64,000 bases of DNA from Chloroflexota bacterium. GTDB taxonomy: Bacteria > Chloroflexota > Anaerolineae > Anaerolineales > VGOW01. Positions 1 to 64,000 of this stretch are shown here, piece after piece (position 1 is the stretch's first letter; each line of letters opens with the position of its first letter). The notes under the pieces were generated by a model that did not search any database, was not told the DNA's origin, and worked only from the letters and a program-made list of their open reading frames with translations. Both the position numbers and the translations under genes were made by a program. Where the stretch lies: the NCBI GenBank assembly GCA_016197225.1, contig JACPWC010000009.1, forward strand, positions 357 through 64,356, read 5' to 3'.

Positions 1-290
1 CAGTTGAGGGGGAAATATGGTGGCTATCCGAGTTTACCGATGTTTCTCCTCATGAACCTATCACTCCTTTGGATCTTGCTGTTCGCACCGCTTTCTGGAA
101 TCCACAGCATGACACTTTAGTCATGTTAACAAAGGACAATAGCCTGTGGGCAATTCATAACATGTCCACGCCAACCATTACACAACTTACAGCATCATTA
201 CCTGATATTCACACAGTGCGCTGGTCGCCAGACGGGCATCATGTTGCATTTGTGAATGGTTCTGACATTTACATTATTTCCCCGCCATGA
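1..290 (+). CDS. 3' end of a larger ORF entering from upstream; TolB/PD40-like beta-propeller repeat protein fragment
   Basis: Frame 3 is open from nt 3 to the stop at 288-290. The motif WSPDGHHVAFVNGSDIYII resembles PD40/TolB blades. The region is visibly AT-rich compared with the rest of the window. Confidence 0.4.
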   Translation, partial: VEGEIWWLSEFTDVSPHEPITPLDLAVRTAFWNPQHDTLVMLTKDNSLWAIHNMSTPTITQLTASLPDIHTVRWSPDGHHVAFVNGSDIYIISPP

Positions 291-336
291 CATTTGCAAG
301 TGAGAAGCAAATGTTTACCTATCACCACTGACCCTG

Positions 337-3690
<3,354 letters not shown>

Positions 3691-3707
3691 TCAATTCGCT
3701 CCAAACC

Positions 3708-3772
3708 GACGACAGACGATGGACGATAGACGAAAGCACTTTTCCGTCGTCTATCGTCTATCGTCTGTCGTC
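3708..3772. repeat. Heptamer-repeat hairpin (GACGACA GACGATG GACGATA GACGAAA / inverted CGTCGTC TATCGTC TATCGTC TGTCGTC), about 25-bp stem
   Basis: Near-perfect inverted repeat read directly. It fills the spacer between the upstream membrane-protein gene (its stop at 3771-3773 overlaps the right arm) and the gyrB start (3690). Possible terminator or 5'UTR structure. Confidence 0.7.
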
Positions 3773-4802
3773 ATCTTTTCAATTTCGCGTTTACTACCAG
3801 CCATTGCCGCATTTCCGTCCACCAGCGATAGCGATCTTTATAGAACACGAACGTGGCCGCCACCAGCCCGGTGGACACAAAGGCATGGCCGCCGATCCCG
3901 GCCAGCGTCAGCCACGAGTCGGGGGCGGGCAATGACCACACGTAACCCAGCCCCCAGTTGAGGACGGCGATGACGGCGAACAGGCCCATCACCGGCCAGA
4001 TGTTCCACTGCACCAGGCGGACGCTGTCCAGGATGGAACCGAACACGCCGCGATCTTTCAGCACCATGCCATGCATGCTGAAAGCCAGGTAAAGAAACAG
4101 CCATAACATCAACGCCCCCCAGACCGAAATGCCCAACCCGGCCAGAGCCGGGCTGATGATCTGCAGAATGCCAATGAACACCAACACCGGCAAACTGATG
4201 AAGACCATAGAGAATCCGACCACCACACAAAAGGCGGCCAGCCTGGCCCAGTTGATGAGGACTCGCCGGAGAGTCTGAATCAACGTCGGCCTATCGCCAT
4301 CCTGCAACAACGACCCGATGGTGCTGAAGTAAATTGCGCCCAGCAGAAGCCCGGTGATTGAGAAGGCCAGGGCCAGGGTGAGAAAGAACAACTCGTTATC
4401 CACCAGCCAGAGGACGGGTTGGCCGCCGGGGAGGAGGATGGGCAGTTGGCTCGTCATCAGGCTGGGCACGCCGAGCGGCGCAGTGCTGAGCAGGGTGAAG
4501 ATGTTCGTGCGCCGCCCCAACTCCTGAAGAATATCCACCCATATCTGGCGGCCCTGCAAACTGGCCGGGTCGGTGAACTCGATGCTTCTCAGAAAATCAA
4601 TGGATCTCTGGGCAATGGGGTTGACGGAGAGATGCGGCCCCAGCCAGAGAAACAGATCCAAAATGATCGGGAGCAGAAGCAGGCTCAAGTGGGAAGCGAC
4701 GGCCTCGAAGCCGGTGGTGAGCGATTCGATAATGCCGACCGGCGGTTTTGGCTCGTCGAGGACGGCGCGAGCTTGGGGTATCACGATTGGTGATTCTACC
4801 AT
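3771..4802 (-). CDS. Polytopic integral membrane protein, function unknown
   Basis: 343-aa ORF with several long hydrophobic segments. No recognisable catalytic motif. Confidence 0.6.
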   Translation of the reverse strand: MVESPIVIPQARAVLDEPKPPVGIIESLTTGFEAVASHLSLLLLPIILDLFLWLGPHLSVNPIAQRSIDFLRSIEFTDPASLQGRQIWVDILQELGRRTNIFTLLSTAPLGVPSLMTSQLPILLPGGQPVLWLVDNELFFLTLALAFSITGLLLGAIYFSTIGSLLQDGDRPTLIQTLRRVLINWARLAAFCVVVGFSMVFISLPVLVFIGILQIISPALAGLGISVWGALMLWLFLYLAFSMHGMVLKDRGVFGSILDSVRLVQWNIWPVMGLFAVIAVLNWGLGYVWSLPAPDSWLTLAGIGGHAFVSTGLVAATFVFYKDRYRWWTEMRQWLVVNAKLKR

Positions 4803-4894
4803 GATAAAAGTTGGCGGGTTTGGCGTAGGTTTAACGGCGATTGACCATCGCTTCCGCTTGCAGGTAAAATCACGCCGAAATTTGGAGGTACATC

Positions 4895-6175
4895 TTGGAA
4901 CAATTCATCATCGAAGGTGGCCGCCCGTTGAATGGCGTGGTGCGGCCCTCCGGCAACAAGAACTCGGCCCTGCCTCTGCTGGCCGCCTGCCTGCTCACCG
5001 ATCAGCCCGTCACCCTGCACAACGTGCCGGACATCCGCGACGTGCAGACCATGCGCCAACTTATCGCCGATCTGGGCGCAAGCGTTGAAGAACTCGCGCC
5101 GCATACCTGGAAGATCGAAGCCGCGGACGTTCGCAAAGCCGAACTCGACCCGGCCCTGTGCAAAGCCATTCGCGCCTCAATTTTGCTGGCCGGCCCCATG
5201 CTGGGCCGCCTGGGCCACATCGAACTGCCCCCGCCCGGCGGCGACGTGATCGGGCGGCGGCGGGTGGACAGCCACCTGCTGGCGCTGGAGGCGATGGGGG
5301 CTGAAATTACCCACAATGGCCGTTTCTCTCTTCACGTTGATCAGTTGCGTGGCGCAAACATCCTGCTCGACGAGTGCAGTGTGACCGCCACCGAGAACGC
5401 AGTGATGGCCGCCACGCGGGCGAAGGGCGTGACTCAACTCCGAAACGCCGCCTCCGAGCCGCACGTGCAGGAGCTATGTCATTTCCTGAATTCGCTGGGC
5501 GCTTGCATTTCCGGCATTGGCTCGAACACGCTGACGATTGAGGGCGTAGAGAGCCTGCGCGGCGGCGAGTTCACCATCGGCCCCGACTATCTCGAAGTAG
5601 TGAGCTTCATCGGCGCGGCGGCGGTGACGGGCGGCGCGGTGCGGATCGAAAACGCCGGGCCGCAATATCTTGACATGATCTCGCTCGTGTTCCGGCGGTT
5701 GGGCGTGCGCTGGCAGACCGAGGGCGACGACATCATCGTCAACGACGATCAATCCCTCACCATCGTCCCCGACCTGGGCGGCGCCATCCCGGAGATCAAA
5801 ACCAACGTCTGGCCGGCCTGGCCCACCGACTTGAACAGCATCGCCATCACCGTCGCCACCCAGGCCGCCGGGTCGGTGCTCTTTCACGACTGGATGTATC
5901 CGAGCCGGATGTACTTCATTGACAAGCTGGTGGGCATGGGGGCGCGCATCATCCTGTGCGACCCGCATCGTTGTCTGGTGCAGGGGCCGGATCGCCTGCA
6001 GGCCGAGAAGCTCGAAAGCCCCGACATCCGCGCCGGGGTGAGCCTGCTCATTGCCGCCCTGTGCGCCGACGGCACGTCCGTTATTCGCAACATCGGCCAG
6101 ATCGAGCGCGGTTACGAACGCATTGACGAGAAGCTGAGGGCGCTGGGGGCGAACATCCAGCGTGAGGCGGTCTGA
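4895..6175 (+). CDS. murA: UDP-N-acetylglucosamine 1-carboxyvinyltransferase
   Basis: N-terminus ...IEGGRPLNGVVRPSGNKNSALPLLAACLL... and overall EPSP-synthase-fold length (426 aa). The active-site loop reads PPGGDVIGRRRVDSH. Confidence 0.93.
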   Translation: MEQFIIEGGRPLNGVVRPSGNKNSALPLLAACLLTDQPVTLHNVPDIRDVQTMRQLIADLGASVEELAPHTWKIEAADVRKAELDPALCKAIRASILLAGPMLGRLGHIELPPPGGDVIGRRRVDSHLLALEAMGAEITHNGRFSLHVDQLRGANILLDECSVTATENAVMAATRAKGVTQLRNAASEPHVQELCHFLNSLGACISGIGSNTLTIEGVESLRGGEFTIGPDYLEVVSFIGAAAVTGGAVRIENAGPQYLDMISLVFRRLGVRWQTEGDDIIVNDDQSLTIVPDLGGAIPEIKTNVWPAWPTDLNSIAITVATQAAGSVLFHDWMYPSRMYFIDKLVGMGARIILCDPHRCLVQGPDRLQAEKLESPDIRAGVSLLIAALCADGTSVIRNIGQIERGYERIDEKLRALGANIQREAV

Positions 6176-6178
6176 TCT

Positions 6179-6826
6179 ATGGATTTTGTGCGAAGCAACA
6201 TTTGGGCGTTTCAAATTATCTCAGGCGTCTTGTGGACGCTGGCTTACATTCTTATCATCAAACGCGGGTTTCAGGATCGAACCTTTGGCATGCCCCTGCC
6301 GGCCCTGGCCGCCAACATCTCCTGGGAGTTTCTCTTTTCTTTTATCCGTCCGCACCCCACGCCGCAACTCTACGTCAACATCGTCTGGTTTTTGTTTGAT
6401 GTCGTCATCCTGTTCCAGGCTTTTCGTTTCGGCAAGGCAGTTTTCGAGGGGGGATTGCCGAAGCGCCTGTTTTACCCCGCTCTGGCTCTCACGCTCGTGA
6501 TCGGCTTTGGCCTGGTTGCCGCTATTTCTAGCGAATTTAATGATTGGGAGGGCAAGTATGCGGCCTTCGGGCAAAACCTGATGATGTCAGTGTTGTTCGT
6601 GTCAATGCTTTTCCAGCGCAACAACGTCGGCGGACAATCGTTGTACATCGCCGTTTTCAAAATGGCCGGAACCCTCGTGCCGTCCGTTCTCTTTTTTGCG
6701 TTTGTGCCGTCTTCCCCTCTCTTGAACTTTCTCTACGTTAGCATCTTCATTTTCGATCTCATCTACGTCCTCGCCTTGTACCAAAAACTCGCCGGGTCGG
6801 GCATCAATCCCTGGGCCAGATTTTAG
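6179..6826 (+). CDS. Small polytopic membrane protein (about 6-7 TM), function unknown
   Basis: 215-aa hydrophobic ORF starting 4 nt after the murA stop. No motif recognised. Confidence 0.55.
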   Translation: MDFVRSNIWAFQIISGVLWTLAYILIIKRGFQDRTFGMPLPALAANISWEFLFSFIRPHPTPQLYVNIVWFLFDVVILFQAFRFGKAVFEGGLPKRLFYPALALTLVIGFGLVAAISSEFNDWEGKYAAFGQNLMMSVLFVSMLFQRNNVGGQSLYIAVFKMAGTLVPSVLFFAFVPSSPLLNFLYVSIFIFDLIYVLALYQKLAGSGINPWARF

Positions 6827-6829
6827 CGG

Positions 6830-7396
6830 CTACACCATCAAACTCTTTCGGTAAGCTTCAGGGGTGAAGGCTAAAGACAGTTCCCACGCGGAGCCGGGTG
6901 AGGGGCGAGTCGCCTTCCACGCGCCCGCCGGTGGCAGTGGGTTGTGGCGGTCAAACAGTTTCCGGTAATGCTCCAGCACGATCTCATCCAAACCTAAATC
7001 TTTCAGCAGAACCGCAATCGGGCCGCCGTGCGTGACAAAGGCGGCCGGCCCCGTTCCAGGACTGGCCGAGGCAACCCGTTCCCACGTCGGCCACAATCTT
7101 TCACGCACGTCAATTTCTTTCTCTTCGGGCCGCCACTCGGCCAGTGAAGCGTCTTCGTGAAATGAGGCCTCGGCCTCACCTGCGGCGATTTGGGCCGTGC
7201 GCTGGCAACGCTCGAGCGGGCTGGCGAGAATGCGCCGCACACCTGCATCGCGCAGAAACGCGCCCAACTGCGTCGCCTCATCTTCGCCCTGTGGCGTGAG
7301 CGGCGGGCCGGGCGGCAGATGATAGACGAGGTCAGTCCGGCTCCAGTCGGGCGTGGCGTGGCGGATGAGGTAGAGGGTGGAAGATGAGAGAGTCAA
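6830..7396 (-). CDS. Histidine phosphatase (phosphoglycerate mutase-like) family protein
   Basis: RH-G/A motif LYLIRHATPDW, a second motif VTHGGPI, and SPLERCQRTA. The ORF-track start (7456) runs through a palindromic repeat, so I prefer the TTG at 7396. The start is uncertain. Confidence 0.75.
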   Translation of the reverse strand: MTLSSSTLYLIRHATPDWSRTDLVYHLPPGPPLTPQGEDEATQLGAFLRDAGVRRILASPLERCQRTAQIAAGEAEASFHEDASLAEWRPEEKEIDVRERLWPTWERVASASPGTGPAAFVTHGGPIAVLLKDLGLDEIVLEHYRKLFDRHNPLPPAGAWKATRPSPGSAWELSLAFTPEAYRKSLMV

Positions 7397-7413
7397 AAAC
7401 GCGGTCCGGTAAA

Positions 7414-7440
7414 GTTGGGCGATTTGGCAAATCGCCCTAC
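7414..7440. repeat. Palindromic REP-like element GTTGGGCGATTTGGCAAATCGCCCTAC (copy 1 of 2)
   Basis: Almost identical palindrome recurs at 27140-27166. Confidence 0.6.
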
Positions 7441-7507
7441 AAAAGTCAGGCGGCACTTTAGCAGAGTTTGGAGAGGGGTCAAGGTGGATGAATGGCTAGC
7501 AAGATGT

Positions 7508-7942
7508 GTTCAAGTGAGCCTGTAAGCCGCTTTCTGTGCCTCTTGCGAGGCGGCGATCATCTCTCTGGGCCGGACATTACTGCCCGGCTCGTGCGGTCTA
7601 CCCGAGGCTCAAACGCTGCGAGCAACAGCTCGCCTCTGCTCGATCTTGCTCCCGGCGGGGGTTGCCTGGCCGCTCGCGTTGCCGCGAGCGCCGGTGGTCT
7701 CTTACACCACCGTTTCACCCTCACCTGGATTGCTGATTTTTGATTGTTGATTTCTGATTGCCGCTTTAGGCGAACAATCATCATTCAGAAATCATCAATC
7801 AGCAATCCAGGCACTACGCTTCTCTGTGGCCCTCTTCCAGCAGGTTGCCCCGCTCCGGGCGTTACCCGGCGCCGTGCTCTGTGGAGAGCGGACTTTCCTC
7901 GACGCGCCCGAAGACGCGCCGCGATCACCCGGCTCACTTGAA
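7508..7942 (-). ncRNA. rnpB: RNase P RNA, bacterial type A, with a greatly extended P12
   Basis: The reverse complement contains GAGGAAAGUCCGC (7889-7900 on +), GGUAACGCC, ACAGAGAA, GGGUGAAACGGUG, GUAAGAGACCACC and ACAGAAAGCGGCUUACAG. The P1 pairing CAAGUGAGCC/GGCUCACUUG defines the ends to within a few nt. Confidence 0.9.
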
Positions 7943-7996
7943 CGTCCCTATCATAACACGCGACTCTGCTACAATTGCCGCAAAGGAGATGAAGAG

Positions 7997-9421
7997 ATGA
8001 CACGCCAACTTCGCTCGCGCCTCAACATCGCCATAGCCGCCCTGGCTCTGGGGGTGATGGCCTGCACTTGCTCGAACATTACCAACCTCATCGCCACCCC
8101 CACTCCCGGCGAGCCGCCCACCCCCACCTCCGCCCCGACCGCCCCCGTCGAGACGGCCATCCCCATTCCCACCAAGCCGGTCACCGGCGGCGGCGGCATC
8201 GTCGCCGGAGACTTGCAAGTGGTCAACACCAACGTCGTCCAACGCAGTGACGGCGGCTGGCGGCTCCTGGGCGAAGTCTTCAACAACACCGAGGCCACCG
8301 CCGCCAACGTCAGCCTGGCCGTCGAATGGCTTGACGCCTCGGGCGCTTCGCTCGGCACAGACGTGACCTACATCCTCACCACCAACATTGCGCCCGGCGA
8401 AACCGCGCCCTTCGTTTACAACATTTATGATGCCGGCGTGCCGCTGGCCTCCTTCACTGCCGATGTCACCGACTTTACCCCCTCTCAGGAAATCGTCCGC
8501 GCGGCACTCGATCTCGAAAACCCGGCATTCACGATAGACGAGTCCGGCGACTTTCACTGCACCGGCGAACTGGTGAACAACACCAACAGCCCGGCCCTGA
8601 TTGACGGTTTGGCCGCCTCGATTTTGGACAGCAACCGTGCCTTGTTCTCGGCCGACATTTTTGGGGCCGTCACCCGTTATTTGGCTCCCGGTGAACGAAC
8701 GCCCTATCGCGTCTCGCCGCTCGGCGTGGAAGGCGCTTCGGTCGCCGACTACTTCTGCTATGTTTACACTGACGCCGTCGTAACCGAGCCTCTGCCCAAA
8801 ACCGCCGCCGTTTTCAAAGACACCAACGAAGACGGCGATAACAGCAACGACGTGTTGTACTTCGTCGATTCGCTGGGCTACAGCCACCTGGTGGGCGAAG
8901 TGGTCAACAACGGAGAAGAAACCTTAAACGTCGGACTCACCGGCGGGTTGTACGACGAGGCCGGCAACGTCATAGACGCAGCCTTCAACTCGATCCCGGT
9001 GCCGCTCGCCCCTGGCGAGGCCCTGCCCTTCGATTTCACCTACTTTTCGGCCACCAACTACAATGCCACCCTCCAGGAAAACATCGCCAGCTTCACCGTG
9101 CAAGTTGATCTTTACTGGACTTACGCTTCGACGGCGGATTACGCGCCGCTTGAAACCCGCAACGGCTCGGCCACCGAAGACGGTAGCGTCATCACCGAAA
9201 CAGTGGACGTGATGAACACTCAGAACTTCAACGTGGACTACGCTTACGTCGTCGCCAGCGTCACCGACGCCACCGGTCAGGTGGTGGGCTACAGTTACGC
9301 CACCACCGACCCCATCGCCGCCGGGGCCACCGTCAAAACCCAGATCACCATTTACATTGATCCCTCCCTCGATCCGTCCACCCTGCAAGTCAACTTGATC
9401 GCCAAAGCGCCCAAACCCTAG
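7997..9421 (+). CDS. Secreted/lipoprotein with four FxLYD-like beta-sandwich repeats
   Basis: Start chosen at MTRQLRSRLNIAIAALALGVMAC (signal plus Cys) after GGAG. Four repeats carry G-E-V/L-x-NN ... (W/I/L)(L/Y)D ... PGE-x-PF. The ORF-track start 7826 overlaps rnpB and is rejected. Confidence 0.55.
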   Translation: MTRQLRSRLNIAIAALALGVMACTCSNITNLIATPTPGEPPTPTSAPTAPVETAIPIPTKPVTGGGGIVAGDLQVVNTNVVQRSDGGWRLLGEVFNNTEATAANVSLAVEWLDASGASLGTDVTYILTTNIAPGETAPFVYNIYDAGVPLASFTADVTDFTPSQEIVRAALDLENPAFTIDESGDFHCTGELVNNTNSPALIDGLAASILDSNRALFSADIFGAVTRYLAPGERTPYRVSPLGVEGASVADYFCYVYTDAVVTEPLPKTAAVFKDTNEDGDNSNDVLYFVDSLGYSHLVGEVVNNGEETLNVGLTGGLYDEAGNVIDAAFNSIPVPLAPGEALPFDFTYFSATNYNATLQENIASFTVQVDLYWTYASTADYAPLETRNGSATEDGSVITETVDVMNTQNFNVDYAYVVASVTDATGQVVGYSYATTDPIAAGATVKTQITIYIDPSLDPSTLQVNLIAKAPKP

Positions 9422-9472
9422 AACCGACCTCCGATCGGAGGGGTTTATGCTAAGCCGCTCCGGTCTTCTCTT

Positions 9473-12400
9473 ATGCGCCGCTTCCTTCCAATTTTAGTTG
9501 TCTCGCTGTTCGCGCTCTTCACCGCCCAGCCGCTCTTCGTCCGCCAGCTCACCTGTTCCGACGACAACCCATTTGCGCTCGCCAGAGCCGTGAACCTGGA
9601 ACAGCTCATCCGCGACGGGCACATTTTTAGCCGCTGGTCGCCGCACATGGCGCACGGTTACGGCTTCCCGTTCTACAACTACTACGGCGCGCTTAGTTCC
9701 TTTGCCCTAGTTGCCATACACAGTCTCGGCTTCATCTATCCAACGGCGCTACACATCCTCTTTGGCTTGTGCATCTGGGGGGCCGGTTTAGGCGCCTACG
9801 CTTTTGCCCGCGAGTGGTGGGGCGAGGCGGGCGGCGTGGTTGCCGCCGTGCTTTACCTCACCGCGCCCTACTTAGCCTTCGACATCCTCTTTCGCGGCGC
9901 GCTGGCCGAAACCCTGGCCCTCGTCTGGCTTCCCCTCATCCTCTTCACCCTCCATCGCGCCCTCAACTCACCGACGCATGCTTCACATTCGTCGTTTGGG
10001 GTTTGGAATTGGGGGTTTGGGACTTGGGGTTTTTTAGCCAGCCTGTCCTTCGCCGCATTGATGTTCACCCACAACACCTCCTCGCTCGCCGCCCTCCCGC
10101 TCGTCACCGGTTACGTGGCCCTGATGGCGTTCCTTCATCGCGACTGGCGCAAACTTTTTCAGGGCGGCCTCATCGTCGTCATCGGCCTCGCTCTCTCAGC
10201 CCGCTTCTGGCTTCCGGCCCTGGCCGAAATCAACCTGGTGCAAACGGATCGCCTTCTCGTCCCGCCCATTTTCACCTACTACACCAACTACCTCAGCCTG
10301 CGCGAACTCTTTGCCCCGCCTGCAGCCATCGATCCTCTACTCATCAATCCCTCACCGGCCAAAGCCCTCGGCCTCGTGGCAATTGTGTTGGCCCTCGTTG
10401 GCCTCGTCGCCGTCGTCTGGCAAGCAGCGCGCAATCGCCAACAAAGGACAGCCTTGTCGTTTGTCGTTTGGACTTTGCTCTGTCTCGCTGTTTATATCTT
10501 CCTCACCCTGCCCCTCTCACAACCAATTTGGGATCATGTTCCCCTCGTTCCCTTCATTCAGTTTCCCTGGCGCTTTCTTGGCCCGGCGGCGTTGTGCGCC
10601 GCCCTGCTCGCCGGCGGCGGCGGCCGCTGGCTCACCAGGCATCAATGGACTGCCGCCGCCGCCATCGCCCTCATCGCGGCGCTCGGCCACCTCTCGTGGT
10701 GGTATCCGCGCTATTGTGAGCCGTTCAAAGAGATCAGTCTGGGAAGCACGTTGCAGTACGAATACGACACGTTCACCATTGGCACGACCGCCAAAGGCGA
10801 ATATCTTCCTCGAACTGTCACACTCTTGCCCGACGACGACTCAATCGCCGAAGCCCTCATGCGCGGTGAACAGCCGCAATACCTCACCGGGCTACCCGCC
10901 GCCTCGACCCTCACCCTCCTCGATCCCGACCCGCTCAACTACGAAGCAACGGTCACTGTCGCCAGGTTGACTCAAGTGACGTTCAACCAGTTCTACTTCC
11001 CCGGCTGGCGAGCCACGCTCGACGGCCAGCAGACTGACATCATCCTCACGCCCGGCACCGGCCTGATCACTGTGCTTATTCCGGCTGGCACGCACACCTT
11101 GCGCTTTCATTTCGGCACTACGCCGGTTCGCGCGGCGGGTGACACGATTTCCATCATCGCCATCGTGGCTGTTATCGCATATTTCGTATTGCGTATTCCA
11201 TTGAAGCAACTTCCTCAACGCTCTCCTGCTCCTCCGCTCCTCAGCGCCCCTGCCGATTTCGGGGTTTGGATTTTGGGGCTTGGGATTTTGCTTTTGCTGA
11301 TCATCCGCCCGCTCGTCATTGACCGAACTTCAAACCCGCTCCGCCGTTCGGTCTTCGACGGCCAAACACTCAGCCTCGGCCAGCCCTTGAACCTCAACCT
11401 GGCGGGCGGCCTCAACGTCCTTTCGACCGAATTTCCTTCTTCGGTTGCCTCGGGTTCGCAGTTCGACGCAATGCTTTATCTCACCACTCGCGTTCCAACG
11501 CCGCCCGACTTTCGCCCGCGTTTCGATCTCATCTCTGGCGATGGCTCGCTGATCTGGAACAGCGGCAAGGATGCCTTGCCGCCGCGCTGGCACCGCGAGC
11601 CGCCAGACACGCAATACTGGCCGGTCGGGCAATACGCGCAGTGGGCGCGGCGCGAAACGGTTCTGCCCGGCACGCCGCCCGGCGAGTATCAACTCACGGC
11701 TACCATCTTTGATCGCCAGACTCTTGCGCCCGACAGCGTGATTGATACTGACGGCAACCCCGTCTCGCCGATCATTTCGCTGGGCGTCGTTCAGGTCACG
11801 CGCCCGCCGACGCCCAGCGAAGTGAGCGACCTCAACATTCAATATCTGGCGGATTACGATTTCGGCCCGATCACGTTGCTGGGTTATAACCAGGATCGAA
11901 GTGAGGCGCGACCGGGCGAGGCCGTCCTCATCACGCTTTTCCTGCGCGCCGACGAAACGATGCCTGACCTCAAGTTCAACCTGCTCGATCCATCTTATCC
12001 AACCTCACAATGGCAGGTCGGCGATGTATGGCGCTTTCAGACGCTGGCCCGCATTCCGGCCTCTGCCGAGTCCGGGTCGTTTCAATTTTCGTTGTCTCTG
12101 CTCGACACCGCCGAGTCGATCAGTTTACAGGCCATTCAACTGACTGCGCCCGAGCGCGCCTTTGTTGCGCCGGAAGTTGCTCAACCGGCCAAAATTCAGT
12201 TTGGGGATGTCATTGAGTTTGCTGGTTACACTCTGCGGGCTTCTTCGGAAGCGACGACGATTGATTTGCTGTGGCATGCCCTGGCCACGCCCGGTTTGGA
12301 TTTGATTGCTTTTGTGCATTTTGAAGATGCGGCGGGGCGCGTCCTGGCTCAGTCGGACGCGGTGCCCGTCAACTGGAGCCGCCCCACGACCGGCTGGCTC

Positions 12401-12541
12401 CCCGGCGAGTACCTGCTGGACGGCAGAACCCTGCCGCCCCTGCAAACCGGCGATTACACCGTGTTCATCGGCCTGGCCGATCGAGTTACCGGAGTCCGTT
12501 TAGGTGAACGAGTCAAGGTTGGGGTTTACAAAGCGCCGTGA
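9473..12541 (+). CDS. Large polytopic membrane protein, GT-C-like (YfhO/PMT-like) N-terminal domain plus extracytoplasmic C-terminal domains
   Basis: 1022 aa with more than 10 hydrophobic helices in the first ~420 aa, an early SDDNP loop, one more TM around aa 560-610, and a soluble C-terminus. Family assignment is tentative. Confidence 0.45.
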   Translation: MRRFLPILVVSLFALFTAQPLFVRQLTCSDDNPFALARAVNLEQLIRDGHIFSRWSPHMAHGYGFPFYNYYGALSSFALVAIHSLGFIYPTALHILFGLCIWGAGLGAYAFAREWWGEAGGVVAAVLYLTAPYLAFDILFRGALAETLALVWLPLILFTLHRALNSPTHASHSSFGVWNWGFGTWGFLASLSFAALMFTHNTSSLAALPLVTGYVALMAFLHRDWRKLFQGGLIVVIGLALSARFWLPALAEINLVQTDRLLVPPIFTYYTNYLSLRELFAPPAAIDPLLINPSPAKALGLVAIVLALVGLVAVVWQAARNRQQRTALSFVVWTLLCLAVYIFLTLPLSQPIWDHVPLVPFIQFPWRFLGPAALCAALLAGGGGRWLTRHQWTAAAAIALIAALGHLSWWYPRYCEPFKEISLGSTLQYEYDTFTIGTTAKGEYLPRTVTLLPDDDSIAEALMRGEQPQYLTGLPAASTLTLLDPDPLNYEATVTVARLTQVTFNQFYFPGWRATLDGQQTDIILTPGTGLITVLIPAGTHTLRFHFGTTPVRAAGDTISIIAIVAVIAYFVLRIPLKQLPQRSPAPPLLSAPADFGVWILGLGILLLLIIRPLVIDRTSNPLRRSVFDGQTLSLGQPLNLNLAGGLNVLSTEFPSSVASGSQFDAMLYLTTRVPTPPDFRPRFDLISGDGSLIWNSGKDALPPRWHREPPDTQYWPVGQYAQWARRETVLPGTPPGEYQLTATIFDRQTLAPDSVIDTDGNPVSPIISLGVVQVTRPPTPSEVSDLNIQYLADYDFGPITLLGYNQDRSEARPGEAVLITLFLRADETMPDLKFNLLDPSYPTSQWQVGDVWRFQTLARIPASAESGSFQFSLSLLDTAESISLQAIQLTAPERAFVAPEVAQPAKIQFGDVIEFAGYTLRASSEATTIDLLWHALATPGLDLIAFVHFEDAAGRVLAQSDAVPVNWSRPTTGWLPGEYLLDGRTLPPLQTGDYTVFIGLADRVTGVRLGERVKVGVYKAP

Positions 12542-12571
12542 GTCGGGTAAAATCCCGCCACCAAGAAAACT

Positions 12572-12620
12572 CTGACACCAAGTGTTTTCGCAAAGCGGAC
12601 ACTTGGTGTCTTTGTGTCAG
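12572..12620 (+). other. Hairpin in the spacer upstream of rpsT (GACACCAAGTGT / ACACTTGGTGTC, 12 bp; alternative CTGACAC/GTGTCAG pairing)
   Basis: Inverted repeat read directly. It lies between the stop of the upstream gene (12541) and the rpsT SD AAGGAG (about 12625). It could be a terminator or the S20 leader structure. Confidence 0.4.
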
Positions 12621-12637
12621 AAGCAAGGAGAACTCTC

Positions 12638-12904
12638 GTGGCAAATACTGCATCCGCTCAAAAACGCATCCGTTCAAATGCTCGTAAGGCCAAACACAAT
12701 CAGGTTCGCAAGTCGCGCGTTCGCACCTCGGTGCGCGCCGCTCGCGAGGGCCTGAGCGACTCTGCCGAGGCCAAGAAGGCCGTGATGGCCGCTGTGAGTG
12801 AACTGGATCGCGCCGCGGCGAAGGGCGTTATTCACAAGAACAATGCCGCCCGCCGCAAAGGCCGCTTGATGAAGAAGCTGGCGGCCCTCGAAGCAAAGAA
12901 GTAA
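12638..12904 (+). CDS. rpsT: 30S ribosomal protein S20
   Basis: VANTASAQKRIRSNARKAKHNQ...AAKGVIHKNNAARRKGRL. GTG start 7 nt after AAGGAG. Confidence 0.93.
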   Translation: MANTASAQKRIRSNARKAKHNQVRKSRVRTSVRAAREGLSDSAEAKKAVMAAVSELDRAAAKGVIHKNNAARRKGRLMKKLAALEAKK

Positions 12905-12923
12905 TTCCAACCGTTTCGGCCCC

Positions 12924-12960
12924 AAAAGCCATCGCTTGCAAAAGGCGGTGGCTTTTTTGT
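12924..12960 (+). terminator. Rho-independent terminator of rpsT
   Basis: GCCATCGC-loop-GCGGTGGC followed by TTTTTTGTTTTT. Confidence 0.75.
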
Positions 12961-12981
12961 TTTTAGCGTTAAATTGAGCTA

Positions 12982-13010
12982 TTGACTAGAACATAAGTTC
13001 TATGATAAAT
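12982..13010 (+). promoter_or_regulatory. Sigma-70-like promoter (TTGACT-17-ATAAAT) containing a LexA/Cheo-type box AGAACATAAGTTCT
   Basis: TTGACT at 12982-12987, palindrome TAGAAC-ATAA-GTTCTA at 12987-13002, ATAAAT at 13005-13010. About 105 nt upstream of the FtsK-like gene. Confidence 0.45.
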
Positions 13011-13118
13011 TACTCACGTCTTCCCTGCTCTTATCAACTGCCCCGGAGCGTGTGACCCGTTTTTTGTGTCCGCTCTGCTCGCGCCCGGAATCCATTTCAC
13101 ACCCAACGGATTTCGGCT

Positions 13119-14180
13119 ATGGCAACCAGGCTCTCTCACGAAATGATGGAATTTCAATCTGACCGGATCGAGTCGGTGCTGGCCTCGCATCGCATTCCGG
13201 TTCGAGTGCATGGCGGCGTCATCGCCCCGCGCTGGATTCGATTTCATTTCAGCGCCGCGCCCTCGGCCCGCGTCAGCAAAATTCGCAACCTGTCGGAGGA
13301 GATCGCGCTGGCGCTGGGCGCGGCCTCGGCCCGCATCGCCCGCGACGGCGACATGCTGGCCGTCGAGATTCCCCGCCCGGACGCCGAGGCGGTGCGGCTG
13401 TTGCCGCTGCTGCGAGACTTGCTTCGCACTTCCATGCTTCCGCCCGTCTCGGCCTGCATCGGCCTGACCGACACCGGCCAACCGCTCCTGCTCCGCCTAC
13501 CTTCGCCCGACGTGACTCACATTCTGGTGGCGGGCGCAACCGGCTCGGGCAAAACCGAGTTGATGCGGGCCATGATTCTAAGTTTGGTTGCCGCCAACCG
13601 GCAGGCCAAAGTTCAACTGGTGTTGATCGATCCCAAGTCGCGCGGCTTTGGGCCGCTGGGGAGATTGCCTCACCTCATTGCCCCGCCCGCCGCGAACGTT
13701 GAGGCCGCCTCGGCCCTCCTCACCCGCCTCGCCGCCGAAATGGATCGTCGGGACGCCGACAACGCCACCCTGCCCCGCATCGTCATCGTGGTGGATGAAG
13801 TGATTGATTTGCTGATGACGGGCGGCAAGCCGGTGGAGGCCGCCCTCACCCGGCTGGCCCAGCGCGGGCGCGAGGCCGGCATCCATCTCATCCTCGGCGC
13901 GCAAAAACCGTCGTCCACTTTGCTTGGCCCGCAACTCAAAGCCAACCTGCCGGTGCGGCTGGTAGGCCGCGTGGGCAGTGTCGAAGACGCCCGCGTCGCC
14001 ACTGGCATCGCCGGGAGCGGCGCCGAGAAGCTCACCGGGCGCGGCGACTTCATTGCCGTGGCCTGCGGCCAGACGATGCGTTTTCAAGTTGCCTACGTCT
14101 CACCTGCCGACCTGACTCATTTTTACGCCGCGGCCCGCGACCGCAACAACTTGATTCGCTTTGAGCAAAGCTTCGTATGA
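13119..14180 (+). CDS. FtsK/SpoIIIE-family DNA translocase motor (alpha+beta domains only; no N-terminal membrane domain, no gamma domain)
   Basis: Walker A VAGATGSGKTE, LIDPKSRGF, PHLIAPP, Walker B RIVIVVDEVIDL, GIHLILGAQKPS, TGRGDF. The N-terminus resembles the FtsK alpha domain (VSKIRNLSEEIALALGA). Confidence 0.85.
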   Translation: MATRLSHEMMEFQSDRIESVLASHRIPVRVHGGVIAPRWIRFHFSAAPSARVSKIRNLSEEIALALGAASARIARDGDMLAVEIPRPDAEAVRLLPLLRDLLRTSMLPPVSACIGLTDTGQPLLLRLPSPDVTHILVAGATGSGKTELMRAMILSLVAANRQAKVQLVLIDPKSRGFGPLGRLPHLIAPPAANVEAASALLTRLAAEMDRRDADNATLPRIVIVVDEVIDLLMTGGKPVEAALTRLAQRGREAGIHLILGAQKPSSTLLGPQLKANLPVRLVGRVGSVEDARVATGIAGSGAEKLTGRGDFIAVACGQTMRFQVAYVSPADLTHFYAAARDRNNLIRFEQSFV

Positions 14181-14515
14181 ACTGGCGATTTGTTTTATTC
14201 GTGGCCGTGCTGGCATTTGTCATCACCCTGGCCGTCATCATCGGTCAGCGGTTGAGCAGTGAAGCCCTGTCAATCCTGCTCGGCGTCGTCATTGGCGTGG
14301 CCGCCAGCCTGCCCAGCAGTTTAATCATTGTGTGGGCGATGAAGCGGACTCAGCCGCCGCCTGCCGAGCCGCGAATCGTCGTCGTCCCGCCGGCGGCCGC
14401 CCCTCAACCGTCTCTGCCGCCCGCCCCTGGTTCGTGGAACGCCCCGCCGCCTACGTCAGGCCCGCCGCGTCGCCAGTTCGTCGTCATCGGCGGCGACGAG
14501 CCAGCCGACGAGTGA
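14177..14515 (+). CDS. Small two-TM membrane protein with Pro-rich C-terminal tail
   Basis: ATGA overlap with the preceding gene. Two hydrophobic helices are followed by PPPAEPRIVVVPPAAAPQPSLPPAPGSWNAPPPTSGPP. Confidence 0.6.
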   Translation: MNWRFVLFVAVLAFVITLAVIIGQRLSSEALSILLGVVIGVAASLPSSLIIVWAMKRTQPPPAEPRIVVVPPAAAPQPSLPPAPGSWNAPPPTSGPPRRQFVVIGGDEPADE

Positions 14516-14576
14516 ATCAAAAAGGGCCACCAGCGCCGCCGATGACCCTTTCAATCTCCAACTCCACGCAAAGACT

Positions 14577-15254
14577 CTATTTCTCTTCTGCCGGCCCCAC
14601 ATCCAGCCGGTAGCCCTGGCCGCGCAGCGTTTTCAAATAGCGCGGTTTGAGCGGGTTGGCTTCAATGATCGATCTCAGCCAGCTGACGTGAACGTCAAGC
14701 GTTCGCGTGTCGCCGGTGTAATCGGTTTCCCACACTTGTTTGATCAACGTCTTTCGCGACACCACTTCGCCGGAATGCCTCATCAACACTTCCAGCAGTT
14801 TGGCTTCTTTGGGCGTCAGGCGCTCTTCGCGCGAACCGCACTTCACCTTGCGTTGCGCCAGATTAAGCTTGATTGGCCCGGTTTGCAAAGTGATGCCCTC
14901 GCCCGCCGGCAGTAAACGATTGACGCCATTCAACAGCTTGCGCGGCGTGAACGGATGTTGCAAGGTCAGGTCGGCGCCGCTGTTGTCGTCGAAGGCCACC
15001 TTCTTGTCAATCACCAGCAGAATACGCGCATACTCCAGCGCCTTGCGCAAGTCGCGGCACATTCGCGCCCCGCTCATCTTGAGCGAGGCCGCGTCCACCA
15101 CAATCACATCTGGAATTGTGCCATTGACTTTTGCGATCGCGTCGGAGGCCGTGTGGGCAACCATCACCGCATAGCCGCGTTTCTCAAGTGCGGGCGCAAA
15201 TGAGGGCGCGCTCACCTTGCCGCTTTCGACGAGCAATATTTTCGGGTTGTTCAT
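14577..15254 (-). CDS. OmpR/PhoB-type winged-helix regulator with an atypical (probably phosphorylation-independent) receiver domain
   Basis: C-terminal LTPKEAKLLEVLM...VHVSWLRSII...TLRGQGYRL. The receiver lacks the DD pocket (LLVESGK) and has HPF instead of KPF. Confidence 0.8.
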   Translation of the reverse strand: MNNPKILLVESGKVSAPSFAPALEKRGYAVMVAHTASDAIAKVNGTIPDVIVVDAASLKMSGARMCRDLRKALEYARILLVIDKKVAFDDNSGADLTLQHPFTPRKLLNGVNRLLPAGEGITLQTGPIKLNLAQRKVKCGSREERLTPKEAKLLEVLMRHSGEVVSRKTLIKQVWETDYTGDTRTLDVHVSWLRSIIEANPLKPRYLKTLRGQGYRLDVGPAEEK

Positions 15255-15521
15255 AGAGCCATCGTTTCCGAAAAGAAGAGGCAGACCGAAACACGCTGTT
15301 AATGTTTCGTGACTGCCTTTAAGGTAAAACGATTATACCAAGTCTCCCCCGCCTCGCAAGGGTGGACTTTAGTTCGATTGTGCTTGGGCGAATTATTCAT
15401 TTCACGACTTACCCGATCAACATCAGCAAATTTCATCAGCCGCCAGAGCGCCTGGCAATCATCACAACAAATCGTCTCGCCTCATTGTTGATTCTCCCGC
15501 CTTCCGGTAAAATCTTCCGTC

Positions 15522-16535
15522 ATGGTCAAAGCCGCACCCGAGTTCGCTGTTGTTGGAGGATTGCGCGAAGATTATTTCATCACCTCTGCCGGTGAAGCCC
15601 GCCTGCGCGAGATCGGCGGCAACGCGGTTTACGCCGCCGTCGGCGCGGCGCTGTGGCGAAAATCGGTCGGCCTCATCGCTCGCATCGGCGAGAATTACCC
15701 GATTGAATGGATCAAGCTGTTTGAGAAGCGCGGCTTTGACACGCGCGCCGTCAAAGTCGTGCCTGGCTGGCACGACACGCGCACCTTTTATGCCTACCTG
15801 AGTCTCGAAGAGCGCCTGGACACTGACCCTGCCGGGCATTTCGCCCGCATCGGCCAGCCACTGCCGGCTGAACTTAAAGACTACGCCTCCTCAACCGAGG
15901 GCCAGGAAGAACGACAGAAGTTTGGAGTGCTGGCCGCCCGTCCCGCCGACGTGCCATCCATCTTCAACGAGGCGCGCGGCCTGCACATCGCTCCGTGTGA
16001 CTACCTCACGCACCGCACCATGCCCGAAGCCATGCGCGCCGCCGGAATCAAAACCGTCACCTGTGATCCTTCAATCCGCTACATGCAACCCGGCCAAAGG
16101 AATGAAATCGCCGGTGTGGTGCGCGGCCTCGACGCATTTTTGCCCAGCGAGATGGAAGTGCAGGCCTATTATCGCAGTGACGCCATTGACTACTGGGAAG
16201 CCGCCGCCGAGTTCGGCGCGATGGGCTGTCGCATCGTCGTCGTCAAGCGCGGCGCAAATGGCGCGTTTGTCTATCACCCCGAAACGAACAGCAAGTGGCA
16301 CGTCCCGGCTTACCCAATCACTATTCGCGATGTGACAGGCGCAGGCGACGCATTTTGTGGCGGCTTCGTCGTCGGCCTGGCCGACACCGGCGACCCGGTG
16401 GAAGCCGCCTTGCGCGGGGCCGTGTCGGCTTCCATCACCCTTGAAGGCACAGGCGCGCTCAGCGGCCTCGACGCCCACCCCAACCTGCCCGAAGCGCGAC
16501 TCAACTATCTCCGCGAGTCGGTTCGCAAGCTATGA
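15522..16535 (+). CDS. PfkB-family carbohydrate/nucleoside kinase
   Basis: C-terminal DVTGAGDAFCGGFVVGL signature and ribokinase-like length. Confidence 0.85.
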   Translation: MVKAAPEFAVVGGLREDYFITSAGEARLREIGGNAVYAAVGAALWRKSVGLIARIGENYPIEWIKLFEKRGFDTRAVKVVPGWHDTRTFYAYLSLEERLDTDPAGHFARIGQPLPAELKDYASSTEGQEERQKFGVLAARPADVPSIFNEARGLHIAPCDYLTHRTMPEAMRAAGIKTVTCDPSIRYMQPGQRNEIAGVVRGLDAFLPSEMEVQAYYRSDAIDYWEAAAEFGAMGCRIVVVKRGANGAFVYHPETNSKWHVPAYPITIRDVTGAGDAFCGGFVVGLADTGDPVEAALRGAVSASITLEGTGALSGLDAHPNLPEARLNYLRESVRKL

Positions 16536-17668
16536 GCCACTTTGCCGACTCTGCCCTCCAACGCGCCTTCGCCGCCGTTAACGCGGGGCAGACTCTCGAC
16601 CGCGCCATCGCCATTCAACAGATTCCGGCGCCCACTTTTGCCGAAGCCAGACGCGCTGAGTATGTCGCTTGCGAATTCAAAGCACTGGGGTTGAGCGATG
16701 TTGAAGTGGACGACCTGGGGAATGTGTTTGCCCGCCGCCCAGGACGGGGAGGCCGCCACCCCGTCCTCGTCACCGCTCACACCGACACCGTCTTTCCAGC
16801 CGACACCGATCTCACGATTCAACGTCAATCGGATCGAATCGTCGGGCCGGGCCTGGGCGACAACTCGCTGGGCGTGGCCGGGCTGTTTGGGCTGATCGAA
16901 ACATTGAACGCGGCGGCGGTCGAAACGCCCGCCGATGTGTGGCTGGCGGCCAACGTGGGCGAAGAGGGGCTGGGCGATTTGCGCGGCATGCGGCGGGTGA
17001 TGGAACGCTTTGGGCCAAGCGTCGCCGCCACGATCATCATCGAAGGCATGGCCTTCGGCCATATTTATCACGAAGCGATTGGCGTCCACCGGTTTCGAAT
17101 CACGGCCAGAGCCGAAGGCGGCCACTCGTACACGCACTTTGGCCGGCCCAGCGCCGTGCATGGCCTGGTGCGCCTGGCCTCGCGCCTGGCTGATCTTCCG
17201 CTGCCGGCCCAACCCAAGACCACGCTCAACATCGGACAGATCAGCGGCGGCACTTCGGTCAACACCATCGCCCGCCAGGCTTCGCTTGAGCTTGATCTGC
17301 GATCGGAAGATCCTAAAATGTTGGCCGGGCTGGTGAGCCAGGTTGAAAAATTGATTCAGGCCGCGAACGCTCCCGGTCTTATTTTAGAGACGGTCATCAC
17401 CAGCCAACGTCCGGCCGGCGCTATTCCGCGCTCGCATCCGCTGGTGCAACTGGCCGTGAAGGCGCTTCGAGCCGTTGAAACCGAGCCGACGTTTGAAAAG
17501 GGAAGCACCGACACCAACGTTCCGCTCAGCCTGGGACTGCCGGCGGTGTGCATCGGCCTGAGCCGGGGCGGCAACGCCCACCGCCCGGATGAATACGTTG
17601 AACCGGCGATGTTGGCGAACGGGCTGAAGCAGTTGCTGTTTTTGGTGTTGGGCGCGTTTGAGTTGTAG
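16532..17668 (+). CDS. M20-family metallopeptidase (ArgE/DapE/dipeptidase-like)
   Basis: LVTAHTDTVF, GPGLGDNSLGVA, NVGEEGLGDLRG. ATGA overlap with the pfkB-like gene. Confidence 0.85.
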   Translation: MSHFADSALQRAFAAVNAGQTLDRAIAIQQIPAPTFAEARRAEYVACEFKALGLSDVEVDDLGNVFARRPGRGGRHPVLVTAHTDTVFPADTDLTIQRQSDRIVGPGLGDNSLGVAGLFGLIETLNAAAVETPADVWLAANVGEEGLGDLRGMRRVMERFGPSVAATIIIEGMAFGHIYHEAIGVHRFRITARAEGGHSYTHFGRPSAVHGLVRLASRLADLPLPAQPKTTLNIGQISGGTSVNTIARQASLELDLRSEDPKMLAGLVSQVEKLIQAANAPGLILETVITSQRPAGAIPRSHPLVQLAVKALRAVETEPTFEKGSTDTNVPLSLGLPAVCIGLSRGGNAHRPDEYVEPAMLANGLKQLLFLVLGAFEL

Positions 17669-17672
17669 AGGG

Positions 17673-19043
17673 TCAGTTCAGCGGAAGCGCAAACGACACT
17701 CTCGTTCCTTTGCCCGGCGCGCCGTCGCTCTCGGCCCAGATTTTTCCGCCGTGCAATTCCACCAACTGTTTGGCAATTGAGAGACCCAGGCCGGTGCCGC
17801 CGCCGGCGCGCGAGCGCGAGCTGTCGGCGCGATAGAAGCGCTCGAAGATGTGCGGCAAGGCTTCGGCAGAAATGCCCGAACCTGTGTCTGAAACGGCGAA
17901 CGTTACTTGTCTAGCCTCACTCGTCACCCGGCACTCGATCCGCCCATCTTCTGGCGTGTGGCGAATGGCGTTGCTCAACAAGTTGCCCAGCACTTGAGCG
18001 ATGCGTTGAGAGTCGAGGGCAAGTTGAGGCAGGTTTGGCGCGATGTTTGTTTGAAGCGACAGAGTCTTGGCTTCGGCCTGCCGGGTGAACTGAGCGACGA
18101 CCGAACGAACGACCTCAGCCGGATCGGTCAGGGCGCGGTTGAGGCTGAGTTGCCCGGCCTCGGCCAGGGCCAGCGTCCGCAAATCGTCCACCAGGCGGGC
18201 CAACAGTTGTGATTGATCCAGCAGCGGTTGCAGGTTTTCGGCGCTCGGCGGCAGGACGCCGTCAATCACTGCTTCAAGGTTGGCTTGCAAGACGGCGATG
18301 GGGTTGCGAAGTTCGTGGGCGATGTCGGCCATCATACTCCGGCGCAGGCCTTCGGCCTTTTCGAGATCGGCAGACATGGCGTTGAATGAGGTTGCCAGTT
18401 CGCCGATCTCGTCGTTTGATGAAACCGGGACTCGATGCGAAAGGTCGCCGCGCGCCACAGCGCCGGTGGCCGAGGTGAGTTGGCGGATCGGGCGGACGAG
18501 GCCATAAGCCAGCAGTCCGCCAATGACCAAAGCCAGGCCGCCCGCCACGGCGGCGGCCAAAAAGATGGCTCGGTTGACCCGGAATAAAAGTTCATCTTCT
18601 GAGGCCTGCCCCGGCGATCCGAATCCGCCCATCATCATTCCCGGCCCGCTTCCTGCCGCCAGCAACGTTCCCACCTGAGCGCCGTCCACTTCGATTGGGA
18701 GACCTGAGGCAAGCTCATCGTTGCTCAAGCGTTGGCCGGTGAAGCGCCCGTCAGAGTCGGCCACGATTTGACCCTGCGCGTCGGCGATGATCAGCCGTTG
18801 CGACATCATGCCGCCCATCATGTGATCGGCGCTGATCAAGGTTTGCGCGCCCTCCCACGATCCACGTCCGCGATAGTAACCGGCTAGTTCCTGAGCCATG
18901 CCAGACTCGGTCGTCATGCCGCCCTGAAACATGAAGCCGCGCACTTCACGCGCCGCAACCTGGTTGGCCAGAAACGACACGACGGCTACGCCTACCAGAA
19001 CGACGGCCATGAAGGAGAGAAGGAGCTTGGGGAAGAGACTCAT
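17673..19043 (-). CDS. Sensor histidine kinase (2 TM, Met/Gly-rich sensor loop, HAMP, HisKA, HATPase_c)
   Basis: H-box MMADIAHELRNPI, N-box LLSNAIRHTP, G-boxes DTGSGI and GGTGLGLSIAK. Confidence 0.92.
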   Translation of the reverse strand: MSLFPKLLLSFMAVVLVGVAVVSFLANQVAAREVRGFMFQGGMTTESGMAQELAGYYRGRGSWEGAQTLISADHMMGGMMSQRLIIADAQGQIVADSDGRFTGQRLSNDELASGLPIEVDGAQVGTLLAAGSGPGMMMGGFGSPGQASEDELLFRVNRAIFLAAAVAGGLALVIGGLLAYGLVRPIRQLTSATGAVARGDLSHRVPVSSNDEIGELATSFNAMSADLEKAEGLRRSMMADIAHELRNPIAVLQANLEAVIDGVLPPSAENLQPLLDQSQLLARLVDDLRTLALAEAGQLSLNRALTDPAEVVRSVVAQFTRQAEAKTLSLQTNIAPNLPQLALDSQRIAQVLGNLLSNAIRHTPEDGRIECRVTSEARQVTFAVSDTGSGISAEALPHIFERFYRADSSRSRAGGGTGLGLSIAKQLVELHGGKIWAESDGAPGKGTRVSFALPLN

Positions 19044-19045
19044 AG

Positions 19046-19108
19046 TGGAGATTAGAGAATTGGAGATTAGAGATTGGAGGTCGGAGGTGGCTTTCGATCT
19101 CTAATCTC
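19046..19108. repeat. Heptamer repeats (GGAGATT/AGAGATT type) with a 12-bp perfect hairpin core GAGATTAGAGAT/ATCTCTAATCTC in the RR-HK spacer
   Basis: Read directly. The right arm overlaps the RR stop codon (19101-19103). Confidence 0.65.
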
Positions 19109-19781
19109 GAAATTTGTAGCCGATGCCGAAGACGGTTTGGATGTAGTCGGGTTTCTTTGGGTCGCGTTCGAGTTTGGCGCGCAGGTTTTTGATGTGCGCG
19201 TCGAGCGTGCGTTCGTAGCCTTCAAAGGCGTCACCTTGCGCCGCTTCGAGCAGTTGCAGGCGGGTGAAGGCGCGGCCCGGCTCACGGGCCATGACCGCCA
19301 ACAGGCCAAATTCGGTGGGCGTGAGGTTGATGGCCTGGCCGCCGCGAGTGACGGTGTGGCGGGTGAGGTCAACGGTGATGTCGGCGGCGCGGACGATGTC
19401 CGGCGAAACCGGCGCGGCCTCGGCCCGGCGCAGAACGGCGCGAACGCGGGCCACCACTTCGCGGGCGCTGAAGGGCTTGGTCACGTAGTCATCTGCGCCT
19501 AACTCAAGGCCGATCAATCGGTCGGTTTCATCCACCCGCGCTGTGACCATGATGATCGGCACGTTGTCGGCGGCGCGCAGGCGGCGGGCGACTTCGATGC
19601 CGTCCATGCCCGGCAAGTTAAGATCGAGCAAGACCAAATCGGGCTTCTCGTGTTTGTATTGAGTCAGGGCCATCGGGCCGTCACCCGCCGTGACCACGCG
19701 AAAGCCGGCCTGTTCCAGATAGCCGCGCAGGACTTTGACCAGTTGGGGTTCGTCGTCTACGACAAGAATTGTGTGCGGCAT
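19101..19781 (-). CDS. OmpR-family response regulator (canonical receiver)
   Basis: MPHTILVVDDEP, LVLLDLNLPGMDG, IIMVTAR, DDYVTKPF, winged helix ...TVFGIGYKF. Start at ATG 19779-19781. The longer ORF-track start runs through a repeat. Confidence 0.92.
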   Translation of the reverse strand: MPHTILVVDDEPQLVKVLRGYLEQAGFRVVTAGDGPMALTQYKHEKPDLVLLDLNLPGMDGIEVARRLRAADNVPIIMVTARVDETDRLIGLELGADDYVTKPFSAREVVARVRAVLRRAEAAPVSPDIVRAADITVDLTRHTVTRGGQAINLTPTEFGLLAVMAREPGRAFTRLQLLEAAQGDAFEGYERTLDAHIKNLRAKLERDPKKPDYIQTVFGIGYKFRD

Positions 19782-19793
19782 TGCCTCTGTTTT

Positions 19794-19859
19794 ACCGCAA
19801 AGACACAAAGAACGCAAAGGTTGTTTTTGTTTTCCCCGCGCTCTCTGTGTCTCTGTGGT
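19794..19859. repeat. CAAAG/CTCTG-type repeat hairpin (ACCGCAAAGACACAAAGAACGC... / ...GCGCTCTCTGTGTCTCTGTGGT)
   Basis: About 22-position stem between the Zn-ribbon gene stop (19867) and the RR start (19781). Related arms occur at 38330-38401 and about 24100-24130. Confidence 0.6.
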
Positions 19860-19866
19860 AAGTTGA

Positions 19867-20250
19867 TCAGACTTTCTCGCCGCAATACGGGCAGGCCTTC
19901 CAGCCCGGTTGAAGCGGCTTGCCGCAGTGAGCACAACCCGTTGTCACCCCCGGCGGCTGAGGCGCGTTGGAGGCGGCCACGCTTTTCACCAGCCACACTA
20001 CGCCCAGCGCCACCAGGCCGACGAACAACAAAGGCACAACCAACATGCCGAAGCCAAAGAACGGCATTCCAAACCCGCCCATCATGCCTCTACCTCCAAA
20101 CATGTGCCCCGGCCCCATCATGCCGTAGCCGTTCCATGCCGATTGCGGCGCGAAGAACGGGTACACAGTCGAAAAGACAAAAGCGAGCACGATCAGCACT
20201 ACGCTGATCCCGATTATCCATTGAAGTCCTTTACTCATTTTAGCCTCCAT
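19867..20250 (-). CDS. Small membrane protein with Met/Gly-rich loop and C-terminal zinc ribbon
   Basis: Two TM segments, GMMGPGHMFGGRGMMGGFGMPFFGFGM, and C-terminal CAHCGKPLQPGWKACPYCG. Confidence 0.7.
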   Translation of the reverse strand: MEAKMSKGLQWIIGISVVLIVLAFVFSTVYPFFAPQSAWNGYGMMGPGHMFGGRGMMGGFGMPFFGFGMLVVPLLFVGLVALGVVWLVKSVAASNAPQPPGVTTGCAHCGKPLQPGWKACPYCGEKV

Positions 20251-20320
20251 CAGGTTAATAAGTCGCAGAGCGAGTTGCCAACTCGCTCCACAACACTTGA
20301 AAACTCATCCGCGCGCTTCT

Positions 20321-20815
20321 TTACGGATTGGTTTGCGCCGGTGCCATCGGGCAGTTGCCGCCGAAACCGCGTCCGGCCATCCGGCTCATGCGGCTCGCCA
20401 TCCAATCGGCTTGGGCCTGGGTGAGAGCGCCGTCGGCCACAGCCTGAGCCAGCGCCACCGCGCGAGCATCGGCCATGATCTTGACGAAATCTTCGCGGCT
20501 GAGGCCTTGCGCCAGCGCGATCTGGGCCGGGGTTTCGCCGGTGGCGATGCGGGCGTCCAACTCTTCACGAGACAGGTCGAGGGCTTTCGCCAGTTCGTCG
20601 AGCATGGCATCATGCATGAGGCCGTTACCCGTGCTTTGGTACATCATGCGCCCGTGTTGACCGTAGCCGCCCATCATGCCGCTACCAGAGCCAGGGCCGT
20701 AGCCTGGCGTGGGCGGGGTTGCGCCTTGGGCGTAAGCAGGGCCGGCCAGTACAAATGAGGCGAGCGCCAGAGCCAGCACGGCAATTCCGGTGATGACGAT
20801 CAGTTTTTTGTTCAT
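20321..20815 (-). CDS. Secreted Met/Gly-rich helical protein
   Basis: Start chosen at MNKKLIVITGIAVLALALASFVLAGPAYA (signal peptide). Followed by GSGSGMMGGYGQHGRMMY, helical repeats (LSREELDARI..., LTQAQADWM) and C-terminal GFGGNCPM. Confidence 0.6.
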   Translation of the reverse strand: MNKKLIVITGIAVLALALASFVLAGPAYAQGATPPTPGYGPGSGSGMMGGYGQHGRMMYQSTGNGLMHDAMLDELAKALDLSREELDARIATGETPAQIALAQGLSREDFVKIMADARAVALAQAVADGALTQAQADWMASRMSRMAGRGFGGNCPMAPAQTNP

Positions 20816-21109
20816 ATAGTCTCCATTTCGTATTTCAGTCACGTCTGTGACCATGTTTTCCTGGCCCTGACAATAGTGGAGAGGTGTGAAGAAGTTATGA
20901 AAACGGGCTGAAAAGGTGGTGGAGTGTGGCCGCCTCTGTTTTTGAGGCGTTTTGGGAGGCCGTCCCCTTCTTAAACACGGCGGATTCCCCTGAGTAATGG
21001 ACACCTGTCAGAATTCGGAGTGATATTAGTCACTTTTCGGATGTGTCCAACTACCGTAGAGTTAATCAAGAGTTGCCCTACCACGTTGGGCAGATTTACG
21101 GAGGATGTT

Positions 21110-21541
21110 ATGCAGATAACACGACAGGCCGATTATGCAGTGCGAGCAATGGTTCATCTGGCCCGGCTGAAGTCGGGTCAGCGGGCGTCAACCAGCCAGA
21201 TTTCAGAAGAGCAACGCATCCCTTTGACTTTTCTGGCAAAGATTGTCTCCCAGCTTTCGGTGGCCGGGCTGTTACACACCACGCGCGGGGCGCGGGGTGG
21301 CGTGGCGCTGGCCCGTCCTGCCGACGAGATTAGCTTGCTGGAAGTGGTGGAGGCGATTGACGGGCCAATGGCGCTTAACGAATGCACTTCGGATACTGAG
21401 GCTTGCCTGCTGGGCGAAGAGTGCGTCGTGCGCGACGTGTGGTGTGAAGCCCGCGCCGATTTGGTGAAGCGGTTGGCGAAAACAAAATTCAGCCAGTTTG
21501 TGAACGGCAAAAGCAACGCGGTTCCCGTCGCGCCTGCCTGA
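21110..21541 (+). CDS. Rrf2-family transcriptional regulator (three clustered Cys, possible Fe-S ligands)
   Basis: MQITRQADYAVRAMVHLA..., GLLHTTRGARGGVALARP, and the Cys cluster NECTSDTEACLLGEEC. Confidence 0.9.
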   Translation: MQITRQADYAVRAMVHLARLKSGQRASTSQISEEQRIPLTFLAKIVSQLSVAGLLHTTRGARGGVALARPADEISLLEVVEAIDGPMALNECTSDTEACLLGEECVVRDVWCEARADLVKRLAKTKFSQFVNGKSNAVPVAPA

Positions 21542-21583
21542 AACTTCAGGCCAGCTTCCAATTCCGCTTGATTTATAATCCGG

Positions 21584-21622
21584 CACGCAAAACGCAAACG
21601 CGGCGCGTTTACGTTTTGCGTG
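21584..21622 (+). terminator. 19-bp hairpin built from ACGCAAA repeats downstream of the Rrf2 gene
   Basis: CACGCAAAACGCAAACGCG / CGCGTTTACGTTTTGCGTG (18 of 19 complementary), followed by ...CCTTTTGC. Confidence 0.5.
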
Positions 21623-21662
21623 TCACGCCTTTTGCAAGCCACGCAGCCAGGAGCTATTCACC

Positions 21663-22748
21663 ATGAATATTGGTGTCCCGCGAGAACGCCGGCCCGACGA
21701 GAATCGAGTCGGCCTCACGCCCGCCGGAGTCGAATTATTGGCCGCCGACGGGCATCATTTTTATATTGAGAAAGGCGCAGGGCTGGGGGCCGGGTTCAGC
21801 GACGACGACTTCGCCCGCGCCGGCGCGCAGATTGTGTATTCCGGCGAAGAAGCTTATGGCCGGGCCGACCTGGTGGTGAAGGTGGCCCGGCCCACTGCCG
21901 AAGAACTGGTCTGGCTTAGAGCCGGGCAAACGGTGATGGCTTTCTGGCATCTGGCCTCGGCCTCGGCGGACAACATCGAAACCCTGCTCCGCCAGAAGAT
22001 TACGGCCCTGGCCTACGAAACCATTCAGGCCGAGGACGGCACTCTGCCAGTGCTCATGCCTATGAGCCAGATTGCCGGGCGCATGGCGGCTAACATTGCT
22101 GCCGCCCTGTTACGCAACGATCGCGGCGGCAAAGGCATTCTGCTGGGCGGCGTGCCCGGCGTGCCCCCGGCGCAGGTTGTTATTTTGGGCGCAGGCGTGG
22201 TGGGCACCAACGCCGCCCGCGCCTTCTCCGGGCTGGGAGCCGCTGTTTACGTTTTAGATCACGATCTTGCCAAGCTGGAACGGCTCTCCGAGCTGGACAG
22301 CCACATCGTCACTATGGTTTCGCACGCCTTCAACGTTCGCAAGGCTGTGCGCTTCGCCGACGTGCTGGTGGGCGCGGTGCTGGTGCCAGGCTCGCGCGCG
22401 CCGGTCATCGTTTCGCGCGAGATGGTGCGCGAGATGAAGCCACGTTCGATTATTATTGACGTTGCCATTGATCAGGGCGGGTGTGTGGAAACCAGCCGCC
22501 CTACCAATCACCGCGCGTCCACCTTCATCACCGAAAACATGATTCATTACTGCGTGCCCAACATGCCGGGCGTGCTAGGCCGAACGGCCACCCACGCCCT
22601 GGGCAACGCCATGTGGCCCTTCCTGCAATTGATCGCCGGCAAGGGGGTTGATGCCGCCATCTCCCAAAACACGGCGCTCGCTCGTGGGGTCGTCACCCAT
22701 GCCGGAAAAGTCATCGCGCCCACTCTGGCTGGAGAAGCGGCCCGATGA
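21663..22748 (+). CDS. ald: Alanine dehydrogenase
   Basis: MNIGVPRERRPDENRVGLTPAGV..., NAD-binding VVILGAGVVGTNAA, length 361 aa. Confidence 0.88.
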   Translation: MNIGVPRERRPDENRVGLTPAGVELLAADGHHFYIEKGAGLGAGFSDDDFARAGAQIVYSGEEAYGRADLVVKVARPTAEELVWLRAGQTVMAFWHLASASADNIETLLRQKITALAYETIQAEDGTLPVLMPMSQIAGRMAANIAAALLRNDRGGKGILLGGVPGVPPAQVVILGAGVVGTNAARAFSGLGAAVYVLDHDLAKLERLSELDSHIVTMVSHAFNVRKAVRFADVLVGAVLVPGSRAPVIVSREMVREMKPRSIIIDVAIDQGGCVETSRPTNHRASTFITENMIHYCVPNMPGVLGRTATHALGNAMWPFLQLIAGKGVDAAISQNTALARGVVTHAGKVIAPTLAGEAAR

Positions 22749-24049
22749 ACTGGCAGAATCTCTACAAAGATCGACTCCAGACCGCCGAGCAGGCCGTCCT
22801 GCGCATCCACTCGAACATGCGCATCTTTCTCACTGGCAACTGCTCGGTTCCGCAAAAAGTGCTGGAGGCCCTCACCGCCCGCGCCCCGCAGTTAACGAAC
22901 GTCGAAATCGCGCAAGTGCTCACTATCGGCTCGGCGGACTATGTTGCCCCAGAGATGGACGGCCACCTGCGCGTCAACACCCTCTTCATCAGCGAGAATG
23001 TGCGCGCCGCCGTGAACGATGGCCGGGCCGACTTCTCCCCCTGCTTCCTCTCCGAAATCCCCGACCTCTTCCGGTCTGGCCGCCTCCCGCTGGACGTGGC
23101 CTTGATCCAGGTCTCACCGCCCGACGATCACGGCTTCTGCTCCTTCGGCGTCGAAGTCGGCGTCACCAAACCGGCGGCGCAATCGGCCAAACTCGTCATC
23201 GCCGAGATCAACCCGCGCATGCCGCGCACGCTCGGTGACTCGTTCATCCACATCTCCAAGCTCAACGTCATCGTGCCGGTAGACTACGCCCTGCCCGAAG
23301 TGCACATGGCCTCCAGCGACGAAGTCACCGAGCGCATCGCCGATTACGCCGCCAGCCTGATCCCCGACGGCGCAACTCTGCAAACCGGCATCGGCGCTAT
23401 CCCCGATGCTGTGCTCAAGCGGCTGGTGGATCGCAAAGACCTTGGCATCCACACCGAACTGTTTTCGGACGGGGTGATTGATCTGGTAAACCGGGGCGTG
23501 ATCAACGGCGAGAAAAAGACTCTGCACCCCGGCAAGATGGTGGCCGGGTTTCTGCTGGGCACGCAAGGGCTGTACGACTTCGTCAACGACAACCCCATCG
23601 TCGAACTGCACCCCAGCGACTACGTCAACGACCCGTTCATCATCGCCCAGAACGCCAACATGGTTGCCATCAACTCGGCTATCGAGGTAGACCTGACCGG
23701 CCAGGTATGCGCCGACAGCATCGGCCCGCGTTTCTACAGCGGCGTGGGCGGCCAGGTGGATTTTATTTACGGCGCGTCGCGTTCCAAAGGCGGCATCCCC
23801 ATCATCGCCCTGCCCGCCAAGTTGACCAAGAAGGACGGCTCCGGCCTGAGCAAGATTGTCGCCATGCTCAAACAAGGGGCAGGCGTCACCACCTCACGCA
23901 ACCACGTTCATTACGTCGTCACCGAGCACGGCGTGGCCGACCTCTACGGCAAAACCATCGCCGGGCGGGCCGAGGCGCTTATTGCCATTGCCGCGCCGGA
24001 GTTTCGAGATGAGTTAACGCAAATGGCAAAAGAACTGAAATATTTGTAG
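22745..24049 (+). CDS. Acetyl-CoA hydrolase/transferase family protein (4-hydroxybutyrate CoA-transferase-like)
   Basis: ELFSDGVIDL, GVGGQVDFIYGA and the overall 434-aa architecture. ATGA overlap with ald. Confidence 0.85.
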   Translation: MNWQNLYKDRLQTAEQAVLRIHSNMRIFLTGNCSVPQKVLEALTARAPQLTNVEIAQVLTIGSADYVAPEMDGHLRVNTLFISENVRAAVNDGRADFSPCFLSEIPDLFRSGRLPLDVALIQVSPPDDHGFCSFGVEVGVTKPAAQSAKLVIAEINPRMPRTLGDSFIHISKLNVIVPVDYALPEVHMASSDEVTERIADYAASLIPDGATLQTGIGAIPDAVLKRLVDRKDLGIHTELFSDGVIDLVNRGVINGEKKTLHPGKMVAGFLLGTQGLYDFVNDNPIVELHPSDYVNDPFIIAQNANMVAINSAIEVDLTGQVCADSIGPRFYSGVGGQVDFIYGASRSKGGIPIIALPAKLTKKDGSGLSKIVAMLKQGAGVTTSRNHVHYVVTEHGVADLYGKTIAGRAEALIAIAAPEFRDELTQMAKELKYL

Positions 24050-24166
24050 GTCTGCATTCCTAGTTCTTTGGGATTAAGTGGGGTAAAGCCCGTCTTACCA
24101 CAGAGCGCACAGAGAACACGGAGATCTTTTACTCTTCTCCACTATAATCAGCGGCGGGAGGTCGCC

Positions 24167-26077
24167 ATGCGTCACTCAAAACCCGTCCACTTCACCCTCA
24201 GCCTGATTCTCCTCGTCACAACACTCGCCGCCGCGCCTGTCCAAACTCCAATTGAAGCAGGCTCTCAACGCGAAACCACCGCCCAAATCCTGGCGCGGCT
24301 CGGCGGGCAACCTTGCCCGAATAGCGATTTCACCTGTGTCACCCTCACCGTGCCGCTCGATCATTTCAATCCTGCTGACCCGCGCACGACAGATGTGGTC
24401 TTTGCCGTCCTGCCTGCCACCGGCAAGCGCAAAGGCATGTTCGTCACGGCCACCGGCGGGCCGGGCACTTCGGGTCTGTCCGCCGCCGACTCCTACACTG
24501 CCGCCTTCGATCCCAGCATCCCCAAACGTTTCGACATCGTCTTCTTCGATCAGCGGGGCGTTGCGGCCTCGGGCGAGCTGACCTGCCCGGATGCCGCCGC
24601 TGCGTTTTACCAAACCGACAGCCGGGCCGAGACGCCTCAACAGGAGGCCGCCCTCAAAGCTGCTGCGCAGACTCTTGCCAATGACTGCGTAAGCGAAATG
24701 GGCACGCCGAGCACCCTGCCCTATCTCGGCACGGCGCAAGCCGTGGAAGATTTGGAAACGTTCCGCCAATTATTGGGTGACCAGAAATTCTGGCTATACG
24801 GCGAGAGCTATGGCACGCAATACGCGCAAACCTACGCCGCCGCCCACCCCGAGCATCTGGCCGGGTTGATGCTGGATGGCACGGTTGATCTCACTCTGAC
24901 CGGCGTCGAATTCCTCACTCAGCAAGCGCAGGCTTTCAACGATGTGCTGGTGCTGACTCAGCAGGCCTGTAATGACGATCCGGCCTGCGCCGCCGACTCT
25001 GGCGGGGATGCGTTGGCCGCCTACGACCAATTGGCCAAGCGTCTCAAACGCTCACCCCGCACGTTCCGCTTCCCCCTGCCCAACGGCGGCTACGCCAAAC
25101 GCACCTTCAGTTTCGGTGATTTGGAAACCACTGCCGCCGGTCAGCTTTATAGCGAAGGCGACCGCATGTTGTTCCAGCGCGCCCTGGCCGCCACCACGCG
25201 CGGCGATATCGTCCCTCTTGCGCGTTTGCTCTACCTCTCGCTCGGCCTCGACCCGCAAACGCTCGACGCCGTTCCCGATCCAACTTTTTCGGACGGCATG
25301 TACTACGGTGTGGAGTGTCAGGATTATTCTTACTTCACCGGCTCGCCCGATCAACGCGCTGAAAAATACGTCCGCGCCGGCGACGCTATTGACTTCAACA
25401 TCCCTCGACTCGCCTCAATCTTCTACGGCGACTTGCCCTGCACTTACTGGCCGGATGCCACTCAGAATGAGACGCGGCCTGCGCCCTTGATCGCCGACGG
25501 CATCCCCACCCTGGTGCTGGGGGCTACCGCCGACCCGGCCACCCCGGTGGGCAACGGGATCAGCGTCCATCAACATTTGGCGAACGGTTACCTCATCACC
25601 CAACAAGGCGGCCCGCACGTGATCTTCGGTCGGGGTAATGCCTGCCCGGATGATCTCGTCACTGCGTTTCTGGTGAAGGGTAAAGTTCCGGCTCAACGTA
25701 AAACCGAGTGCGAGGGAGTGGTGGCCGACGACTATGTGGCGTTTGCCCCGGTGAGCGCCGCCGCCTTCGCCTCACCGCTCGAAGCATTCGAGTCCGCCGA
25801 GAGTGAGATCAACTACCTGCCGGAATACTATTACTGGGACGGTGCGACTCAAACAAACGTCGGCTGCCCCTTCGGCGACGGCACGATGTCGTTTGAACCG
25901 GACGGGAACAATTACAAATTCACGTTCAGCAACTGCGCCTTCTCGCGCGGCTGGACGATGACGGGTGGGGGCAGTTTCAACCCGAATAAAGACCGCTTCG
26001 TTCTGGAAGTAATCGTCCGAGGCGTAGCGTATAAATACGTGCGCGACGGCGACAAGACGAAGGTGACGACAAAATAA
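24167..26077 (+). CDS. Secreted alpha/beta hydrolase, S33/TAP-like peptidase
   Basis: Signal-like N-terminus MRHSKPVHFTLSLILLVTTLAAAP, nucleophile elbow GESYGTQYA, and DQRGV. Confidence 0.8.
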   Translation: MRHSKPVHFTLSLILLVTTLAAAPVQTPIEAGSQRETTAQILARLGGQPCPNSDFTCVTLTVPLDHFNPADPRTTDVVFAVLPATGKRKGMFVTATGGPGTSGLSAADSYTAAFDPSIPKRFDIVFFDQRGVAASGELTCPDAAAAFYQTDSRAETPQQEAALKAAAQTLANDCVSEMGTPSTLPYLGTAQAVEDLETFRQLLGDQKFWLYGESYGTQYAQTYAAAHPEHLAGLMLDGTVDLTLTGVEFLTQQAQAFNDVLVLTQQACNDDPACAADSGGDALAAYDQLAKRLKRSPRTFRFPLPNGGYAKRTFSFGDLETTAAGQLYSEGDRMLFQRALAATTRGDIVPLARLLYLSLGLDPQTLDAVPDPTFSDGMYYGVECQDYSYFTGSPDQRAEKYVRAGDAIDFNIPRLASIFYGDLPCTYWPDATQNETRPAPLIADGIPTLVLGATADPATPVGNGISVHQHLANGYLITQQGGPHVIFGRGNACPDDLVTAFLVKGKVPAQRKTECEGVVADDYVAFAPVSAAAFASPLEAFESAESEINYLPEYYYWDGATQTNVGCPFGDGTMSFEPDGNNYKFTFSNCAFSRGWTMTGGGSFNPNKDRFVLEVIVRGVAYKYVRDGDKTKVTTK

Positions 26078-26249
26078 GGCCACAGGCGCGCCGGAGCAAC
26101 AGCCGGCATGAGCATTGGATGAGAGTGAACCCTGCGAGACGCGCAGAGAAAATATTTGCGCTCTCACAGTTTTCTAATTGCGCCCGCTCTTCATCACAAA
26201 CATAATTCCCATTCGCCACCTGATCAAAAGCAACGATAATAAACTTTAA

Positions 26250-27110
26250 ATGAACGACACGGCTTACATCACCATCCCGTCCAACCAGGCGCTTAAAAAA
26301 GAAAGCGGCTGGAAACGCATTGGGGCTTCCAACGAGTCGCACTATGCTGTTCGATGCCATTTTGTGATTCGTGAGCGCCAGTTGAGCGAGCCGGTGAAGA
26401 TGGGCGAGATCGTTGACGCTTACACGTCGGTCAAAGGTCTGGAGCAGAAGAAGACGCGAACCATCAAGGTTGAACACACCACCGTCAACCTCACGGAAGC
26501 CCTCCGGCAGTCTTTGCTCGAAGAAGAAGCGCTGGCCGAGTTTACGTCGGCGCTCTCGCTGGGGCTTGGCTCGGAGGCGCTGGGGAAAATTGCCGGCGAG
26601 GTGGCCGCCAAAGCCCAGGGCCGCCTGAGCGAAACGTTCAGCCGGAGCTTCAAGGTTCAACGCTCGCAGACCGCGCGGCAGGAAGATACAATTGAGTGGG
26701 AATTTACGGTGGATCCAAAAGAATTTCCTGAAGGGGCCAGGATCGTTCTAGCCAGAGGTTACAAGAAGCACGCTTACGACTTCTACCTGGCTCTGGTGGA
26801 CTATCTTCAGGTTGAGTACGTCAAACGTTCCCTGTTCTCAAAGCTGGAACGAGTCAAATCACCGCCGCCGACTCACCTCAGACCTTCCAACATCATCCGG
26901 TGCAACTTGCCGCTGGCCTCCATTCAGTTCTGGAAGCCGCTGAGGAACACTTTTTTGCCGATCCCGGAGACGGTTTACCAGAACGAGGTGGAAGACCCGC
27001 TCGAAATCAAAGTCCTGCCGCTAACCGGGGCGCGCCCCTTCCACGCCACAGCGCCCATCCGGCCTTCCCTCTACAAATTATCGAATTTCGCCTTTCCGGC
27101 GAAGCGATAA
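26250..27110 (+). CDS. Hypothetical cytoplasmic protein, no recognisable domain
   Basis: 286-aa ORF with protein-like composition. The overlapping antisense ORF (25977..26660) is Arg-rich junk. No motif recognised. Confidence 0.55.
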   Translation: MNDTAYITIPSNQALKKESGWKRIGASNESHYAVRCHFVIRERQLSEPVKMGEIVDAYTSVKGLEQKKTRTIKVEHTTVNLTEALRQSLLEEEALAEFTSALSLGLGSEALGKIAGEVAAKAQGRLSETFSRSFKVQRSQTARQEDTIEWEFTVDPKEFPEGARIVLARGYKKHAYDFYLALVDYLQVEYVKRSLFSKLERVKSPPPTHLRPSNIIRCNLPLASIQFWKPLRNTFLPIPETVYQNEVEDPLEIKVLPLTGARPFHATAPIRPSLYKLSNFAFPAKR

Positions 27111-27139
27111 CTTTAGCGCCTGTCTTGGAATTCAAAAAT

Positions 27140-27166
27140 GTAGGGCGATTTGGCAAATCGCTCTAC
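27140..27166. repeat. Palindromic REP-like element GTAGGGCGATTTGGCAAATCGCTCTAC (copy 2 of 2)
   Basis: Near-identical to 7414-7440. Sits between convergent genes. Confidence 0.6.
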
Positions 27167-27189
27167 AGAAACCGCATCAGGAATTTGCT

Positions 27190-28089
27190 CTAGCCCCGCC
27201 AAAACGGCCTCGTCAAGCATGTCGGCCCGCCCGCGCCTTTGATGGAAATGTCGCTTCCGTCGTAAGTCCACACTTCAACTCCCTCGGCCTCCAGCCGCGC
27301 CCGGGTAATCGGGTTGCCGGCGATCATGATCGCCTTGCGCGGGGCGACGGCCAGCACGTTGCAGGCCATCGAGTCGTATTCTTCATCCGGCACTTCCACC
27401 AATTTAACGCCACGCTTGATCAGCCATTGGCGAAACGGAACCGGAAGGAGCCGGGAATACACGACGGCCAAATCGTGATCAATCGGGCTGATGTTCGACA
27501 TCAAATGCAAACAATCAGCCGGCCCTGTCCAGTGCGGCAGTGGCACGGCAATCACCTCATCCACCAGATCGCCCAGCAGAGTCCGCAGTTGCCGAATGCC
27601 TTCGGCGTTGGTGCGGTAGCCCTCGCCCACCGCCACCGTCCGCTCGTCAACCCAGATGACATCGCCGCCCTCCAGCAAACCCTCGCCGGTGACGCGGCCC
27701 AAAATCGGCACGCCGATCTGCTCAAAGAATTTGCCCGCCGCCTCCGGCTCGTTTCGACGCGCAACCTTGCCCATGTTGCACAAGACTGCGCCCCGGTTGG
27801 AGACGATGACCGGATCGTGAACGTACACCGAATCTAAGGTGACGCCGTCGTTTGTTGGCAGATACGTGATCTCGGCCCCGACCCGGCTCAACAATGTCAC
27901 CAACTGCTCGTGCTGGGCGGCGGCCACGTGAAAGTCTGGCTCGCCAAAATAATTCAGTTCGCGCCACTGGGCCGAGACACTCGCCTGACTGATATAAGCC
28001 TCCTGCGGGCGCTTGAGCAGGACGCCTTTGATTTCGCCGACGTTGGACTGGCAACCGTATGATGTCATCTGAAAGTTCCTCCGGGCCAC
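27190..28089 (-). CDS. Amidinotransferase-superfamily enzyme (DDAH / arginine deiminase-like)
   Basis: C-terminal catalytic motif KGAGGPTCLTRP, LHLMS, and EGGDVIWVDERTVAVG. Confidence 0.8.
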   Translation of the reverse strand: MARRNFQMTSYGCQSNVGEIKGVLLKRPQEAYISQASVSAQWRELNYFGEPDFHVAAAQHEQLVTLLSRVGAEITYLPTNDGVTLDSVYVHDPVIVSNRGAVLCNMGKVARRNEPEAAGKFFEQIGVPILGRVTGEGLLEGGDVIWVDERTVAVGEGYRTNAEGIRQLRTLLGDLVDEVIAVPLPHWTGPADCLHLMSNISPIDHDLAVVYSRLLPVPFRQWLIKRGVKLVEVPDEEYDSMACNVLAVAPRKAIMIAGNPITRARLEAEGVEVWTYDGSDISIKGAGGPTCLTRPFWRG

Positions 28090-28101
28090 ATTATAAATTA
28101 G

Positions 28102-28335
28102 ACCTTATCGGAAATAAGCTCATAGCCCGCGTCCTCGCGGGCCCCTTCGGGCAACCGCGTTCCACAAAGAAAAAAGGCTCTACCAGATTTAACGTGAAAA
28201 AAAGTTTTGGGACGCAGACGCTCTGCGCGCTGATTTTCGCTGATAAAAACAAAATCTGCGTTCATCTGCGTGAATCTGCGTCCTAAAACCTTTTGGTTGC
28301 GGCTTGAAGCCGCGCTATGTTATTCCCGATAAGGT
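28102..28335. repeat. MITE-like palindromic element (about 234 nt) with terminal inverted repeats ACCTTATCGGAAATAA / TTATTCCCGATAAGGT
   Basis: TIRs match 15 of 16. Further internal complementary segments are present, plus a central core (28197-28260) that recurs at 33377-33441. Confidence 0.5.
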
Positions 28336-28338
28336 TTA

Positions 28339-30804
28339 TTGAACAAAGCGATCCCTCTTCACCGGCGTCTTTTCGTTGAGAGGGTCAGGCTGGGGTCTAA
28401 GCTTTGCGCCCCCGCCACGATTCAAGCAAATAGCATCATCTCCCAAATTGGCTTACAATCTGAAGCTGTGAACTGGCAGTACAACCCCTACGCCATTCCC
28501 TCATTTGTGTCGGCCCTTGTCGCCGCCGGCCTCATTGTCGTTGCCTGGCGGCGACGGGCGGCAAGCGCCGCCAAACCCTTCGCCTTCTTCATGGCCGCCA
28601 TTCTGGTCTGGGCCGGTTTCAACGGCCTCTTGCTGATCACACCCGACATTCCGACTCAGCTACTTTTGATCAAGGCCCTCTACTTCGGCGTGGTCACGGT
28701 TCCTGTAGGCTGGTTGGCGTTCGCCATCCACTACACCGACCGCGAAACCTGGCTCAGCCGCCGCAATCTGGCCCTGCTTTTCATCCACCCCGTTCTCACC
28801 TGGATCATCATTTGGACGAACGATGCTCACCATCTCATGTGGAGTTTCAAAGGCGTTGACCTGGCCCGCCCTTTCGTCCCGTCTGTTGACCTCGACAACG
28901 GCCTCTGGTTTTGGAGCGTGGTCGCTTACAACTACGCCCTCGTCCTCGTCGGCACCACGCTGTTCATCGTGGACATCATTCGCTCGCCGCAGGTTTACCG
29001 GCAGCGGGCCGTCCTTCTCATCAGTGGCGCGTTCGTGCCCTGGGTGGCCAGCGTCATGTACGTTTTCAAGCTGGGGCCGGTCCCCTTTCTCGATCTCACT
29101 CCCATCGCCTTCACCCTCAGCGGTGTGGCTTTTGCCTTCGCCATCTTTCGCTACCGCATGTTGGACATCGTGCCTATCGCTCGCGAGGCTGTCCTCCAGA
29201 GCATGGCCGATGCCGTGTTTGTGCTGGACGCGCGGAACCGGGTGGTGGACTTGAACCCGGCGGCCCAACACCTCCTCAACCGCCCGACCGGAGACGTCAT
29301 TGGCCGGCAAGCGGCAAACATCCTTACCAGCCGTTCTGATCTGATGGAAAATTATCGGGACGTCATGGAAGGCCAGAGCGAGATTACGCTAGGAAGCGGC
29401 GAGGCGCAACGCACCTACGAAATGCGTATCTCCCTGGTCGCCGGTCGCGGCAGTCACATGGGCCGCCTGGTCGTCCTGCACGACATCACCGCTCACAAAT
29501 TGAGCGAGCGCGAGATCCTCAAACGCAGCAAAGAACTGGCCGCCCTCAACCGCATCGTGGCCCAAATCACTTCAGTCTTTGACGTCGAATCGCGTTTGCA
29601 AACCACCGCCCGCGAAATGGTCGAACTCTTCAAAGCCACCAACTGCGGCATCGCCCTGCTCGACGATCATCAAACTCAACTGATGGTGATCGCCTCTCAC
29701 TCGGCAACGCCCGACTTCCCCAGCACAGTCGGCGTCAACATTCCCGTCGTCGGCAATCCCTCTGCCGAGCAGGCCATCAACACCGGCAAAACCTTTGTGG
29801 TGGCCGACGCCCAACACAACCCGAAGACGGCTCCGATCCACGACACCATGCGAACCCTCAACATCCACTCGCTCATGGTCGTGCCGCTTGTCACCGGCGG
29901 CCTGGTGATGGGCACCGCCGGCATTGTTACCACCGACCCCAACCGCAAGTTCACGCCTGATGAAGTAACGCTGGCCGAAACCATTGCCGGGCAAATTGCC
30001 AGCGCCATTGCCAACGCCCGCCTGCTGGAGCAAACGCAGGCCGCACTTGTCGAACGCCAGCGCGCCCAGGCCGAACTGCTCAAAGCCAAAGAAGCCGCCG
30101 AGGACGCCAACCGGGCCAAGTCGGCGTTTTTGGCCAACATGAGCCACGAGCTTCGCACGCCCCTCAACGCCATCATCGGCTACAGCGAAATGCTCGCCGA
30201 GGAAGCGCCAGAGATGGAGGCCGAGCAACTCATTGCCGACCTGCAAAAGATTCGCAACTCCGGCAAACATTTGCTGGGTCTGATCAACGACGTCCTCGAC
30301 ATCTCCAAGATCGAAGCCGGGCGGATGGATTTGTATCTGGAAGAATTTGAAGTGGCGCACCTGATCGAAGACGTAGTGGCCACGGTTGAGCCGTTGGCCC
30401 AAAAGAGCAACGTGGTTCTAAGCGTACGCCAGCCCGACGATCTCGGCCTGATGTTTGCCGACATCACCAAAGTGCGGCAGTCGCTGATCAACATCCTCAC
30501 CAACGCCGCCAAATTCGCCGCCGGAGCCGCGGTTGATTTTTCGATTGAGCGGCGCGACGACTGGTTCACCTTCATCATCGCCGATTCCGGCATTGGGATC
30601 ACGCCGGAACAGTTAGGCCGGCTCTTTCAGCCTTTCACCCAGGCCGACACTTCCACCACCCGCCGCTACGGGGGCACCGGCCTGGGCCTGGCCATCAGCC
30701 AGCGCTTCTGCAAAATGATGGGCGGAGAAATTGTGGTAGAGAGCGCGCTGGGGGCCGGGTCTACCTTCACCGTCCGCCTCCCGGCCCGAGTTGAGGACAC
30801 CTGA
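28339..30804 (+). CDS. Sensor histidine kinase with N-terminal 7TM domain, PAS, GAF, HisKA and HATPase_c
   Basis: Seven hydrophobic helices, then PAS/GAF-like regions, H-box [15 protein letters not shown]-box NILTNAAKF, and [11 protein letters not shown]. Start uncertain (TTG 28339 or GTG 28468). Confidence 0.9.
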
Positions 30805-30886
30805 AGCCGCTCTCGCCAAAAACGGCGGGGGTTTCGGGCAAAAGCGGGTGAAGATTTTCCAGACAAGCGACATCTAATAGAGTAGA

Positions 30887-31465
30887 GTGGCTCAATTGGA
30901 TACACTTCAACTGTTGCAGGATTATCAGGCCGGCGATGCGCTTGCGGTCGAGATGTTTGTGCGCGCCCATCAACAGGCGGTGTACCGGCTTGCCCTTTCC
31001 GTTTTAGACGACCCGGCGGAAGCCGACGAGGCCTCTCAGGACTCGCTGGTGGCGGCCATCAACGCCCTCGACAGTTATCGTGGCGAGTCGGCGTTCACCA
31101 CCTGGCTTTACGCCATTACGTTGAACGTGTGCCGGGCGCGACTGCGCAAGCGCGGAAGCCGCGAGCGGTTGATCCAGGCGCTTCACGCCATCTTCCGCCT
31201 CAAGGGTGAGACGGCGGCCCACCCGGAAGAAACCGCCATCAAGAACGAAGCCGACGCGGCCGTTCTGCAAGCCGTCAACAGGCTGGACGAGAAGCACCGC
31301 CTGCCCATCGTCCTGAGGTATTACAACGATTTTTCAATTGCCGAGATTGCCCAGTTGTTGGGCATCAATGAGGGAACGGTTCATTCGCGGTTGTATACAG
31401 CTCGCGAGAGATTACGGATGATGTTGAAGCGGAGCATTGATTTTGAGTTGCAGGAGGCGGAGTAA
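30887..31465 (+). CDS. ECF-type RNA polymerase sigma factor
   Basis: Region 2 (FTTWLYAITLNVCR) and region 4 (IAEIAQLLGINEGTVHSRLYTARERL). Confidence 0.9.
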   Translation: MAQLDTLQLLQDYQAGDALAVEMFVRAHQQAVYRLALSVLDDPAEADEASQDSLVAAINALDSYRGESAFTTWLYAITLNVCRARLRKRGSRERLIQALHAIFRLKGETAAHPEETAIKNEADAAVLQAVNRLDEKHRLPIVLRYYNDFSIAEIAQLLGINEGTVHSRLYTARERLRMMLKRSIDFELQEAE

Positions 31466-31466
31466 G

Positions 31467-32006
31467 ATGACTGAGTTGTCTCACGATCAGGCTCACCATC
31501 TTTTGCAGACTGCCACCGATGGCGGGCTGAACGCCGAAGGCCGGGCCGCGCTCCGGGCGCACATGGACGCTTGCCCGAAATGCCGCAACTATGCCGCCGA
31601 GTTCAACTGGGTGCACCGGGCGCTCTACCGGGCCTGGCGGGCGCGCTGGCACACCCGCCGTTCGCTGGCCGACATGTCGAGCCGGGTGCTGGCGGCGGCC
31701 CGGCGAGAGTTTCAGCGCAAACTGTTCTTTAGCTTTGCCCATGCTTTTGCCCGCGTGGGAACGTTGGTAGTGGTGGGCGTGTTTGTGGTCGGCCTGCTTC
31801 AAAGCCAGATGTTTAGCCTGAACAACACCACCGGCAATACCGCCAACATCAACAGCGCCGCCAATTCTCGCTACGAAAGTAGCTTGCCGACGTTTGAGAT
31901 GGAGTCGGACGGTTCACAGCTAATCCCAAGTAACATGAGTTCTGAAGAAGAGTGGCCCGGGCCTGGTTTTATTGACCGCACCACGAACGCGCCAATTCTT
32001 CAGTAG
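31467..32006 (+). CDS. Anti-sigma factor (zf-HC2 type) with one TM segment
   Basis: HMDACPKCRNY motif and a TM VGTLVVVGVFVVGLL. Starts 1 nt after the sigma stop. Confidence 0.7.
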   Translation: MTELSHDQAHHLLQTATDGGLNAEGRAALRAHMDACPKCRNYAAEFNWVHRALYRAWRARWHTRRSLADMSSRVLAAARREFQRKLFFSFAHAFARVGTLVVVGVFVVGLLQSQMFSLNNTTGNTANINSAANSRYESSLPTFEMESDGSQLIPSNMSSEEEWPGPGFIDRTTNAPILQ

Positions 32007-32396
32007 CCTGTTGCGCCTCGCCCGCTGACGCTTGCGTGGCACCCCCAGCGGGCAGGCCTGGCTAAAACAAGACCAGAGCTACTACAACCTCAGGCTCGCA
32101 TCTGACGACGGGCAGGAGAAGAATGTCTCGCCTTCCAGTTCATCACGCCTTGCGCCTGACGCGAGCTACAGGCGGGACATTACACACCCCGCTTCAAGAT
32201 TGATCGCGACCGCGAGTCTGGGGCCACCTCCTTCATCACCTGCGATCAGATTCAGAACATCGAATTTGCCGACAACGGCCACACCCAGCCGCAGCCAAAA
32301 CAACCCGGCGCAACTTCCCGAAGGTCTGCGAAGCATCTTCGGGGAGTTGCCGGCCTGGCGCCCTGTCCGGGGAACTTTCTTTAGCGGAGTGTAGGC

Positions 32397-33089
32397 ATGA
32401 CTCAAAAACTCATCGGCATTCTGGCCGGCATGGGGCCGCGTTCCACGGCCCCATTTGTGGATAGCGTCATCACCCAGTGTCAGACCCAGTACGGGGCAAA
32501 GCACGACGACGACTTCCCGCCCATGATGATCTACTCCCTGCCGACTCCGTTCTACGTGGATCGGCCCATTGATCACAACGCCCTCAAACGAGCCATCATC
32601 GCCGGGTTGCTCAAGCTGGAGTCCACCGGGGTTGAATTCATTGCCATGCCCTGCAACACGGCGCATATTTATTTTGACGAACTGGCCGCCAGCCTCCGCG
32701 CGCCGCTTCTCAATATGGTTGACCTGGCGCTTCGCGCCGTGCCGCCGTCGGCCCGGAAGGTAGCCTTGTTCGCCACCCGGCCCACCGCCAACGCCAACGT
32801 TTATCAGAACGGCCTTGAGCGCGCCGGGCTGAGGCCGGTGACGAACGAAAGCTGGCAGGTTCAAATGGATACGCTGATCGGGGGCATCAAATCGTCGCTG
32901 GCGCTGGAGAGGCTTCAGCAGGCCTGGCGCGGCTTGCTATCAGAAGTCGAAGCGTCGGGCGTGGATACTATTCTGCTGGCCTGCACCGACCTGAACATCG
33001 TCAGCAAGGACATTCCAACCGGCCTGACTCTGGTTGATGCAACCGAGCGTCTGGCGCAAGCCACTGTTGAAAAGTGGAGAGAGCCGTGA
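32397..33089 (+). CDS. Aspartate/glutamate racemase family protein
   Basis: IGILAGMGPRST, IAMPCNTAH, ILLACTDL (the two catalytic Cys motifs). Confidence 0.88.
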   Translation: MTQKLIGILAGMGPRSTAPFVDSVITQCQTQYGAKHDDDFPPMMIYSLPTPFYVDRPIDHNALKRAIIAGLLKLESTGVEFIAMPCNTAHIYFDELAASLRAPLLNMVDLALRAVPPSARKVALFATRPTANANVYQNGLERAGLRPVTNESWQVQMDTLIGGIKSSLALERLQQAWRGLLSEVEASGVDTILLACTDLNIVSKDIPTGLTLVDATERLAQATVEKWREP

Positions 33090-33101
33090 TCAATTACCTC
33101 C

Positions 33102-33335
33102 TTGAACATGGCCGGCTTCATCGTCGGGGAAGCCGCCTTGTCGTTCCTGGGCTTTGGCATTCAAGACCCGATCCCCACCTGGGGCAGCATGCTGGCCGGG
33201 ACTCAGCAGTTCATGTTCGACCGGCCCTGGTTGCCGCTCGTGCCTGACACGCCCATCCTGCTTTGCTCGCTGGCCTTCAACTTCATCGGCGACAGCTTGC
33301 GCGATGCGCTCGATCCGAGATTGAAAACGCCGTGA
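33102..33335 (+). pseudogene. Isolated C-terminal fragment (about 77 aa) of an Opp/Dpp-type ABC transporter permease
   Basis: GEAALSFLGFGIQDPIPTWGSML...LAFNFIGDSLRDALDPRLK matches the last TMs of OppC/DppC. No upstream remainder and no partner transporter genes. Confidence 0.75.
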
Positions 33336-33376
33336 GAATGATTAGAGCTTCATGAAAGGTTCTGGCTCGTCAACCA

Positions 33377-33459
33377 GAAAAAAGTTTTAGGACACGGACG
33401 CTTTGCGCGCTGATTTTCGCTGATAAAAAACAAAATCTGCGCGCCAAGCGTCCGTGTCC
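33377..33459. repeat. Second copy of the 28.2-kb repeat core, folded as a 21-bp stem (GGACACGGACGCTTTGCGCGC / GCGCGCCAAGCGTCCGTGTCC) with a conserved 28-nt loop
   Basis: About 90 percent identity by eye over about 64 nt with 28197-28260 (…AAGTTTT-GGAC…GCGCGCTGATTTTCGCTGATAAAAACAAAATCTGCG). Confidence 0.6.
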
Positions 33460-33581
33460 CATTTCCCGTTAAAGTCGGGAGACCAATTTTTTCTAAAGTA
33501 AAATGGTGGACGAACAGAATCAAATCGCTCCCTTGAACAATCACGAAACTTTCGCATTCCCCCTTTGTCAAACCAAAAGCC

Positions 33582-34175
33582 ATGCCAGATTCTTTATCGT
33601 TGCTCAATTCCCACCCGCTCACAAACTGGGCGTATGTGTTGTTGCTGGTGCTTGTCGCCATCGAAGGGCCGATTGCAACGTTGGTCGCCGCCGTGGCCGC
33701 CTCGGCGGGCTACCTTAACCCTCTATTGGTCTTCGTCTTCGCCGCCACCGGCAATGCAATGGCCGACCTGATGTGGTACTTGCTGGGCTATTTGGGCAAA
33801 ACGGAGTGGGTCATTCATCACGGGCGCTGGCTGGGCATCCGGCCCGAACAGGTGAAGCGTTGGGAGCGCGACATGCACACTCACGTCAGCCGAATCTTGT
33901 TTACCGCTAAACTCACCCTGGGCTTCATGGTGCCCATGCTCATTGCTGCCGGGCTGGCGCGTGTGCCGTGGCGGCGCTGGCTCGGCGTTCTTCTCGTCGC
34001 CGAAACCATTTGGACGGGCGGTCTGGTGCTGGCCGGATTCTATTTCGGCGCGCAACTTCGACAACTTGAACAGGGGTTGCAATGGCTGGCGCTGGGCGGC
34101 GGCTTGCTGTTTATCATTCTCGCCGGTTGGTATCTTGCGCGCCAGCGAACCCGGACTGAAGAAACAATATCATAA
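33582..34175 (+). CDS. DedA/VTT-family membrane protein
   Basis: 197 aa, 4-5 TM, N-terminal LLLVLVAIEGPIATLVAA... pattern. Confidence 0.65.
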   Translation: MPDSLSLLNSHPLTNWAYVLLLVLVAIEGPIATLVAAVAASAGYLNPLLVFVFAATGNAMADLMWYLLGYLGKTEWVIHHGRWLGIRPEQVKRWERDMHTHVSRILFTAKLTLGFMVPMLIAAGLARVPWRRWLGVLLVAETIWTGGLVLAGFYFGAQLRQLEQGLQWLALGGGLLFIILAGWYLARQRTRTEETIS

Positions 34176-34241
34176 AAGGGTTTCGTTTATAATTCGATCA
34201 GGCCGGGTCTGGCTCGCCCGCATCTTTAGTTTGATTGGCGA

Positions 34242-34904
34242 TTGAAGGAGAAGGACATGGATTGCTGCGCACATACCAGAGGCTTGAACACCATCTTCGA
34301 CGAGCAGAACGCCCGCAACGAGGTCAAGGAATATTGGAAGAAAGGAATTGACAAACACGCCCGGGTGGTGGTGGACGCCGTCGGCGCGCGGGGAGTGGCC
34401 GGGGCCACCTTGCTCGAAGTGGGCGGCGGCATCGGCGGCCTGCACGCCGAACTGCTCAAGCGCGGCGCAGAGCGCGCCACCAACGTGGACATTTCATCAG
34501 CTTACATCTCCGCCGCCCAGTCGGTGGCTGAAAAATTGGGGTTGCAGGATCGGGTGGAACACCGGCTGGCCGACTTTGCCCGTGAGGCCGACTCCGTTCC
34601 CGCCGCCGACGTGGTAATCCTGCACCGGGTCGTCTGTTGCTACCCCGACATGCCCCGCCTGGTGACTACCGCTTCGCAACACGCCAACCGCCTGCTGGCC
34701 CTCACCTTCCCGTGCGACGCGTGGTACATGCGCCTCTTTGAAAAACTGGGCAACGTCGGCCTATGGCTTACCCGCTCCAACTTTCGCTTCTTCGTGCATT
34801 CACCCGAAGCAATTTTGAGCGTGGCCGCCGAGTCCGGCCTCAAGCCGGTTCAACAAAAATTCTCGAGGCCCTGGCAGATTGTCATTTTTGAACGTGCCAC
34901 GTAA
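34242..34904 (+). CDS. Class I SAM-dependent methyltransferase
   Basis: Motif I LLEVGGGIGGL with an acidic residue after beta2 (NVDIS). Confidence 0.8.
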   Translation: MKEKDMDCCAHTRGLNTIFDEQNARNEVKEYWKKGIDKHARVVVDAVGARGVAGATLLEVGGGIGGLHAELLKRGAERATNVDISSAYISAAQSVAEKLGLQDRVEHRLADFAREADSVPAADVVILHRVVCCYPDMPRLVTTASQHANRLLALTFPCDAWYMRLFEKLGNVGLWLTRSNFRFFVHSPEAILSVAAESGLKPVQQKFSRPWQIVIFERAT

Positions 34905-35760
34905 ATGCCGTCAGCACTGGCGAATGATCCGACCCGCCCTGATCTCGAATCTCGCAAGCCAGGATCACTGTGCCGTCCAGCCGCTCCACCTCTTCAACTA
35001 ACAACTGCGCCTGACGCTCCTGCTCAAACACCCTCAAGTTGATGATGTCTGGCATCTCGGCCAGGGACCCCCACCTCAAACCGTAGGCCAGCAAGTGCGC
35101 CGCGATGAACGTGACTTCTTCGCCGGCCACGCTAACTTTTACCGCCGCCGCCGGGCGATCCGCCTTCAGGTCAAGCACATACGAGTCAAGCAAAGGATAG
35201 CGGCTGAAGACGGCTGTAGTTCCATAAGGATGCTCGCCGCCCATCAATGAATACGGATAGGTTTCACCCAACCGCTCGACCAACGCGCCCATCATCTCCG
35301 GCTGGATTTCCTGCAAAGCAACCAGGTCAGGCCGATGGGTCAAAATCACGGTCGCAACAGCCTCATAATCCGTGTTGCTAAAGAGCACGTTGTAAGTCAT
35401 CACTCGCAAAGAAGGGGTTTGATCAGGCTGGGCCAGGTGTGGGCCGAAATAAGGCCAGTACAGCGCGCCAAACACCAACGGTGGAATCAGTGAGGCGGCA
35501 ATGGCCCGGTGTCGGCGGCTGAACAAGGCCAACGGCAGAATGACAAGAATCGGCGCGAAGAGATGGGGAACGAAGCGGTTGATGACGGTCAGCCACCACC
35601 AGCCATCACGAACAGTGAGCCACAGCCCAAACCAAATTACGATGAGGGCGTTGTAAACATACGACACTGTAGGGGCGAAGCACTCGGAAAAGGCGCTCGC
35701 AGTTCGCCAAAATCTCTGCTCCGAGTGCTTGGCCCTTACCTGATCACGCCGGCCACCCAT
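34882..35760 (-). CDS. Membrane-anchored endonuclease/exonuclease/phosphatase (EEP) family protein, apparently carrying an internal deletion near the C-terminus
   Basis: LRVMTYNVLF, DLVALQEI, ...GTVILAC-EIRDQGGSDHSPV. The usual GDFN motif and about 80 aa before SDH are missing. Confidence 0.65.
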   Translation of the reverse strand: MGGRRDQVRAKHSEQRFWRTASAFSECFAPTVSYVYNALIVIWFGLWLTVRDGWWWLTVINRFVPHLFAPILVILPLALFSRRHRAIAASLIPPLVFGALYWPYFGPHLAQPDQTPSLRVMTYNVLFSNTDYEAVATVILTHRPDLVALQEIQPEMMGALVERLGETYPYSLMGGEHPYGTTAVFSRYPLLDSYVLDLKADRPAAAVKVSVAGEEVTFIAAHLLAYGLRWGSLAEMPDIINLRVFEQERQAQLLVEEVERLDGTVILACEIRDQGGSDHSPVLTAFTWHVQK

Positions 35761-36512
35761 TCTTCAACCGCCTTGTTCTTTTCTCCCTGCACCCACCGCG
35801 CCAGAAACTCCACGTTGCCCGCCGGACCGAGCAGTGGCGAACGAATCAGGCCCGCAGTGTTCAGCCCGAGTGACTCGGCAAATATCAATGTGGCTAGTAA
35901 CACTTCGCGATGAACTTCAGGATCGCGCACCACGCCGCCTTTGCCTACACGACTTCGACCCGCCTCAAACTGCGGTTTGATCAGCGCCACAATTTCACCC
36001 TCAGGCCCAAGCCATTTTTGCGCGACCGGCAATAAAATTTTCAGCGAGATGAACGACGCATCAATCGTCACCAGCCGGATCGGCTCAGGCAATTGCTCCA
36101 CGTAGCGGGCGTTCGTCTCTTCCATGACGATCACGCGCGGGTCGTTGCGCAAGCGCCAGTCGAGGATGCCTGCGCCAACGTCAATGGCATAAACTCTGGC
36201 CGCCCCGTTTTGCAAAAGGCAATCGGTGAAGCCGCCGGTGGACGCCCCCACGTCGGCGCAAACCCAGCCACTCACCCTCAACCCAAACGACTCCAGCGCC
36301 GCCGCCAGCTTCTCGCCCCCGCGACTCACGAATCGGGGCGGAGTCTTGATTTCCACTACAGAGTCGGTTGCCACCAGGGAACCAGGCTTGTCGGCCAACT
36401 GGCCGTTCACCGTCACCTCACCGGCCATGATCAAGCGGCGGCCTTTTTCCCGCGAGTCCACCAAACCGCGCTCAACCAACAATGCATCCAGCCTGGTTTT
36501 TTTATTAGCCAC
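35736..36512 (-). CDS. tlyA: TlyA-family 16S/23S rRNA (cytidine-2'-O)-methyltransferase
   Basis: S4-like N-terminus KTRLDALLVERGL..SREKGRRLIMAGEV, SAM motif CADVGASTGGFTDCLLQNGA. GTG start at 36510-36512. Confidence 0.88.
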   Translation of the reverse strand: MANKKTRLDALLVERGLVDSREKGRRLIMAGEVTVNGQLADKPGSLVATDSVVEIKTPPRFVSRGGEKLAAALESFGLRVSGWVCADVGASTGGFTDCLLQNGAARVYAIDVGAGILDWRLRNDPRVIVMEETNARYVEQLPEPIRLVTIDASFISLKILLPVAQKWLGPEGEIVALIKPQFEAGRSRVGKGGVVRDPEVHREVLLATLIFAESLGLNTAGLIRSPLLGPAGNVEFLARWVQGEKNKAVEEWVAGVIR

Positions 36513-36533
36513 GGGGCGATTATAATACGCCGC

Positions 36534-37409
36534 ATGACTCTTCCGCCTTTGCTGAAAACCATGCGTCCGCGCCAGTGGGCCAAGAACGCCGTAGTGTTTG
36601 CGGCGTTGGTGTTTGATGTCAAACTCTTCAACCCGTTTTATTTCACTCGCGCGCTGATTGCCTTCGGCCTGCTCTGTTTGATCGCCAGCGCAGTGTACAT
36701 CATCAACGACCTGGGCGACATCGAAAAAGACCGGCTGCATCCCAGGAAGAAGCACCGCCCGCTGGCAGCCGGCACGCTCTCCAAAAGGACCGCTATCATC
36801 GCCGCCGCTGTTTTTTTAGCCTTTGCCCTCGGCGGCTCATTCGGCCTCAACATTGAATTTGGCGGGCTGGTGCTTCTCTACCTCGTCATCAATCTTCTTT
36901 ACACCTTCTGGCTCAAGAACATCGTCATCCTCGACGTGCTGTTGGTGGCCGCCGGCTTCGTCATCCGCGTCGGCGCGGGCGTTATCTTGGTGGACGTGGT
37001 GCGCTTCTCGCCCTGGCTCTACATTTGCATGTCTCTGCTGGCGCTGTTCATGGTGCTGGGCAAGCGCCGCCGCGAGATCACCCTGCTCGAAGCGCAAGCC
37101 AACGAGCACCGCGCCGTGCTGGCTAACTACAACCTTGAATTTATTGATCAACTGATCAGCGCCGTCTCTACCAGCACTATCGTGGCCTACTCGTTCTACA
37201 CCTTCTCAGCCGAGAACCTGCCCCGGAACCACGCCATGATGCTCACCATTCCGTTTGTGCTGTATGGCATCTTTCGCTATCTCTACCTCATCCACGTCCG
37301 GCACGAAGGCGGCGCGCCTGACGAACTGGTCTTCAAAGACCGCCCGCTGATGCTGACGTTCGTGCTGTGGGGCTTGTTCGCGGTTGGGGTGCTGTATCTC
37401 GGGCAATGA
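36534..37409 (+). CDS. UbiA-family prenyltransferase (decaprenyl-phosphate phosphoribosyltransferase-like)
   Basis: MRPRQWAKNAVVFAALVF, NDLGDIEKDRLHPRKKHRPLAAG, polytopic. Confidence 0.82.
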   Translation: MTLPPLLKTMRPRQWAKNAVVFAALVFDVKLFNPFYFTRALIAFGLLCLIASAVYIINDLGDIEKDRLHPRKKHRPLAAGTLSKRTAIIAAAVFLAFALGGSFGLNIEFGGLVLLYLVINLLYTFWLKNIVILDVLLVAAGFVIRVGAGVILVDVVRFSPWLYICMSLLALFMVLGKRRREITLLEAQANEHRAVLANYNLEFIDQLISAVSTSTIVAYSFYTFSAENLPRNHAMMLTIPFVLYGIFRYLYLIHVRHEGGAPDELVFKDRPLMLTFVLWGLFAVGVLYLGQ

Positions 37410-38329
37410 TCACCGCCACCGCGCCCGGCAAAATCATCCTCTTCGGCGAGCACGCCGTCGTCTATGGCCGCCCGGCCATCGCCGCGCCCGTCACCCAGGT
37501 TTCGGCGCAAGCGACCATCACCGAAAGCGGCGGCGACTTTGTCATTGAAGCTCGCGATCAAAATCGGACGGCCCGACTCAGCGAACTGCCCGACGACGAT
37601 CCAATCGCCGCGATCATTCGCAAGACCCTGACTGTCTTCGGTGAAACCGCCACCGCCGGGGCGACTTTGATCATCCAATCCACCATCCCCATCGCCGGAG
37701 GCCTCGGCAGTGGCGCGGCGGTATCCACCGCCATCGCCCGCGCCCTGGCCGCCTTCTACAAGCGCGACCTCGACGCGGCCACAATTTCGTCGCTCGTCTA
37801 CGAAGTCGAGAAGCTTCATCACGGCACGCCGTCTGGCATTGACAACACGGTGATTGCGTTTGGTAAGCCGGTGTACTTTGTACGTAGTCAGCCCATCGAA
37901 ACCTTCAACGTCCCCGTTCCCTTCCGCCTCGCCATCGCCGACACCGGCATCCACAGCCCAACCAGGATCGCGGTGGGCGACGTGCGCGCCGCCTGGCAGG
38001 CCGACCCGGCCAAATACGAATCGCTCTTCGACCGTTGCGGCGAGATTGCCCGCCAGGCGCGAACGCTCATCGAAAGCGGCCAGCCGGATGGACTTGGCTC
38101 GCTGATGATGGACAACCACGCCCTCTTGCGTGAGATGGGCGTCTCCTGCCCCGAACTTGATTCGCTCGTAGAGGCCGCCATGCGCGGGGGCGCGTTAGGC
38201 GCAAAACTCTCCGGCGGCGGGCGCGGCGGCAACATGATTGCGCTCGTCTCCGAGACTGCTGAAGCGCGAGTACGCGACGCCTTGCTTTCTGCCGGAGCCA
38301 GGCGAGTCATTACGACTCAAGTAGAATGA
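37406..38329 (+). CDS. mvk: Mevalonate kinase (GHMP kinase)
   Basis: APGKIILFGEHAVVYG and the GHMP motif PIAGGLGSGAAVSTA. ATGA overlap with the UbiA gene. Confidence 0.82.
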   Translation: MITATAPGKIILFGEHAVVYGRPAIAAPVTQVSAQATITESGGDFVIEARDQNRTARLSELPDDDPIAAIIRKTLTVFGETATAGATLIIQSTIPIAGGLGSGAAVSTAIARALAAFYKRDLDAATISSLVYEVEKLHHGTPSGIDNTVIAFGKPVYFVRSQPIETFNVPVPFRLAIADTGIHSPTRIAVGDVRAAWQADPAKYESLFDRCGEIARQARTLIESGQPDGLGSLMMDNHALLREMGVSCPELDSLVEAAMRGGALGAKLSGGGRGGNMIALVSETAEARVRDALLSAGARRVITTQVE

Positions 38330-38401
38330 ACCGCAAAGACGCAAAGAACACAAAGAAGAATAAAGAAAAGTTTTTCTTCGCGCCCTTCGCGCCTTCGCGG
38401 T
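38330..38401. repeat. CAAAG/CTTCGCG repeat hairpin filling the mvk-ipk spacer
   Basis: 26-nt arms ACCGCAAAGACGCAAAGAACACAAAG / CTTCGCGCCCTTCGCGCCTTCGCGGT. On the + strand this gives 19 Watson-Crick pairs plus 7 A:C oppositions. Confidence 0.65.
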
Positions 38402-38407
38402 GAAAAA

Positions 38408-39214
38408 ATGTTGAACCAGCTTTACTTCCTCAAACTCGGCGGCTCGCTCATCACCGACAAAAGCCGCGAACAAACCGTGCTACCCAAGGTGCTGGCCCGG
38501 CTGGCCGACGAGATCGCAACCGCCCTCGCAACCCGCCCCGACTTGCGACTCGTCATCGGCCACGGCTCCGGCTCGTTCGGCCACGCTGAGGCCAAAAAGC
38601 ACGGCACACGGCAGGGCGTGCGAACGCCTGAGCAGTGGCGCGCCTTCGCCAACGTGGCCCACGTGGCCGCCAAGCTCAACCGGCACGTGCTGGATGCTCT
38701 GCGCGCGGCGGGCATCCCGGCCATCAACGCTCAACCCTCAGCCTCGGTCGTTTGCCGTGATGGAGCTATCGTCGAAATGGCGGCCGCCCCGATCCAACGT
38801 GCTTTGGATGGCGGCCTTGTTCCAGTGGTTTACGGCGACGTGGCGGTGGACGAAGCTCGCGGCGGCACCATCATCTCCACCGAAGACGAGTTTCGCTTTC
38901 TGGCGACACGCCTGCGCCCTGCCCCTTCGGAAATCTTGCTGGCCGGAATCGAGCGCGGCGTGCTGACAAGCTGGCCCGACGGCGAAGTGATCCCGCTCAT
39001 CACGCCGCAAAACATCGAGAGCCTGCGCCCCGCCCTGCGCGGCTCACACGCCGCCGACGTGACCGGCGGCATGGAGAGCAAAGTGCTGGAGATGCTGGCC
39101 CAGGCGCAAGCGATGCCAGGGCTGAGCATTTGCATTTTTTCGGGCGTGGAGGCGGGGGTGGTGAAGAAGGCGTTGTTAGGAGAGGGAGGGGTTGGAACGA
39201 TTATCAAGGCTTAA
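38408..39214 (+). CDS. ipk: Isopentenyl phosphate kinase (amino-acid-kinase fold)
   Basis: LKLGGSLITDK, GHGSGSFGH, and the C-terminal DVTGGM motif. Confidence 0.82.
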   Translation: MLNQLYFLKLGGSLITDKSREQTVLPKVLARLADEIATALATRPDLRLVIGHGSGSFGHAEAKKHGTRQGVRTPEQWRAFANVAHVAAKLNRHVLDALRAAGIPAINAQPSASVVCRDGAIVEMAAAPIQRALDGGLVPVVYGDVAVDEARGGTIISTEDEFRFLATRLRPAPSEILLAGIERGVLTSWPDGEVIPLITPQNIESLRPALRGSHAADVTGGMESKVLEMLAQAQAMPGLSICIFSGVEAGVVKKALLGEGGVGTIIKA

Positions 39215-39935
39215 CTATTATTTCAGATCGGATATCATCGAGTCTTGAAGACAATTCCATTCTTTTGAAGAATTCGTCAGCAAACCTAAAGCTTGAGGCT
39301 ACCGCCCACTTTGCACATCCATATGATAAACACTTATCTGGAAAGTACGGGGCTTTTTTAGCCGCCAAAGGATTGTGTTGGAATTTCTTTGCTTTTAGTT
39401 TCTTCTCCATTTTATGTGCTGGCGGATTTTGCTCTGGTGTCAAGCGACCTGGCTCAGCCCAAACCCACTCAGGCTTATAGTGAATCAATGCATTACGCAA
39501 CCCAATAAGATCTTTGACATCTTGGTATAAACGCATCCCTTTATCAAAGTGTGTCTTTCTTGCCAAGAGCAGGACTATTTGGAATTTATCCAAGGTATTA
39601 AACTGCTCGGAGAATTGCCACATGTTAGCCAAGAGTGTTGATGTATCAGGATCCATTTCCTTTACGAGCTTTATGCCATTAGTTTGGTCGTCGAGCGTAT
39701 CTGAGAACAATTCATTGATGGTAGCTTCAAGAAATGAGACTGCTGCAAAGATAGAGCCAGTTACATACGCTCTATGTTCTACATACAACTTTTGAAAGGC
39801 CTGGCCATCATAAGATTGCTCAATTTCGGCGGCCAATCTCGCAAATAGTTGGGCTGACTGAATATGTTGCTTTGAAAAATAAGTGCGCACCCTTACGGAG
39901 ATATATTCAGTGATATCTACTGGCTCATGAGTCAT
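39204..39935 (-). CDS. Stand-alone HEPN-like protein (RNxxxH motif), AT-rich insertion
   Basis: 243-aa ORF. LIGLRNALIHYK has R-N-x3-H at 39480-39497. Helical composition. ATGA overlap with the upstream epimerase gene and an 11-nt convergent overlap with ipk. Composition is clearly AT-richer than the flanks. Confidence 0.5.
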   Translation of the reverse strand: MTHEPVDITEYISVRVRTYFSKQHIQSAQLFARLAAEIEQSYDGQAFQKLYVEHRAYVTGSIFAAVSFLEATINELFSDTLDDQTNGIKLVKEMDPDTSTLLANMWQFSEQFNTLDKFQIVLLLARKTHFDKGMRLYQDVKDLIGLRNALIHYKPEWVWAEPGRLTPEQNPPAHKMEKKLKAKKFQHNPLAAKKAPYFPDKCLSYGCAKWAVASSFRFADEFFKRMELSSRLDDIRSEIIVKP

Positions 39936-40921
39936 TTCCGAACTCCCTTCTCCCACTTCCTCAACACCTCTTCCTCCCTCTCCCTCTTCATTCCCGCCCG
40001 CGGCGCGCGGTCTGAGGGCCTCGCCGCCTCCCAGGCCAGCGTGTCGCGAATGGTGTCGGCCAGCGGGCGGAATGCCAGGCCGGCGGCGATGGCCTTGCTC
40101 ACGCTCACCGTCATGTCGCCGCCGCCCAGCCACAGCGGTAGTTCGCTCCAGGGCTGAACACCGGCCTCCAGTAAAAACTTGCCACCCACCCACACAAATC
40201 GCGCGTCACTGCCGCTTACCGCTTTGCACTCGTCCAGCACCTTACCAAACGTCAACGGGTAGTCCGGCCCGGTGGCGTTGAATACACCCGTCATTTTGGC
40301 TTCAACCATGCGGATCGTCCACTCCGCCAAATCGCGCGCGTCAATCACTTGTGTGTGCCAGTCTGGGCCGTCGGGGGCCAGCACATCGCCGCCACGTGCA
40401 ATGCGAACCGGCCAGTAGGTGAAGCGGTCGCTTGGGTCGTGCGGCCCCACGATCAGGCCAGGGCGAATGTTGAGTGCCCGGCCCGGCAAGGCCGCTTCAG
40501 CCGCCTGTTCGCACAGCGCCTTGAGCGGCCCATAAGTTTCGCCGGTGATCTCTTCAACTGTCTCATCTTCCAGCTTGCCTACCGGCGAGTCTTCGTCCAG
40601 CCCTGGCGCTTTATCCAACTCGCGGTAAACCGAGATGCTGGAGATGAAGACGTAACGCTCGACCGCCTGGGCCAACAGTTCCGCCGACGCACGAACGGTG
40701 CGCGGCACGTAGCCACAGGTGTCCACGACGGCATCCCATTTGCGCCCACGCAAGGCTGACAAGTCGCCGTTGCGATCCCCGCGCAACTTTTCAACATCAG
40801 GGAACAACTCAGGGCTATGCTGGCCGCGATTGAACAGCGTCACTTCGTGCCCGCGCGCCAGCGCCGCTTCGGCGGTGTGACGGCCTAGAAAGACCGTGCC
40901 GCCGAGGATGAGGAGTTTCAT
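39932..40921 (-). CDS. NAD-dependent epimerase/dehydratase (SDR) family protein
   Basis: MKLLILGGTVFLGRH Rossmann motif. Start could also be GTG 40930. Confidence 0.85.
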   Translation of the reverse strand: MKLLILGGTVFLGRHTAEAALARGHEVTLFNRGQHSPELFPDVEKLRGDRNGDLSALRGRKWDAVVDTCGYVPRTVRASAELLAQAVERYVFISSISVYRELDKAPGLDEDSPVGKLEDETVEEITGETYGPLKALCEQAAEAALPGRALNIRPGLIVGPHDPSDRFTYWPVRIARGGDVLAPDGPDWHTQVIDARDLAEWTIRMVEAKMTGVFNATGPDYPLTFGKVLDECKAVSGSDARFVWVGGKFLLEAGVQPWSELPLWLGGGDMTVSVSKAIAAGLAFRPLADTIRDTLAWEAARPSDRAPRAGMKREREEEVLRKWEKGVRK

Positions 40922-40944
40922 AGCTGTCACTCACCTCAATCGTG

Positions 40945-41005
40945 GTTAGTGAACAGTGGACAGTGAATAGTAACGACTATTCACTGTCCACTGCTAACTG
41001 TTCAC
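40945..41005. repeat. Heptamer-repeat hairpin (AGTGAAC AGTGGAC AGTGAAT AGT / inverted), 18-bp perfect stem
   Basis: CAGTGGACAGTGAATAGT-AACG-ACTATTCACTGTCCACTG. Lies between the LCP gene stop (41010) and the epimerase start. Confidence 0.75.
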
Positions 41006-41009
41006 TGCA

Positions 41010-42212
41010 TTACTGCCCCGTGCTAAACGCCTCCAGCAGAGGCAGGATCACATCCATCTTCGGCCTCAACACCTGCGCGCCGGAGTCGGTGGTGAAGGCT
41101 TCGACCATTGACAAATCCATCACCAACCGCGTGATCGACTCGCCCGGAATCTGCGGCCCGGCACAACCCAGCAAGCCCACCTCGTCCAGCGTCAAATCCG
41201 TCCGCACCGAGTTGTACACCAGCTGCGCCAGCGCCGGCAGGGCCACAATCGTCTCCGGCGTCAGCAGTTTATCGCGGATCGCCATCAGCGCCTGTTGCTG
41301 GCGGCGCATCCGGCCAAAGTCGCTATCCTGGTGGCGGGTGCGGGCGTACATCAACGCCGTGCGGCCATCCATGTGAACCAGCCCGGCGGGAATCTCCAGA
41401 ACCAAAGTTCCCCCGAAATCGTCGGGGTATTTCTCGTCACGGATCGCTCGCGACACTTCAATATCAACCCCGCCAATCGCATCCACGGCCTGCTCGAACG
41501 TCGAAAAGTTCAAAACCACCGTGCGATCAATCCGCAGGCCAAAGTTTTGCGAGAGGGCCAACGCCTGAAAGGCCGGGCCGCCGCCAGGGTAACTGTATTG
41601 CTGGCCGAGGGCGTAGGCGGTGTTGATTCGATTCTCGTGCAAGGCGTTGCCGTTGTATTCGGGAATCTGCACCCACAGGTCGCGCGGGATCGAAAGAATT
41701 TGCGCCGTGCGGTCGCCAAAGTTTACGCCGACGACGGCCAGGGCATCAGCCCGCGCGGCCCGGTCGTAATTGGCCGAACGGCCATCCATGCCGATCACCA
41801 AAATATTCATCCGCCCCGGCCCGTCGCACGCCTCGGGAAATGGCGCGGCTTCAGGCAAAACGGGAGTCGGGATCGGGGTCGGGTTGGCGGGCGCGGCGTA
41901 GTAACCGGTCGGGCGCAGAACCGGGGTCGGGGTGTTGGTCGGCGGGCGCGGGTCGGTCAGGATCGGAGTCACGCTGACCGGGACGACGGTGAGAACGTCG
42001 CCCACCGAGAGCGGCGTGACGGTGGCCGTGGGTGGGGCCGCCGTGTAAGTGGAAATTGATGCGGTGAGGACGGGCGTGTTCGCCCGCGCCGAGCGCGTGA
42101 CCCAGAGCAGGCCCAGGGTGACGCAGAAAATGCCGGCGCCGATCAACAAGGTGACAGCCAGAACGGCGAACGGGCCAATCGTTCGCGGTTTGACTCGCTT
42201 CGAGAACTTCAT
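41010..42212 (-). CDS. LytR-CpsA-Psr (LCP) family cell-envelope transferase
   Basis: N-terminal TM, then NILVIGMDGR..., ADALAVVGVNF..., LSIPRDLWV, INTAYALG. Confidence 0.88.
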   Translation of the reverse strand: MKFSKRVKPRTIGPFAVLAVTLLIGAGIFCVTLGLLWVTRSARANTPVLTASISTYTAAPPTATVTPLSVGDVLTVVPVSVTPILTDPRPPTNTPTPVLRPTGYYAAPANPTPIPTPVLPEAAPFPEACDGPGRMNILVIGMDGRSANYDRAARADALAVVGVNFGDRTAQILSIPRDLWVQIPEYNGNALHENRINTAYALGQQYSYPGGGPAFQALALSQNFGLRIDRTVVLNFSTFEQAVDAIGGVDIEVSRAIRDEKYPDDFGGTLVLEIPAGLVHMDGRTALMYARTRHQDSDFGRMRRQQQALMAIRDKLLTPETIVALPALAQLVYNSVRTDLTLDEVGLLGCAGPQIPGESITRLVMDLSMVEAFTTDSGAQVLRPKMDVILPLLEAFSTGQ

Positions 42213-43639
42213 AAATATTTTTCGACCGCCCAGCCGCCGTTACGCATCACCTCAAGCGGAATCGAATCGCCGGGCTTGAAGACCAGCGTGTTGTGGCCGG
42301 TGAAAGCGTCAATCACGTCGCCCATCAAGTCGGCCAGAAAGACGGGCCGGTTCAGGGCGCGGGCGATGTCGAGCGGCGACACGTCATCGAGGCTGATGCC
42401 CTGCGGATGATCGAACATGACTCGCGGCAGGACGACAAACTCGCCGAGATCGCGATCGCTGAGTTGGTTGATGACATCCTTGCCCATCAACAGCCCGGCT
42501 ACGGTGATCGTCTCGCCCAGCCGGTCATTGATCACCGGGGACACCGCCAACGTCGTTCCCGCAATTTGGTCGAACTCCCTGGCCGACTTCGTCAGCACCG
42601 GCGCAAACAATGCGCCGCTTACCAGCGTCGCCCTCATCCCATTTTGGATTTTGGGATTTGGGATTTGGGATTTCAACTCTCTTTTCTCCCGCCGCCACGC
42701 ATTCAAAAACCCCCTCACCTGCCCCAGCCCGTTCTCTTCGAGCGCCAGCCCGTCGAGATTTTTAATTGGCGGCAGTGGGCGGCCAGTGACCAGATACCAC
42801 TCGTCGGTGGCGTGAACGAAATGCGCGCCAAACTTTTTGAGAAAGCGCGCCTGCCATTTTTCAACAGCGTCCAGCACATCGTTACACTCAGCAACAGTGT
42901 TCGGTCGGTGGCCGTACTTGTGATGTTTGGTGAGGCCGACCGGCGCTACGCTGACAGATTGAACCGTTGGATAAAGTTTGCCTAACTCACGAAGCGACTG
43001 CTCGAGGATCGAGCCGTCGTTGAGGCCGGGCGTGACCACGAGCTGGGTGTGACAGACGATGCCACGCTCACCCAGCCAGCGCAGTTGTGCCATCACGTCG
43101 GGCGCGGTTTTGTTGGCCAGGCAGGCTCGGCGAACTTCCAGGTTGGTGGCGTGTACCGAGACGTACAGCGGCGAGAGGCGTTGCTCTTCGAGTCGCGCCC
43201 AGTCGTGCTCACTCAGGTTGGTGAGGGTGACGAAGTGGCCGTAGAGAAACGAGTAGCGGTAGTCGTCGTCTTTGATGTAAAGGGTGCGCCTCATGCGCGG
43301 CGCGGTTTGCAGGACGAAGCAGAACGGGCACAGGTTGTTGCACCGGCGGATGTCTATGTCGAAGGTGGGGTGGGTGAATTCAATTCCAAGTGGCTGTTCT
43401 ATTTTTCGCGTGTTGCGTATTGCGTATTGCGTATCATCCCGCCGGTAGACGATTTCGACTTGGTCTTCGGCGGCGTAGAACTGCACGTCAATCACGTCTT
43501 CGACGGGGTGGCCGTTGACGGCCAGTACTTCGTCGCCGGGGCGCAGGCCGAGGTCGGCGGCGAGGGAGGCGGGTTCGACTTTCTGAATGAGGCCGGAGTA
43601 TTTGTAATTAGTTATTGGTAATTGGTTAGTGGCCGTCAC
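42209..43639 (-). CDS. PDZ domain + radical-SAM-like (CX3CX2C) + DUF512 protein
   Basis: PDZ GLRPGDEVLAVNGHPV, the cluster RRCNNLCPFCF, and a C-terminal DUF512-like region. N-terminal codons are repeat-derived, so the start is uncertain. Confidence 0.78.
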   Translation of the reverse strand: MTATNQLPITNYKYSGLIQKVEPASLAADLGLRPGDEVLAVNGHPVEDVIDVQFYAAEDQVEIVYRRDDTQYAIRNTRKIEQPLGIEFTHPTFDIDIRRCNNLCPFCFVLQTAPRMRRTLYIKDDDYRYSFLYGHFVTLTNLSEHDWARLEEQRLSPLYVSVHATNLEVRRACLANKTAPDVMAQLRWLGERGIVCHTQLVVTPGLNDGSILEQSLRELGKLYPTVQSVSVAPVGLTKHHKYGHRPNTVAECNDVLDAVEKWQARFLKKFGAHFVHATDEWYLVTGRPLPPIKNLDGLALEENGLGQVRGFLNAWRREKRELKSQIPNPKIQNGMRATLVSGALFAPVLTKSAREFDQIAGTTLAVSPVINDRLGETITVAGLLMGKDVINQLSDRDLGEFVVLPRVMFDHPQGISLDDVSPLDIARALNRPVFLADLMGDVIDAFTGHNTLVFKPGDSIPLEVMRNGGWAVEKYL

Positions 43640-44370
43640 TCGATGTACTCACTTGTAGCCTTCGACAGATCGCTATAAATCCCGCGCCGGTGATCAGGCA
43701 ACATGGCGGCCAGGCGATACATGGCCTCGTCGGTCATCTGGCGCAACGCTTCGCGGGGCAGGCGACCCGTGATCGGTTTGAAGCGGAAAGGCTTCCCCAG
43801 AGTCACGACGCCGCCGGGTTCAGACCAACGCTTCTTGCTGATCGTCGGAAACCCTTTCGTGCCCTCAATCGCCACCGGAATGATCGGCGCGCCGGACTTG
43901 TGGGCAAGGTAGGCAATGCCTTCTTTGGCCTGGCTGAGGGCGGGCTGGCGCGTGCCTTGCGGAGCCACCAAAATGATCTCGCCCGCCTTCAATACTGTCA
44001 GAGCCTGCATCAAGGCTTCGCGGTCGGCCTCGCCGCGCCGCACCGGGATCACTGCCCACAAACGCGGGAAGATGCCCCAGACCGGGTAATTGTAGACTTC
44101 GATTTTCGCCATCGGCACAATGTTGCGTGGCAGGTTGCCCAGCACCACAATCGGGTCAATGAAAGCGATGTGGTTGATCATGAGAATGGCCGGGCCGGCC
44201 GGCGGCAAGTTCTCCAGCCCTTCGATCCGGTCAAGCTTCGCCAGCCAGCGAAAGCCGATGTTGGTGATCAGCCAGCGCAGAACGCGACGCACCGGCTCGT
44301 GTTTCGCGTGGACATATTCTCGATTTTTGATTTTAGATTTTTGATTTTGGATTGCGACGTTCTCGGTCAT
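43636..44370 (-). CDS. 1-acyl-sn-glycerol-3-phosphate acyltransferase family (paralogue 1)
   Basis: HX4D NHIAFID, PQGTR, IIPVAIEG. ATGA overlaps at both ends. Confidence 0.85.
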   Translation of the reverse strand: MTENVAIQNQKSKIKNREYVHAKHEPVRRVLRWLITNIGFRWLAKLDRIEGLENLPPAGPAILMINHIAFIDPIVVLGNLPRNIVPMAKIEVYNYPVWGIFPRLWAVIPVRRGEADREALMQALTVLKAGEIILVAPQGTRQPALSQAKEGIAYLAHKSGAPIIPVAIEGTKGFPTISKKRWSEPGGVVTLGKPFRFKPITGRLPREALRQMTDEAMYRLAAMLPDHRRGIYSDLSKATSEYIE

Positions 44371-45002
44371 TGCTCTAACTCCACACTCTGACTTCCATAC
44401 ACCCCCCGATACTCCGGCGGCAGCAACTCGGAGATGCGACGCATGATCAGATCGGCGGCGTCCTGGCGACGAATGTTTGGCGGCAGGGTGAAAGGCTGGC
44501 CGAAGGTTAGTGTAACACAGGGCCGCTTCAGCCGCATCCACGCTGAATAAACTTTTCTATTTTCAGTGCCGGTGATGGCGATGGGAACGATGGGAACGCG
44601 GCTGTGAAGCGCCAGAAATGCGGCCCCGCCCTTAGCCGTCTCTAACGTGTGTGACCGACTCTCGCGCCCTTCCGGCGCGATTAGCAGAGCTTTGCCCGAC
44701 TTGAGAACGTCGAGGGCCATGTTCAACGTCTCGCGGTCGGGCTGGCCGCGCCGCACCGGAATCATGCCGTAGTCACGAGCGAGGGAGCCGAAGATCGGCC
44801 AGCGCAGAATTTCGGCCTTGCCGATCACTTCCACCTCGCGCGGCGCAAAGCCGATGACCAGGATCGGGTCGGCGTCGCCGAGGTGATTCATCGCCAGCAG
44901 GAGGCCGCCCTCGTGCGGCACATTTTCCAGGCCGCGAACAGCCAGGCGAAGCAAGCTGCTGGAGGCCAGGCGGGCTAGCCTGCGAAGGACGTCGCGAGTC
45001 AC
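44367..45002 (-). CDS. 1-acyl-sn-glycerol-3-phosphate acyltransferase family (paralogue 2)
   Basis: HX4D NHLGDAD, APEGRES, IVPIAITG. GTGA overlap with paralogue 3. Confidence 0.85.
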   Translation of the reverse strand: MTRDVLRRLARLASSSLLRLAVRGLENVPHEGGLLLAMNHLGDADPILVIGFAPREVEVIGKAEILRWPIFGSLARDYGMIPVRRGQPDRETLNMALDVLKSGKALLIAPEGRESRSHTLETAKGGAAFLALHSRVPIVPIAITGTENRKVYSAWMRLKRPCVTLTFGQPFTLPPNIRRQDAADLIMRRISELLPPEYRGVYGSQSVELEQ

Positions 45003-45658
45003 TTGTAAACACCGCGATATTCCGGCGGCAACAATTCGGCGATGCGGCGCATGATCAGCGTAGTGTATTCAGCCAGGCGCTGGTGGCGATTCTCCCGCGT
45101 CAGCGGCCCGGCTGGCAGACGAAACGGCTGGCCGATGATCATGCTCAGGGCCGGGCGGCGAAATGCTTTCCAATTTGGGATCAAATTTTCAGTGCCGGTG
45201 ATGCCAACCGGCACGATAGGAACATCCGCTTTGAGCGCCAGATAAGCAATGCCGGGTTTGGCCTCGCGCATCCCGGCCTGGCGGGTGCGCCCGCCCTCGG
45301 GCGCAATCACAAACGGGCGGCCCGACCTGAGAACGTCGAGCGCCTTTTCCAGCACCGCTCGATCATACTCACCACGATGCACCGGGATCGAGCCGTAGGC
45401 GCGCATGATGTGGCCGGCGAAGAAAGTCTCCATCATGTTGGCCGCGCCCAGCGCCTCGGGCGGGTGAGGCCAGAAGGCCATCAACAACGGCGGATCGTAA
45501 CTCGCCAGATGATTCATGGCAATGATGTAAGCGCCGGGCGGCGGCACGTTTTCGAAACCGGTCAGGGTGAGGCGGCAACCCAGGCGGTAAATCGCCTGGG
45601 CCAGTGGCCGGGCCAGGGCGCGAAAGAGGCGGACGGAGGCAGGCTGGGAGAAAGGCAT
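44999..45658 (-). CDS. 1-acyl-sn-glycerol-3-phosphate acyltransferase family (paralogue 3)
   Basis: HX4D NHLASYD, APEGGRT, IVPVGITG. ATG 45656-45658 preferred; the alternative 45688 start lies in a repeat. Confidence 0.85.
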   Translation of the reverse strand: MPFSQPASVRLFRALARPLAQAIYRLGCRLTLTGFENVPPPGAYIIAMNHLASYDPPLLMAFWPHPPEALGAANMMETFFAGHIMRAYGSIPVHRGEYDRAVLEKALDVLRSGRPFVIAPEGGRTRQAGMREAKPGIAYLALKADVPIVPVGITGTENLIPNWKAFRRPALSMIIGQPFRLPAGPLTRENRHQRLAEYTTLIMRRIAELLPPEYRGVYK

Positions 45659-45661
45659 GAA

Positions 45662-45727
45662 CAACAAACGACAAATAACAAACGACAAACGTCATACTTT
45701 GTCGTTTGACGGTTGACGGTTGACGGA
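45662..45727. repeat. Heptamer repeats ACGACAA/ATAACAA and TTGACGG x3 with an about 11-bp central hairpin
   Basis: Read directly. Spans the cmk stop (45692) and encodes the cmk C-terminal tail SVNRQPSNDKV. Confidence 0.65.
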
Positions 45728-46396
45728 CTTCACAAGAGCCAGCAGTGCAGAGACAACCTGCCCCACGCTCAACCCCGTCGTGTCCACAATGTTGGCGTCG
45801 GGCGCGGCTTTGAGGGGCGCATGTTCACGGCTGGAGTCAAATCGGTCACGCTCACGGATGGCGGCCAGAATTTCATCGTATGGCTTTTCGACGCCGCGCG
45901 CTTCATTCTCGGCGTGGCGGCGGCGGGCGCGCTCTTCCGGCGAAGCGTCGAGGTAGATTTTGAGATCAGCGTCAGACAGGACGACTGTGCCAATGTCGCG
46001 ACCGACCATGACCACCCGGCCTCGTTTGGCGATTGACCGCATCTCGGCGGTGAGAATTTCCCGCACCTTCGGGTAGGCCGACACCTGCGACACATTGGCG
46101 TCCACTTCGGAGGCGCGGATGGGCCAGGTGACGTCGTCACCATCGGCCAACACCGTGCACTGGCGGCCATCGTTGAACAGGGGTGGCAGAACGTCAATCT
46201 TGAGCGAGGCGGCCAAACTGTTTACGACGGCTTCGTCGGAGATCGAAATATGGCGCTCAAGGGCAGCCAGAGTCACCGCCCGGTACATCACGCCGCTGTC
46301 GAAGAAGAGGTAGTTGAGACGCCCGGCCAGCAGTGAGCCGACTGTGGATTTGCCGGATGAGGCCGGGCCGTCGAGGGCGATGATAGAGGCGGGCAT
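45692..46396 (-). CDS. cmk: Cytidylate kinase
   Basis: IIALDGPASSGKSTVGSLLA, DSGVMYRAVT, GRDIGTVV. Confidence 0.94.
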   Translation of the reverse strand: MPASIIALDGPASSGKSTVGSLLAGRLNYLFFDSGVMYRAVTLAALERHISISDEAVVNSLAASLKIDVLPPLFNDGRQCTVLADGDDVTWPIRASEVDANVSQVSAYPKVREILTAEMRSIAKRGRVVMVGRDIGTVVLSDADLKIYLDASPEERARRRHAENEARGVEKPYDEILAAIRERDRFDSSREHAPLKAAPDANIVDTTGLSVGQVVSALLALVKSVNRQPSNDKV

Positions 46397-46440
46397 GAGG
46401 GAGTTGGGAGTTGGGGGTTGGAGATTAGAGGATTAGAGAT
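46397..46440. repeat. Heptamer repeats (GGGAGTT x3, GAGATTA x3) filling the rluB-cmk spacer
   Basis: GAGGGAGTTGGGAGTTGGGGGTTGGAGATTAGAGGATTAGAGAT, read directly. Confidence 0.65.
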
Positions 46441-47186
46441 TAGCGAAGCTGGCGTTTTGCGCCGGTGGCGGTAAAGAGCAGGCGGACTTCGGAGGCGGTG
46501 AGGTGCCGCCACTGGCCGGGCCGGAGTGTGCCGAGGCGCAACGTGCCGAGGCGAATGCGAACGATGCGGGCCACGCGCAGGCCCAACGTCTCGCCCACGC
46601 GCCGGATTTGATGCTTCTTGCCCTCGCGCATGATCACCCGCAACCAGGTTCCGTCGCCTTCGGCTGAGTCAACGTCCACTTTGGCCGGGCCGGTGCGTTC
46701 CGAGTTGCCTTCCTCGTCCTGGATGACCACGCCGCGCCGCCAGACTTGCAGGGCCTGTTGATCGAGACGGCCGATGACAAGCACCCGGTATTCTTTTTCG
46801 TGGCCGTAGCGCGGGTGAGTGAGGCGGTTGGTCAGGTCGCCGTCGTTGGTGAGCAGAACCAGGCCTTCGCTCATCGCGTCGAGGCGGCCCACCGGATACA
46901 ACCGCCCCGGAACCGGAACCAGGTCGCGCACGGTGTCGCGGTCGCCCTGAGCGCGGAGCGAGGAAACGGCCCCGCGCGGTTTGTTGACGACAATGTAGGT
47001 GAGCGTTTCGGCGGCAACCGGGTCGCCGTCGAGTGTGACTTTGTCTACGGTCAGGTCGGCCTTGTCGCCGACCACGGCCCGTTTACCGTTGACGCGCACC
47101 CGCCCGGCGGCGATGATGTCTTCGCAGGCGCGGCGCGAGCCGAAGCCGGCGGCGGCGAGAATTTTTTGCAGGCGTTCAGTTGGCAT
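46440..47186 (-). CDS. rluB: Pseudouridine synthase, RsuA/RluB family with S4 domain
   Basis: LQKILAAAGFGSRRACEDIIAAGRVRVNG and the catalytic motif GRLDAMSEGLVLLTNDG. Confidence 0.9.
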   Translation of the reverse strand: MPTERLQKILAAAGFGSRRACEDIIAAGRVRVNGKRAVVGDKADLTVDKVTLDGDPVAAETLTYIVVNKPRGAVSSLRAQGDRDTVRDLVPVPGRLYPVGRLDAMSEGLVLLTNDGDLTNRLTHPRYGHEKEYRVLVIGRLDQQALQVWRRGVVIQDEEGNSERTGPAKVDVDSAEGDGTWLRVIMREGKKHQIRRVGETLGLRVARIVRIRLGTLRLGTLRPGQWRHLTASEVRLLFTATGAKRQLR

Positions 47187-47193
47187 GTGGAAA

Positions 47194-47450
47194 TTAAAGA
47201 TGATCGTGAGGGTCTTCTACAACAAGCCCTTCAGCGCGGGCGGCGGCAAGCAGTTGCCGGTCAGATGAAACAAAAGCTAGCTGGACTGCCTGAGATTGGC
47301 ACACCTTGTTCACAGCCAGCCCGATGGCGAGTTGTATAGCATCATAAGCCTTGAGCGGGTATTGCTGAGTGAGATTTGCGGCATGCATCTGCCAGGCTCC
47401 GCAAAATAATATTTAACGAGGACGCTGGCATCAAAGAAATACTCAGCCAT
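47194..47450 (-). pseudogene. Decayed PIN-domain (VapC-like) toxin gene: N-terminal 21 codons and C-terminal 64 codons in different frames, middle missing
   Basis: ATG at 47448-47450 gives MAEYFFDASVLVKYYFAEPG (the typical PIN start). ORF 47194..47388 gives ...AYDAIQLA...FVSSDRQLLAAARAEGL (PIN C-terminus). The frames differ (62-nt offset) and about 45 codons are absent. Confidence 0.7.
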
Positions 47451-47453
47451 TGG

Positions 47454-47783
47454 TCAGCGACGATTCTCGATAATGATTTCAGAAACGGGCTTGTCCAGCT
47501 TAATTGCGCGCAATGCGGCGCGTATTCTTTGTTGCTCTTTCTTTGACCATTTTTCCCAGCGTTCAGCAGCCTGCAATTCTAATTGGGTTGGCTCGCGCAC
47601 TAGGCCAGCCGCAACCATAGCGGCTCTAATTCGTGCCCGCTCTGAAGTGAATGTGCCCGGTTTAATCTGATCTGATTTGATAAAACGATTAGGCGAGAAT
47701 AGCCAACGGAGTTTCTGAACTTCTTTCTGAGTCTGGCGAACCTGTTTGGCTAACTTGTTGACTTTTAGTTCAATCTCTGTCAT
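47454..47783 (-). CDS. Putative antitoxin partner of the decayed VapC
   Basis: 109-aa charged helical ORF ending ...KPVSEIIIENRR. Its stop is 3 nt before the PIN ATG. AT-rich like the toxin remnant. Confidence 0.45.
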   Translation of the reverse strand: MTEIELKVNKLAKQVRQTQKEVQKLRWLFSPNRFIKSDQIKPGTFTSERARIRAAMVAAGLVREPTQLELQAAERWEKWSKKEQQRIRAALRAIKLDKPVSEIIIENRR

Positions 47784-47802
47784 ATCGCACCTCTGGCGAA
47801 GA

Positions 47803-48444
47803 TTATAGCACTTGCCCGTCATCGCCCGTCGCGGTTAAGTTGACAACTGGCTGGGGTGAAGGCTCGGCTTCAGACACGGGGACGGCTTCCCCGGAGTCGG
47901 CGGGGGCGGGTTCGAGCGTCGTATCCACGTTCAGCGGCGGCAGTTGGTTGAGCGACGACAGTCCAAAATGTTGCAGGAAGGTCGAGGTCGTGCCGTAAAG
48001 AATCGGGCGGCCCGGCCCCTCGGTGCGGCCCACTTCTTCAATCAGCCCCTTGCTCAGCAGAGACTTGATGACGCCGTCGCAATTCACGCCGCGAATCGAT
48101 TCGAGTTGCGGGCGGGTGACAGGCTGCTGATAAGCCACGATGGCGAGCGTCTCCAAAGAAGGCTTGCTCAAATGTTGCGCCGACTCCAAACCGAGAAAGC
48201 GCTCGACTTCAGCCGCCACCGTCGGGGCGGTCGTCAACTGCACCCGATCCTTTGCGCGTTGCAGGCTGAGGCCGCGCGAGGCATAGGAGGATTCAAGTTC
48301 GGCCAGGGCGTCCTCGATCTGGCGCGGTTGAACTTCAAGTGCGGCGGCCAGTTGAGAAATCTGCGTTGGGCCGTCGGCGACAAAGAGCAGACTCTCCACC
48401 AGGGCCGGGAGCGGCAAAGTGGGCATGTTATAATTTTCACTCAA
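47803..48444 (-). CDS. scpB: Segregation and condensation protein B
   Basis: VESLLFVADGP..., LETLAIVAYQQPVTRPQLESIRGV, GRPILYGTT..FLQHFGL. Confidence 0.92.
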   Translation of the reverse strand: MSENYNMPTLPLPALVESLLFVADGPTQISQLAAALEVQPRQIEDALAELESSYASRGLSLQRAKDRVQLTTAPTVAAEVERFLGLESAQHLSKPSLETLAIVAYQQPVTRPQLESIRGVNCDGVIKSLLSKGLIEEVGRTEGPGRPILYGTTSTFLQHFGLSSLNQLPPLNVDTTLEPAPADSGEAVPVSEAEPSPQPVVNLTATGDDGQVL

Positions 48445-48459
48445 AGGATGTTGTGCTCA

Positions 48460-49023
48460 ATGAAAAACAAGAGATTAGTAATTTCAGTAGTGCTGATCGT
48501 GATCTTAAGTGCGGCCCTGGCCTGCGGCGGCCCGCTGGCCGTTGGCGGCCCCACCCCGGAATATCCCACCGTGGCCGTTTCCACCGAATCGGCGCAATCC
48601 CTGACCGATAAATTTGAGTCGCTCAAGGCCTCTACCGGCGAAGTGACGGTGTCCATCACCGAGAGCGAGCTGACGTCATTCATTGCCGAGAAGCTCGCCG
48701 CCCAGCCCGACTCGGCGCTGTCGAACCCGCAAGTTTATCTTCGCGACGGCAAGATCAAGTTGTATGCCACCGTGACCACCAGCAGTTTCACGGCCAATGC
48801 GCTCATTGTCGTAAACGTCACCCTCGTTGACGGCCAGATGGCGGCCACGATTGAAAAAGCCGACTTCGGCCCGGTTCCGGTGCCGAGCGATCTGCTGTCG
48901 TCGCTCACGTCCACCATCAACGACAACCTGCTGGCGCTGGCCGACAAACTGCCGTCGGACGTGCGCTTGAAGAGCATTGCCATTGCCGACGGCAACTTGA
49001 CGTTGACGGCAGATGTGAAATGA
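48460..49023 (+). CDS. Putative lipoprotein, function unknown
   Basis: MKNKRLVISVVLIVILSAALACGG lipobox-like signal. The longer ORF-track start overlaps scpB in antisense. Confidence 0.6.
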   Translation: MKNKRLVISVVLIVILSAALACGGPLAVGGPTPEYPTVAVSTESAQSLTDKFESLKASTGEVTVSITESELTSFIAEKLAAQPDSALSNPQVYLRDGKIKLYATVTTSSFTANALIVVNVTLVDGQMAATIEKADFGPVPVPSDLLSSLTSTINDNLLALADKLPSDVRLKSIAIADGNLTLTADVK

Positions 49024-49069
49024 GTCGGCGGCGCGAATTATAACAGACGCCTCCGACTTTTTCATTCAC

Positions 49070-50050
49070 ATGAACACTTACATTGCTGTTGATCTGGGCG
49101 GCACGAATATCCGCGCGGCGCGTTATACGCCGAGTGGCGTTCTGTTGGCTCGCGCCAAACGGCCCACCCATGCGCCGGACTCAGACGAGACTTTGCTGGA
49201 TCGCGTCGTCGCCACCATCACCGAAGTGCTGCCGGGCGAGGCCGATCAAGCCAATGGCGTGGTCGTGAAAGCCATCAGCATCGGCGCGCCCGGCCCGCTC
49301 AACCCGCACACCGGCCTTGTTTTGCGCGCCCCCAACCTGCCCGGCTGGGTGGATTTTCCGCTCCGTCAGGAAATCGAATCCCACTTTCACCTCCCGACGG
49401 AAATTGGCAACGACGCCAACCTGGCGGCGATGGCTGAGTGGAAGTTTGGCGCGGGCCGGGGCTACAACGATATTTTGTATCTCACCATCAGCACCGGCAT
49501 CGGCGGCGGGGTGATTTCGGGCGGGCGGCTGATCACGGGCGTCAACGGCCTGGCGACAGAACTCGGCCACGTGGTCGTGGCTCCCGACGGCCCGGTATGT
49601 GGCTGTGGTCAACGGGGACACCTGGAAGCGCTGGCCGCCGGGCCGGCCATTGCCCTGACCGCCCGCACTCGTTTGCGAAATGGCGAAGTGAAGACCCGGC
49701 TTCTGGATTATGTGGACGGCGATGTCGAAACGGTGACGGCCCAACACATCGGCGAAGCGGCTCTCAGCGGCGACGCATTTGCCATTAGCCTGCTTACCGA
49801 GGCTGGCACTTATGTCGGGCGGGCCATCGCCGATTACTTGCACGTCTTCAACCCGTCCATCGTCATTTTGGGCGGCGGCGTGGCCAGCAACGTGGGCAAC
49901 CTGCTGGTGGAACCCGCCTGGAAGGCCGTTTGCGAACGGGCCATGAGCGACATTTACTACAAAGAGTGCAACATTGTTCTGGCGATGCTGGCCGACGATG
50001 TGGGCTTGCTCGGCGCGCTGGCGCTGGCGGTTGAAACTCACCCGGAATAA
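49070..50050 (+). CDS. ROK-family sugar kinase (glucokinase-like)
   Basis: IAVDLGGTNIRAA, ISTGIGGGVI, and the zinc motif GHVVVAPDGPVCGCGQRGHLEA. Confidence 0.88.
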   Translation: MNTYIAVDLGGTNIRAARYTPSGVLLARAKRPTHAPDSDETLLDRVVATITEVLPGEADQANGVVVKAISIGAPGPLNPHTGLVLRAPNLPGWVDFPLRQEIESHFHLPTEIGNDANLAAMAEWKFGAGRGYNDILYLTISTGIGGGVISGGRLITGVNGLATELGHVVVAPDGPVCGCGQRGHLEALAAGPAIALTARTRLRNGEVKTRLLDYVDGDVETVTAQHIGEAALSGDAFAISLLTEAGTYVGRAIADYLHVFNPSIVILGGGVASNVGNLLVEPAWKAVCERAMSDIYYKECNIVLAMLADDVGLLGALALAVETHPE

Positions 50051-50129
50051 TTGACAAGATGAAGGGATGACAGGATGAGCTTTACCGAAAGATCACCTTG
50101 TCACCCTGTCATCTTGTCACCTTGTCAGG
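50051..50129. repeat. 7/8-nt repeat hairpin (GATGAAG GGATGAC AGGATGA / TCACCTTG TCACCCTG TCATCTTG TCACCTTG) upstream of the aminotransferase
   Basis: Read directly. The right arm abuts or overlaps the SD AGGAG (about 50127) of the gene starting at 50137. Confidence 0.6.
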
Positions 50130-50136
50130 AGACAGA

Positions 50137-51468
50137 ATGACGGTCAACAAACTTAACGTACCCGGCCCTAAGGCTCAGGAACTTCTCAAGCGCGATGCCG
50201 CTACCATTTCACCTTCCTATCCTCGTGATTATCCCTTCGTCATGTCGCACGGCAAAGGAACCCAGGTTTGGGACGTGGACGGCAACCGCTACCTCGACTT
50301 TGCCGCCGGCATTGCCGTGTGCTCCACCGGCCATAGCCACCCGGACGTGGTGAAAGCGATTCAGGAGCAGGCTGAAAAATTCATCCATATCTCGTCGGAC
50401 TTTTATCACGAAAAATGGGTGGAGCTTGGCGAGAAGCTGGACGAGATCGCCCCGTTCAAAGAAGACTCGCTGTGCTTCATGACCAACTCCGGGGCCGAGT
50501 CGGTGGAAGCGGCCATCAAGCTGGCCCGTTTCCACACGGGCCGCCCCCGGTTCATCGGCTTTCACGGCGGCTTCCACGGGCGCACTTATGGCGCGCTGGC
50601 CTTCACCGCCTCCAAAGCCACTCAACGGCGCGGCTTCAACCTGGCGATGCCGGGTGTGACTCACGTGCCGTTTCCCAACACTTACCGGCCTCGTTTGCAG
50701 TTTGATCCCAACAAGGGCGATTACGGCGACGCTGTGATCGAGTATCTGGAAAATGTGATCTTCATCTACGAATGCCCGCCGGAAGATATAGCCGCCATTT
50801 TGGTAGAGCCGATTCAGGGCGAGGGCGGCTACGTCATCCCGCCCAACTCGTTCTTCCCTCGCCTGCGAGCCTTGTGCGACAAATACGGCATCCTGCTCAT
50901 CGTAGACGAAGTGCAGAGCGGGATGGGCCGCACCGGCAAGTGGTGGGCCATTCAACACTGGGGCGTGGAGCCAGACATGGTGTGCTCGGCCAAAGGCATC
51001 GCCAGCGGCATGCCGCTGGGGGCGATGATCGCCCGCAAGAGTGTGATGAACTGGCCGCCCGGCGCGCACGGCAACACCTACGGCGGCAACCCGCTCTCGT
51101 GCGCCGCCGCCCTCGAAACTATCCGCCTGCTGGAGAACGGCTTCATCGCCAACGCCGCCGAAGTGGGTGAATACACCATCGAAGCTCTCGAAGAGATTGC
51201 GGCCCGCCACCCCAGCATTGGCGAAGTGCGGGGCAAAGGGTTGATGATCGGCGTGGAGTTTGTGAAGGACAGGGCCACCAAAGACCGCGCCCCGGATGTT
51301 CGCGACATGATGATTCACTCGGCGTTTGAGCATGGCCTGCTGTTGTTAGGCTGTGGCCGCAACACCGTGCGCGTCACCCCGCCGCTCAACGTGAGCAAGG
51401 CCGAGATTGACGAGGGGCTGGAGATTTTTGAGGCGGCGCTGACGGAGGCGGAGAAGAAAATTTTGTAA
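50137..51468 (+). CDS. Class III PLP-dependent aminotransferase (GabT/ArgD-like)
   Basis: SGAESVEAAIKLAR, LIVDEVQSGMGRTGKWW, CSAKGIASGMPLGA (PLP Lys). Confidence 0.9.
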   Translation: MTVNKLNVPGPKAQELLKRDAATISPSYPRDYPFVMSHGKGTQVWDVDGNRYLDFAAGIAVCSTGHSHPDVVKAIQEQAEKFIHISSDFYHEKWVELGEKLDEIAPFKEDSLCFMTNSGAESVEAAIKLARFHTGRPRFIGFHGGFHGRTYGALAFTASKATQRRGFNLAMPGVTHVPFPNTYRPRLQFDPNKGDYGDAVIEYLENVIFIYECPPEDIAAILVEPIQGEGGYVIPPNSFFPRLRALCDKYGILLIVDEVQSGMGRTGKWWAIQHWGVEPDMVCSAKGIASGMPLGAMIARKSVMNWPPGAHGNTYGGNPLSCAAALETIRLLENGFIANAAEVGEYTIEALEEIAARHPSIGEVRGKGLMIGVEFVKDRATKDRAPDVRDMMIHSAFEHGLLLLGCGRNTVRVTPPLNVSKAEIDEGLEIFEAALTEAEKKIL

Positions 51469-51496
51469 ACTTTACGCGCCAAAGCAATTACGAATC

Positions 51497-51538
51497 AAAA
51501 ACGCTCGCGATGGATAACTTTCATCGCGAGCGTTTTTT
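51497..51538. terminator. Bidirectional rho-independent terminator between convergent aminotransferase and glnA genes
   Basis: AAAA-ACGCTCGCGATG-loop-CATCGCGAGCGT-TTTTT. Confidence 0.8.
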
Positions 51539-51554
51539 CGTCAACCCTCAATGC

Positions 51555-52895
51555 TTAATACACCCCCAAATACCGATCCAACTCCCACTGGCTGACGCTG
51601 ATCCGGTACTCATCCCACTCCTGCACCCGGCCTTCGATGTAACGCTCGAAGAGATGGTCGCCCAGCGCCGCCTTCACCAACTCGCTCTTCCTGAGTTCCT
51701 CAATCGCTTCGCCCAGCGAGCCGGGCATGGCCGTCAACTTCGCCAGCGCCATCTCATCCAAATGATACAGGTCTTCCTCGTTCGGCGGCGGAACCGGCAG
51801 GTCGTTCTTGATGCCGTCGAGTCCGGCCATCAGCATCACGGCGGCGGTGAGGTAGGGATTGGCGCTCGGGTCGGGGCAACGTAGTTCGAGACGGCTGGCC
51901 GTCGCCACCCGCCCCGGGCTGACCTTCGGCACGCGAATGAGAGCCGAGCGGTTGGTGCGCGCCCAACTCAAATACACCGGCGCTTCGTAGCCGGGCACGA
52001 GGCGCTTGTAGCTATTCACCAGCGGGGCGATGATGGCCGACAGGCTCCGGGCATGTTTTAATTGCCCGGCAATAAATTTCTTGGCTGTCAGGCTCAGGCC
52101 ATATTCGTCGTTCGGGTCGGCAAACACATTCTTGCCATCCTTCCACAAGCTTTGGTGGGTGTGCATACCATTGCCGTTGATGCCGGCGATGGGCTTGGGC
52201 ATGAAGGTGGCGTAGAGGCCGTTGCGCTGGGCGATTGCCTTCAGAGTGATTCGCAACGTCACCGCGCTGTCGGCGGTTTGCAGAGCGTGGCCGTACTTGA
52301 AGTCAATCTCGTGCTGGCCGATGGCGACTTCGTGGTGCAGGGCTTCCACGTTGATGCCGAAGGCGGCCAGGGCCGTCACCATCTGCCGCCGCACCGAGTG
52401 CGCCAGGTCGGTGCTCATGTCGAAGTACCCGGCCTGATCGTGCGGCTCAAGTGGAAAGAGCGAGCCGTCGGCATGGCGCTTGAACAAAAAGAATTCCAGT
52501 TCCGGGCCGGTGAAGTATTGAAAGCCCATCTTGGCGGCTTCGGCCAAGGCCCGCTTGAGCACGTTGCGCGGGTCGCCGGAGAATGGCTCGCCGGTGGGCA
52601 TGTGAACGTCGCAGATCACCCGCGCCGTCGGCACGTCGGTGTCCCACGGAATGACGGCGAAGGTGTCGAGGTCGGGGTGGAGAAGCATGTCGCTCTCGGC
52701 GATGCGGGCAAACCCTTGCACCGACGAGCCGTCGAACCACATCCCGTGATCCAGCACGTCCTCCCACATCGCCGCCGGCAGGCCAACCGTCTTCACCATG
52801 CCCATAATGTCGGTGAACTGCAGGTTCATGAACTGAACGCCGCGCGATTTGATTTGCTCTTCGACTTTTTGAATTTTGCTTGTATCGTGTGCCAT
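51555..52895 (-). CDS. glnA: Glutamine synthetase type I
   Basis: FMNLQFTDIMGMVK, GPELEFFLF, NGNGMHTHQSLW, and the adenylylation-region/C-terminal motifs. 446 aa. Confidence 0.95.
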   Translation of the reverse strand: MAHDTSKIQKVEEQIKSRGVQFMNLQFTDIMGMVKTVGLPAAMWEDVLDHGMWFDGSSVQGFARIAESDMLLHPDLDTFAVIPWDTDVPTARVICDVHMPTGEPFSGDPRNVLKRALAEAAKMGFQYFTGPELEFFLFKRHADGSLFPLEPHDQAGYFDMSTDLAHSVRRQMVTALAAFGINVEALHHEVAIGQHEIDFKYGHALQTADSAVTLRITLKAIAQRNGLYATFMPKPIAGINGNGMHTHQSLWKDGKNVFADPNDEYGLSLTAKKFIAGQLKHARSLSAIIAPLVNSYKRLVPGYEAPVYLSWARTNRSALIRVPKVSPGRVATASRLELRCPDPSANPYLTAAVMLMAGLDGIKNDLPVPPPNEEDLYHLDEMALAKLTAMPGSLGEAIEELRKSELVKAALGDHLFERYIEGRVQEWDEYRISVSQWELDRYLGVY

Positions 52896-52983
52896 GAAAG
52901 TGTCTCCTTGAAGAAAATCTTGATTTGCCGAGTATAACAGAAGTTAACGGTCTTCCAACTTCGAGCGTGTTACAATTTCGCCA

Positions 52984-54537
52984 ATGCTCCCCGATTTTCA
53001 AGTCCGCCAGCGCGATTATTTGCTGGACATTATTCGCGCTCTCAGCCAACAACTCGATCTGGACACCGCGCTGGCCCGCATCCTCGAAGCCGCCTCCGAC
53101 ATCCTCGGCGGCCAGGCCGGGCTGATCGCCATCCGCGATGACGCCGGCGGCAGTTTCCGCGTCCGCGCCCAACACCGGGTCACGCCCGAATTCATCCGCC
53201 ACTTCGACGCCATTCTGCGCGAAGCCGCCGACCGGGGCGACCCGGCCCGCTTTGTCATCAGCGAGATCGAACGGCGGCTGGTGGCCGTTGGCCGCCAATT
53301 TGATCTTTCCGGCACGGTGGGCCTGCCCCTGCAACTCGGCGACGAACTGCTGGGCATCCTCCTCATCTTCCGCGCTGTTGCCGCCCCGTTCGGGGCCAAC
53401 GAGCGCAAACTGCTCCAGGCCTTCACCGACCAGGCCGCGATTGCCGTCAACAACGCCCGGCTCTATCAGAACAGTGTGAATGAACGACGGCGGCTGGACG
53501 CGGTGCTGGATGGATCGGCGGACGGCATTTTGATCATGGACTCGGGCCACCGGATTCAACGGTGGAACCGTGCCCTGGCCCGGCTGACCGGGATTGGGGC
53601 CGCCAACTCGGTGGGCCGCGGCCACGACGAAGTGATCCGTTGGGCCAAACGCGAGCCGGGCCTTGACCTCAACGACGCCGAAGCCGGTGGCTGGCCGTTC
53701 TCGTCCGGCTCGCCGCTTTACGTGGAAGGGGACTTGCGCAAGTCCAACGGTTCCACCGTCGCCGTCGGCATCACTTACGCCCCGATCTTCGACAAAGAGA
53801 ATCGCCTGGTCAACATTGTCGCCAACGTCCGCGACATCACCCGCTTCCGCGAAGCCGAGCAACTCAAGAGCACCTTCGTCTCGGTGGTCAGCCACGAATT
53901 AAAAACGCCGGTCTCGCTCATCAAAGGCTACGCCGGGACGTTGCGACGCGACGATGCAAAATGGGACTCGCGCACGGTGCAGGAAAGTTTGGCCGTCATC
54001 GAAGAAGAGGCCGACCGGTTGGCCGCCCTGATTGAGAATCTGCTCGACGCTTCGCGCCTGCAGGCCGGGGCTTTGAAGCTCAACATGGGCGAAGTAGATC
54101 TCAATGCCCTGGCTTCGGAGCTTGTCGTCAAGTTCCGCACCCAGACCGACAGGCACGCCTTCGTGGTAGAATTCCCGCCTACGCTCCCAATCGTTCACGG
54201 CGACGAAGAACGCCTGCGCCAGGTGCTCATCAATTTGCTGTCCAACGCCATCAAGTATTCGCCGGACGGCGGCGCGATTCGAGTCATGGGCCGGGCCGAG
54301 CCGGAGCAGGTCGTGGTCACGGTGAGCGACGAAGGCATGGGCCTGCCCGACGACGAGCTTGATAAAGTGTTCGATCGTTTTTACCGCGCCGACACGCCGG
54401 CCACCCGCCGCGCTCAGGGCGCCGGCCTCGGCCTCTACCTGGCGAAAGCCGTGGTGGAAGCGCACGGCGGCCAGATCTGGGCCAGCTCGGAAGCCGGGCG
54501 CGGCGCGGCTTTTAGTTTTAGTCTGCCAAGAGAATAG
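52984..54537 (+). CDS. Cytoplasmic GAF-PAS sensor histidine kinase
   Basis: GAF-like N-terminus, PAS (DGILIMDSGHRIQRWN), H-box VSHELKTPVSLI, N-box LLSNAIKYSP, and GAGLGLYLAK. Confidence 0.9.
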   Translation: MLPDFQVRQRDYLLDIIRALSQQLDLDTALARILEAASDILGGQAGLIAIRDDAGGSFRVRAQHRVTPEFIRHFDAILREAADRGDPARFVISEIERRLVAVGRQFDLSGTVGLPLQLGDELLGILLIFRAVAAPFGANERKLLQAFTDQAAIAVNNARLYQNSVNERRRLDAVLDGSADGILIMDSGHRIQRWNRALARLTGIGAANSVGRGHDEVIRWAKREPGLDLNDAEAGGWPFSSGSPLYVEGDLRKSNGSTVAVGITYAPIFDKENRLVNIVANVRDITRFREAEQLKSTFVSVVSHELKTPVSLIKGYAGTLRRDDAKWDSRTVQESLAVIEEEADRLAALIENLLDASRLQAGALKLNMGEVDLNALASELVVKFRTQTDRHAFVVEFPPTLPIVHGDEERLRQVLINLLSNAIKYSPDGGAIRVMGRAEPEQVVVTVSDEGMGLPDDELDKVFDRFYRADTPATRRAQGAGLGLYLAKAVVEAHGGQIWASSEAGRGAAFSFSLPRE

Positions 54538-54584
54538 ACAACCACTTCGTCACGCGAAGCGGCCATTCGTCATTCAGGAGTTTC

Positions 54585-55940
54585 ATGTACCCTTCCACCA
54601 CTGTCACCTGCCCTAACTGCAAAACGCCATTTGTTGCGCAGATCGAGCAAGTCTTCGACGTAGGGCTGGACCCGTCGGCCAAAGCCCGGTTCCTGCGCGG
54701 CCACTTCAACGTCATCACCTGCCCGCGTTGCCGTTATCAATCCATGATCGCCACGCCCATCGTCTACCACGACCCGGCCAAAGAATTGTTGCTGACGTTT
54801 GTGCCGATGGAACTTGGCCTGCCGCAGGCCGAGCAGGAACGCATGCTGGGCAATCTCACCAAAGCCATTGTCAACAGTTTGCCGCCCGAACAACGCAAAG
54901 GCTACTTGCTCCGCCCGACTCCGGCGCTGACTCTGCAGGGCATGATTGACCGGGTGCTGGAATCTGACGGCGTCACCAAAGAGATGATGGACGCCCAGCG
55001 GGCCAAAGTGTCGCTGATCGAGCAGTTCCTGACGACTACGAGTGAGGAGGCGCTGGCGGCGCTGGCGAAGGAGCACGACGCCGAACTCGATTATGGCTTC
55101 TTTGATCTGTTCACGGCTGCCATTCAGGCCGCCGCCGAAAGCGGCGACCGGGCTGGGGCCGAGCAGATGCTGGCCCTTCGCAACAAGGTGGTGGAACTGT
55201 CGTCGTTGGGCAAACAGTCGGCCCAGCAGGCGCATTTGTTTGAGGCAACCGCCGAGGAACTCAACAAGCTGGATGACAAGCTCACGCCAGAGTTATTCTT
55301 CGACATGGTGGTGAAAGCCGACAGTGAAGACCGGGCTTCGGCCCTGGTGTCGCTGGCCCGGCCCCTGGTGGATTACGACTTCTTCATGAAGCTCACCAAG
55401 CTGATCAATCAATCGCCCGACAAGGAACGCGAGCGCCTGCAAAAGTTGCGTGACCTGATTCTGAACGTGGTGGGCCAGGTGGATCAGGCGGCGCAGGCCC
55501 AGGGTCAGCAGGCGGCCAACCTGCTTCGCAAACTGCTGGAAGCGCCCGACCTCAAGCAGGCAGTGATGGAGAACCTGCCGCTGATTGACAACACCTTCAT
55601 GGCTATTCTCAACCAGAACTTTGACGCGGCCAGGAAAGCCGGGCGCAACGATGTGGCCGAGAAGCTCCAGCAAATTGGCGACGCCATCCTGAGTCTCATC
55701 CGCGATTCGGCTCCGCCGGAGATCAAACTCATCAATGAACTGCTGGGGTTCGAGACTGAAGAAGAGTCGCTCGAGGCCGTCCAGCGGCGCTCGGCAGAGA
55801 TCACGCCGCCGGTGATCGAGGCCATGAAACAGGTGGAGCAGGAGTTGAACGGCTCCGACCGCAAGGACGTGGCCGAGCGGCTGGGCAAGATTCGGGCCGC
55901 CGCCGAGCGCCAGGCCATGCTGGCCAAATGGAAGGCCTGA
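54585..55940 (+). CDS. CpXC-domain protein with long helical C-terminal region
   Basis: Two CPxC motifs (TCPNCKT ... TCPRCRY) in the first 50 aa. Confidence 0.7.
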   Translation: MYPSTTVTCPNCKTPFVAQIEQVFDVGLDPSAKARFLRGHFNVITCPRCRYQSMIATPIVYHDPAKELLLTFVPMELGLPQAEQERMLGNLTKAIVNSLPPEQRKGYLLRPTPALTLQGMIDRVLESDGVTKEMMDAQRAKVSLIEQFLTTTSEEALAALAKEHDAELDYGFFDLFTAAIQAAAESGDRAGAEQMLALRNKVVELSSLGKQSAQQAHLFEATAEELNKLDDKLTPELFFDMVVKADSEDRASALVSLARPLVDYDFFMKLTKLINQSPDKERERLQKLRDLILNVVGQVDQAAQAQGQQAANLLRKLLEAPDLKQAVMENLPLIDNTFMAILNQNFDAARKAGRNDVAEKLQQIGDAILSLIRDSAPPEIKLINELLGFETEEESLEAVQRRSAEITPPVIEAMKQVEQELNGSDRKDVAERLGKIRAAAERQAMLAKWKA

Positions 55941-55973
55941 GCCGGTCACTACTCAACAACATTTTTCCTGCAG

Positions 55974-56002
55974 AGACGCGCCGCTGGCGCGTCTTTGGTT
56001 TT
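55974..56002 (+). terminator. Rho-independent terminator
   Basis: AGACGCGCC-GCTG-GGCGCGTCT followed by TTGGTTTT. Confidence 0.7.
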
Positions 56003-56075
56003 CATCCAACCCTGATGCCGTTGTAATTCCAGTGTAAGGATTGCGGCCTACACTGGCCCTCAAAAGGAGAGTAGG

Positions 56076-56654
56076 ATGAACAAACTCTGGCTTTTCGGAT
56101 TGAGCCTCGTGGCCGTCTTGCTCATCGCGCTGGGTTCGTTTGCCATTGGCAAGCAACCGGGCACGCCGGCAACGGCCTCAGACACAACCACTGAGATCAA
56201 CTTGAAGAACTACGGCCCCGCGCCCGAACTGAACAACAAAGTGTGGCTGAACACCGACGCGCCTCTGCGCTTGAAAGATTTGCGCGGCAAGGTGGTGCTG
56301 ATTGACTTCTGGACGTTTGGCTGAATTAATTGCCGGAATGTGATTCCCTCGGTGAGGGAATGGCACAACACTTACGGCCCTCAAGGGCTGGTCGTCATCG
56401 GCAACCACTACCCGGAATTTAACTACGAAGCTGATCTCGACAACCTCAAAGAGGCCATCGTCCGGTTGGATGTGCCGTACGCCGTTGCTCAGGACAACGA
56501 CGCCCAAACCTGGTCGGCTTACCGGGTGCGTTACTGGCCGACGCTGGTTCTCATTGACAAGCAGGGCGACATCCGTTACCAACACATCGGCGAAGGCCGC
56601 TACGAGGAGACCGAAGCGGCGATTAAGGCGCTTCTGGCTGAAACATATCCCTGA
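56076..56654 (+). CDS. Membrane-anchored TlpA/DipZ-like thiol-disulfide oxidoreductase with in-frame TGA at the first position of the CxxC motif (candidate Sec-x-x-Cys selenoprotein, or a nonsense pseudogene)
   Basis: ORFs 56076..56324 and 56340..56654 share one frame. Read-through gives LRGKVVLIDFWTFG-TGA-INCRNVIPSVREWH...YWPTLVLIDKQG..., a thioredoxin-fold redoxin pattern. SD AAGGAGAG lies before the ATG. Confidence 0.6.
56340..56366 (+). promoter_or_regulatory. SECIS-like hairpin 15 nt downstream of the in-frame TGA
   Basis: GUG-AUUCCCU-CGGUG-AGGGAAU-(GG bulge)-CAC: a 7-bp upper stem, a 5-nt G/U-containing apical loop, and a 3-bp lower stem. Confidence 0.4.
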
Positions 56655-56677
56655 ACCTGTTAGAGTAAATTAGTGAA

Positions 56678-56716
56678 TAAAAAAAACATCCCCGCCTCGC
56701 CGGGGATGTTTTTTTG
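56678..56716. terminator. Bidirectional rho-independent terminator
   Basis: AAAAAAAA-CATCCCCG-loop-CGGGGATG-TTTTTTT between convergent genes. Confidence 0.8.
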
Positions 56717-56727
56717 TCAGGGGTTCC

Positions 56728-59394
56728 TTACGGAAGAGTCCAGAAATTGCGCACCGCCGACCACTGGCTGATCTGCGTCACGCCGCCGCTGGCGCTCACC
56801 GCCCGAACGCGCCAGTAGTAGTGTGTAAGCGCGGTCAGATCCGTCTCGACGGTGTAAGCCGACAACTGCGTCACCCCACCCCGCCCCCGGCCCAGGATAG
56901 TGCCAAAGTTCGGATCATCAGAAATTTGCACTTCGTAGTGAGTGGCGGCTGGCGATGAGTCGCTCCAGTCCAACGTCGGCTTCCTGGTGGTCACGGTAGC
57001 GCCGTTGGCGGGCAAGAGCAGGGTTGGCACACTTGGCGGGTTGGCGCTGTAGAAGTGCCGGGTGCGCGACCACTGGCCGGTGTTGCCGCTGACATTGCCC
57101 CGCACTCGCCAGTAGAGCAGGGTGTTGCGCGGCAGGTCAATCGTCGGCGTGTAAGCTGAAGCCGAGAGGTTTATATTCACGACCAGCGCCGTGAAGCTGG
57201 AGTTGGTGGCGATCTGGAAGGTGTAAGACGTTGCGCCAGAGATGTTAGCCCAGTCGAACAGCGGGCGGGTGGTGGAGGCGGTGTTGCCGCTGGACGGGAA
57301 GCGCATGGTGGCCGCCGGTAGTTGCGTGAAGGTGGGCGTTGGGCCGGGCGTGTTGGTGGGCGTGTTGCTGGGCGTAAAGGTGGCCGTCGGCGTGTTGGTG
57401 GGAGTGTTGGTCGGTGTATTCGTCGGAGTATTGGTAGGGGTATTCGTGGGCGTGTAGGTCGGCGTATTTGTTGGCGTGGGCGTGTTCGTGGGCGGAACCG
57501 GATACGACGCCACGAAGCTATGCGTGCCCGAGGCTACGGTAACAAATGCCACATTCACGCCTTTGATGGTCTGGGTTCCGAAGGATGTTGAGTTGCCGTC
57601 CACTGTGATCGATTGCAGAACGTTGCCGTTATAACTGAGCGGCAGGATCGTCGTCAGGTTGGCGCCAGGGGCGGCGGTCATGTTGAACGTCAACACACCT
57701 GTGCCGCTGTTGAAGGCCACTTCGGAATACTCGGCGTTGTGACGAGTCTCGGTAAAGGTGAGCCAATTGTCGGCGTTCCAGATTGGAACGTTGTTGGCGG
57801 TGGCGTAGTCCAGCGTGCCTTCTGTCCACGGCTGAGGATTGCCAAAGTTGTAATAATCCACGTGGATCTGAACCATCAGGGCCGCATAGTCTCCGGCGTT
57901 GCTGGCGTCAATCATCCCTTCTGAAACACTCAGCGCCTGCGCGGATGTAAGTTGCTCGCTATCAAAGCCGGCCAGATCGTAAAGATCAAAAAGCTGTTCG
58001 TCCACTAACTGGGTTAATTGCTGGTAGTAATCCAGAATAGTGCCGTCGGCCTTAATGAACTTCATTGGCTGTCCACTGCCGGTAATGTAGCCGTGCGGCC
58101 AGCTATTGTCTGGCTTCTTGAGCCACTGGCCCCAGTGATAAAAATTGGTGTCCATCGCCATGCCGTGCGCCACAGCAATGTCGGCGGCGTCCGTCCAGCC
58201 CTGCCAACTGATTTGATGGGTGCGCACGGTGCGCGACATGGGAATCGGCGGGTCGTAAAAGAGGCCAAAAGCGTTGACCGAGTCGGTGTACCCTTGATTC
58301 AGGGCAGCATACGTCATGGTGCTGGGTGGGTTACGGTAAGGATGCATCCCGAATTCGTGCCCCTGGCTCCGCCACGTTTCCATCACGCTTGTATCAATAA
58401 TGCCGCCGCCGGTGGCCATGTAAAACGTCGCGTCGCCGCCGTGGTTGTTCAGGCTGGTAATCTCAGTCTGATAAAAACTTTCGGGGTTGGCATGAGCATC
58501 CGCCGTTAAGATCAGCATGGTCTTGGCCGAGGCGGGGAAGTACCAGAGTTGCGGGATGGGTTTGACCTGGGCAACCATTTGCTTGACGAGGCGGGCAAAG
58601 AGGCGCTGTTGCTCGTCGGCCTGCGGCACGGGGATGCGGTCTCTGTTTACCCACGAGCCATTGCCGGCAAGTTGGAAAAGGTCAATCGTTCGTAAGACGC
58701 CGTCGCCATCAATATCGCCGTCTACACCCGCCGGGTTGCCCTGGCGGGTATAAACGACATTGCTTGCGAGATCGTAAGTGAAGGCCACGGCCCGCCCGGC
58801 GCTATTGCTGACGACGGCCGGGTAGCTGGTGGCAGTGGAAGCGTCACTGTAGAGGGTGGCGACGGTGATGGACCCGATCAGGGTGTTGTATTTCGTGGCA
58901 TCGCCGTGAATTTGAAGCGTTTGAGTAGAGAGGCCTGCGCCGGGCGCTTCGCCGTTGATGGTGGCTGTGTCACTGATTTTGAGATAGCCATCCGTTAAGT
59001 TTCCGGCGGTTGTGCCGAGATCGAACAAGTTGGCGATGTTAGGATCAGGCCGCAGGGCGAGGAGGCGGCCACCCCCGCTCACGTAGTTGGTGAGGGTCGT
59101 GTCCTGAGCGGAGGTCAGAGTCGTTTCAGCCAGGATCGCCACGTCGTGCTTGTTTAACTCCGTCAGTGTCATTGCGCCGATGGTCAGCACTTCAAATTCG
59201 TTGAGGCCTTCGGCCCGCAGAATTTCGCCCAGGTAGCGTCCGAACTTGTTGGCCGCCGCGTCGTTGACAATGAGAACGATGGGAGCCGGGATGGGAACAG
59301 CCTGGGTGGGGGCCGGCCGCCACAGGTTGAAGAGCAAGACGGCGATGATAGTGACGGCGAACCATTTCCAGAAGAGTGACCGAGAAGGGCGCAT
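56728..59394 (-). CDS. Secreted multidomain protein: N-terminal anchor, about 620-aa enzyme-like region, Pro/Thr linker, shared tandem FN3-like C-terminal module
   Basis: N-terminal hydrophobic anchor, the linker [24 protein letters not shown]..., and a C-terminal about 195 aa paralogous to the next two genes (PLFDWANI...SYTFQI...LYWRVR...[20 protein letters not shown]...YYWRVRA). Confidence 0.7.
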   Translation of the reverse strand: MRPSRSLFWKWFAVTIIAVLLFNLWRPAPTQAVPIPAPIVLIVNDAAANKFGRYLGEILRAEGLNEFEVLTIGAMTLTELNKHDVAILAETTLTSAQDTTLTNYVSGGGRLLALRPDPNIANLFDLGTTAGNLTDGYLKISDTATINGEAPGAGLSTQTLQIHGDATKYNTLIGSITVATLYSDASTATSYPAVVSNSAGRAVAFTYDLASNVVYTRQGNPAGVDGDIDGDGVLRTIDLFQLAGNGSWVNRDRIPVPQADEQQRLFARLVKQMVAQVKPIPQLWYFPASAKTMLILTADAHANPESFYQTEITSLNNHGGDATFYMATGGGIIDTSVMETWRSQGHEFGMHPYRNPPSTMTYAALNQGYTDSVNAFGLFYDPPIPMSRTVRTHQISWQGWTDAADIAVAHGMAMDTNFYHWGQWLKKPDNSWPHGYITGSGQPMKFIKADGTILDYYQQLTQLVDEQLFDLYDLAGFDSEQLTSAQALSVSEGMIDASNAGDYAALMVQIHVDYYNFGNPQPWTEGTLDYATANNVPIWNADNWLTFTETRHNAEYSEVAFNSGTGVLTFNMTAAPGANLTTILPLSYNGNVLQSITVDGNSTSFGTQTIKGVNVAFVTVASGTHSFVASYPVPPTNTPTPTNTPTYTPTNTPTNTPTNTPTNTPTNTPTATFTPSNTPTNTPGPTPTFTQLPAATMRFPSSGNTASTTRPLFDWANISGATSYTFQIATNSSFTALVVNINLSASAYTPTIDLPRNTLLYWRVRGNVSGNTGQWSRTRHFYSANPPSVPTLLLPANGATVTTRKPTLDWSDSSPAATHYEVQISDDPNFGTILGRGRGGVTQLSAYTVETDLTALTHYYWRVRAVSASGGVTQISQWSAVRNFWTLP

Positions 59395-59542
59395 GAGGAT
59401 CGGTTTCCAAACGTGAACTTCTTTGCGGGGTCTTTCACCTCTGCAAAGAAGGGCTTAGACTATCAACTTGAGTTAGTTTATATACGGAGGGGCGTAGCAA
59501 GCTACGCCCCAGGCTGAGTAATGTGATTTTGCGCCAGACCGA

Positions 59543-61384
59543 TCAGGGTGTTCTAAAGCTACTCACTGCCGACCACTGGCTGACCTGCGCCGTGCCCCCA
59601 TTGATATTTACGGCTCGCACCCGCCAGTGGTAGAGCGTGAGCGGGGTCAGATCCGTTTCAACCATGTACGCCGACCGGGGAGTCACCCCACCCTGCCCGC
59701 GCCCCAGAAGAACGCTAAAATTAATGTCTTTGGAAATTTGAACTTCGTAATAGGTGGCGGCCGGGGACGAGTCACCCCAGTCCAGTGTCGGCTTCAGCGA
59801 TGTCGCGTTGGCGTTGTTGGCGGGCGAAATCAGCATCGGCACGCCCGGCGGGTTGGCGCTGTAGAAGTAGCGGGTGCGCGACCAGGCGCCGGGTCTGCCG
59901 CCGGCGTTGCCTCGCACGCGCCAGTACAGAATAGTATTGCGCGGCAGATCGGCGGTCGGGGTGTAAGCCGACACCGAGACGTTTATATTCAACACCAACA
60001 TGGTGAAGCCGGGGTTGGTAGAGAGTTGGAAAGTGTATGAGGTGAGCGACGGGCTGGTGATGTTGGCCCAGTCGAAGAGCGGGCGCGTGTTGGGCGGCGT
60101 GTTGCCGCTGGACGGGAAATTCATGGTGGCCGCCGGTAGTTGCGTGGGCGTGGGCGACGGGCCGGGCGTATTGGTAGGCGTGTTGGTGGGCGTATTAGTT
60201 GCCGTCGGCGTGTTGGTGGGTGGCGACGTGTTGGTAGGTGTGCTGGTCGGCGTGTTTGTTGGGGTGTTAGTGAATGTGCTTGAAGGTGTGTGAGTTGGGG
60301 TTGCGACAACGTCGTTCAACGACACCGAGTCGACGCGGGGTGAGATGGTGGAATCAGTGGTCGAGAGAATCAGTTTGTACTTGAGATAGCGATGCAGTTG
60401 GCCGCCGAAGGAAACGCCGCTCGTGGCATTAGTAAAAGCGCCAAAGGCAAGGCCGTCGTCTGAAGTGCTCACCTGTACGGTAACACCCGTGTTGGCGGGT
60501 TTGTTTTCAACCCAGCTAATTGTGTCCCAAACATTGCCGGTTTGAGCATCCAAAACACAACTAACAAATTCGCCGGTGAGCTTGTAAGTAGGCGTAACCT
60601 GGATGTTGTCTACTTTCAGGTCAACTGTGCTGTTATTAGAAATATAAGCGAGAAAATTCTCCCCATTAACACCGCCATGCAGAACGTTGAAATCAATTTT
60701 ATAAGCACCATCCACGTAAAAAGTAATCACATCATCAGTCGCATCGAATTGCGCCCATTCAATTCGGTAACGATGCGGGCCATCAATTGTGCCTAGCAAG
60801 ACAAACTGCTCAGAGCCGCTATTGTTGGCCCGGGCATATAATTTCCCGTCATTGAGACCTGTTGCCGGGTTCCTGGTGCTGACAATATAGTAGCGGTTGG
60901 TGCCAAAATCGTCGCGGGCAAAGCCAATATGTTGAAAAGCCCCATTGCCAAACTCGGCGGTAAATTCCATGACCGCGTAGGTATATGTTGTGGTTGAGCG
61001 TAAAAATGCTTGATCATTGCCCGCGATGGTCAAAATGCTATTAGCGATACCAGGCGTAGTATATGCCCCGCCTGCCCAAAGCAAAGCATCCCAGTTGGTA
61101 GCATTAAGTGACGAGCCGGGGAAATCATCAGCAAAATTGGCGGCGAGGGTGACGGTGCCGCCTGTGCCGTCGGTGGCATCAATGTCGGTGATGTGAGCGG
61201 TGTTCGTGTCTACGCAACCTGTGAAGTCGGCGCGGGTGGTGTGATTGATCGGGAGGGCCATGAAGGGCCGGGCCACCGGGCGGTGGCCAAAGGCGGCTAA
61301 CACAGGCCGCCAGATGCCTGACATGAGAATGACAATGCTAGTGATGGCAATGAGTTTCCAGGGGGATTTGTAGTTAGTGTGCAT
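59543..61384 (-). CDS. Secreted protein: ConA-like lectin/glucanase-type N-terminal domain, Pro/Thr linker, shared C-terminal module
   Basis: N-terminal anchor. DDFPGSSLNATNWD...RYRIEWAQFDATDDVITFYVDG suggests a LamG/ConA-like fold. Same C-terminal module as its neighbours. Confidence 0.7.
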   Translation of the reverse strand: MHTNYKSPWKLIAITSIVILMSGIWRPVLAAFGHRPVARPFMALPINHTTRADFTGCVDTNTAHITDIDATDGTGGTVTLAANFADDFPGSSLNATNWDALLWAGGAYTTPGIANSILTIAGNDQAFLRSTTTYTYAVMEFTAEFGNGAFQHIGFARDDFGTNRYYIVSTRNPATGLNDGKLYARANNSGSEQFVLLGTIDGPHRYRIEWAQFDATDDVITFYVDGAYKIDFNVLHGGVNGENFLAYISNNSTVDLKVDNIQVTPTYKLTGEFVSCVLDAQTGNVWDTISWVENKPANTGVTVQVSTSDDGLAFGAFTNATSGVSFGGQLHRYLKYKLILSTTDSTISPRVDSVSLNDVVATPTHTPSSTFTNTPTNTPTSTPTNTSPPTNTPTATNTPTNTPTNTPGPSPTPTQLPAATMNFPSSGNTPPNTRPLFDWANITSPSLTSYTFQLSTNPGFTMLVLNINVSVSAYTPTADLPRNTILYWRVRGNAGGRPGAWSRTRYFYSANPPGVPMLISPANNANATSLKPTLDWGDSSPAATYYEVQISKDINFSVLLGRGQGGVTPRSAYMVETDLTPLTLYHWRVRAVNINGGTAQVSQWSAVSSFRTP

Positions 61385-61578
61385 AGCTCTCAGCGTTCGG
61401 CCTCGGAAAGACCAGGAATGTTAGTGGCATGCGGCAACGGAGAATGAACCGTACCACTTTAACAACTGAGAGTCAGGTTAACTCCAAACAGCCAATGATT
61501 AGTAAAAAAAGGGTGAGGAATGGCCTGTCGCTAGCAGAATTCAACCTGATTCTGATAGGAAATAGGTCACTGAAAACG

Positions 61579-61611
61579 AGACCGACGCGGTCTTGAAGAC
61601 CGCGTCGGTCT
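61579..61611 (-). terminator. Rho-independent terminator of the 61646..63970 gene
   Basis: 16-nt perfect palindrome AGACCGACGCGGTCTT/AAGACCGCGTCGGTCT, followed on the minus strand by CTCGTTTTC. Confidence 0.65.
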
Positions 61612-61645
61612 GGCCTGGAAAGAACTTATCTGGAGACTATATCTT

Positions 61646-63970
61646 CTACGGCGATATTTGGAAACTGCGTCCTGCCGACCACTGGCTAAACTGAGTAGAG
61701 CCTCCCCCGCCAGAGGCGGCATCACCGGCAACGGCCCGGACTCGCCAGTAGTAGTTGCCGGGTAATAACGCCGTTTCAACGGCGTAGGCTGACTGGTTGG
61801 CCCGTCCGCCCTGCCCCCGGCCTAGCGCCGTGCCAAAGAGCGGGTCGGTCGAAATCTGCACTTCGTAAAAAGTGGCGGCCGGAACTGAGTCACTCCAGTC
61901 CAGAGTTGGCTTATTGCCTGTCACTTTTGCCCCGGCCGCCGGCGAAAGCAAAGTTGGCACGCCCGGCGGGTTGGCCGAGTAGAAGTATCGCGTCCGCGAC
62001 CAGGCTCCCGGCCCGGCAGAGGCATTGGCCCGCACACGCCAGTAGAGCAAAGTGTTGCGCGGCAAGTCGGCGGTGGGCGTGTAGGCCGAGGCTGAGACAT
62101 TGAGATTTAACAGCAAGGGAGAAAATGCCTGATTGGTTGAAATCTGGAAAGTATAAGAGGTTGCGCCCGCGACGTTGACCCAGTCGAACAGAGGCCGGGT
62201 GGTGGGCGGGGTGTTGCCGCCCTGCGGGAAGTTCATGGTGGGCGCCGGCAGTTGCGATGGGGTGGCCGTCGCCGTGAACGTGGACGTGCGGGTGGCAGTG
62301 GCGGTTGCGGTGTGAGTAGGCGTGAAAGTATTCGTCGCCGTCGGCGTGTTGCTTGGGGTGCTGGTGGCAGTCTTCGTCGGCGTATTGGTGCGAGTGTGAG
62401 TTGGGGTGAAGGTGGCCGTGGCAGTGGCCGTGTTCGTGCGCGTGTTGGTCGGAGTGAAGGTATAAGTGCTGGTTGGAGTGAAGGTGTGAGTGTTGGTCGG
62501 GGTGAAGGTGGCAGTATTCGTCGGCGTGTTAGTGGGCGTAAACGTGCTGGTTGATGTCGCCGTATTAGTAAACGTGGCGGTGTTGGTGGGCGTGTTGGTC
62601 CTGGTTGGCGTGTTACTGGGTGTGCGAGTGTTGGTCGGCGTCGCCGTCGGGCCGCCACTGTCAATGCGGCCATAATAAAGCGTGGGGCTGGTGTACGTCC
62701 CGCCAAAGAATAGGAACTCGATCGCTTCGGGCCGGTTGAAGCCGACCACCGACCACTTGGCCGAAAAGCTGGTGTCGGCGTTGGCCAGGCTGACGATTAA
62801 CTGCGGCGCGGCCCAGGAGCCGTCCCCGTTTTTCTTCCAGAAACAGTTGTCGCCGGTGCCGGTGCAGGCCGAATTGAGCGAGTGGCCGTGCCCCAGCAGG
62901 TGCAGGGCGCTGGTGTCTATGGCGACAACCGGCGCATGGCTGAAATACGACAAGGCCTGATCCGACCAACCGCCGCCTGACTTGGAAGCATAGTAAATGC
63001 GGCCATAAGGGTTCGAGCCTTCAAAGTGTCCCATGTAAGCCAGGTGCCGCGTCCCCGAACTGTCAATCAGCAACGAGGGGCCTTGATCAATGTTGATGCC
63101 GGCGTTGGTGCTCGTCCACGGTTCGCCTACGGTGCTGATGTTTTCGACACTGCCCCACACGCCGGCGCTGGTTCGGGTGCGCGCCATGATCTCACGCGGG
63201 GTGGTGGCCGACGAAACCCAGGCGACGGTGATCGAACTGTCAAGCGGCGAGAGGGCGATGGCCGGATGATTGGGCTGGTGGGTGACGTCGGTGTCCACCT
63301 GAGTCGGCCCTGCCACCAGAGTCAGAGCGTTCGTGCCGGAGTTGTAGGTGTAGGCGCGATGCGAGATGTGAGTGTTGTTGCTTCCATCCTTCGACCAGTG
63401 CGCGATGTGAAGCTTGCCGCCCGGTTCCATCACCGCCGAAACGCCGCTGGTTCCAATATAGTCGCCGACGATCGTTGGCAGGCCGGTGGCAACGGTGATA
63501 ATGGATTTGTAAGCGTGGGCAGAAGTGTCGAACGGGCGATCTTTCAGATCGCCGTTTCGGTTGAGCCACAGGACGTGAATGATGTTGCTGCCGTCGTAGA
63601 CCGTTTCGATGGTGACGATGTTGAAAGAATCGGAGAAGGGCGTGATGGCGGAAAAATTAGCGCCCGAGCTGGGCAGGCCCGCCGAGGGCGTATAGAAGCC
63701 GTTGATCTGCGACGAGTATTGCGCCTGAGCCACAAAGGCATACACTTTATCATTGCTGGCCCGGATGATTTGATGAGGGATGGCGTCCACCAACCCGGCG
63801 CCGATGGAGAAAGAGGTCGAAGCAAGGGCGCTCACCGACTCGTCGGGGGTGGGTGTGGCCCCGGCCTGGGCCGCCGAGATCAAGGAGGAGTAAGCGGGCG
63901 CCAAGCCGGCAAACAGCAAGATGATGATGAATAAATAGAACGGCTTGAAGAATCGTGATTTGCGGGTCAT
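61646..63970 (-). CDS. Secreted protein: beta-propeller/sialidase-like N-terminal region, very long Thr/Pro/Asn linker, shared C-terminal module
   Basis: N-terminal anchor, a repetitive beta-rich region, an about 130-aa TNTPT/TFTPT linker, and the same C-terminal module. Confidence 0.7.
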
Positions 63971-64000
63971 GAGAAAAATCGTATTCGACTTCGGTGTAAA

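Follow-up and report, generated by a model that had tools for sequence, protein, structure and literature searches.

In this study, we observed that the genome of an uncultured groundwater Chloroflexota bacterium carries short tandem arrays of degenerate heptanucleotides, and the reading that we favour, at a probability of roughly 0.55, is that slippage and fold-back copying generate these arrays in place, where they are then retained as intercistronic RNA stems comparable to REP. The arrays are non-random in sequence and in placement, they gain or lose whole units where they stand, and their hairpins persist across relatives. From these patterns we infer the slippage and template-switch mechanism, as well as any function at the RNA level.

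The sequence analysed, called the window here, is the whole stretch of 64,000 nt from position 357 to 64,356 of the forward strand of contig JACPWC010000009.1 (GCA_016197225.1). Its host belongs to GTDB Anaerolineae; Anaerolineales; VGOW01, and its nearest relatives were found among Chloroflexota MAGs that carry the labels Chloroflexi, Anaerolineae or Caldilineae. The window was compared with about 0.55 Mb of related loci on metagenome contigs, which bear L-numbers below. Since orthologous arrays are present in independent JGI, ENA, NCBI and Logan assemblies, the arrays are not assembly artefacts. The window sequence was matched in three DNA runs, with assembled contigs in each, and alignment of one run gave a source contig identical to the window together with fragments of unrelated organisms; the search of sequencing runs found no RNA run carrying window sequence.

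With TRF, 18 period-7 rows and 6 period-14 rows were obtained from the window, against means of 1.73 and 0.47 rows in 30 dinucleotide-preserving shuffles, which bears out, at about tenfold for period 7, the heptamer excess that an earlier note on this DNA had put forward. Period 8 gave 6 rows against 1.67 in the shuffles, and periods 6, 9 and 12 were likewise raised in the window, the source of these being coding repeats. The earlier note had listed 14 loci, to which two hairpins (19794-19859 and 38330-38401) and one array of 2.4 units (10454-10470) are added here:

3708-3772, minus strand: type locus, a 4+4 GACGAnn heptamer hairpin in the spacer between a DUF7847-like gene and gyrB.
7727-7808, minus strand: heptamer-built extension of helix P12, 82 nt, inside rnpB (7507-7940), with units UGAUUGn and AAUCAnn.
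9992-10036, plus strand: G/T-rich heptamer array, translated as the loop SSFGVWNWGFGTWGF of a 1022-aa membrane protein.
10454-10470, plus strand: TTGTCGT array of 2.4 units within the gene of the same 1022-aa membrane protein.
11255-11290, plus strand: G/T-rich heptamer array in the same 1022-aa membrane protein gene, translated as DFGVWILGLGIL.
19046-19108, minus strand: GAGATTA/TAATCTC arrays of period 7 that fill the entire 57-nt spacer between a response-regulator and a histidine-kinase gene.
19794-19859, minus strand: ACC-(CRCRRAGN)x3 ... GGT hairpin between a zinc-ribbon ORF (19867-20250) and a response-regulator gene, 75.4 bits.
21584-21622, plus strand: plain hairpin of 19 bp in the rrf2/ald spacer, z -4.2.
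38330-38401, no strand assigned: second copy of the ACC-(CRCRRAGN)x3 hairpin, between two plus-strand genes.
40945-41005, minus strand: CAGTGAA-type heptamer hairpin of period 7 in the lytR-cpsA-psr/epimerase spacer, z -5.7.
42638-42670, minus strand: AAATCCC array, translated in a variable linker of a radical-SAM/DUF512 protein (SQIPNPKIQNG).
43397-43438, minus strand: AATACGC array of period 7, translated where the PDZ domain of the radical-SAM/DUF512 protein ends.
43600-43636, minus strand: CAATTAC-type array forming codons 2-13 of the DUF512 gene, with a GTGA start/stop overlap.
44323-44352, minus strand: AAAAATC array that supplies codons 7-16 to the third PlsC-like gene, with an ATGA overlap with the upstream stop.
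45662-45727, minus strand: (A)AACGAC-type heptamer hairpin at the cmk/plsC1 junction.
46397-46440, minus strand: two abutting arrays of period 7, TAATCTC then CCCAACT, making up the whole 43-nt rluB/cmk spacer.
50051-50129, plus strand: 8-mer hairpin (TGACAAGR/TCACCYTG) in the spacer between a ROK kinase and a class-III aminotransferase gene, z -6.8.

Periodicity was assessed for each locus or arm by a lag-autocorrelation test. Twelve of the 14 listed loci had their best lag at 7, with p ≤ 0.001 for most of them (p = 0.0005 at 3708, 0.02 at 9992, and 0.01 at 11255, for which TRF gave a period of 15), and the locus at 50051 had its best lag at 8 (p ≤ 0.0025). The locus at 21584, which holds about two ACGCAAA units, was non-periodic (p = 0.16 and 0.28), and its membership of the heptamer-array set is doubtful. 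The inverted partner that had been described as frequent for these arrays is present at seven of the 14 loci (3708, 7727, 19046, 21584, 40945, 45662 and 50051), the other seven being single arrays. Similarly, the statement that each locus has a unit of its own is only partly right: about 13 different units occur in the 64 kb, but three pairs of loci have an identical unit, against 0.30 pairs expected for the 64-kb window (p = 0.0014).

The distribution of the arrays within the window is strongly uneven. The expected enrichment in spacers was found, with 46.4 array bases per kb of intergenic sequence versus 4.27 per kb of coding sequence, and all eight intergenic arrays lie, as read from the gene layout, between co-directional genes 33-86 nt apart. 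Arrays occupy 8 of the 15 co-directional spacers of 25-100 nt and none of the 21 other spacers (p = 2e-4), a restriction to short spacers that is partly circular, as an array forms most of its own spacer. With respect to orientation, arrays were counted at 8 of 37 co-directional junctions, compared with 0 of 18 convergent or divergent ones (p = 0.03). No arrays were found in the remaining intergenic DNA of about 4.7 kb, which consists of long, divergent and convergent spacers and represents the majority of the non-coding sequence. The intergenic arrays of the relatives were at co-directional junctions in every case, and in all eight intergenic hairpins of the window the A-rich arm is the 5' one, which gives them a single polarity. 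This placement in short co-directional spacers goes beyond what neutral slippage covers. In the operon at 39-47 kb, the description of arrays in almost every short spacer applies to the rluB/cmk, cmk/plsC1 and lytR/epimerase spacers; four other loci listed there are coding.

Most array hairpins start at the upstream stop codon or within 7 nt past it. At the type locus, where four GACGAnn units stand opposite four inverted ones as had been reported, the stem on the transcribed (minus) strand has 27 pairs (-45.5 kcal/mol, z = -8.4, 200 shuffles); unit 1 includes the TGA stop of the DUF7847-like gene, and the SD of gyrB (GGAG; ATG at 3690) is unpaired and immediately 3' of the stem. A comparable fit was noticed at 40945, with the epimerase SD (GAGGTGA) 3' of the stem and its ATG at about 40923, and at 50051, where the last unit itself provides the SD (AGGAGA) for the aminotransferase ATG at 50137. 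At 45662, the 5' (left) arm codes the last 11 residues of Cmk, the cmk stop codon is in the loop, and the 3' arm stops 3 nt short of the ATG of plsC1 (45658), which has no SD. The abutting arrays at 46397 contain no G, have an MFE of 0 on the mRNA, include a TAA stop within unit 1, and are also followed by a start without SD. At 19046, the response-regulator TAG stop is within a unit and the histidine-kinase ATG is at 19043; the sense strand forms a 12-bp stem only (z -3.1) and the antisense strand a 21-bp stem with 5 G.U pairs (z -6.2). For six hairpins the two strands fold equally well, and for those at 19046 and 38330 the strand antisense to the neighbouring genes folds much better, a pattern that fits poorly with simple selection at the mRNA level.

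Six of the 14 listed loci are within coding sequence, in protein linkers or N-termini, and a seventh, 45662, codes the Cmk tail with one half. At the position matching 9992, the membrane-protein ortholog of L045 harbors a comparable TTGGnGn array, and the TTGTCGT unit of the short array at 10454 is identical to a unit of the 45662 hairpin. The array in the radical-SAM/DUF512 linker has an ortholog in L011, and the same linker in L006 contains AGTGGAA and ACATCCG arrays of independent origin; the array that closes the PDZ domain leaves the length unchanged compared with homologs. Of the array at 44323, L011, L046 and L047 keep a conserved form, and L048 and L049 a degenerate one.

One array lies in the RNase P RNA gene. 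The rnpB gene gave a full-length match to RF00010 (256.9 bits), the insert falls in P12, and the helix built of heptamers has a z of -9.8. The comparison for this gene is with L040, the contigs L041-L045 being without rnpB; in L040 the core is near-identical, P12 is a short stem of 6 bp and the heptamer helix is absent; the length variation of rnpB is caused by an array.

Gain and loss of units at orthologous spacers, which the earlier note had proposed to look for, were detected as whole-unit differences across the window, L001, L011, L013 and L046-L049. Among the eight related contigs, the junctions displayed whole-unit gain or loss, the disappearance of one arm, a switch to another unit family, capture by an ORF, and a seed of two units. 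This seed (GACGAAG GACGATA) is in the 17-nt spacer of the gyrB junction of L043, which forms no hairpin. At rluB/cmk, arrays of the inverse-complement type were observed in L011, L046 and L047, and the number of TTTGAGA units in L046 is that of L011 plus one; at lytR/epimerase, L011 has the hairpin of the window with two further units in the 3' arm. The plsC3/duf512 junction of L046 (4410-4510) carries a full GTAATTG/CAATTAC hairpin (z -4.3), and the window array at 43600 is the surviving 3' arm of such a junction hairpin, serving as DUF512 codons. In L048, L049 and L011, the TGA stop is where the units of this junction start, and array units in general frequently start at, or include, the upstream stop codon.

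The hairpins at two junctions are kept in several genomes. At cmk/plsC1 a hairpin was found in five (the window, L046, L047, L048 and L011; z -2.2 to -6.0), and at rok/at3 in four (the window, L011, L013 and L001; z -6.8 in the window, with -7.9, -4.1 and -1.4 among the relatives), with diverged units between flanks that are 67-87% (rok) and 86-90% (at3) identical in the three relatives. Across these four to five genomes the arm sequences shift and complementarity is retained; covariation is weak, as RNAalifold reported only 1-3 compensatory pairs for the orthologous hairpins, on repeat-arm alignments that are ambiguous. Array-free junctions also exist, at gyrB in L043, at rluB/cmk in L001 and L013, and at cmk/plsC in L049, so that no array is essential.

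The hairpins at 19794 and 38330 are a family distinct from the 14 heptamer loci, which is widely dispersed and also present in viral contigs. Close copies were noticed at other junctions in L001, L006 and L044, and (CACAGAGN)x3 was detected in 89 IMG/VR stretches, compared with 13 for a permuted control, with shared ACC/GGT ends. The 38330 hairpin folds into 28 bp with 7 G.U pairs on the minus strand (z -7.8) and gives z -3.6 on the plus strand, and the true ATG of the response-regulator gene beside the 19794 hairpin is at 19780. This dispersed 8-mer family and the recurrence of units at unrelated loci indicate that copy-and-paste spread exists in these genomes. Near 19794 and 38330 no small nuclease gene could be recognised, and the AT-rich gene at 39204-39935 had no Pfam match.

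In the explanation that we favour, the starting point would be a local sequence, often a heptamer that holds or adjoins the upstream stop codon. Direct repeats would then be generated by replication slippage, and the inverted arm by fold-back or template-switch copying. Such arrays would survive where extra sequence is tolerated, namely in the short spacers of co-transcribed genes, in flexible protein linkers and termini, and in P12 of RNase P RNA, and those in spacers would persist mostly as hairpins that span from the stop codon to just ahead of the next RBS or start. On the polycistronic mRNA, these may act as REP-type stems that form barriers to 3' decay, and some of them may be coupling devices; at cmk/plsC1, where the loop holds the stop and the stem has the following start at its base, upstream translation would be needed to open the downstream start. 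The earlier note had suggested a dedicated generating mechanism or a factor that reads the 7-nt periodicity, and our data lend no support to either: the whole-unit differences, the units anchored at stop codons and the two-unit GACGAnn seed indicate that ordinary slippage and fold-back template switching suffice, and the window's heptamer units are no more frequent in viral contigs than permuted controls.

The arrays could instead be pure mutational debris, functionless products of a lineage bias to slippage and palindromes of 7-8 nt, with a distribution that only marks where selection spares them. This is a possibility that we take seriously and yet consider the poorer account; their occurrence wherever extra sequence is tolerated, be it in spacers, in linkers or termini of proteins, or in rnpB P12, the six unit families found at one junction among seven genomes, the tight array-free junctions of some relatives, the folding of most hairpins without strand preference, and the strongly unequal array density (nearly none in 63 kb of the L043-L045 regions versus 3-9 per 10 kb in the cmk-operon loci) are all in its favour, but it does not sit well with some 4.7 kb of other intergenic DNA free of any array, with arms at rok/at3 and cmk/plsC1 that change yet stay complementary, or with the single polarity of eight out of eight intergenic hairpins. 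We regard it as unlikely that the hairpins are mobile elements like REP or MITE, that is, copies of a small palindrome that a transposase or nuclease, whether RAYT-like or not, places at the ends of genes, with the repeat units internal to the element. The 13-mer search of 0.5 Mb (the window and relatives) recovered only orthologs and two or three short unit matches for the 14 loci; no conserved ends were seen in the heptamer hairpins; and orthologs differ in whole-unit steps, with a two-unit seed among them. The points that speak for mobility are the 19794/38330 copies at different junctions of three relatives, the viral excess of their repeat with the same ends, the recurrence of three heptamer units in the window, and the extragenic-but-transcribed position, which is that of REP elements. 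A heptamer vocabulary spread by phages was rejected for GAGATTA and AAACGAC, as three-unit runs of these had 11 and 6 counts in viral contigs against 12 and 25 for their permuted controls.

It is improbable that the arrays serve as binding sites for a dedicated protein or RNP reading the 7-nt register, such as an OB-fold or cold-shock-type protein with one monomer per heptamer, since the diversity of the units is too great for recognition by sequence, half of the arrays are tied up by base pairing in stems, both ORFs and a ribozyme helix tolerate arrays, the analysis turned up no candidate gene, and many unrelated bacteria are known to have the same period excess (Rehm et al. 2015, PMC4692102). 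The idea does draw on a period strongly fixed at 7 while the unit sequence varies, on arrays that adjoin start codons, at times in place of an SD, and on the binding of heptamer direct repeats by Bacillus CspB, one protein per heptamer (MacGregor 2015, PMC4679880). The reading with the smallest likelihood of all, in which the array hairpins would divide the operons as intrinsic terminators or attenuators, was rejected: although the stems are stable, mostly begin at the upstream stop or no more than 7 nt past it, and in one case (the inner 45662 hairpin, followed by its own T-rich arm) were flagged as terminator-like, they are AT-rich, lack a U-tail, and are located inside tight operons directly ahead of SD or start. 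That was the one array hairpin flagged, the window totals are at shuffle level (16 vs 17.2 and 18 vs 20.7), and the convergent spacers have no array hairpins but do have a canonical terminator (12924-12956).

A bolder form of the idea of maintained stems is that the tandem-arm hairpins are actively written and maintained intercistronic elements of the clade, with a hairpin-directed copying or nuclease system that makes both arms and resizes them in steps of 7-8 nt and stems that work as length-tunable devices for translational coupling and stability of mRNA segments. We find this doubtful; under it, the A-rich-arm-5' polarity and the exact fit from stop to start would be designed features, and the copying system might have a link to the agent behind the spread of the ACC-(CRCRRAGN)x3 hairpins.

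The comparative series of one operon in eight genomes, with Cmk identities of 75-100%, displays arrays at the seed stage, arrays lengthened by whole units, arrays mirrored to form hairpins, and arrays that were halved, exchanged for others or taken up by genes, with the array-poor stretches of related genomes, for example those of L043 and L002, as a contrast set. It makes testable whether the stems tune expression within operons, and which difference in replication or repair yields the 7-nt step. On the practical side, gene callers will misplace starts and stops at array junctions, and several of the "N-terminal extensions" and protein linkers in the window are repeat-derived.

With reference to known systems, heptanucleotide repeats of heterocystous cyanobacteria, named STRR, were reportedly described by Mazel and colleagues in 1990, and a 1997 work of Vioque is said, by its title, to place STRR heptamers inside the cyanobacterial RNase P RNA gene. 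STRR consist of a few fixed units in high copy number. The likeness to STRR drawn in the earlier note is apt, as the arrays here also have tandem 7-nt units, are mainly non-coding with intergenic enrichment, and include one array that builds a P12 helix in the RNase P RNA gene. Unlike STRR, they reside in a member of the Chloroflexota and not in a heterocyst-forming cyanobacterium, they are short (3-5 units) with many different units in the 64 kb, about half have an inverted partner, and several are translated. REP/BIME sequences (REPIN) of Proteobacteria are imperfect palindromes, extragenic but transcribed, that plausibly form mRNA-stabilising stems. The present hairpins resemble them as imperfect palindromes outside genes and within predicted transcription units, but the 14 heptamer loci have no shared consensus or conserved ends and change by whole units; a REP-like multi-copy consensus with conserved ends is confined to the 8-mer ACC...GGT family (19794, 38330). 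MITEs, for their part, have terminal inverted repeats with target-site duplications and occur as multiple dispersed copies; the copy number of the 14 heptamer loci is low in the 0.5 Mb examined.

Among other bacteria, GGGAATC repeats of Xanthomonas and GGGGA(C/T)T repeats of Nostoc PCC 7120 were studied by Rehm et al. (2015, PMC4692102), who credited the general excess of heptameric SSRs to a 2007 survey (their reference 33), proposed polymerase slippage as the origin, and noted that some inverted pairs could form stem-loops. Common to those repeats and ours are an intergenic heptamer excess and arrays at the same genes in related strains that vary widely in length and sequence. Those repeats are families of a single G-rich unit with G-quadruplex potential, whereas the units here are many and mostly AT-rich, the arrays are strongly confined to co-directional operon junctions, some are coding and one is in rnpB. 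The TAACTGA direct repeats of Beggiatoaceae, cyanobacteria and Bacteroidetes, for which a role in translational regulation was suggested (MacGregor 2015, PMC4679880), share with our arrays downstream genes that often have no SD, but they have one fixed unit and are almost only direct repeats, compared with diverse units and frequent inverted pairs here. Within the Chloroflexota, (GATAGRA)n heptamer satellites scattered in the genome of Chloroflexus aurantiacus were reported by Subirana and Messeguer (2019, PMC6749651); these are a single unit family in the class Chloroflexia, and the part of that report consulted here describes no hairpins, placement at operon junctions or coding copies. Our literature search found no paper linking heptanucleotide repeats with Anaerolineae-type Chloroflexota. 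The arrays display the excess, the intergenic enrichment and the variation among relatives that are the class features of over-represented bacterial heptameric SSRs, and they are a new example of these bacterial heptamer repeats, a class known since the cyanobacterial STRR.

The degenerate heptamer arrays reported by the earlier note are real, and since period 7 lies well above the shuffle level and nearly all listed loci are periodic, the observation stands. Tandem Repeats Finder returned 18 period-7 rows and 6 period-14 rows from the window, against means of 1.73 and 0.47 in dinucleotide-preserving shuffles (n = 30). Period 8 was mildly elevated (6 versus 1.67), and periods 6, 9 and 12 were likewise elevated, these being coding repeats, as expected. 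In a lag-autocorrelation test on each locus or arm (maximum over lags 4-10, 2000 shuffles), lag 7 was best at 12 of the 14 listed loci, with p <= 0.001 for most and weaker values at 9992 (p = 0.02) and 11255 (p = 0.01). The claim of a 7-nt, occasionally 8-nt, period thus holds for these loci and for 50051, where lag 8 was best; it fails at 21584, where no periodicity was found over these lags (p = 0.16 and 0.28) and which is an ordinary 19-bp hairpin rather than a heptamer array. At the type locus, the units GACGACA, GACGATG, GACGATA and GACGAAA are followed by a 13-nt loop and four inverted units, and the transcribed minus strand folds into a 27-pair stem (-45.5 kcal/mol, z = -8.4) that none of 200 shuffles equalled.

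Each array was examined in the frame of its neighbouring genes and then against homologs, which gave three classes:

3708, 19046, 40945, 45662, 46397 and 50051: intercistronic arrays, all but 46397 being hairpins
46397: the whole 43-nt rluB/cmk spacer, two abutting single arrays, free of G, predicted structure zero
45662: 5' arm forming the last 11 Cmk residues, stop codon in the loop, 3' arm stopping 3 nt short of the conserved MPFSQP start of the next gene, without a Shine-Dalgarno sequence
7727-7808: structural RNA array, an 82-nt helix P12 extension in a full-length class-A RNase P RNA (256.9 bits)
9992 and 11255: translated arrays in loops of a 1022-aa membrane protein
42638: translated array in a variable linker of a radical-SAM/DUF512 protein
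43397: translated array at the end of the PDZ domain of the radical-SAM/DUF512 protein
43600: translated array, first 12 codons of the radical-SAM/DUF512 protein
44323: translated array, codons 7-16 of the gene for a PlsC-like acyltransferase, its ATG overlapping the TGA of the gene upstream

An inverted partner was absent from all six translated arrays. The statement that nearly all short spacers of the operon at 39-47 kb hold arrays is half right, because all three real spacers are filled by arrays and the other four loci listed there are coding.

Several neighbouring features were also observed. The minus-strand gyrB (337-3690, 1117 aa) carries an intein (Pfam Intein_splicing) ahead of the Toprim domain; among relatives, gyrB bears an intein in one (L043; L numbers denote related contigs) and is intein-free (644 aa) in L045. 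An AT-rich 243-aa ORF (39204-39935, minus strand) overlaps the epimerase stop (ATGA) and has no Pfam match at E <= 0.1. The scpB-rluB gap (47187-47830) holds about 640 nt with small ORFs, one of 122 aa without a Pfam match, and is possibly an inserted small gene pair; the L001 spacer is about 28 nt and lacks that stretch. Three consecutive large minus-strand genes (56728-63970; 888, 613 and 774+ aa) have an Ig-like Rha78A_N-type domain in common, and each contains 12/24-nt coding tandem repeats (57324-57494, 60081-60196, 62412-62528), a repeat class different from the heptamers.

With genes modelled from long ORFs with codon-position GC bias and starts then corrected from homologs, the spacer enrichment raised by the earlier note was borne out, array bases amounting to 46.4 per kb of intergenic and 4.27 per kb of coding sequence in the window. 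Counting also an extra hairpin (19794-19859) between a zinc-ribbon ORF and the true response-regulator start, arrays occur in 8 of 15 co-directional spacers of 25-100 nt versus none of 21 other spacers of at least 25 nt (8 long co-directional, 6 convergent, 7 divergent; Fisher p = 2e-4), a length class that is partly circular because an array makes up most of its own spacer. Counted more cautiously, arrays occupy 8 of 37 co-directional junctions and none of the 18 that are convergent or divergent (p = 0.03). All intergenic arrays of the relatives likewise lie at co-directional junctions; outside genes, the arrays are confined to such junctions. As terminators the array hairpins were rejected: U-tails are lacking, and the one array sequence flagged was the inner portion of 45662. 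Terminator-like sites in the window overall equal the shuffle level in number. The convergent spacer at 12924-12956 holds a canonical bidirectional intrinsic terminator, a 14-bp stem between an A-run and a T-run; ordinary terminators, different from the array hairpins, are thus in use in this organism.

All statements on arrays are based on the window, which covers nearly all of a 64.8-kb groundwater-metagenome contig, and about 0.55 Mb of related loci. The nearest relatives of its cytidylate kinase (Cmk) are uncultured Chloroflexota labelled Chloroflexi, Anaerolineae or Caldilineae. Synteny of the aminotransferase-to-mevalonate-kinase region extends to L011 (Cmk 85% identical) and L001 (75%), and most or part of the region was present in L046 (86%), L047 (83%), L048 (79%), L013 (77%) and L049 (76%). 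Array density was 3-9 per 10 kb in cmk-operon loci with Cmk identity of at least 75% and mostly 0-2 per 10 kb below about 65%. Density is heterogeneous, arrays being nearly absent from three gyrB-murA loci (63 kb) of relatives.

The gain or loss of units that the earlier note proposed to look for in related spacers was found as whole-unit differences: at rluB/cmk, L046 exceeds L011 by one TTTGAGA unit, and at lytR/epimerase the 3' arm of the hairpin is two units longer in L011. The C-rich rluB/cmk array of the window is of the inverse-complement type to the G/T-rich one of L047, a pattern to be expected had each retained a different arm of one ancestral hairpin. At plsC3/duf512, L046 has a complete GTAATTG/CAATTAC hairpin (z = -4.3) and the window only the 3' arm, which forms the first DUF512 codons. 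Six unit families occur at this junction among seven genomes, and three among three at mvk/ipk; in the DUF512 linker that holds array 42638 in the window, independent arrays of AGTGGAA and ACATCCG occur in the distant L006. Other junctions keep their arms: the cmk/plsC1 hairpin was found in five genomes and the rok/aminotransferase 8-mer hairpin in four (z = -6.8, -7.9, -4.1 and -1.4), its arms passing from TGACAAGG-type to AGAAGGGG-type units between genomes, yet remaining complementary inside each. Arrays persist at particular junctions as complementary arms. Units at plsC3/duf512 open with the TGA stop (TGAACGC in L048, ATGACAA in L049, GACGAAA in L011), and at 3708, 19046 and 46397 the upstream stop codon lies inside the first unit. 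In L011, the closest relative, an additional 247-aa gene of unassigned family (12798-13541) stands between plsC3 and the DUF512 gene, with a GACGAAA array directly 5' of it that begins at the plsC3 stop codon. The type-locus spacer of L043 (MurA 90% and the N-terminal part of GyrB 91% identical) is only 17 nt, TGA-CGAAGGACGATAACTAA-ATG, equal to two GACGAnn units without a hairpin. The RNase P RNA of L040, whose phosphatase neighbouring rnpB is 80% identical, has a near-identical core, and its P12 is a 6-bp stem (GCCCCG...CGGGGC) versus the 82-nt heptamer helix of the window. These comparisons show that arrays can grow from a two-unit seed or shrink to one, and that they are able to lengthen an existing helix (P12) symmetrically.

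The hairpins also have a polarity, the A-rich arm being 5' of the T-rich one in all eight intergenic cases (3708-3772, 19046-19108, 19794-19859, 21584-21622, 38330-38401, 40945-41005, 45662-45727 and 50051-50129; two-sided binomial p ~0.008). For a palindrome this order is identical whichever strand is read; the rnpB P12 helix has the opposite one. The intergenic order may be due to stop codons that an A-rich first arm offers in several frames, by which the upstream ORF would end at once. Decay was one-sided in the 19046, 19794 and 38330 hairpins, where one arm changed only by transitions that retain G.U pairs on one strand. At 19046 and 38330 (5 and 7 wobbles) the strand in question runs antisense to the genes on either side, the sense and antisense folds being -14.6 versus -32.2 kcal/mol at 19046-19108 and -24.6 versus -43.5 kcal/mol at 38330-38401.

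The proposal that units are locus-specific was largely upheld: in a 13-mer search of 0.5 Mb, second copies lay almost exclusively at orthologous sites. It does not extend to three locus pairs of the window that share an identical unit (AAAAATC, AAACGAC and GAGATTA; expected 0.30, p = 0.0014). Viral contigs gave 11 matches to GAGATTA x3 and 6 to AAACGAC x3, versus 12 and 25 for permuted controls; given this and the orthology of second copies, the heptamer units cannot be regarded as a widely dispersed vocabulary. Outside the 14 listed loci there are 8-mer hairpins with ACC/GGT ends, the two of the window aligning end to end with those at other junctions in three related contigs, all at unrelated co-directional junctions:

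window 19794-19859: ACC/GGT 8-mer hairpin
window 38330-38401: ACC/GGT 8-mer hairpin
L001:12014-12079: ACC/GGT 8-mer hairpin
L006:12152-12219: ACC/GGT 8-mer hairpin
L044:14234-14302: ACC/GGT 8-mer hairpin

Their common form in four Chloroflexota genomes is ACC-(CRCRRAGN)x3, a loop, the inverse arm and GGT; 93% of cells are paired, with both-side changes at 5 pairs (reached by 29 of 500 shuffles). Exact matches to (CACAGAGN)x3, many of them forming inverted pairs, were counted in 89 IMG/VR stretches, versus 13 for a permuted control. The viral copies fit a covariance model built on the four Chloroflexota copies; the fit of the left arm follows by construction, that of the inverse arm and of the terminal ACC and GGT does not. 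The 8-mer hairpins form a genuinely dispersed family of REP- or MITE-like character.

The arrays are non-random, are altered in place by whole units and start at stop codons. In the most likely reading, replication slippage with a preferred 7-nt step would produce the direct repeats, and fold-back or quasi-palindrome template switching, an established class of replication error, would add the inverted arm and keep it matched. Slippage is cited in Rehm 2015 (PMC4692102) as the explanation of the general heptamer excess. For a dedicated factor behind the arrays, as suggested by the earlier note, no evidence was found in the window and about 0.55 Mb of related loci. Once formed, spacer stems on polycistronic mRNA may act like REP stems as decay barriers, and at cmk/plsC1-like sites they may be coupling devices opened by the terminating ribosome. 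We consider it rather unlikely that the arrays are neutral debris without function, and this reading stays a serious rival because relatives manage without arrays at the corresponding junctions.

Nearly all features of the window arrays have precedent. In heterocystous cyanobacteria, STRR repeats reportedly lie inside rnpB. Our literature search found no description of such arrays in Anaerolineae-type Chloroflexota, and the main value of the finding is the orthologous series, which documents the birth, change and death of arrays. A precedent in Chloroflexi is given by the heptamer satellites of Chloroflexus aurantiacus (PMC6749651). The TAACTGA repeats (PMC4679880) are likewise heptamers adjoining start codons in place of the Shine-Dalgarno sequence. 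Xanthomonas and Nostoc (PMC4692102) display an intergenic excess of heptamer SSRs, inverted pairs and strain-to-strain variation, as observed here.

Follow-up and report, generated by a model that had tools for sequence, protein, structure and literature searches.

Redoxins with selenocysteine (Sec) at the first position of a UxxC motif have been catalogued as the 'Redoxin family protein' (PF08534) and the 'Prx-like thiol:disulfide oxidoreductase' (PF00578) (PMC13188914, Table 1; PMC9312934; PMC1794560). In the published model of the bacterial SECIS element (bSECIS; PMC13188914, Fig. 2A), an apical loop of 3 to 9 nt with a G in its first two positions is carried on an upper stem of 4 to 16 bp, the distance from UGA to loop is 16 to 37 nt, and the MFE is -7.5 kcal/mol or lower. 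Sec decoding has been recorded in Chloroflexi/Chloroflexota (PMC1794560, PMC13326102). Some Dehalococcoidia MAGs have 46 to 49 predicted selenoproteins, and one Methylomirabilota MAG has 63 (PMC1794560, PMC13326102, PMC13188914); in the literature we found nothing direct on Sec use specifically in Anaerolineae.

The gene described here lies in a 64,000-nucleotide stretch of DNA, hereafter the window, and resembles the catalogued UxxC redoxins closely. It has the same Pfam domains, a single predicted Sec at the first position of the motif, Cys homologues that are in the majority, and a SECIS-like element directly downstream inside the coding sequence. The group to which it belongs (WTFG-U-INC, DipZ-C-like, mainly Anaerolineae) was likened to the catalogued families by domain and motif. 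UxxC selenoproteins of the TlpA-like/redoxin type and their SECIS elements are already well described, and current understanding is unchanged by this locus. The preliminary description of this DNA had called Sec at the first CxxC position the rule. UxxC is indeed what we see here, but the statement was too strong: thioredoxin-like selenoproteins with CxxU are also listed (PMC13188914).

A redoxin gene interrupted by one TGA

A mechanical search of the window splits the gene into two ORFs, 56076-56324 (82 aa) and 56340-56654 (104 aa, GTG start). These had been read as one frame broken only by the TGA at 56322-56324, and translation confirmed this: the two ORFs share an identical frame, 56076-56654 (+), of 192 codons plus a stop, and the TGA is its sole internal stop. 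Read-through around this codon gives VVLIDFWTFG, the TGA and then INCRNVIPSVREW. The frame, the Pfam and DipZ matches described below and conservation point to a complete selenoprotein coding sequence at 56076-56654 (+) for a TlpA/ResA/DipZ-C-like thioredoxin-fold redoxin, with Sec as codon 83. A Shine-Dalgarno-like AAGGAG, read from the sequence, lies at 56064-56069 (+), 6 nt before the ATG. The N terminus is hydrophobic: codons at 56076-56150 (+) encode the segment MNKLWLFGLSLVAVLLIALGSFAIG, a candidate signal peptide or signal anchor. Similar leaders occur in homologues, many of them of the lipobox type with a lipobox Cys. The window protein is probably exported or membrane-anchored through this segment.

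What residue do relatives have at the interrupted position? Cys stands there in 117 of the 120 best homologues (52-80% identical), within the motif W-T-F-[GDAS]-C-[IYV]-N-C. The in-frame UGA (56322-56324, +) thus aligns with a Cys of non-selenoprotein homologues and, as had been proposed, falls exactly on the first, nucleophilic Cys, which makes it the predicted first position of a U-I-N-C redox motif; TGA orthologues, described below, point the same way. The remaining 3 of the 120 read W-T-[FY]-G-W-I-N-C. Trp in these three presumably arose when a gene caller translated TGA as Trp, and they would then be hidden Sec forms. The Trp-bearing database proteins (WTFGWINC) are P0072, P0084 and P0104.

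Among genuine stops in the window, TGA is the most frequent and ends 19 of 38 long ORFs. Hence, TGA has not been generally reassigned. We also scanned 102 mechanical candidates for other TGA-split ORF pairs in the window and found no further convincing one.

When Cys was put at the TGA, Pfam searches matched AhpC-TSA (6e-13), Thioredoxin_8 (1.5e-9) and Redoxin (1.6e-9). PF08534, PF13905 and PF00578 all exceeded their gathering scores, with 49.2, 38.5 and 38.1 bits against cut-offs of 26, 27 and 26.6 (figures in the order reported). With the redox motif at its expected position, these domain scores mark the protein as a TlpA-like thioredoxin-fold redoxin. NCBIfam similarity was weak (ResA, 2e-15; DsbE, 1.6e-7; TlpA, 1.7e-5) and fell below every equivalog cut-off: 57 versus 170 bits for ResA, 31 versus 359 for DsbE and 25 versus 230 for TlpA. 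TlpA, ResA and DsbE (CcmG) share with the window protein the thioredoxin fold, a CxxC-type motif and, as predicted for the window protein, an N-terminal anchor, but no cytochrome c maturation genes lie near the window gene. Judged by its sequence, we conclude, the protein is a TlpA-like redoxin and not a ResA, DsbE or TlpA equivalog.

Among solved structures, the best match was the C-terminal domain of Mycobacterium tuberculosis DipZ (Rv2874; 2hyx/5cyy), with E = 1.3e-38 over residues 38-191; human NHLRC2 and plant SOQ1 came next, followed by YkuV, ResA, TlpA and CcmG. The DipZ match is strong enough to fix the fold. DipZ and the window protein have in common FW-x-x-x-CINC-x-x-x-IP, with U for the first C in the window protein, and a C-terminal GEG-Y motif. 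The preliminary description had given the DipZ motif as FWTYSCINCQR. Its CINC part is right, but PDB 2hyx reads FWAYSCINCQR, which is close enough. DipZ has Cys where the window protein has the predicted Sec, and its redoxin domain is preceded by a fused CcdA-like membrane domain and followed by extra C-terminal sequence, a carbohydrate-binding module. The window protein is a stand-alone redoxin with a hydrophobic leader; its 192 aa match only residues 48-202 of the 352 in 2hyx_A, short of the full-length DipZ architecture, and the window holds no DsbD_TM-like gene.

The hairpin downstream of the TGA in the window and its relatives

A SECIS-like hairpin had been described at 56340-56366, and we find it there with lower stem, bulge and upper stem. 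The upper stem (56343-56350/56354-56361) has 8 Watson-Crick pairs and closes a GGU loop (56351-56353); GUG at 56340-56342 pairs with CAC at 56364-56366 to form the lower stem, next to a GG bulge at 56362-56363. The upper stem begins 18 nt past the TGA, and 26 nt separate the UGA from the loop. The upper stem by itself folds with -9.6 kcal/mol, and the whole of 56340-56366 with -15.0 kcal/mol. All four constraints of the bSECIS model accommodate the element: the 3-nt GGU loop, the 8 bp, the 26-nt distance and the energies of -9.6/-15.0 kcal/mol. Taken alone, the hairpin is modestly unusual (z = -2.2; 5 of 200 shuffles fold as well), and of the 2271 TGA triplets in the window, 22 (~1%) precede a hairpin that has SECIS geometry and 8 bp or more. 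No SECIS-type Rfam match appeared in the window at the gathering threshold or in 56200-56500 at E up to 10. Fold, conservation, covariation, synonymous constraint and the published model together mark 56340-56366 (+) as a predicted bacterial SECIS element.

The E. coli fdhF-type SECIS likewise lies inside its coding sequence, as a stem-loop directly 3' of the UGA whose small apical loop contains G and U. It differs in that there is no sequence similarity and the upper stem of the window element has no bulged U. The loop differs as well, being 3 nt in the group described here (GGU or GUU) and AGUU in the related long family. This comparison draws on general knowledge plus the consensus model of PMC13188914.

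We scanned one genome per bacterial or archaeal species for the DNA-level pattern W-T-F-x-TGA-x-N-C-x-x-x-x-P. The same TGA was present in at least 120 species-level genomes. All 120 listed loci are homologous on both sides of the TGA, and the downstream frame reaches a normal stop wherever the contig allows. Hosts of the listed TGA forms are mostly Chloroflexota (Anaerolineae, Dehalococcoidia, Caldilineales); the others are Rokubacteria/Methylomirabilota, Planctomycetota, Gemmatimonadota, Zixibacteria and further groups. Two subfamilies make up the set. The short secreted one (~190 aa, WTFG-U-INC) comprises 81 listed loci plus the window gene, and in the long one (~500 aa, WTFC-U-INC; 39 listed loci) the thioredoxin-like domain is fused to NHL repeats. 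As a control, we replaced TGA by TGY in the pattern and searched metagenome contigs, which gave 120 Cys forms.

At the fixed offset, a stem 6 bp or longer occurred in 94% of the short TGA forms (n = 82; listed matches plus the window gene) but in 5% of the short Cys forms (n = 77), and in 85% of the long TGA forms (n = 39; listed matches) but in none (0%) of the long Cys forms (n = 42), the TGA set having been sampled from genomes and the Cys set from a different collection, metagenomes. The difference in stem between TGA and Cys forms was highly significant (Mann-Whitney, p = 1e-23 for short and 5e-13 for long forms). Nearly all loops in TGA forms with such a stem are GUU, GGU or AGUU. The preliminary description had suggested looking for TGA at the same codon of orthologues and for a hairpin kept along with it. 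Both were found: the TGA orthologues have intact downstream frames and a conserved SECIS-like hairpin that is largely missing in Cys forms.

The stem also covaries. When the 82 short TGA forms are aligned without gaps, pairing holds in 90% of stem cells; shifting the 3' partner by 1 to 3 columns lowers this to 38-54%. Compensatory double changes affect three stem pairs in the short TGA forms (UA/CG, 58/20; CG/UA, 58/13; CG/GC, 61/12), and compensatory change is seen at four pairs in the long family.

Codon usage gave a further view of the same region. For the residues S-L-R-E, TGA forms use Ser TCG in 60/63 cases, Leu TTG in 59/61, Arg AGG in 57/68 and Glu GAA in 56/57; the corresponding counts in Cys forms are 12/44, 25/63, 3/23 and 20/28. 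Synonymous-codon identity at codons +9 to +12 is 0.72-0.92 in TGA forms versus 0.29-0.54 in Cys forms, and outside these codons it is mostly ~0.3-0.6 in both sets. The same amino acids are thus written with different codon choice. We conclude that conservation of the hairpin is not a by-product of protein conservation.

At the second Cys codon of UxxC (56331-56333 in the window), TGC is far more uniform in TGA than in Cys forms (synonymous identity, 0.86 versus 0.54), a hint that the sequence from the UGA to the SECIS may be constrained.

A rough NJ tree mixes Sec with Cys forms and needs at least 23 changes of state, in line with the frequent Cys/Sec exchange described in the literature. As a natural experiment the comparative set is clean: a single enzyme exists in Sec and Cys forms scattered among each other on the tree, and the SECIS arises and decays with the UGA.

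Several individual loci depart from the general pattern. Two TGA forms (L013:874-924, - strand; L017:6290-6340, + strand) lack a clear stem and encode IPSLREW in different codons. Another (L033:2875-2925, +) has a different hairpin, ACGUGUG-GUUC-CACACGU, about 7 nt nearer the UGA, which may be an independently evolved SECIS. Conversely, the hairpin is nearly complete in a few Cys forms (L147, L164) that are most closely related to TGA forms, as if Sec had recently been converted to Cys and the SECIS were decaying.

The long TGA forms with NHL repeats (39 loci, among them L002, L004-L007, L009, L014, L015, L021, L023 and L030; e.g., L004:183-233) are related to NHLRC2/SOQ1 and have their own covarying SECIS, CUUCCGC-AGUU-GCGGAAG. 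They occur in Dehalococcoidia, Rokubacteria, Planctomycetota and others. The reviews consulted make no mention of NHL.

Selenocysteine and its alternatives

Very probably, the window gene is a functional selenoprotein gene whose UGA at 56322-56324 is decoded as Sec. The encoded protein deviates at none of the 49 columns that are at least 90% conserved among 148 Sec and Cys forms (family mean, 1.3), and among the sequences compared its nearest relatives are TGA forms with 74-76% identity. Together with the conserved, covarying hairpin, these findings favor the earlier preference for Sec over a pseudogene.

Might the gene instead be a relic in an organism that has recently lost its Sec machinery, or might the hairpin drive read-through of the UGA with Trp or Cys? 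Neither the 64-kb window nor ~1.4 Mb of related loci yielded selA, selB, selD or tRNA-Sec. ARAGORN detected no tRNA genes in the window and no tRNA-Sec in the window or any of the related loci. tblastn with approximate E. coli SelA, SelB and SelD queries against the window and 240 loci gave one weak match only. That match, in L073 (23% identity), is probably another AIR-synthase-fold protein and was rejected. Sec genes need not be linked. Two further observations speak for a relic or non-Sec read-through: the ~23 or more Sec/Cys changes on the tree imply frequent losses, and some TGA forms (L013 and L017) have no hairpin. Against it, the window hairpin fits the SelB-type SECIS model, including the G[G/U] loop, and neither protein nor hairpin has decayed in the window copy. 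Moreover, the host phyla Chloroflexota and Methylomirabilota/Rokubacteria are documented Sec users (PMC13326102, PMC13188914). We consider this explanation improbable.

We give still less credence to a pseudogene, in which a TGY-to-TGA nonsense mutation would have killed a Cys-type redoxin gene and left the two ORFs as remnants. In its favor, TGA is one base from TGC or TGT, Cys forms are abundant, and gene callers would split the gene. Such a mutation would not explain a TGA common to at least 120 species whose proteins are only ~60-76% identical and whose downstream frames are intact, a window copy that keeps 49 of 49 conserved residues, or a window hairpin that appears to be under nucleotide-level selection and is largely missing in Cys forms. 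An error of sequencing or assembly can practically be dismissed: single-base errors happen and nothing specific favors one here, the same codon and hairpin recur in at least 120 independent assemblies, and an error would not bring a SECIS along. Because the window copy is intact, has TGA-bearing kin and lies in DNA where TGA is not reassigned, its TGA is very unlikely to stem from a recent nonsense mutation, from decay as a pseudogene or from a sequencing error.

Decoding of the UGA as Sec has consequences mainly for annotation. The 82-aa and 104-aa ORFs are artefacts of a UGA read as stop and should be annotated together as a single selenoprotein gene. The gene would also imply a Sec-decoding trait in the source organism, probably a Chloroflexota bacterium of Anaerolineae type, and use of selenium outside the cytoplasm. 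The MsrPQ-type association described below is a side lead.

Predicted function and gene neighborhood

For the window protein we infer SelB binding, selenium incorporation, topology, substrate and electron donor. By established Sec biology, the loop and upper stem of the 56340-56366 hairpin would bind SelB with Sec-tRNA(Sec) and deliver the Sec-tRNA(Sec) to the ribosome, and UGA 56322-56324 would be decoded as Sec during translation. The predicted product has 192 residues, a U-I-N-C active site and the thioredoxin fold of a TlpA/ResA/DipZ-C-type thiol-disulfide oxidoreductase. By analogy to its family, the Sec83 selenolate would attack a substrate disulfide or an oxidised thiol outside the cytoplasmic membrane, Cys86 would resolve the selenenylsulfide, and a CcdA/DsbD-type membrane electron carrier would re-reduce the enzyme. 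A role in the repair or reduction of oxidised envelope proteins is likely, because orthologues commonly adjoin MsrP-like, MsrQ-like, CcdA and two-component genes.

A frequent gene order in relatives is CcdA (-), a thioredoxin-like lipoprotein (-), response regulator (RR), histidine kinase (HK), Sec-redoxin, MsrP-like molybdoenzyme and MsrQ-like haem membrane protein, sometimes ending with a DsbA-NhaA fusion. Examples are L016, L020, L026, L057, L076, L116 and others, in which the RR is of the OmpR type, the MsrP-like protein is Oxidored_molyb and the MsrQ-like protein is Ferric_reduct. Of the 82 short TGA loci, 30 have an MsrP-like gene as their next downstream neighbor and 25 have an MsrQ-like gene nearby; an MsrQ-like gene is also close by in 23 of the 77 short Cys loci.

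The short Sec-redoxin could conceivably be the selenol partner of a Chloroflexota envelope protein-repair module (RR-HK-[Sec-redoxin]-MsrP-like-MsrQ-like, with a divergent CcdA and a second thioredoxin-like lipoprotein), though we hold this only tentatively. If it were true, an exported selenoprotein would repair oxidised envelope thiols beside methionine-sulfoxide repair, with Sec chosen for its resistance to over-oxidation. We did not find an association of a Sec-redoxin with an MsrPQ module in the literature searched, and it is possibly unreported.

None of the partners of the relatives (MsrP/MsrQ-like, CcdA, RR-HK) is present in the window. We asked whether the upstream histidine kinase is an orthologue of the redoxin-linked kinase and rejected this, as the two share only the kinase core with ~35% identity. 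The window copy has lost, or never had, the MsrPQ-type context. The functional context suggested for the window gene is borrowed from its orthologues, and the MsrPQ link comes from orthologue synteny only.

In the window, the redoxin gene stands alone between two hairpins. The upstream CpXC gene stops at 55940 and is followed at 55971-55997 (+) by a terminator-like hairpin (12-pair stem, 8 G-C pairs) with a T-rich tail, which suggests that the redoxin gene is its own transcription unit. Downstream, 56680-56715 forms a strong predicted bidirectional intrinsic terminator, in which an A-run and a U-run flank the stem CAUCCCCG/CGGGGAUG (-21.9 kcal/mol; z = -5.1; 0 of 200 shuffles as stable). It is common to the redoxin gene and a convergent 888-aa gene at 56728-59394 (-), and a consensus terminator scan missed it.

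The CpXC gene (54585-55940, +), between a GAF-PAS histidine kinase and the redoxin gene, encodes a 451-aa protein with an N-terminal CpXC zinc-ribbon and falls outside the conserved redoxin neighborhood of the relatives. The genes at 56728-59394 (-) and 59543-61384 (-) encode large secreted proteins with long PTNT/PT-repeat linkers and C-terminal Ig_Rha78A_N-like domains, an architecture typical of Chloroflexota surface proteins. Elsewhere in the window, 7507-7940 (-) matches bacterial RNase P RNA class A (Rfam RF00010, 256.9 bits).
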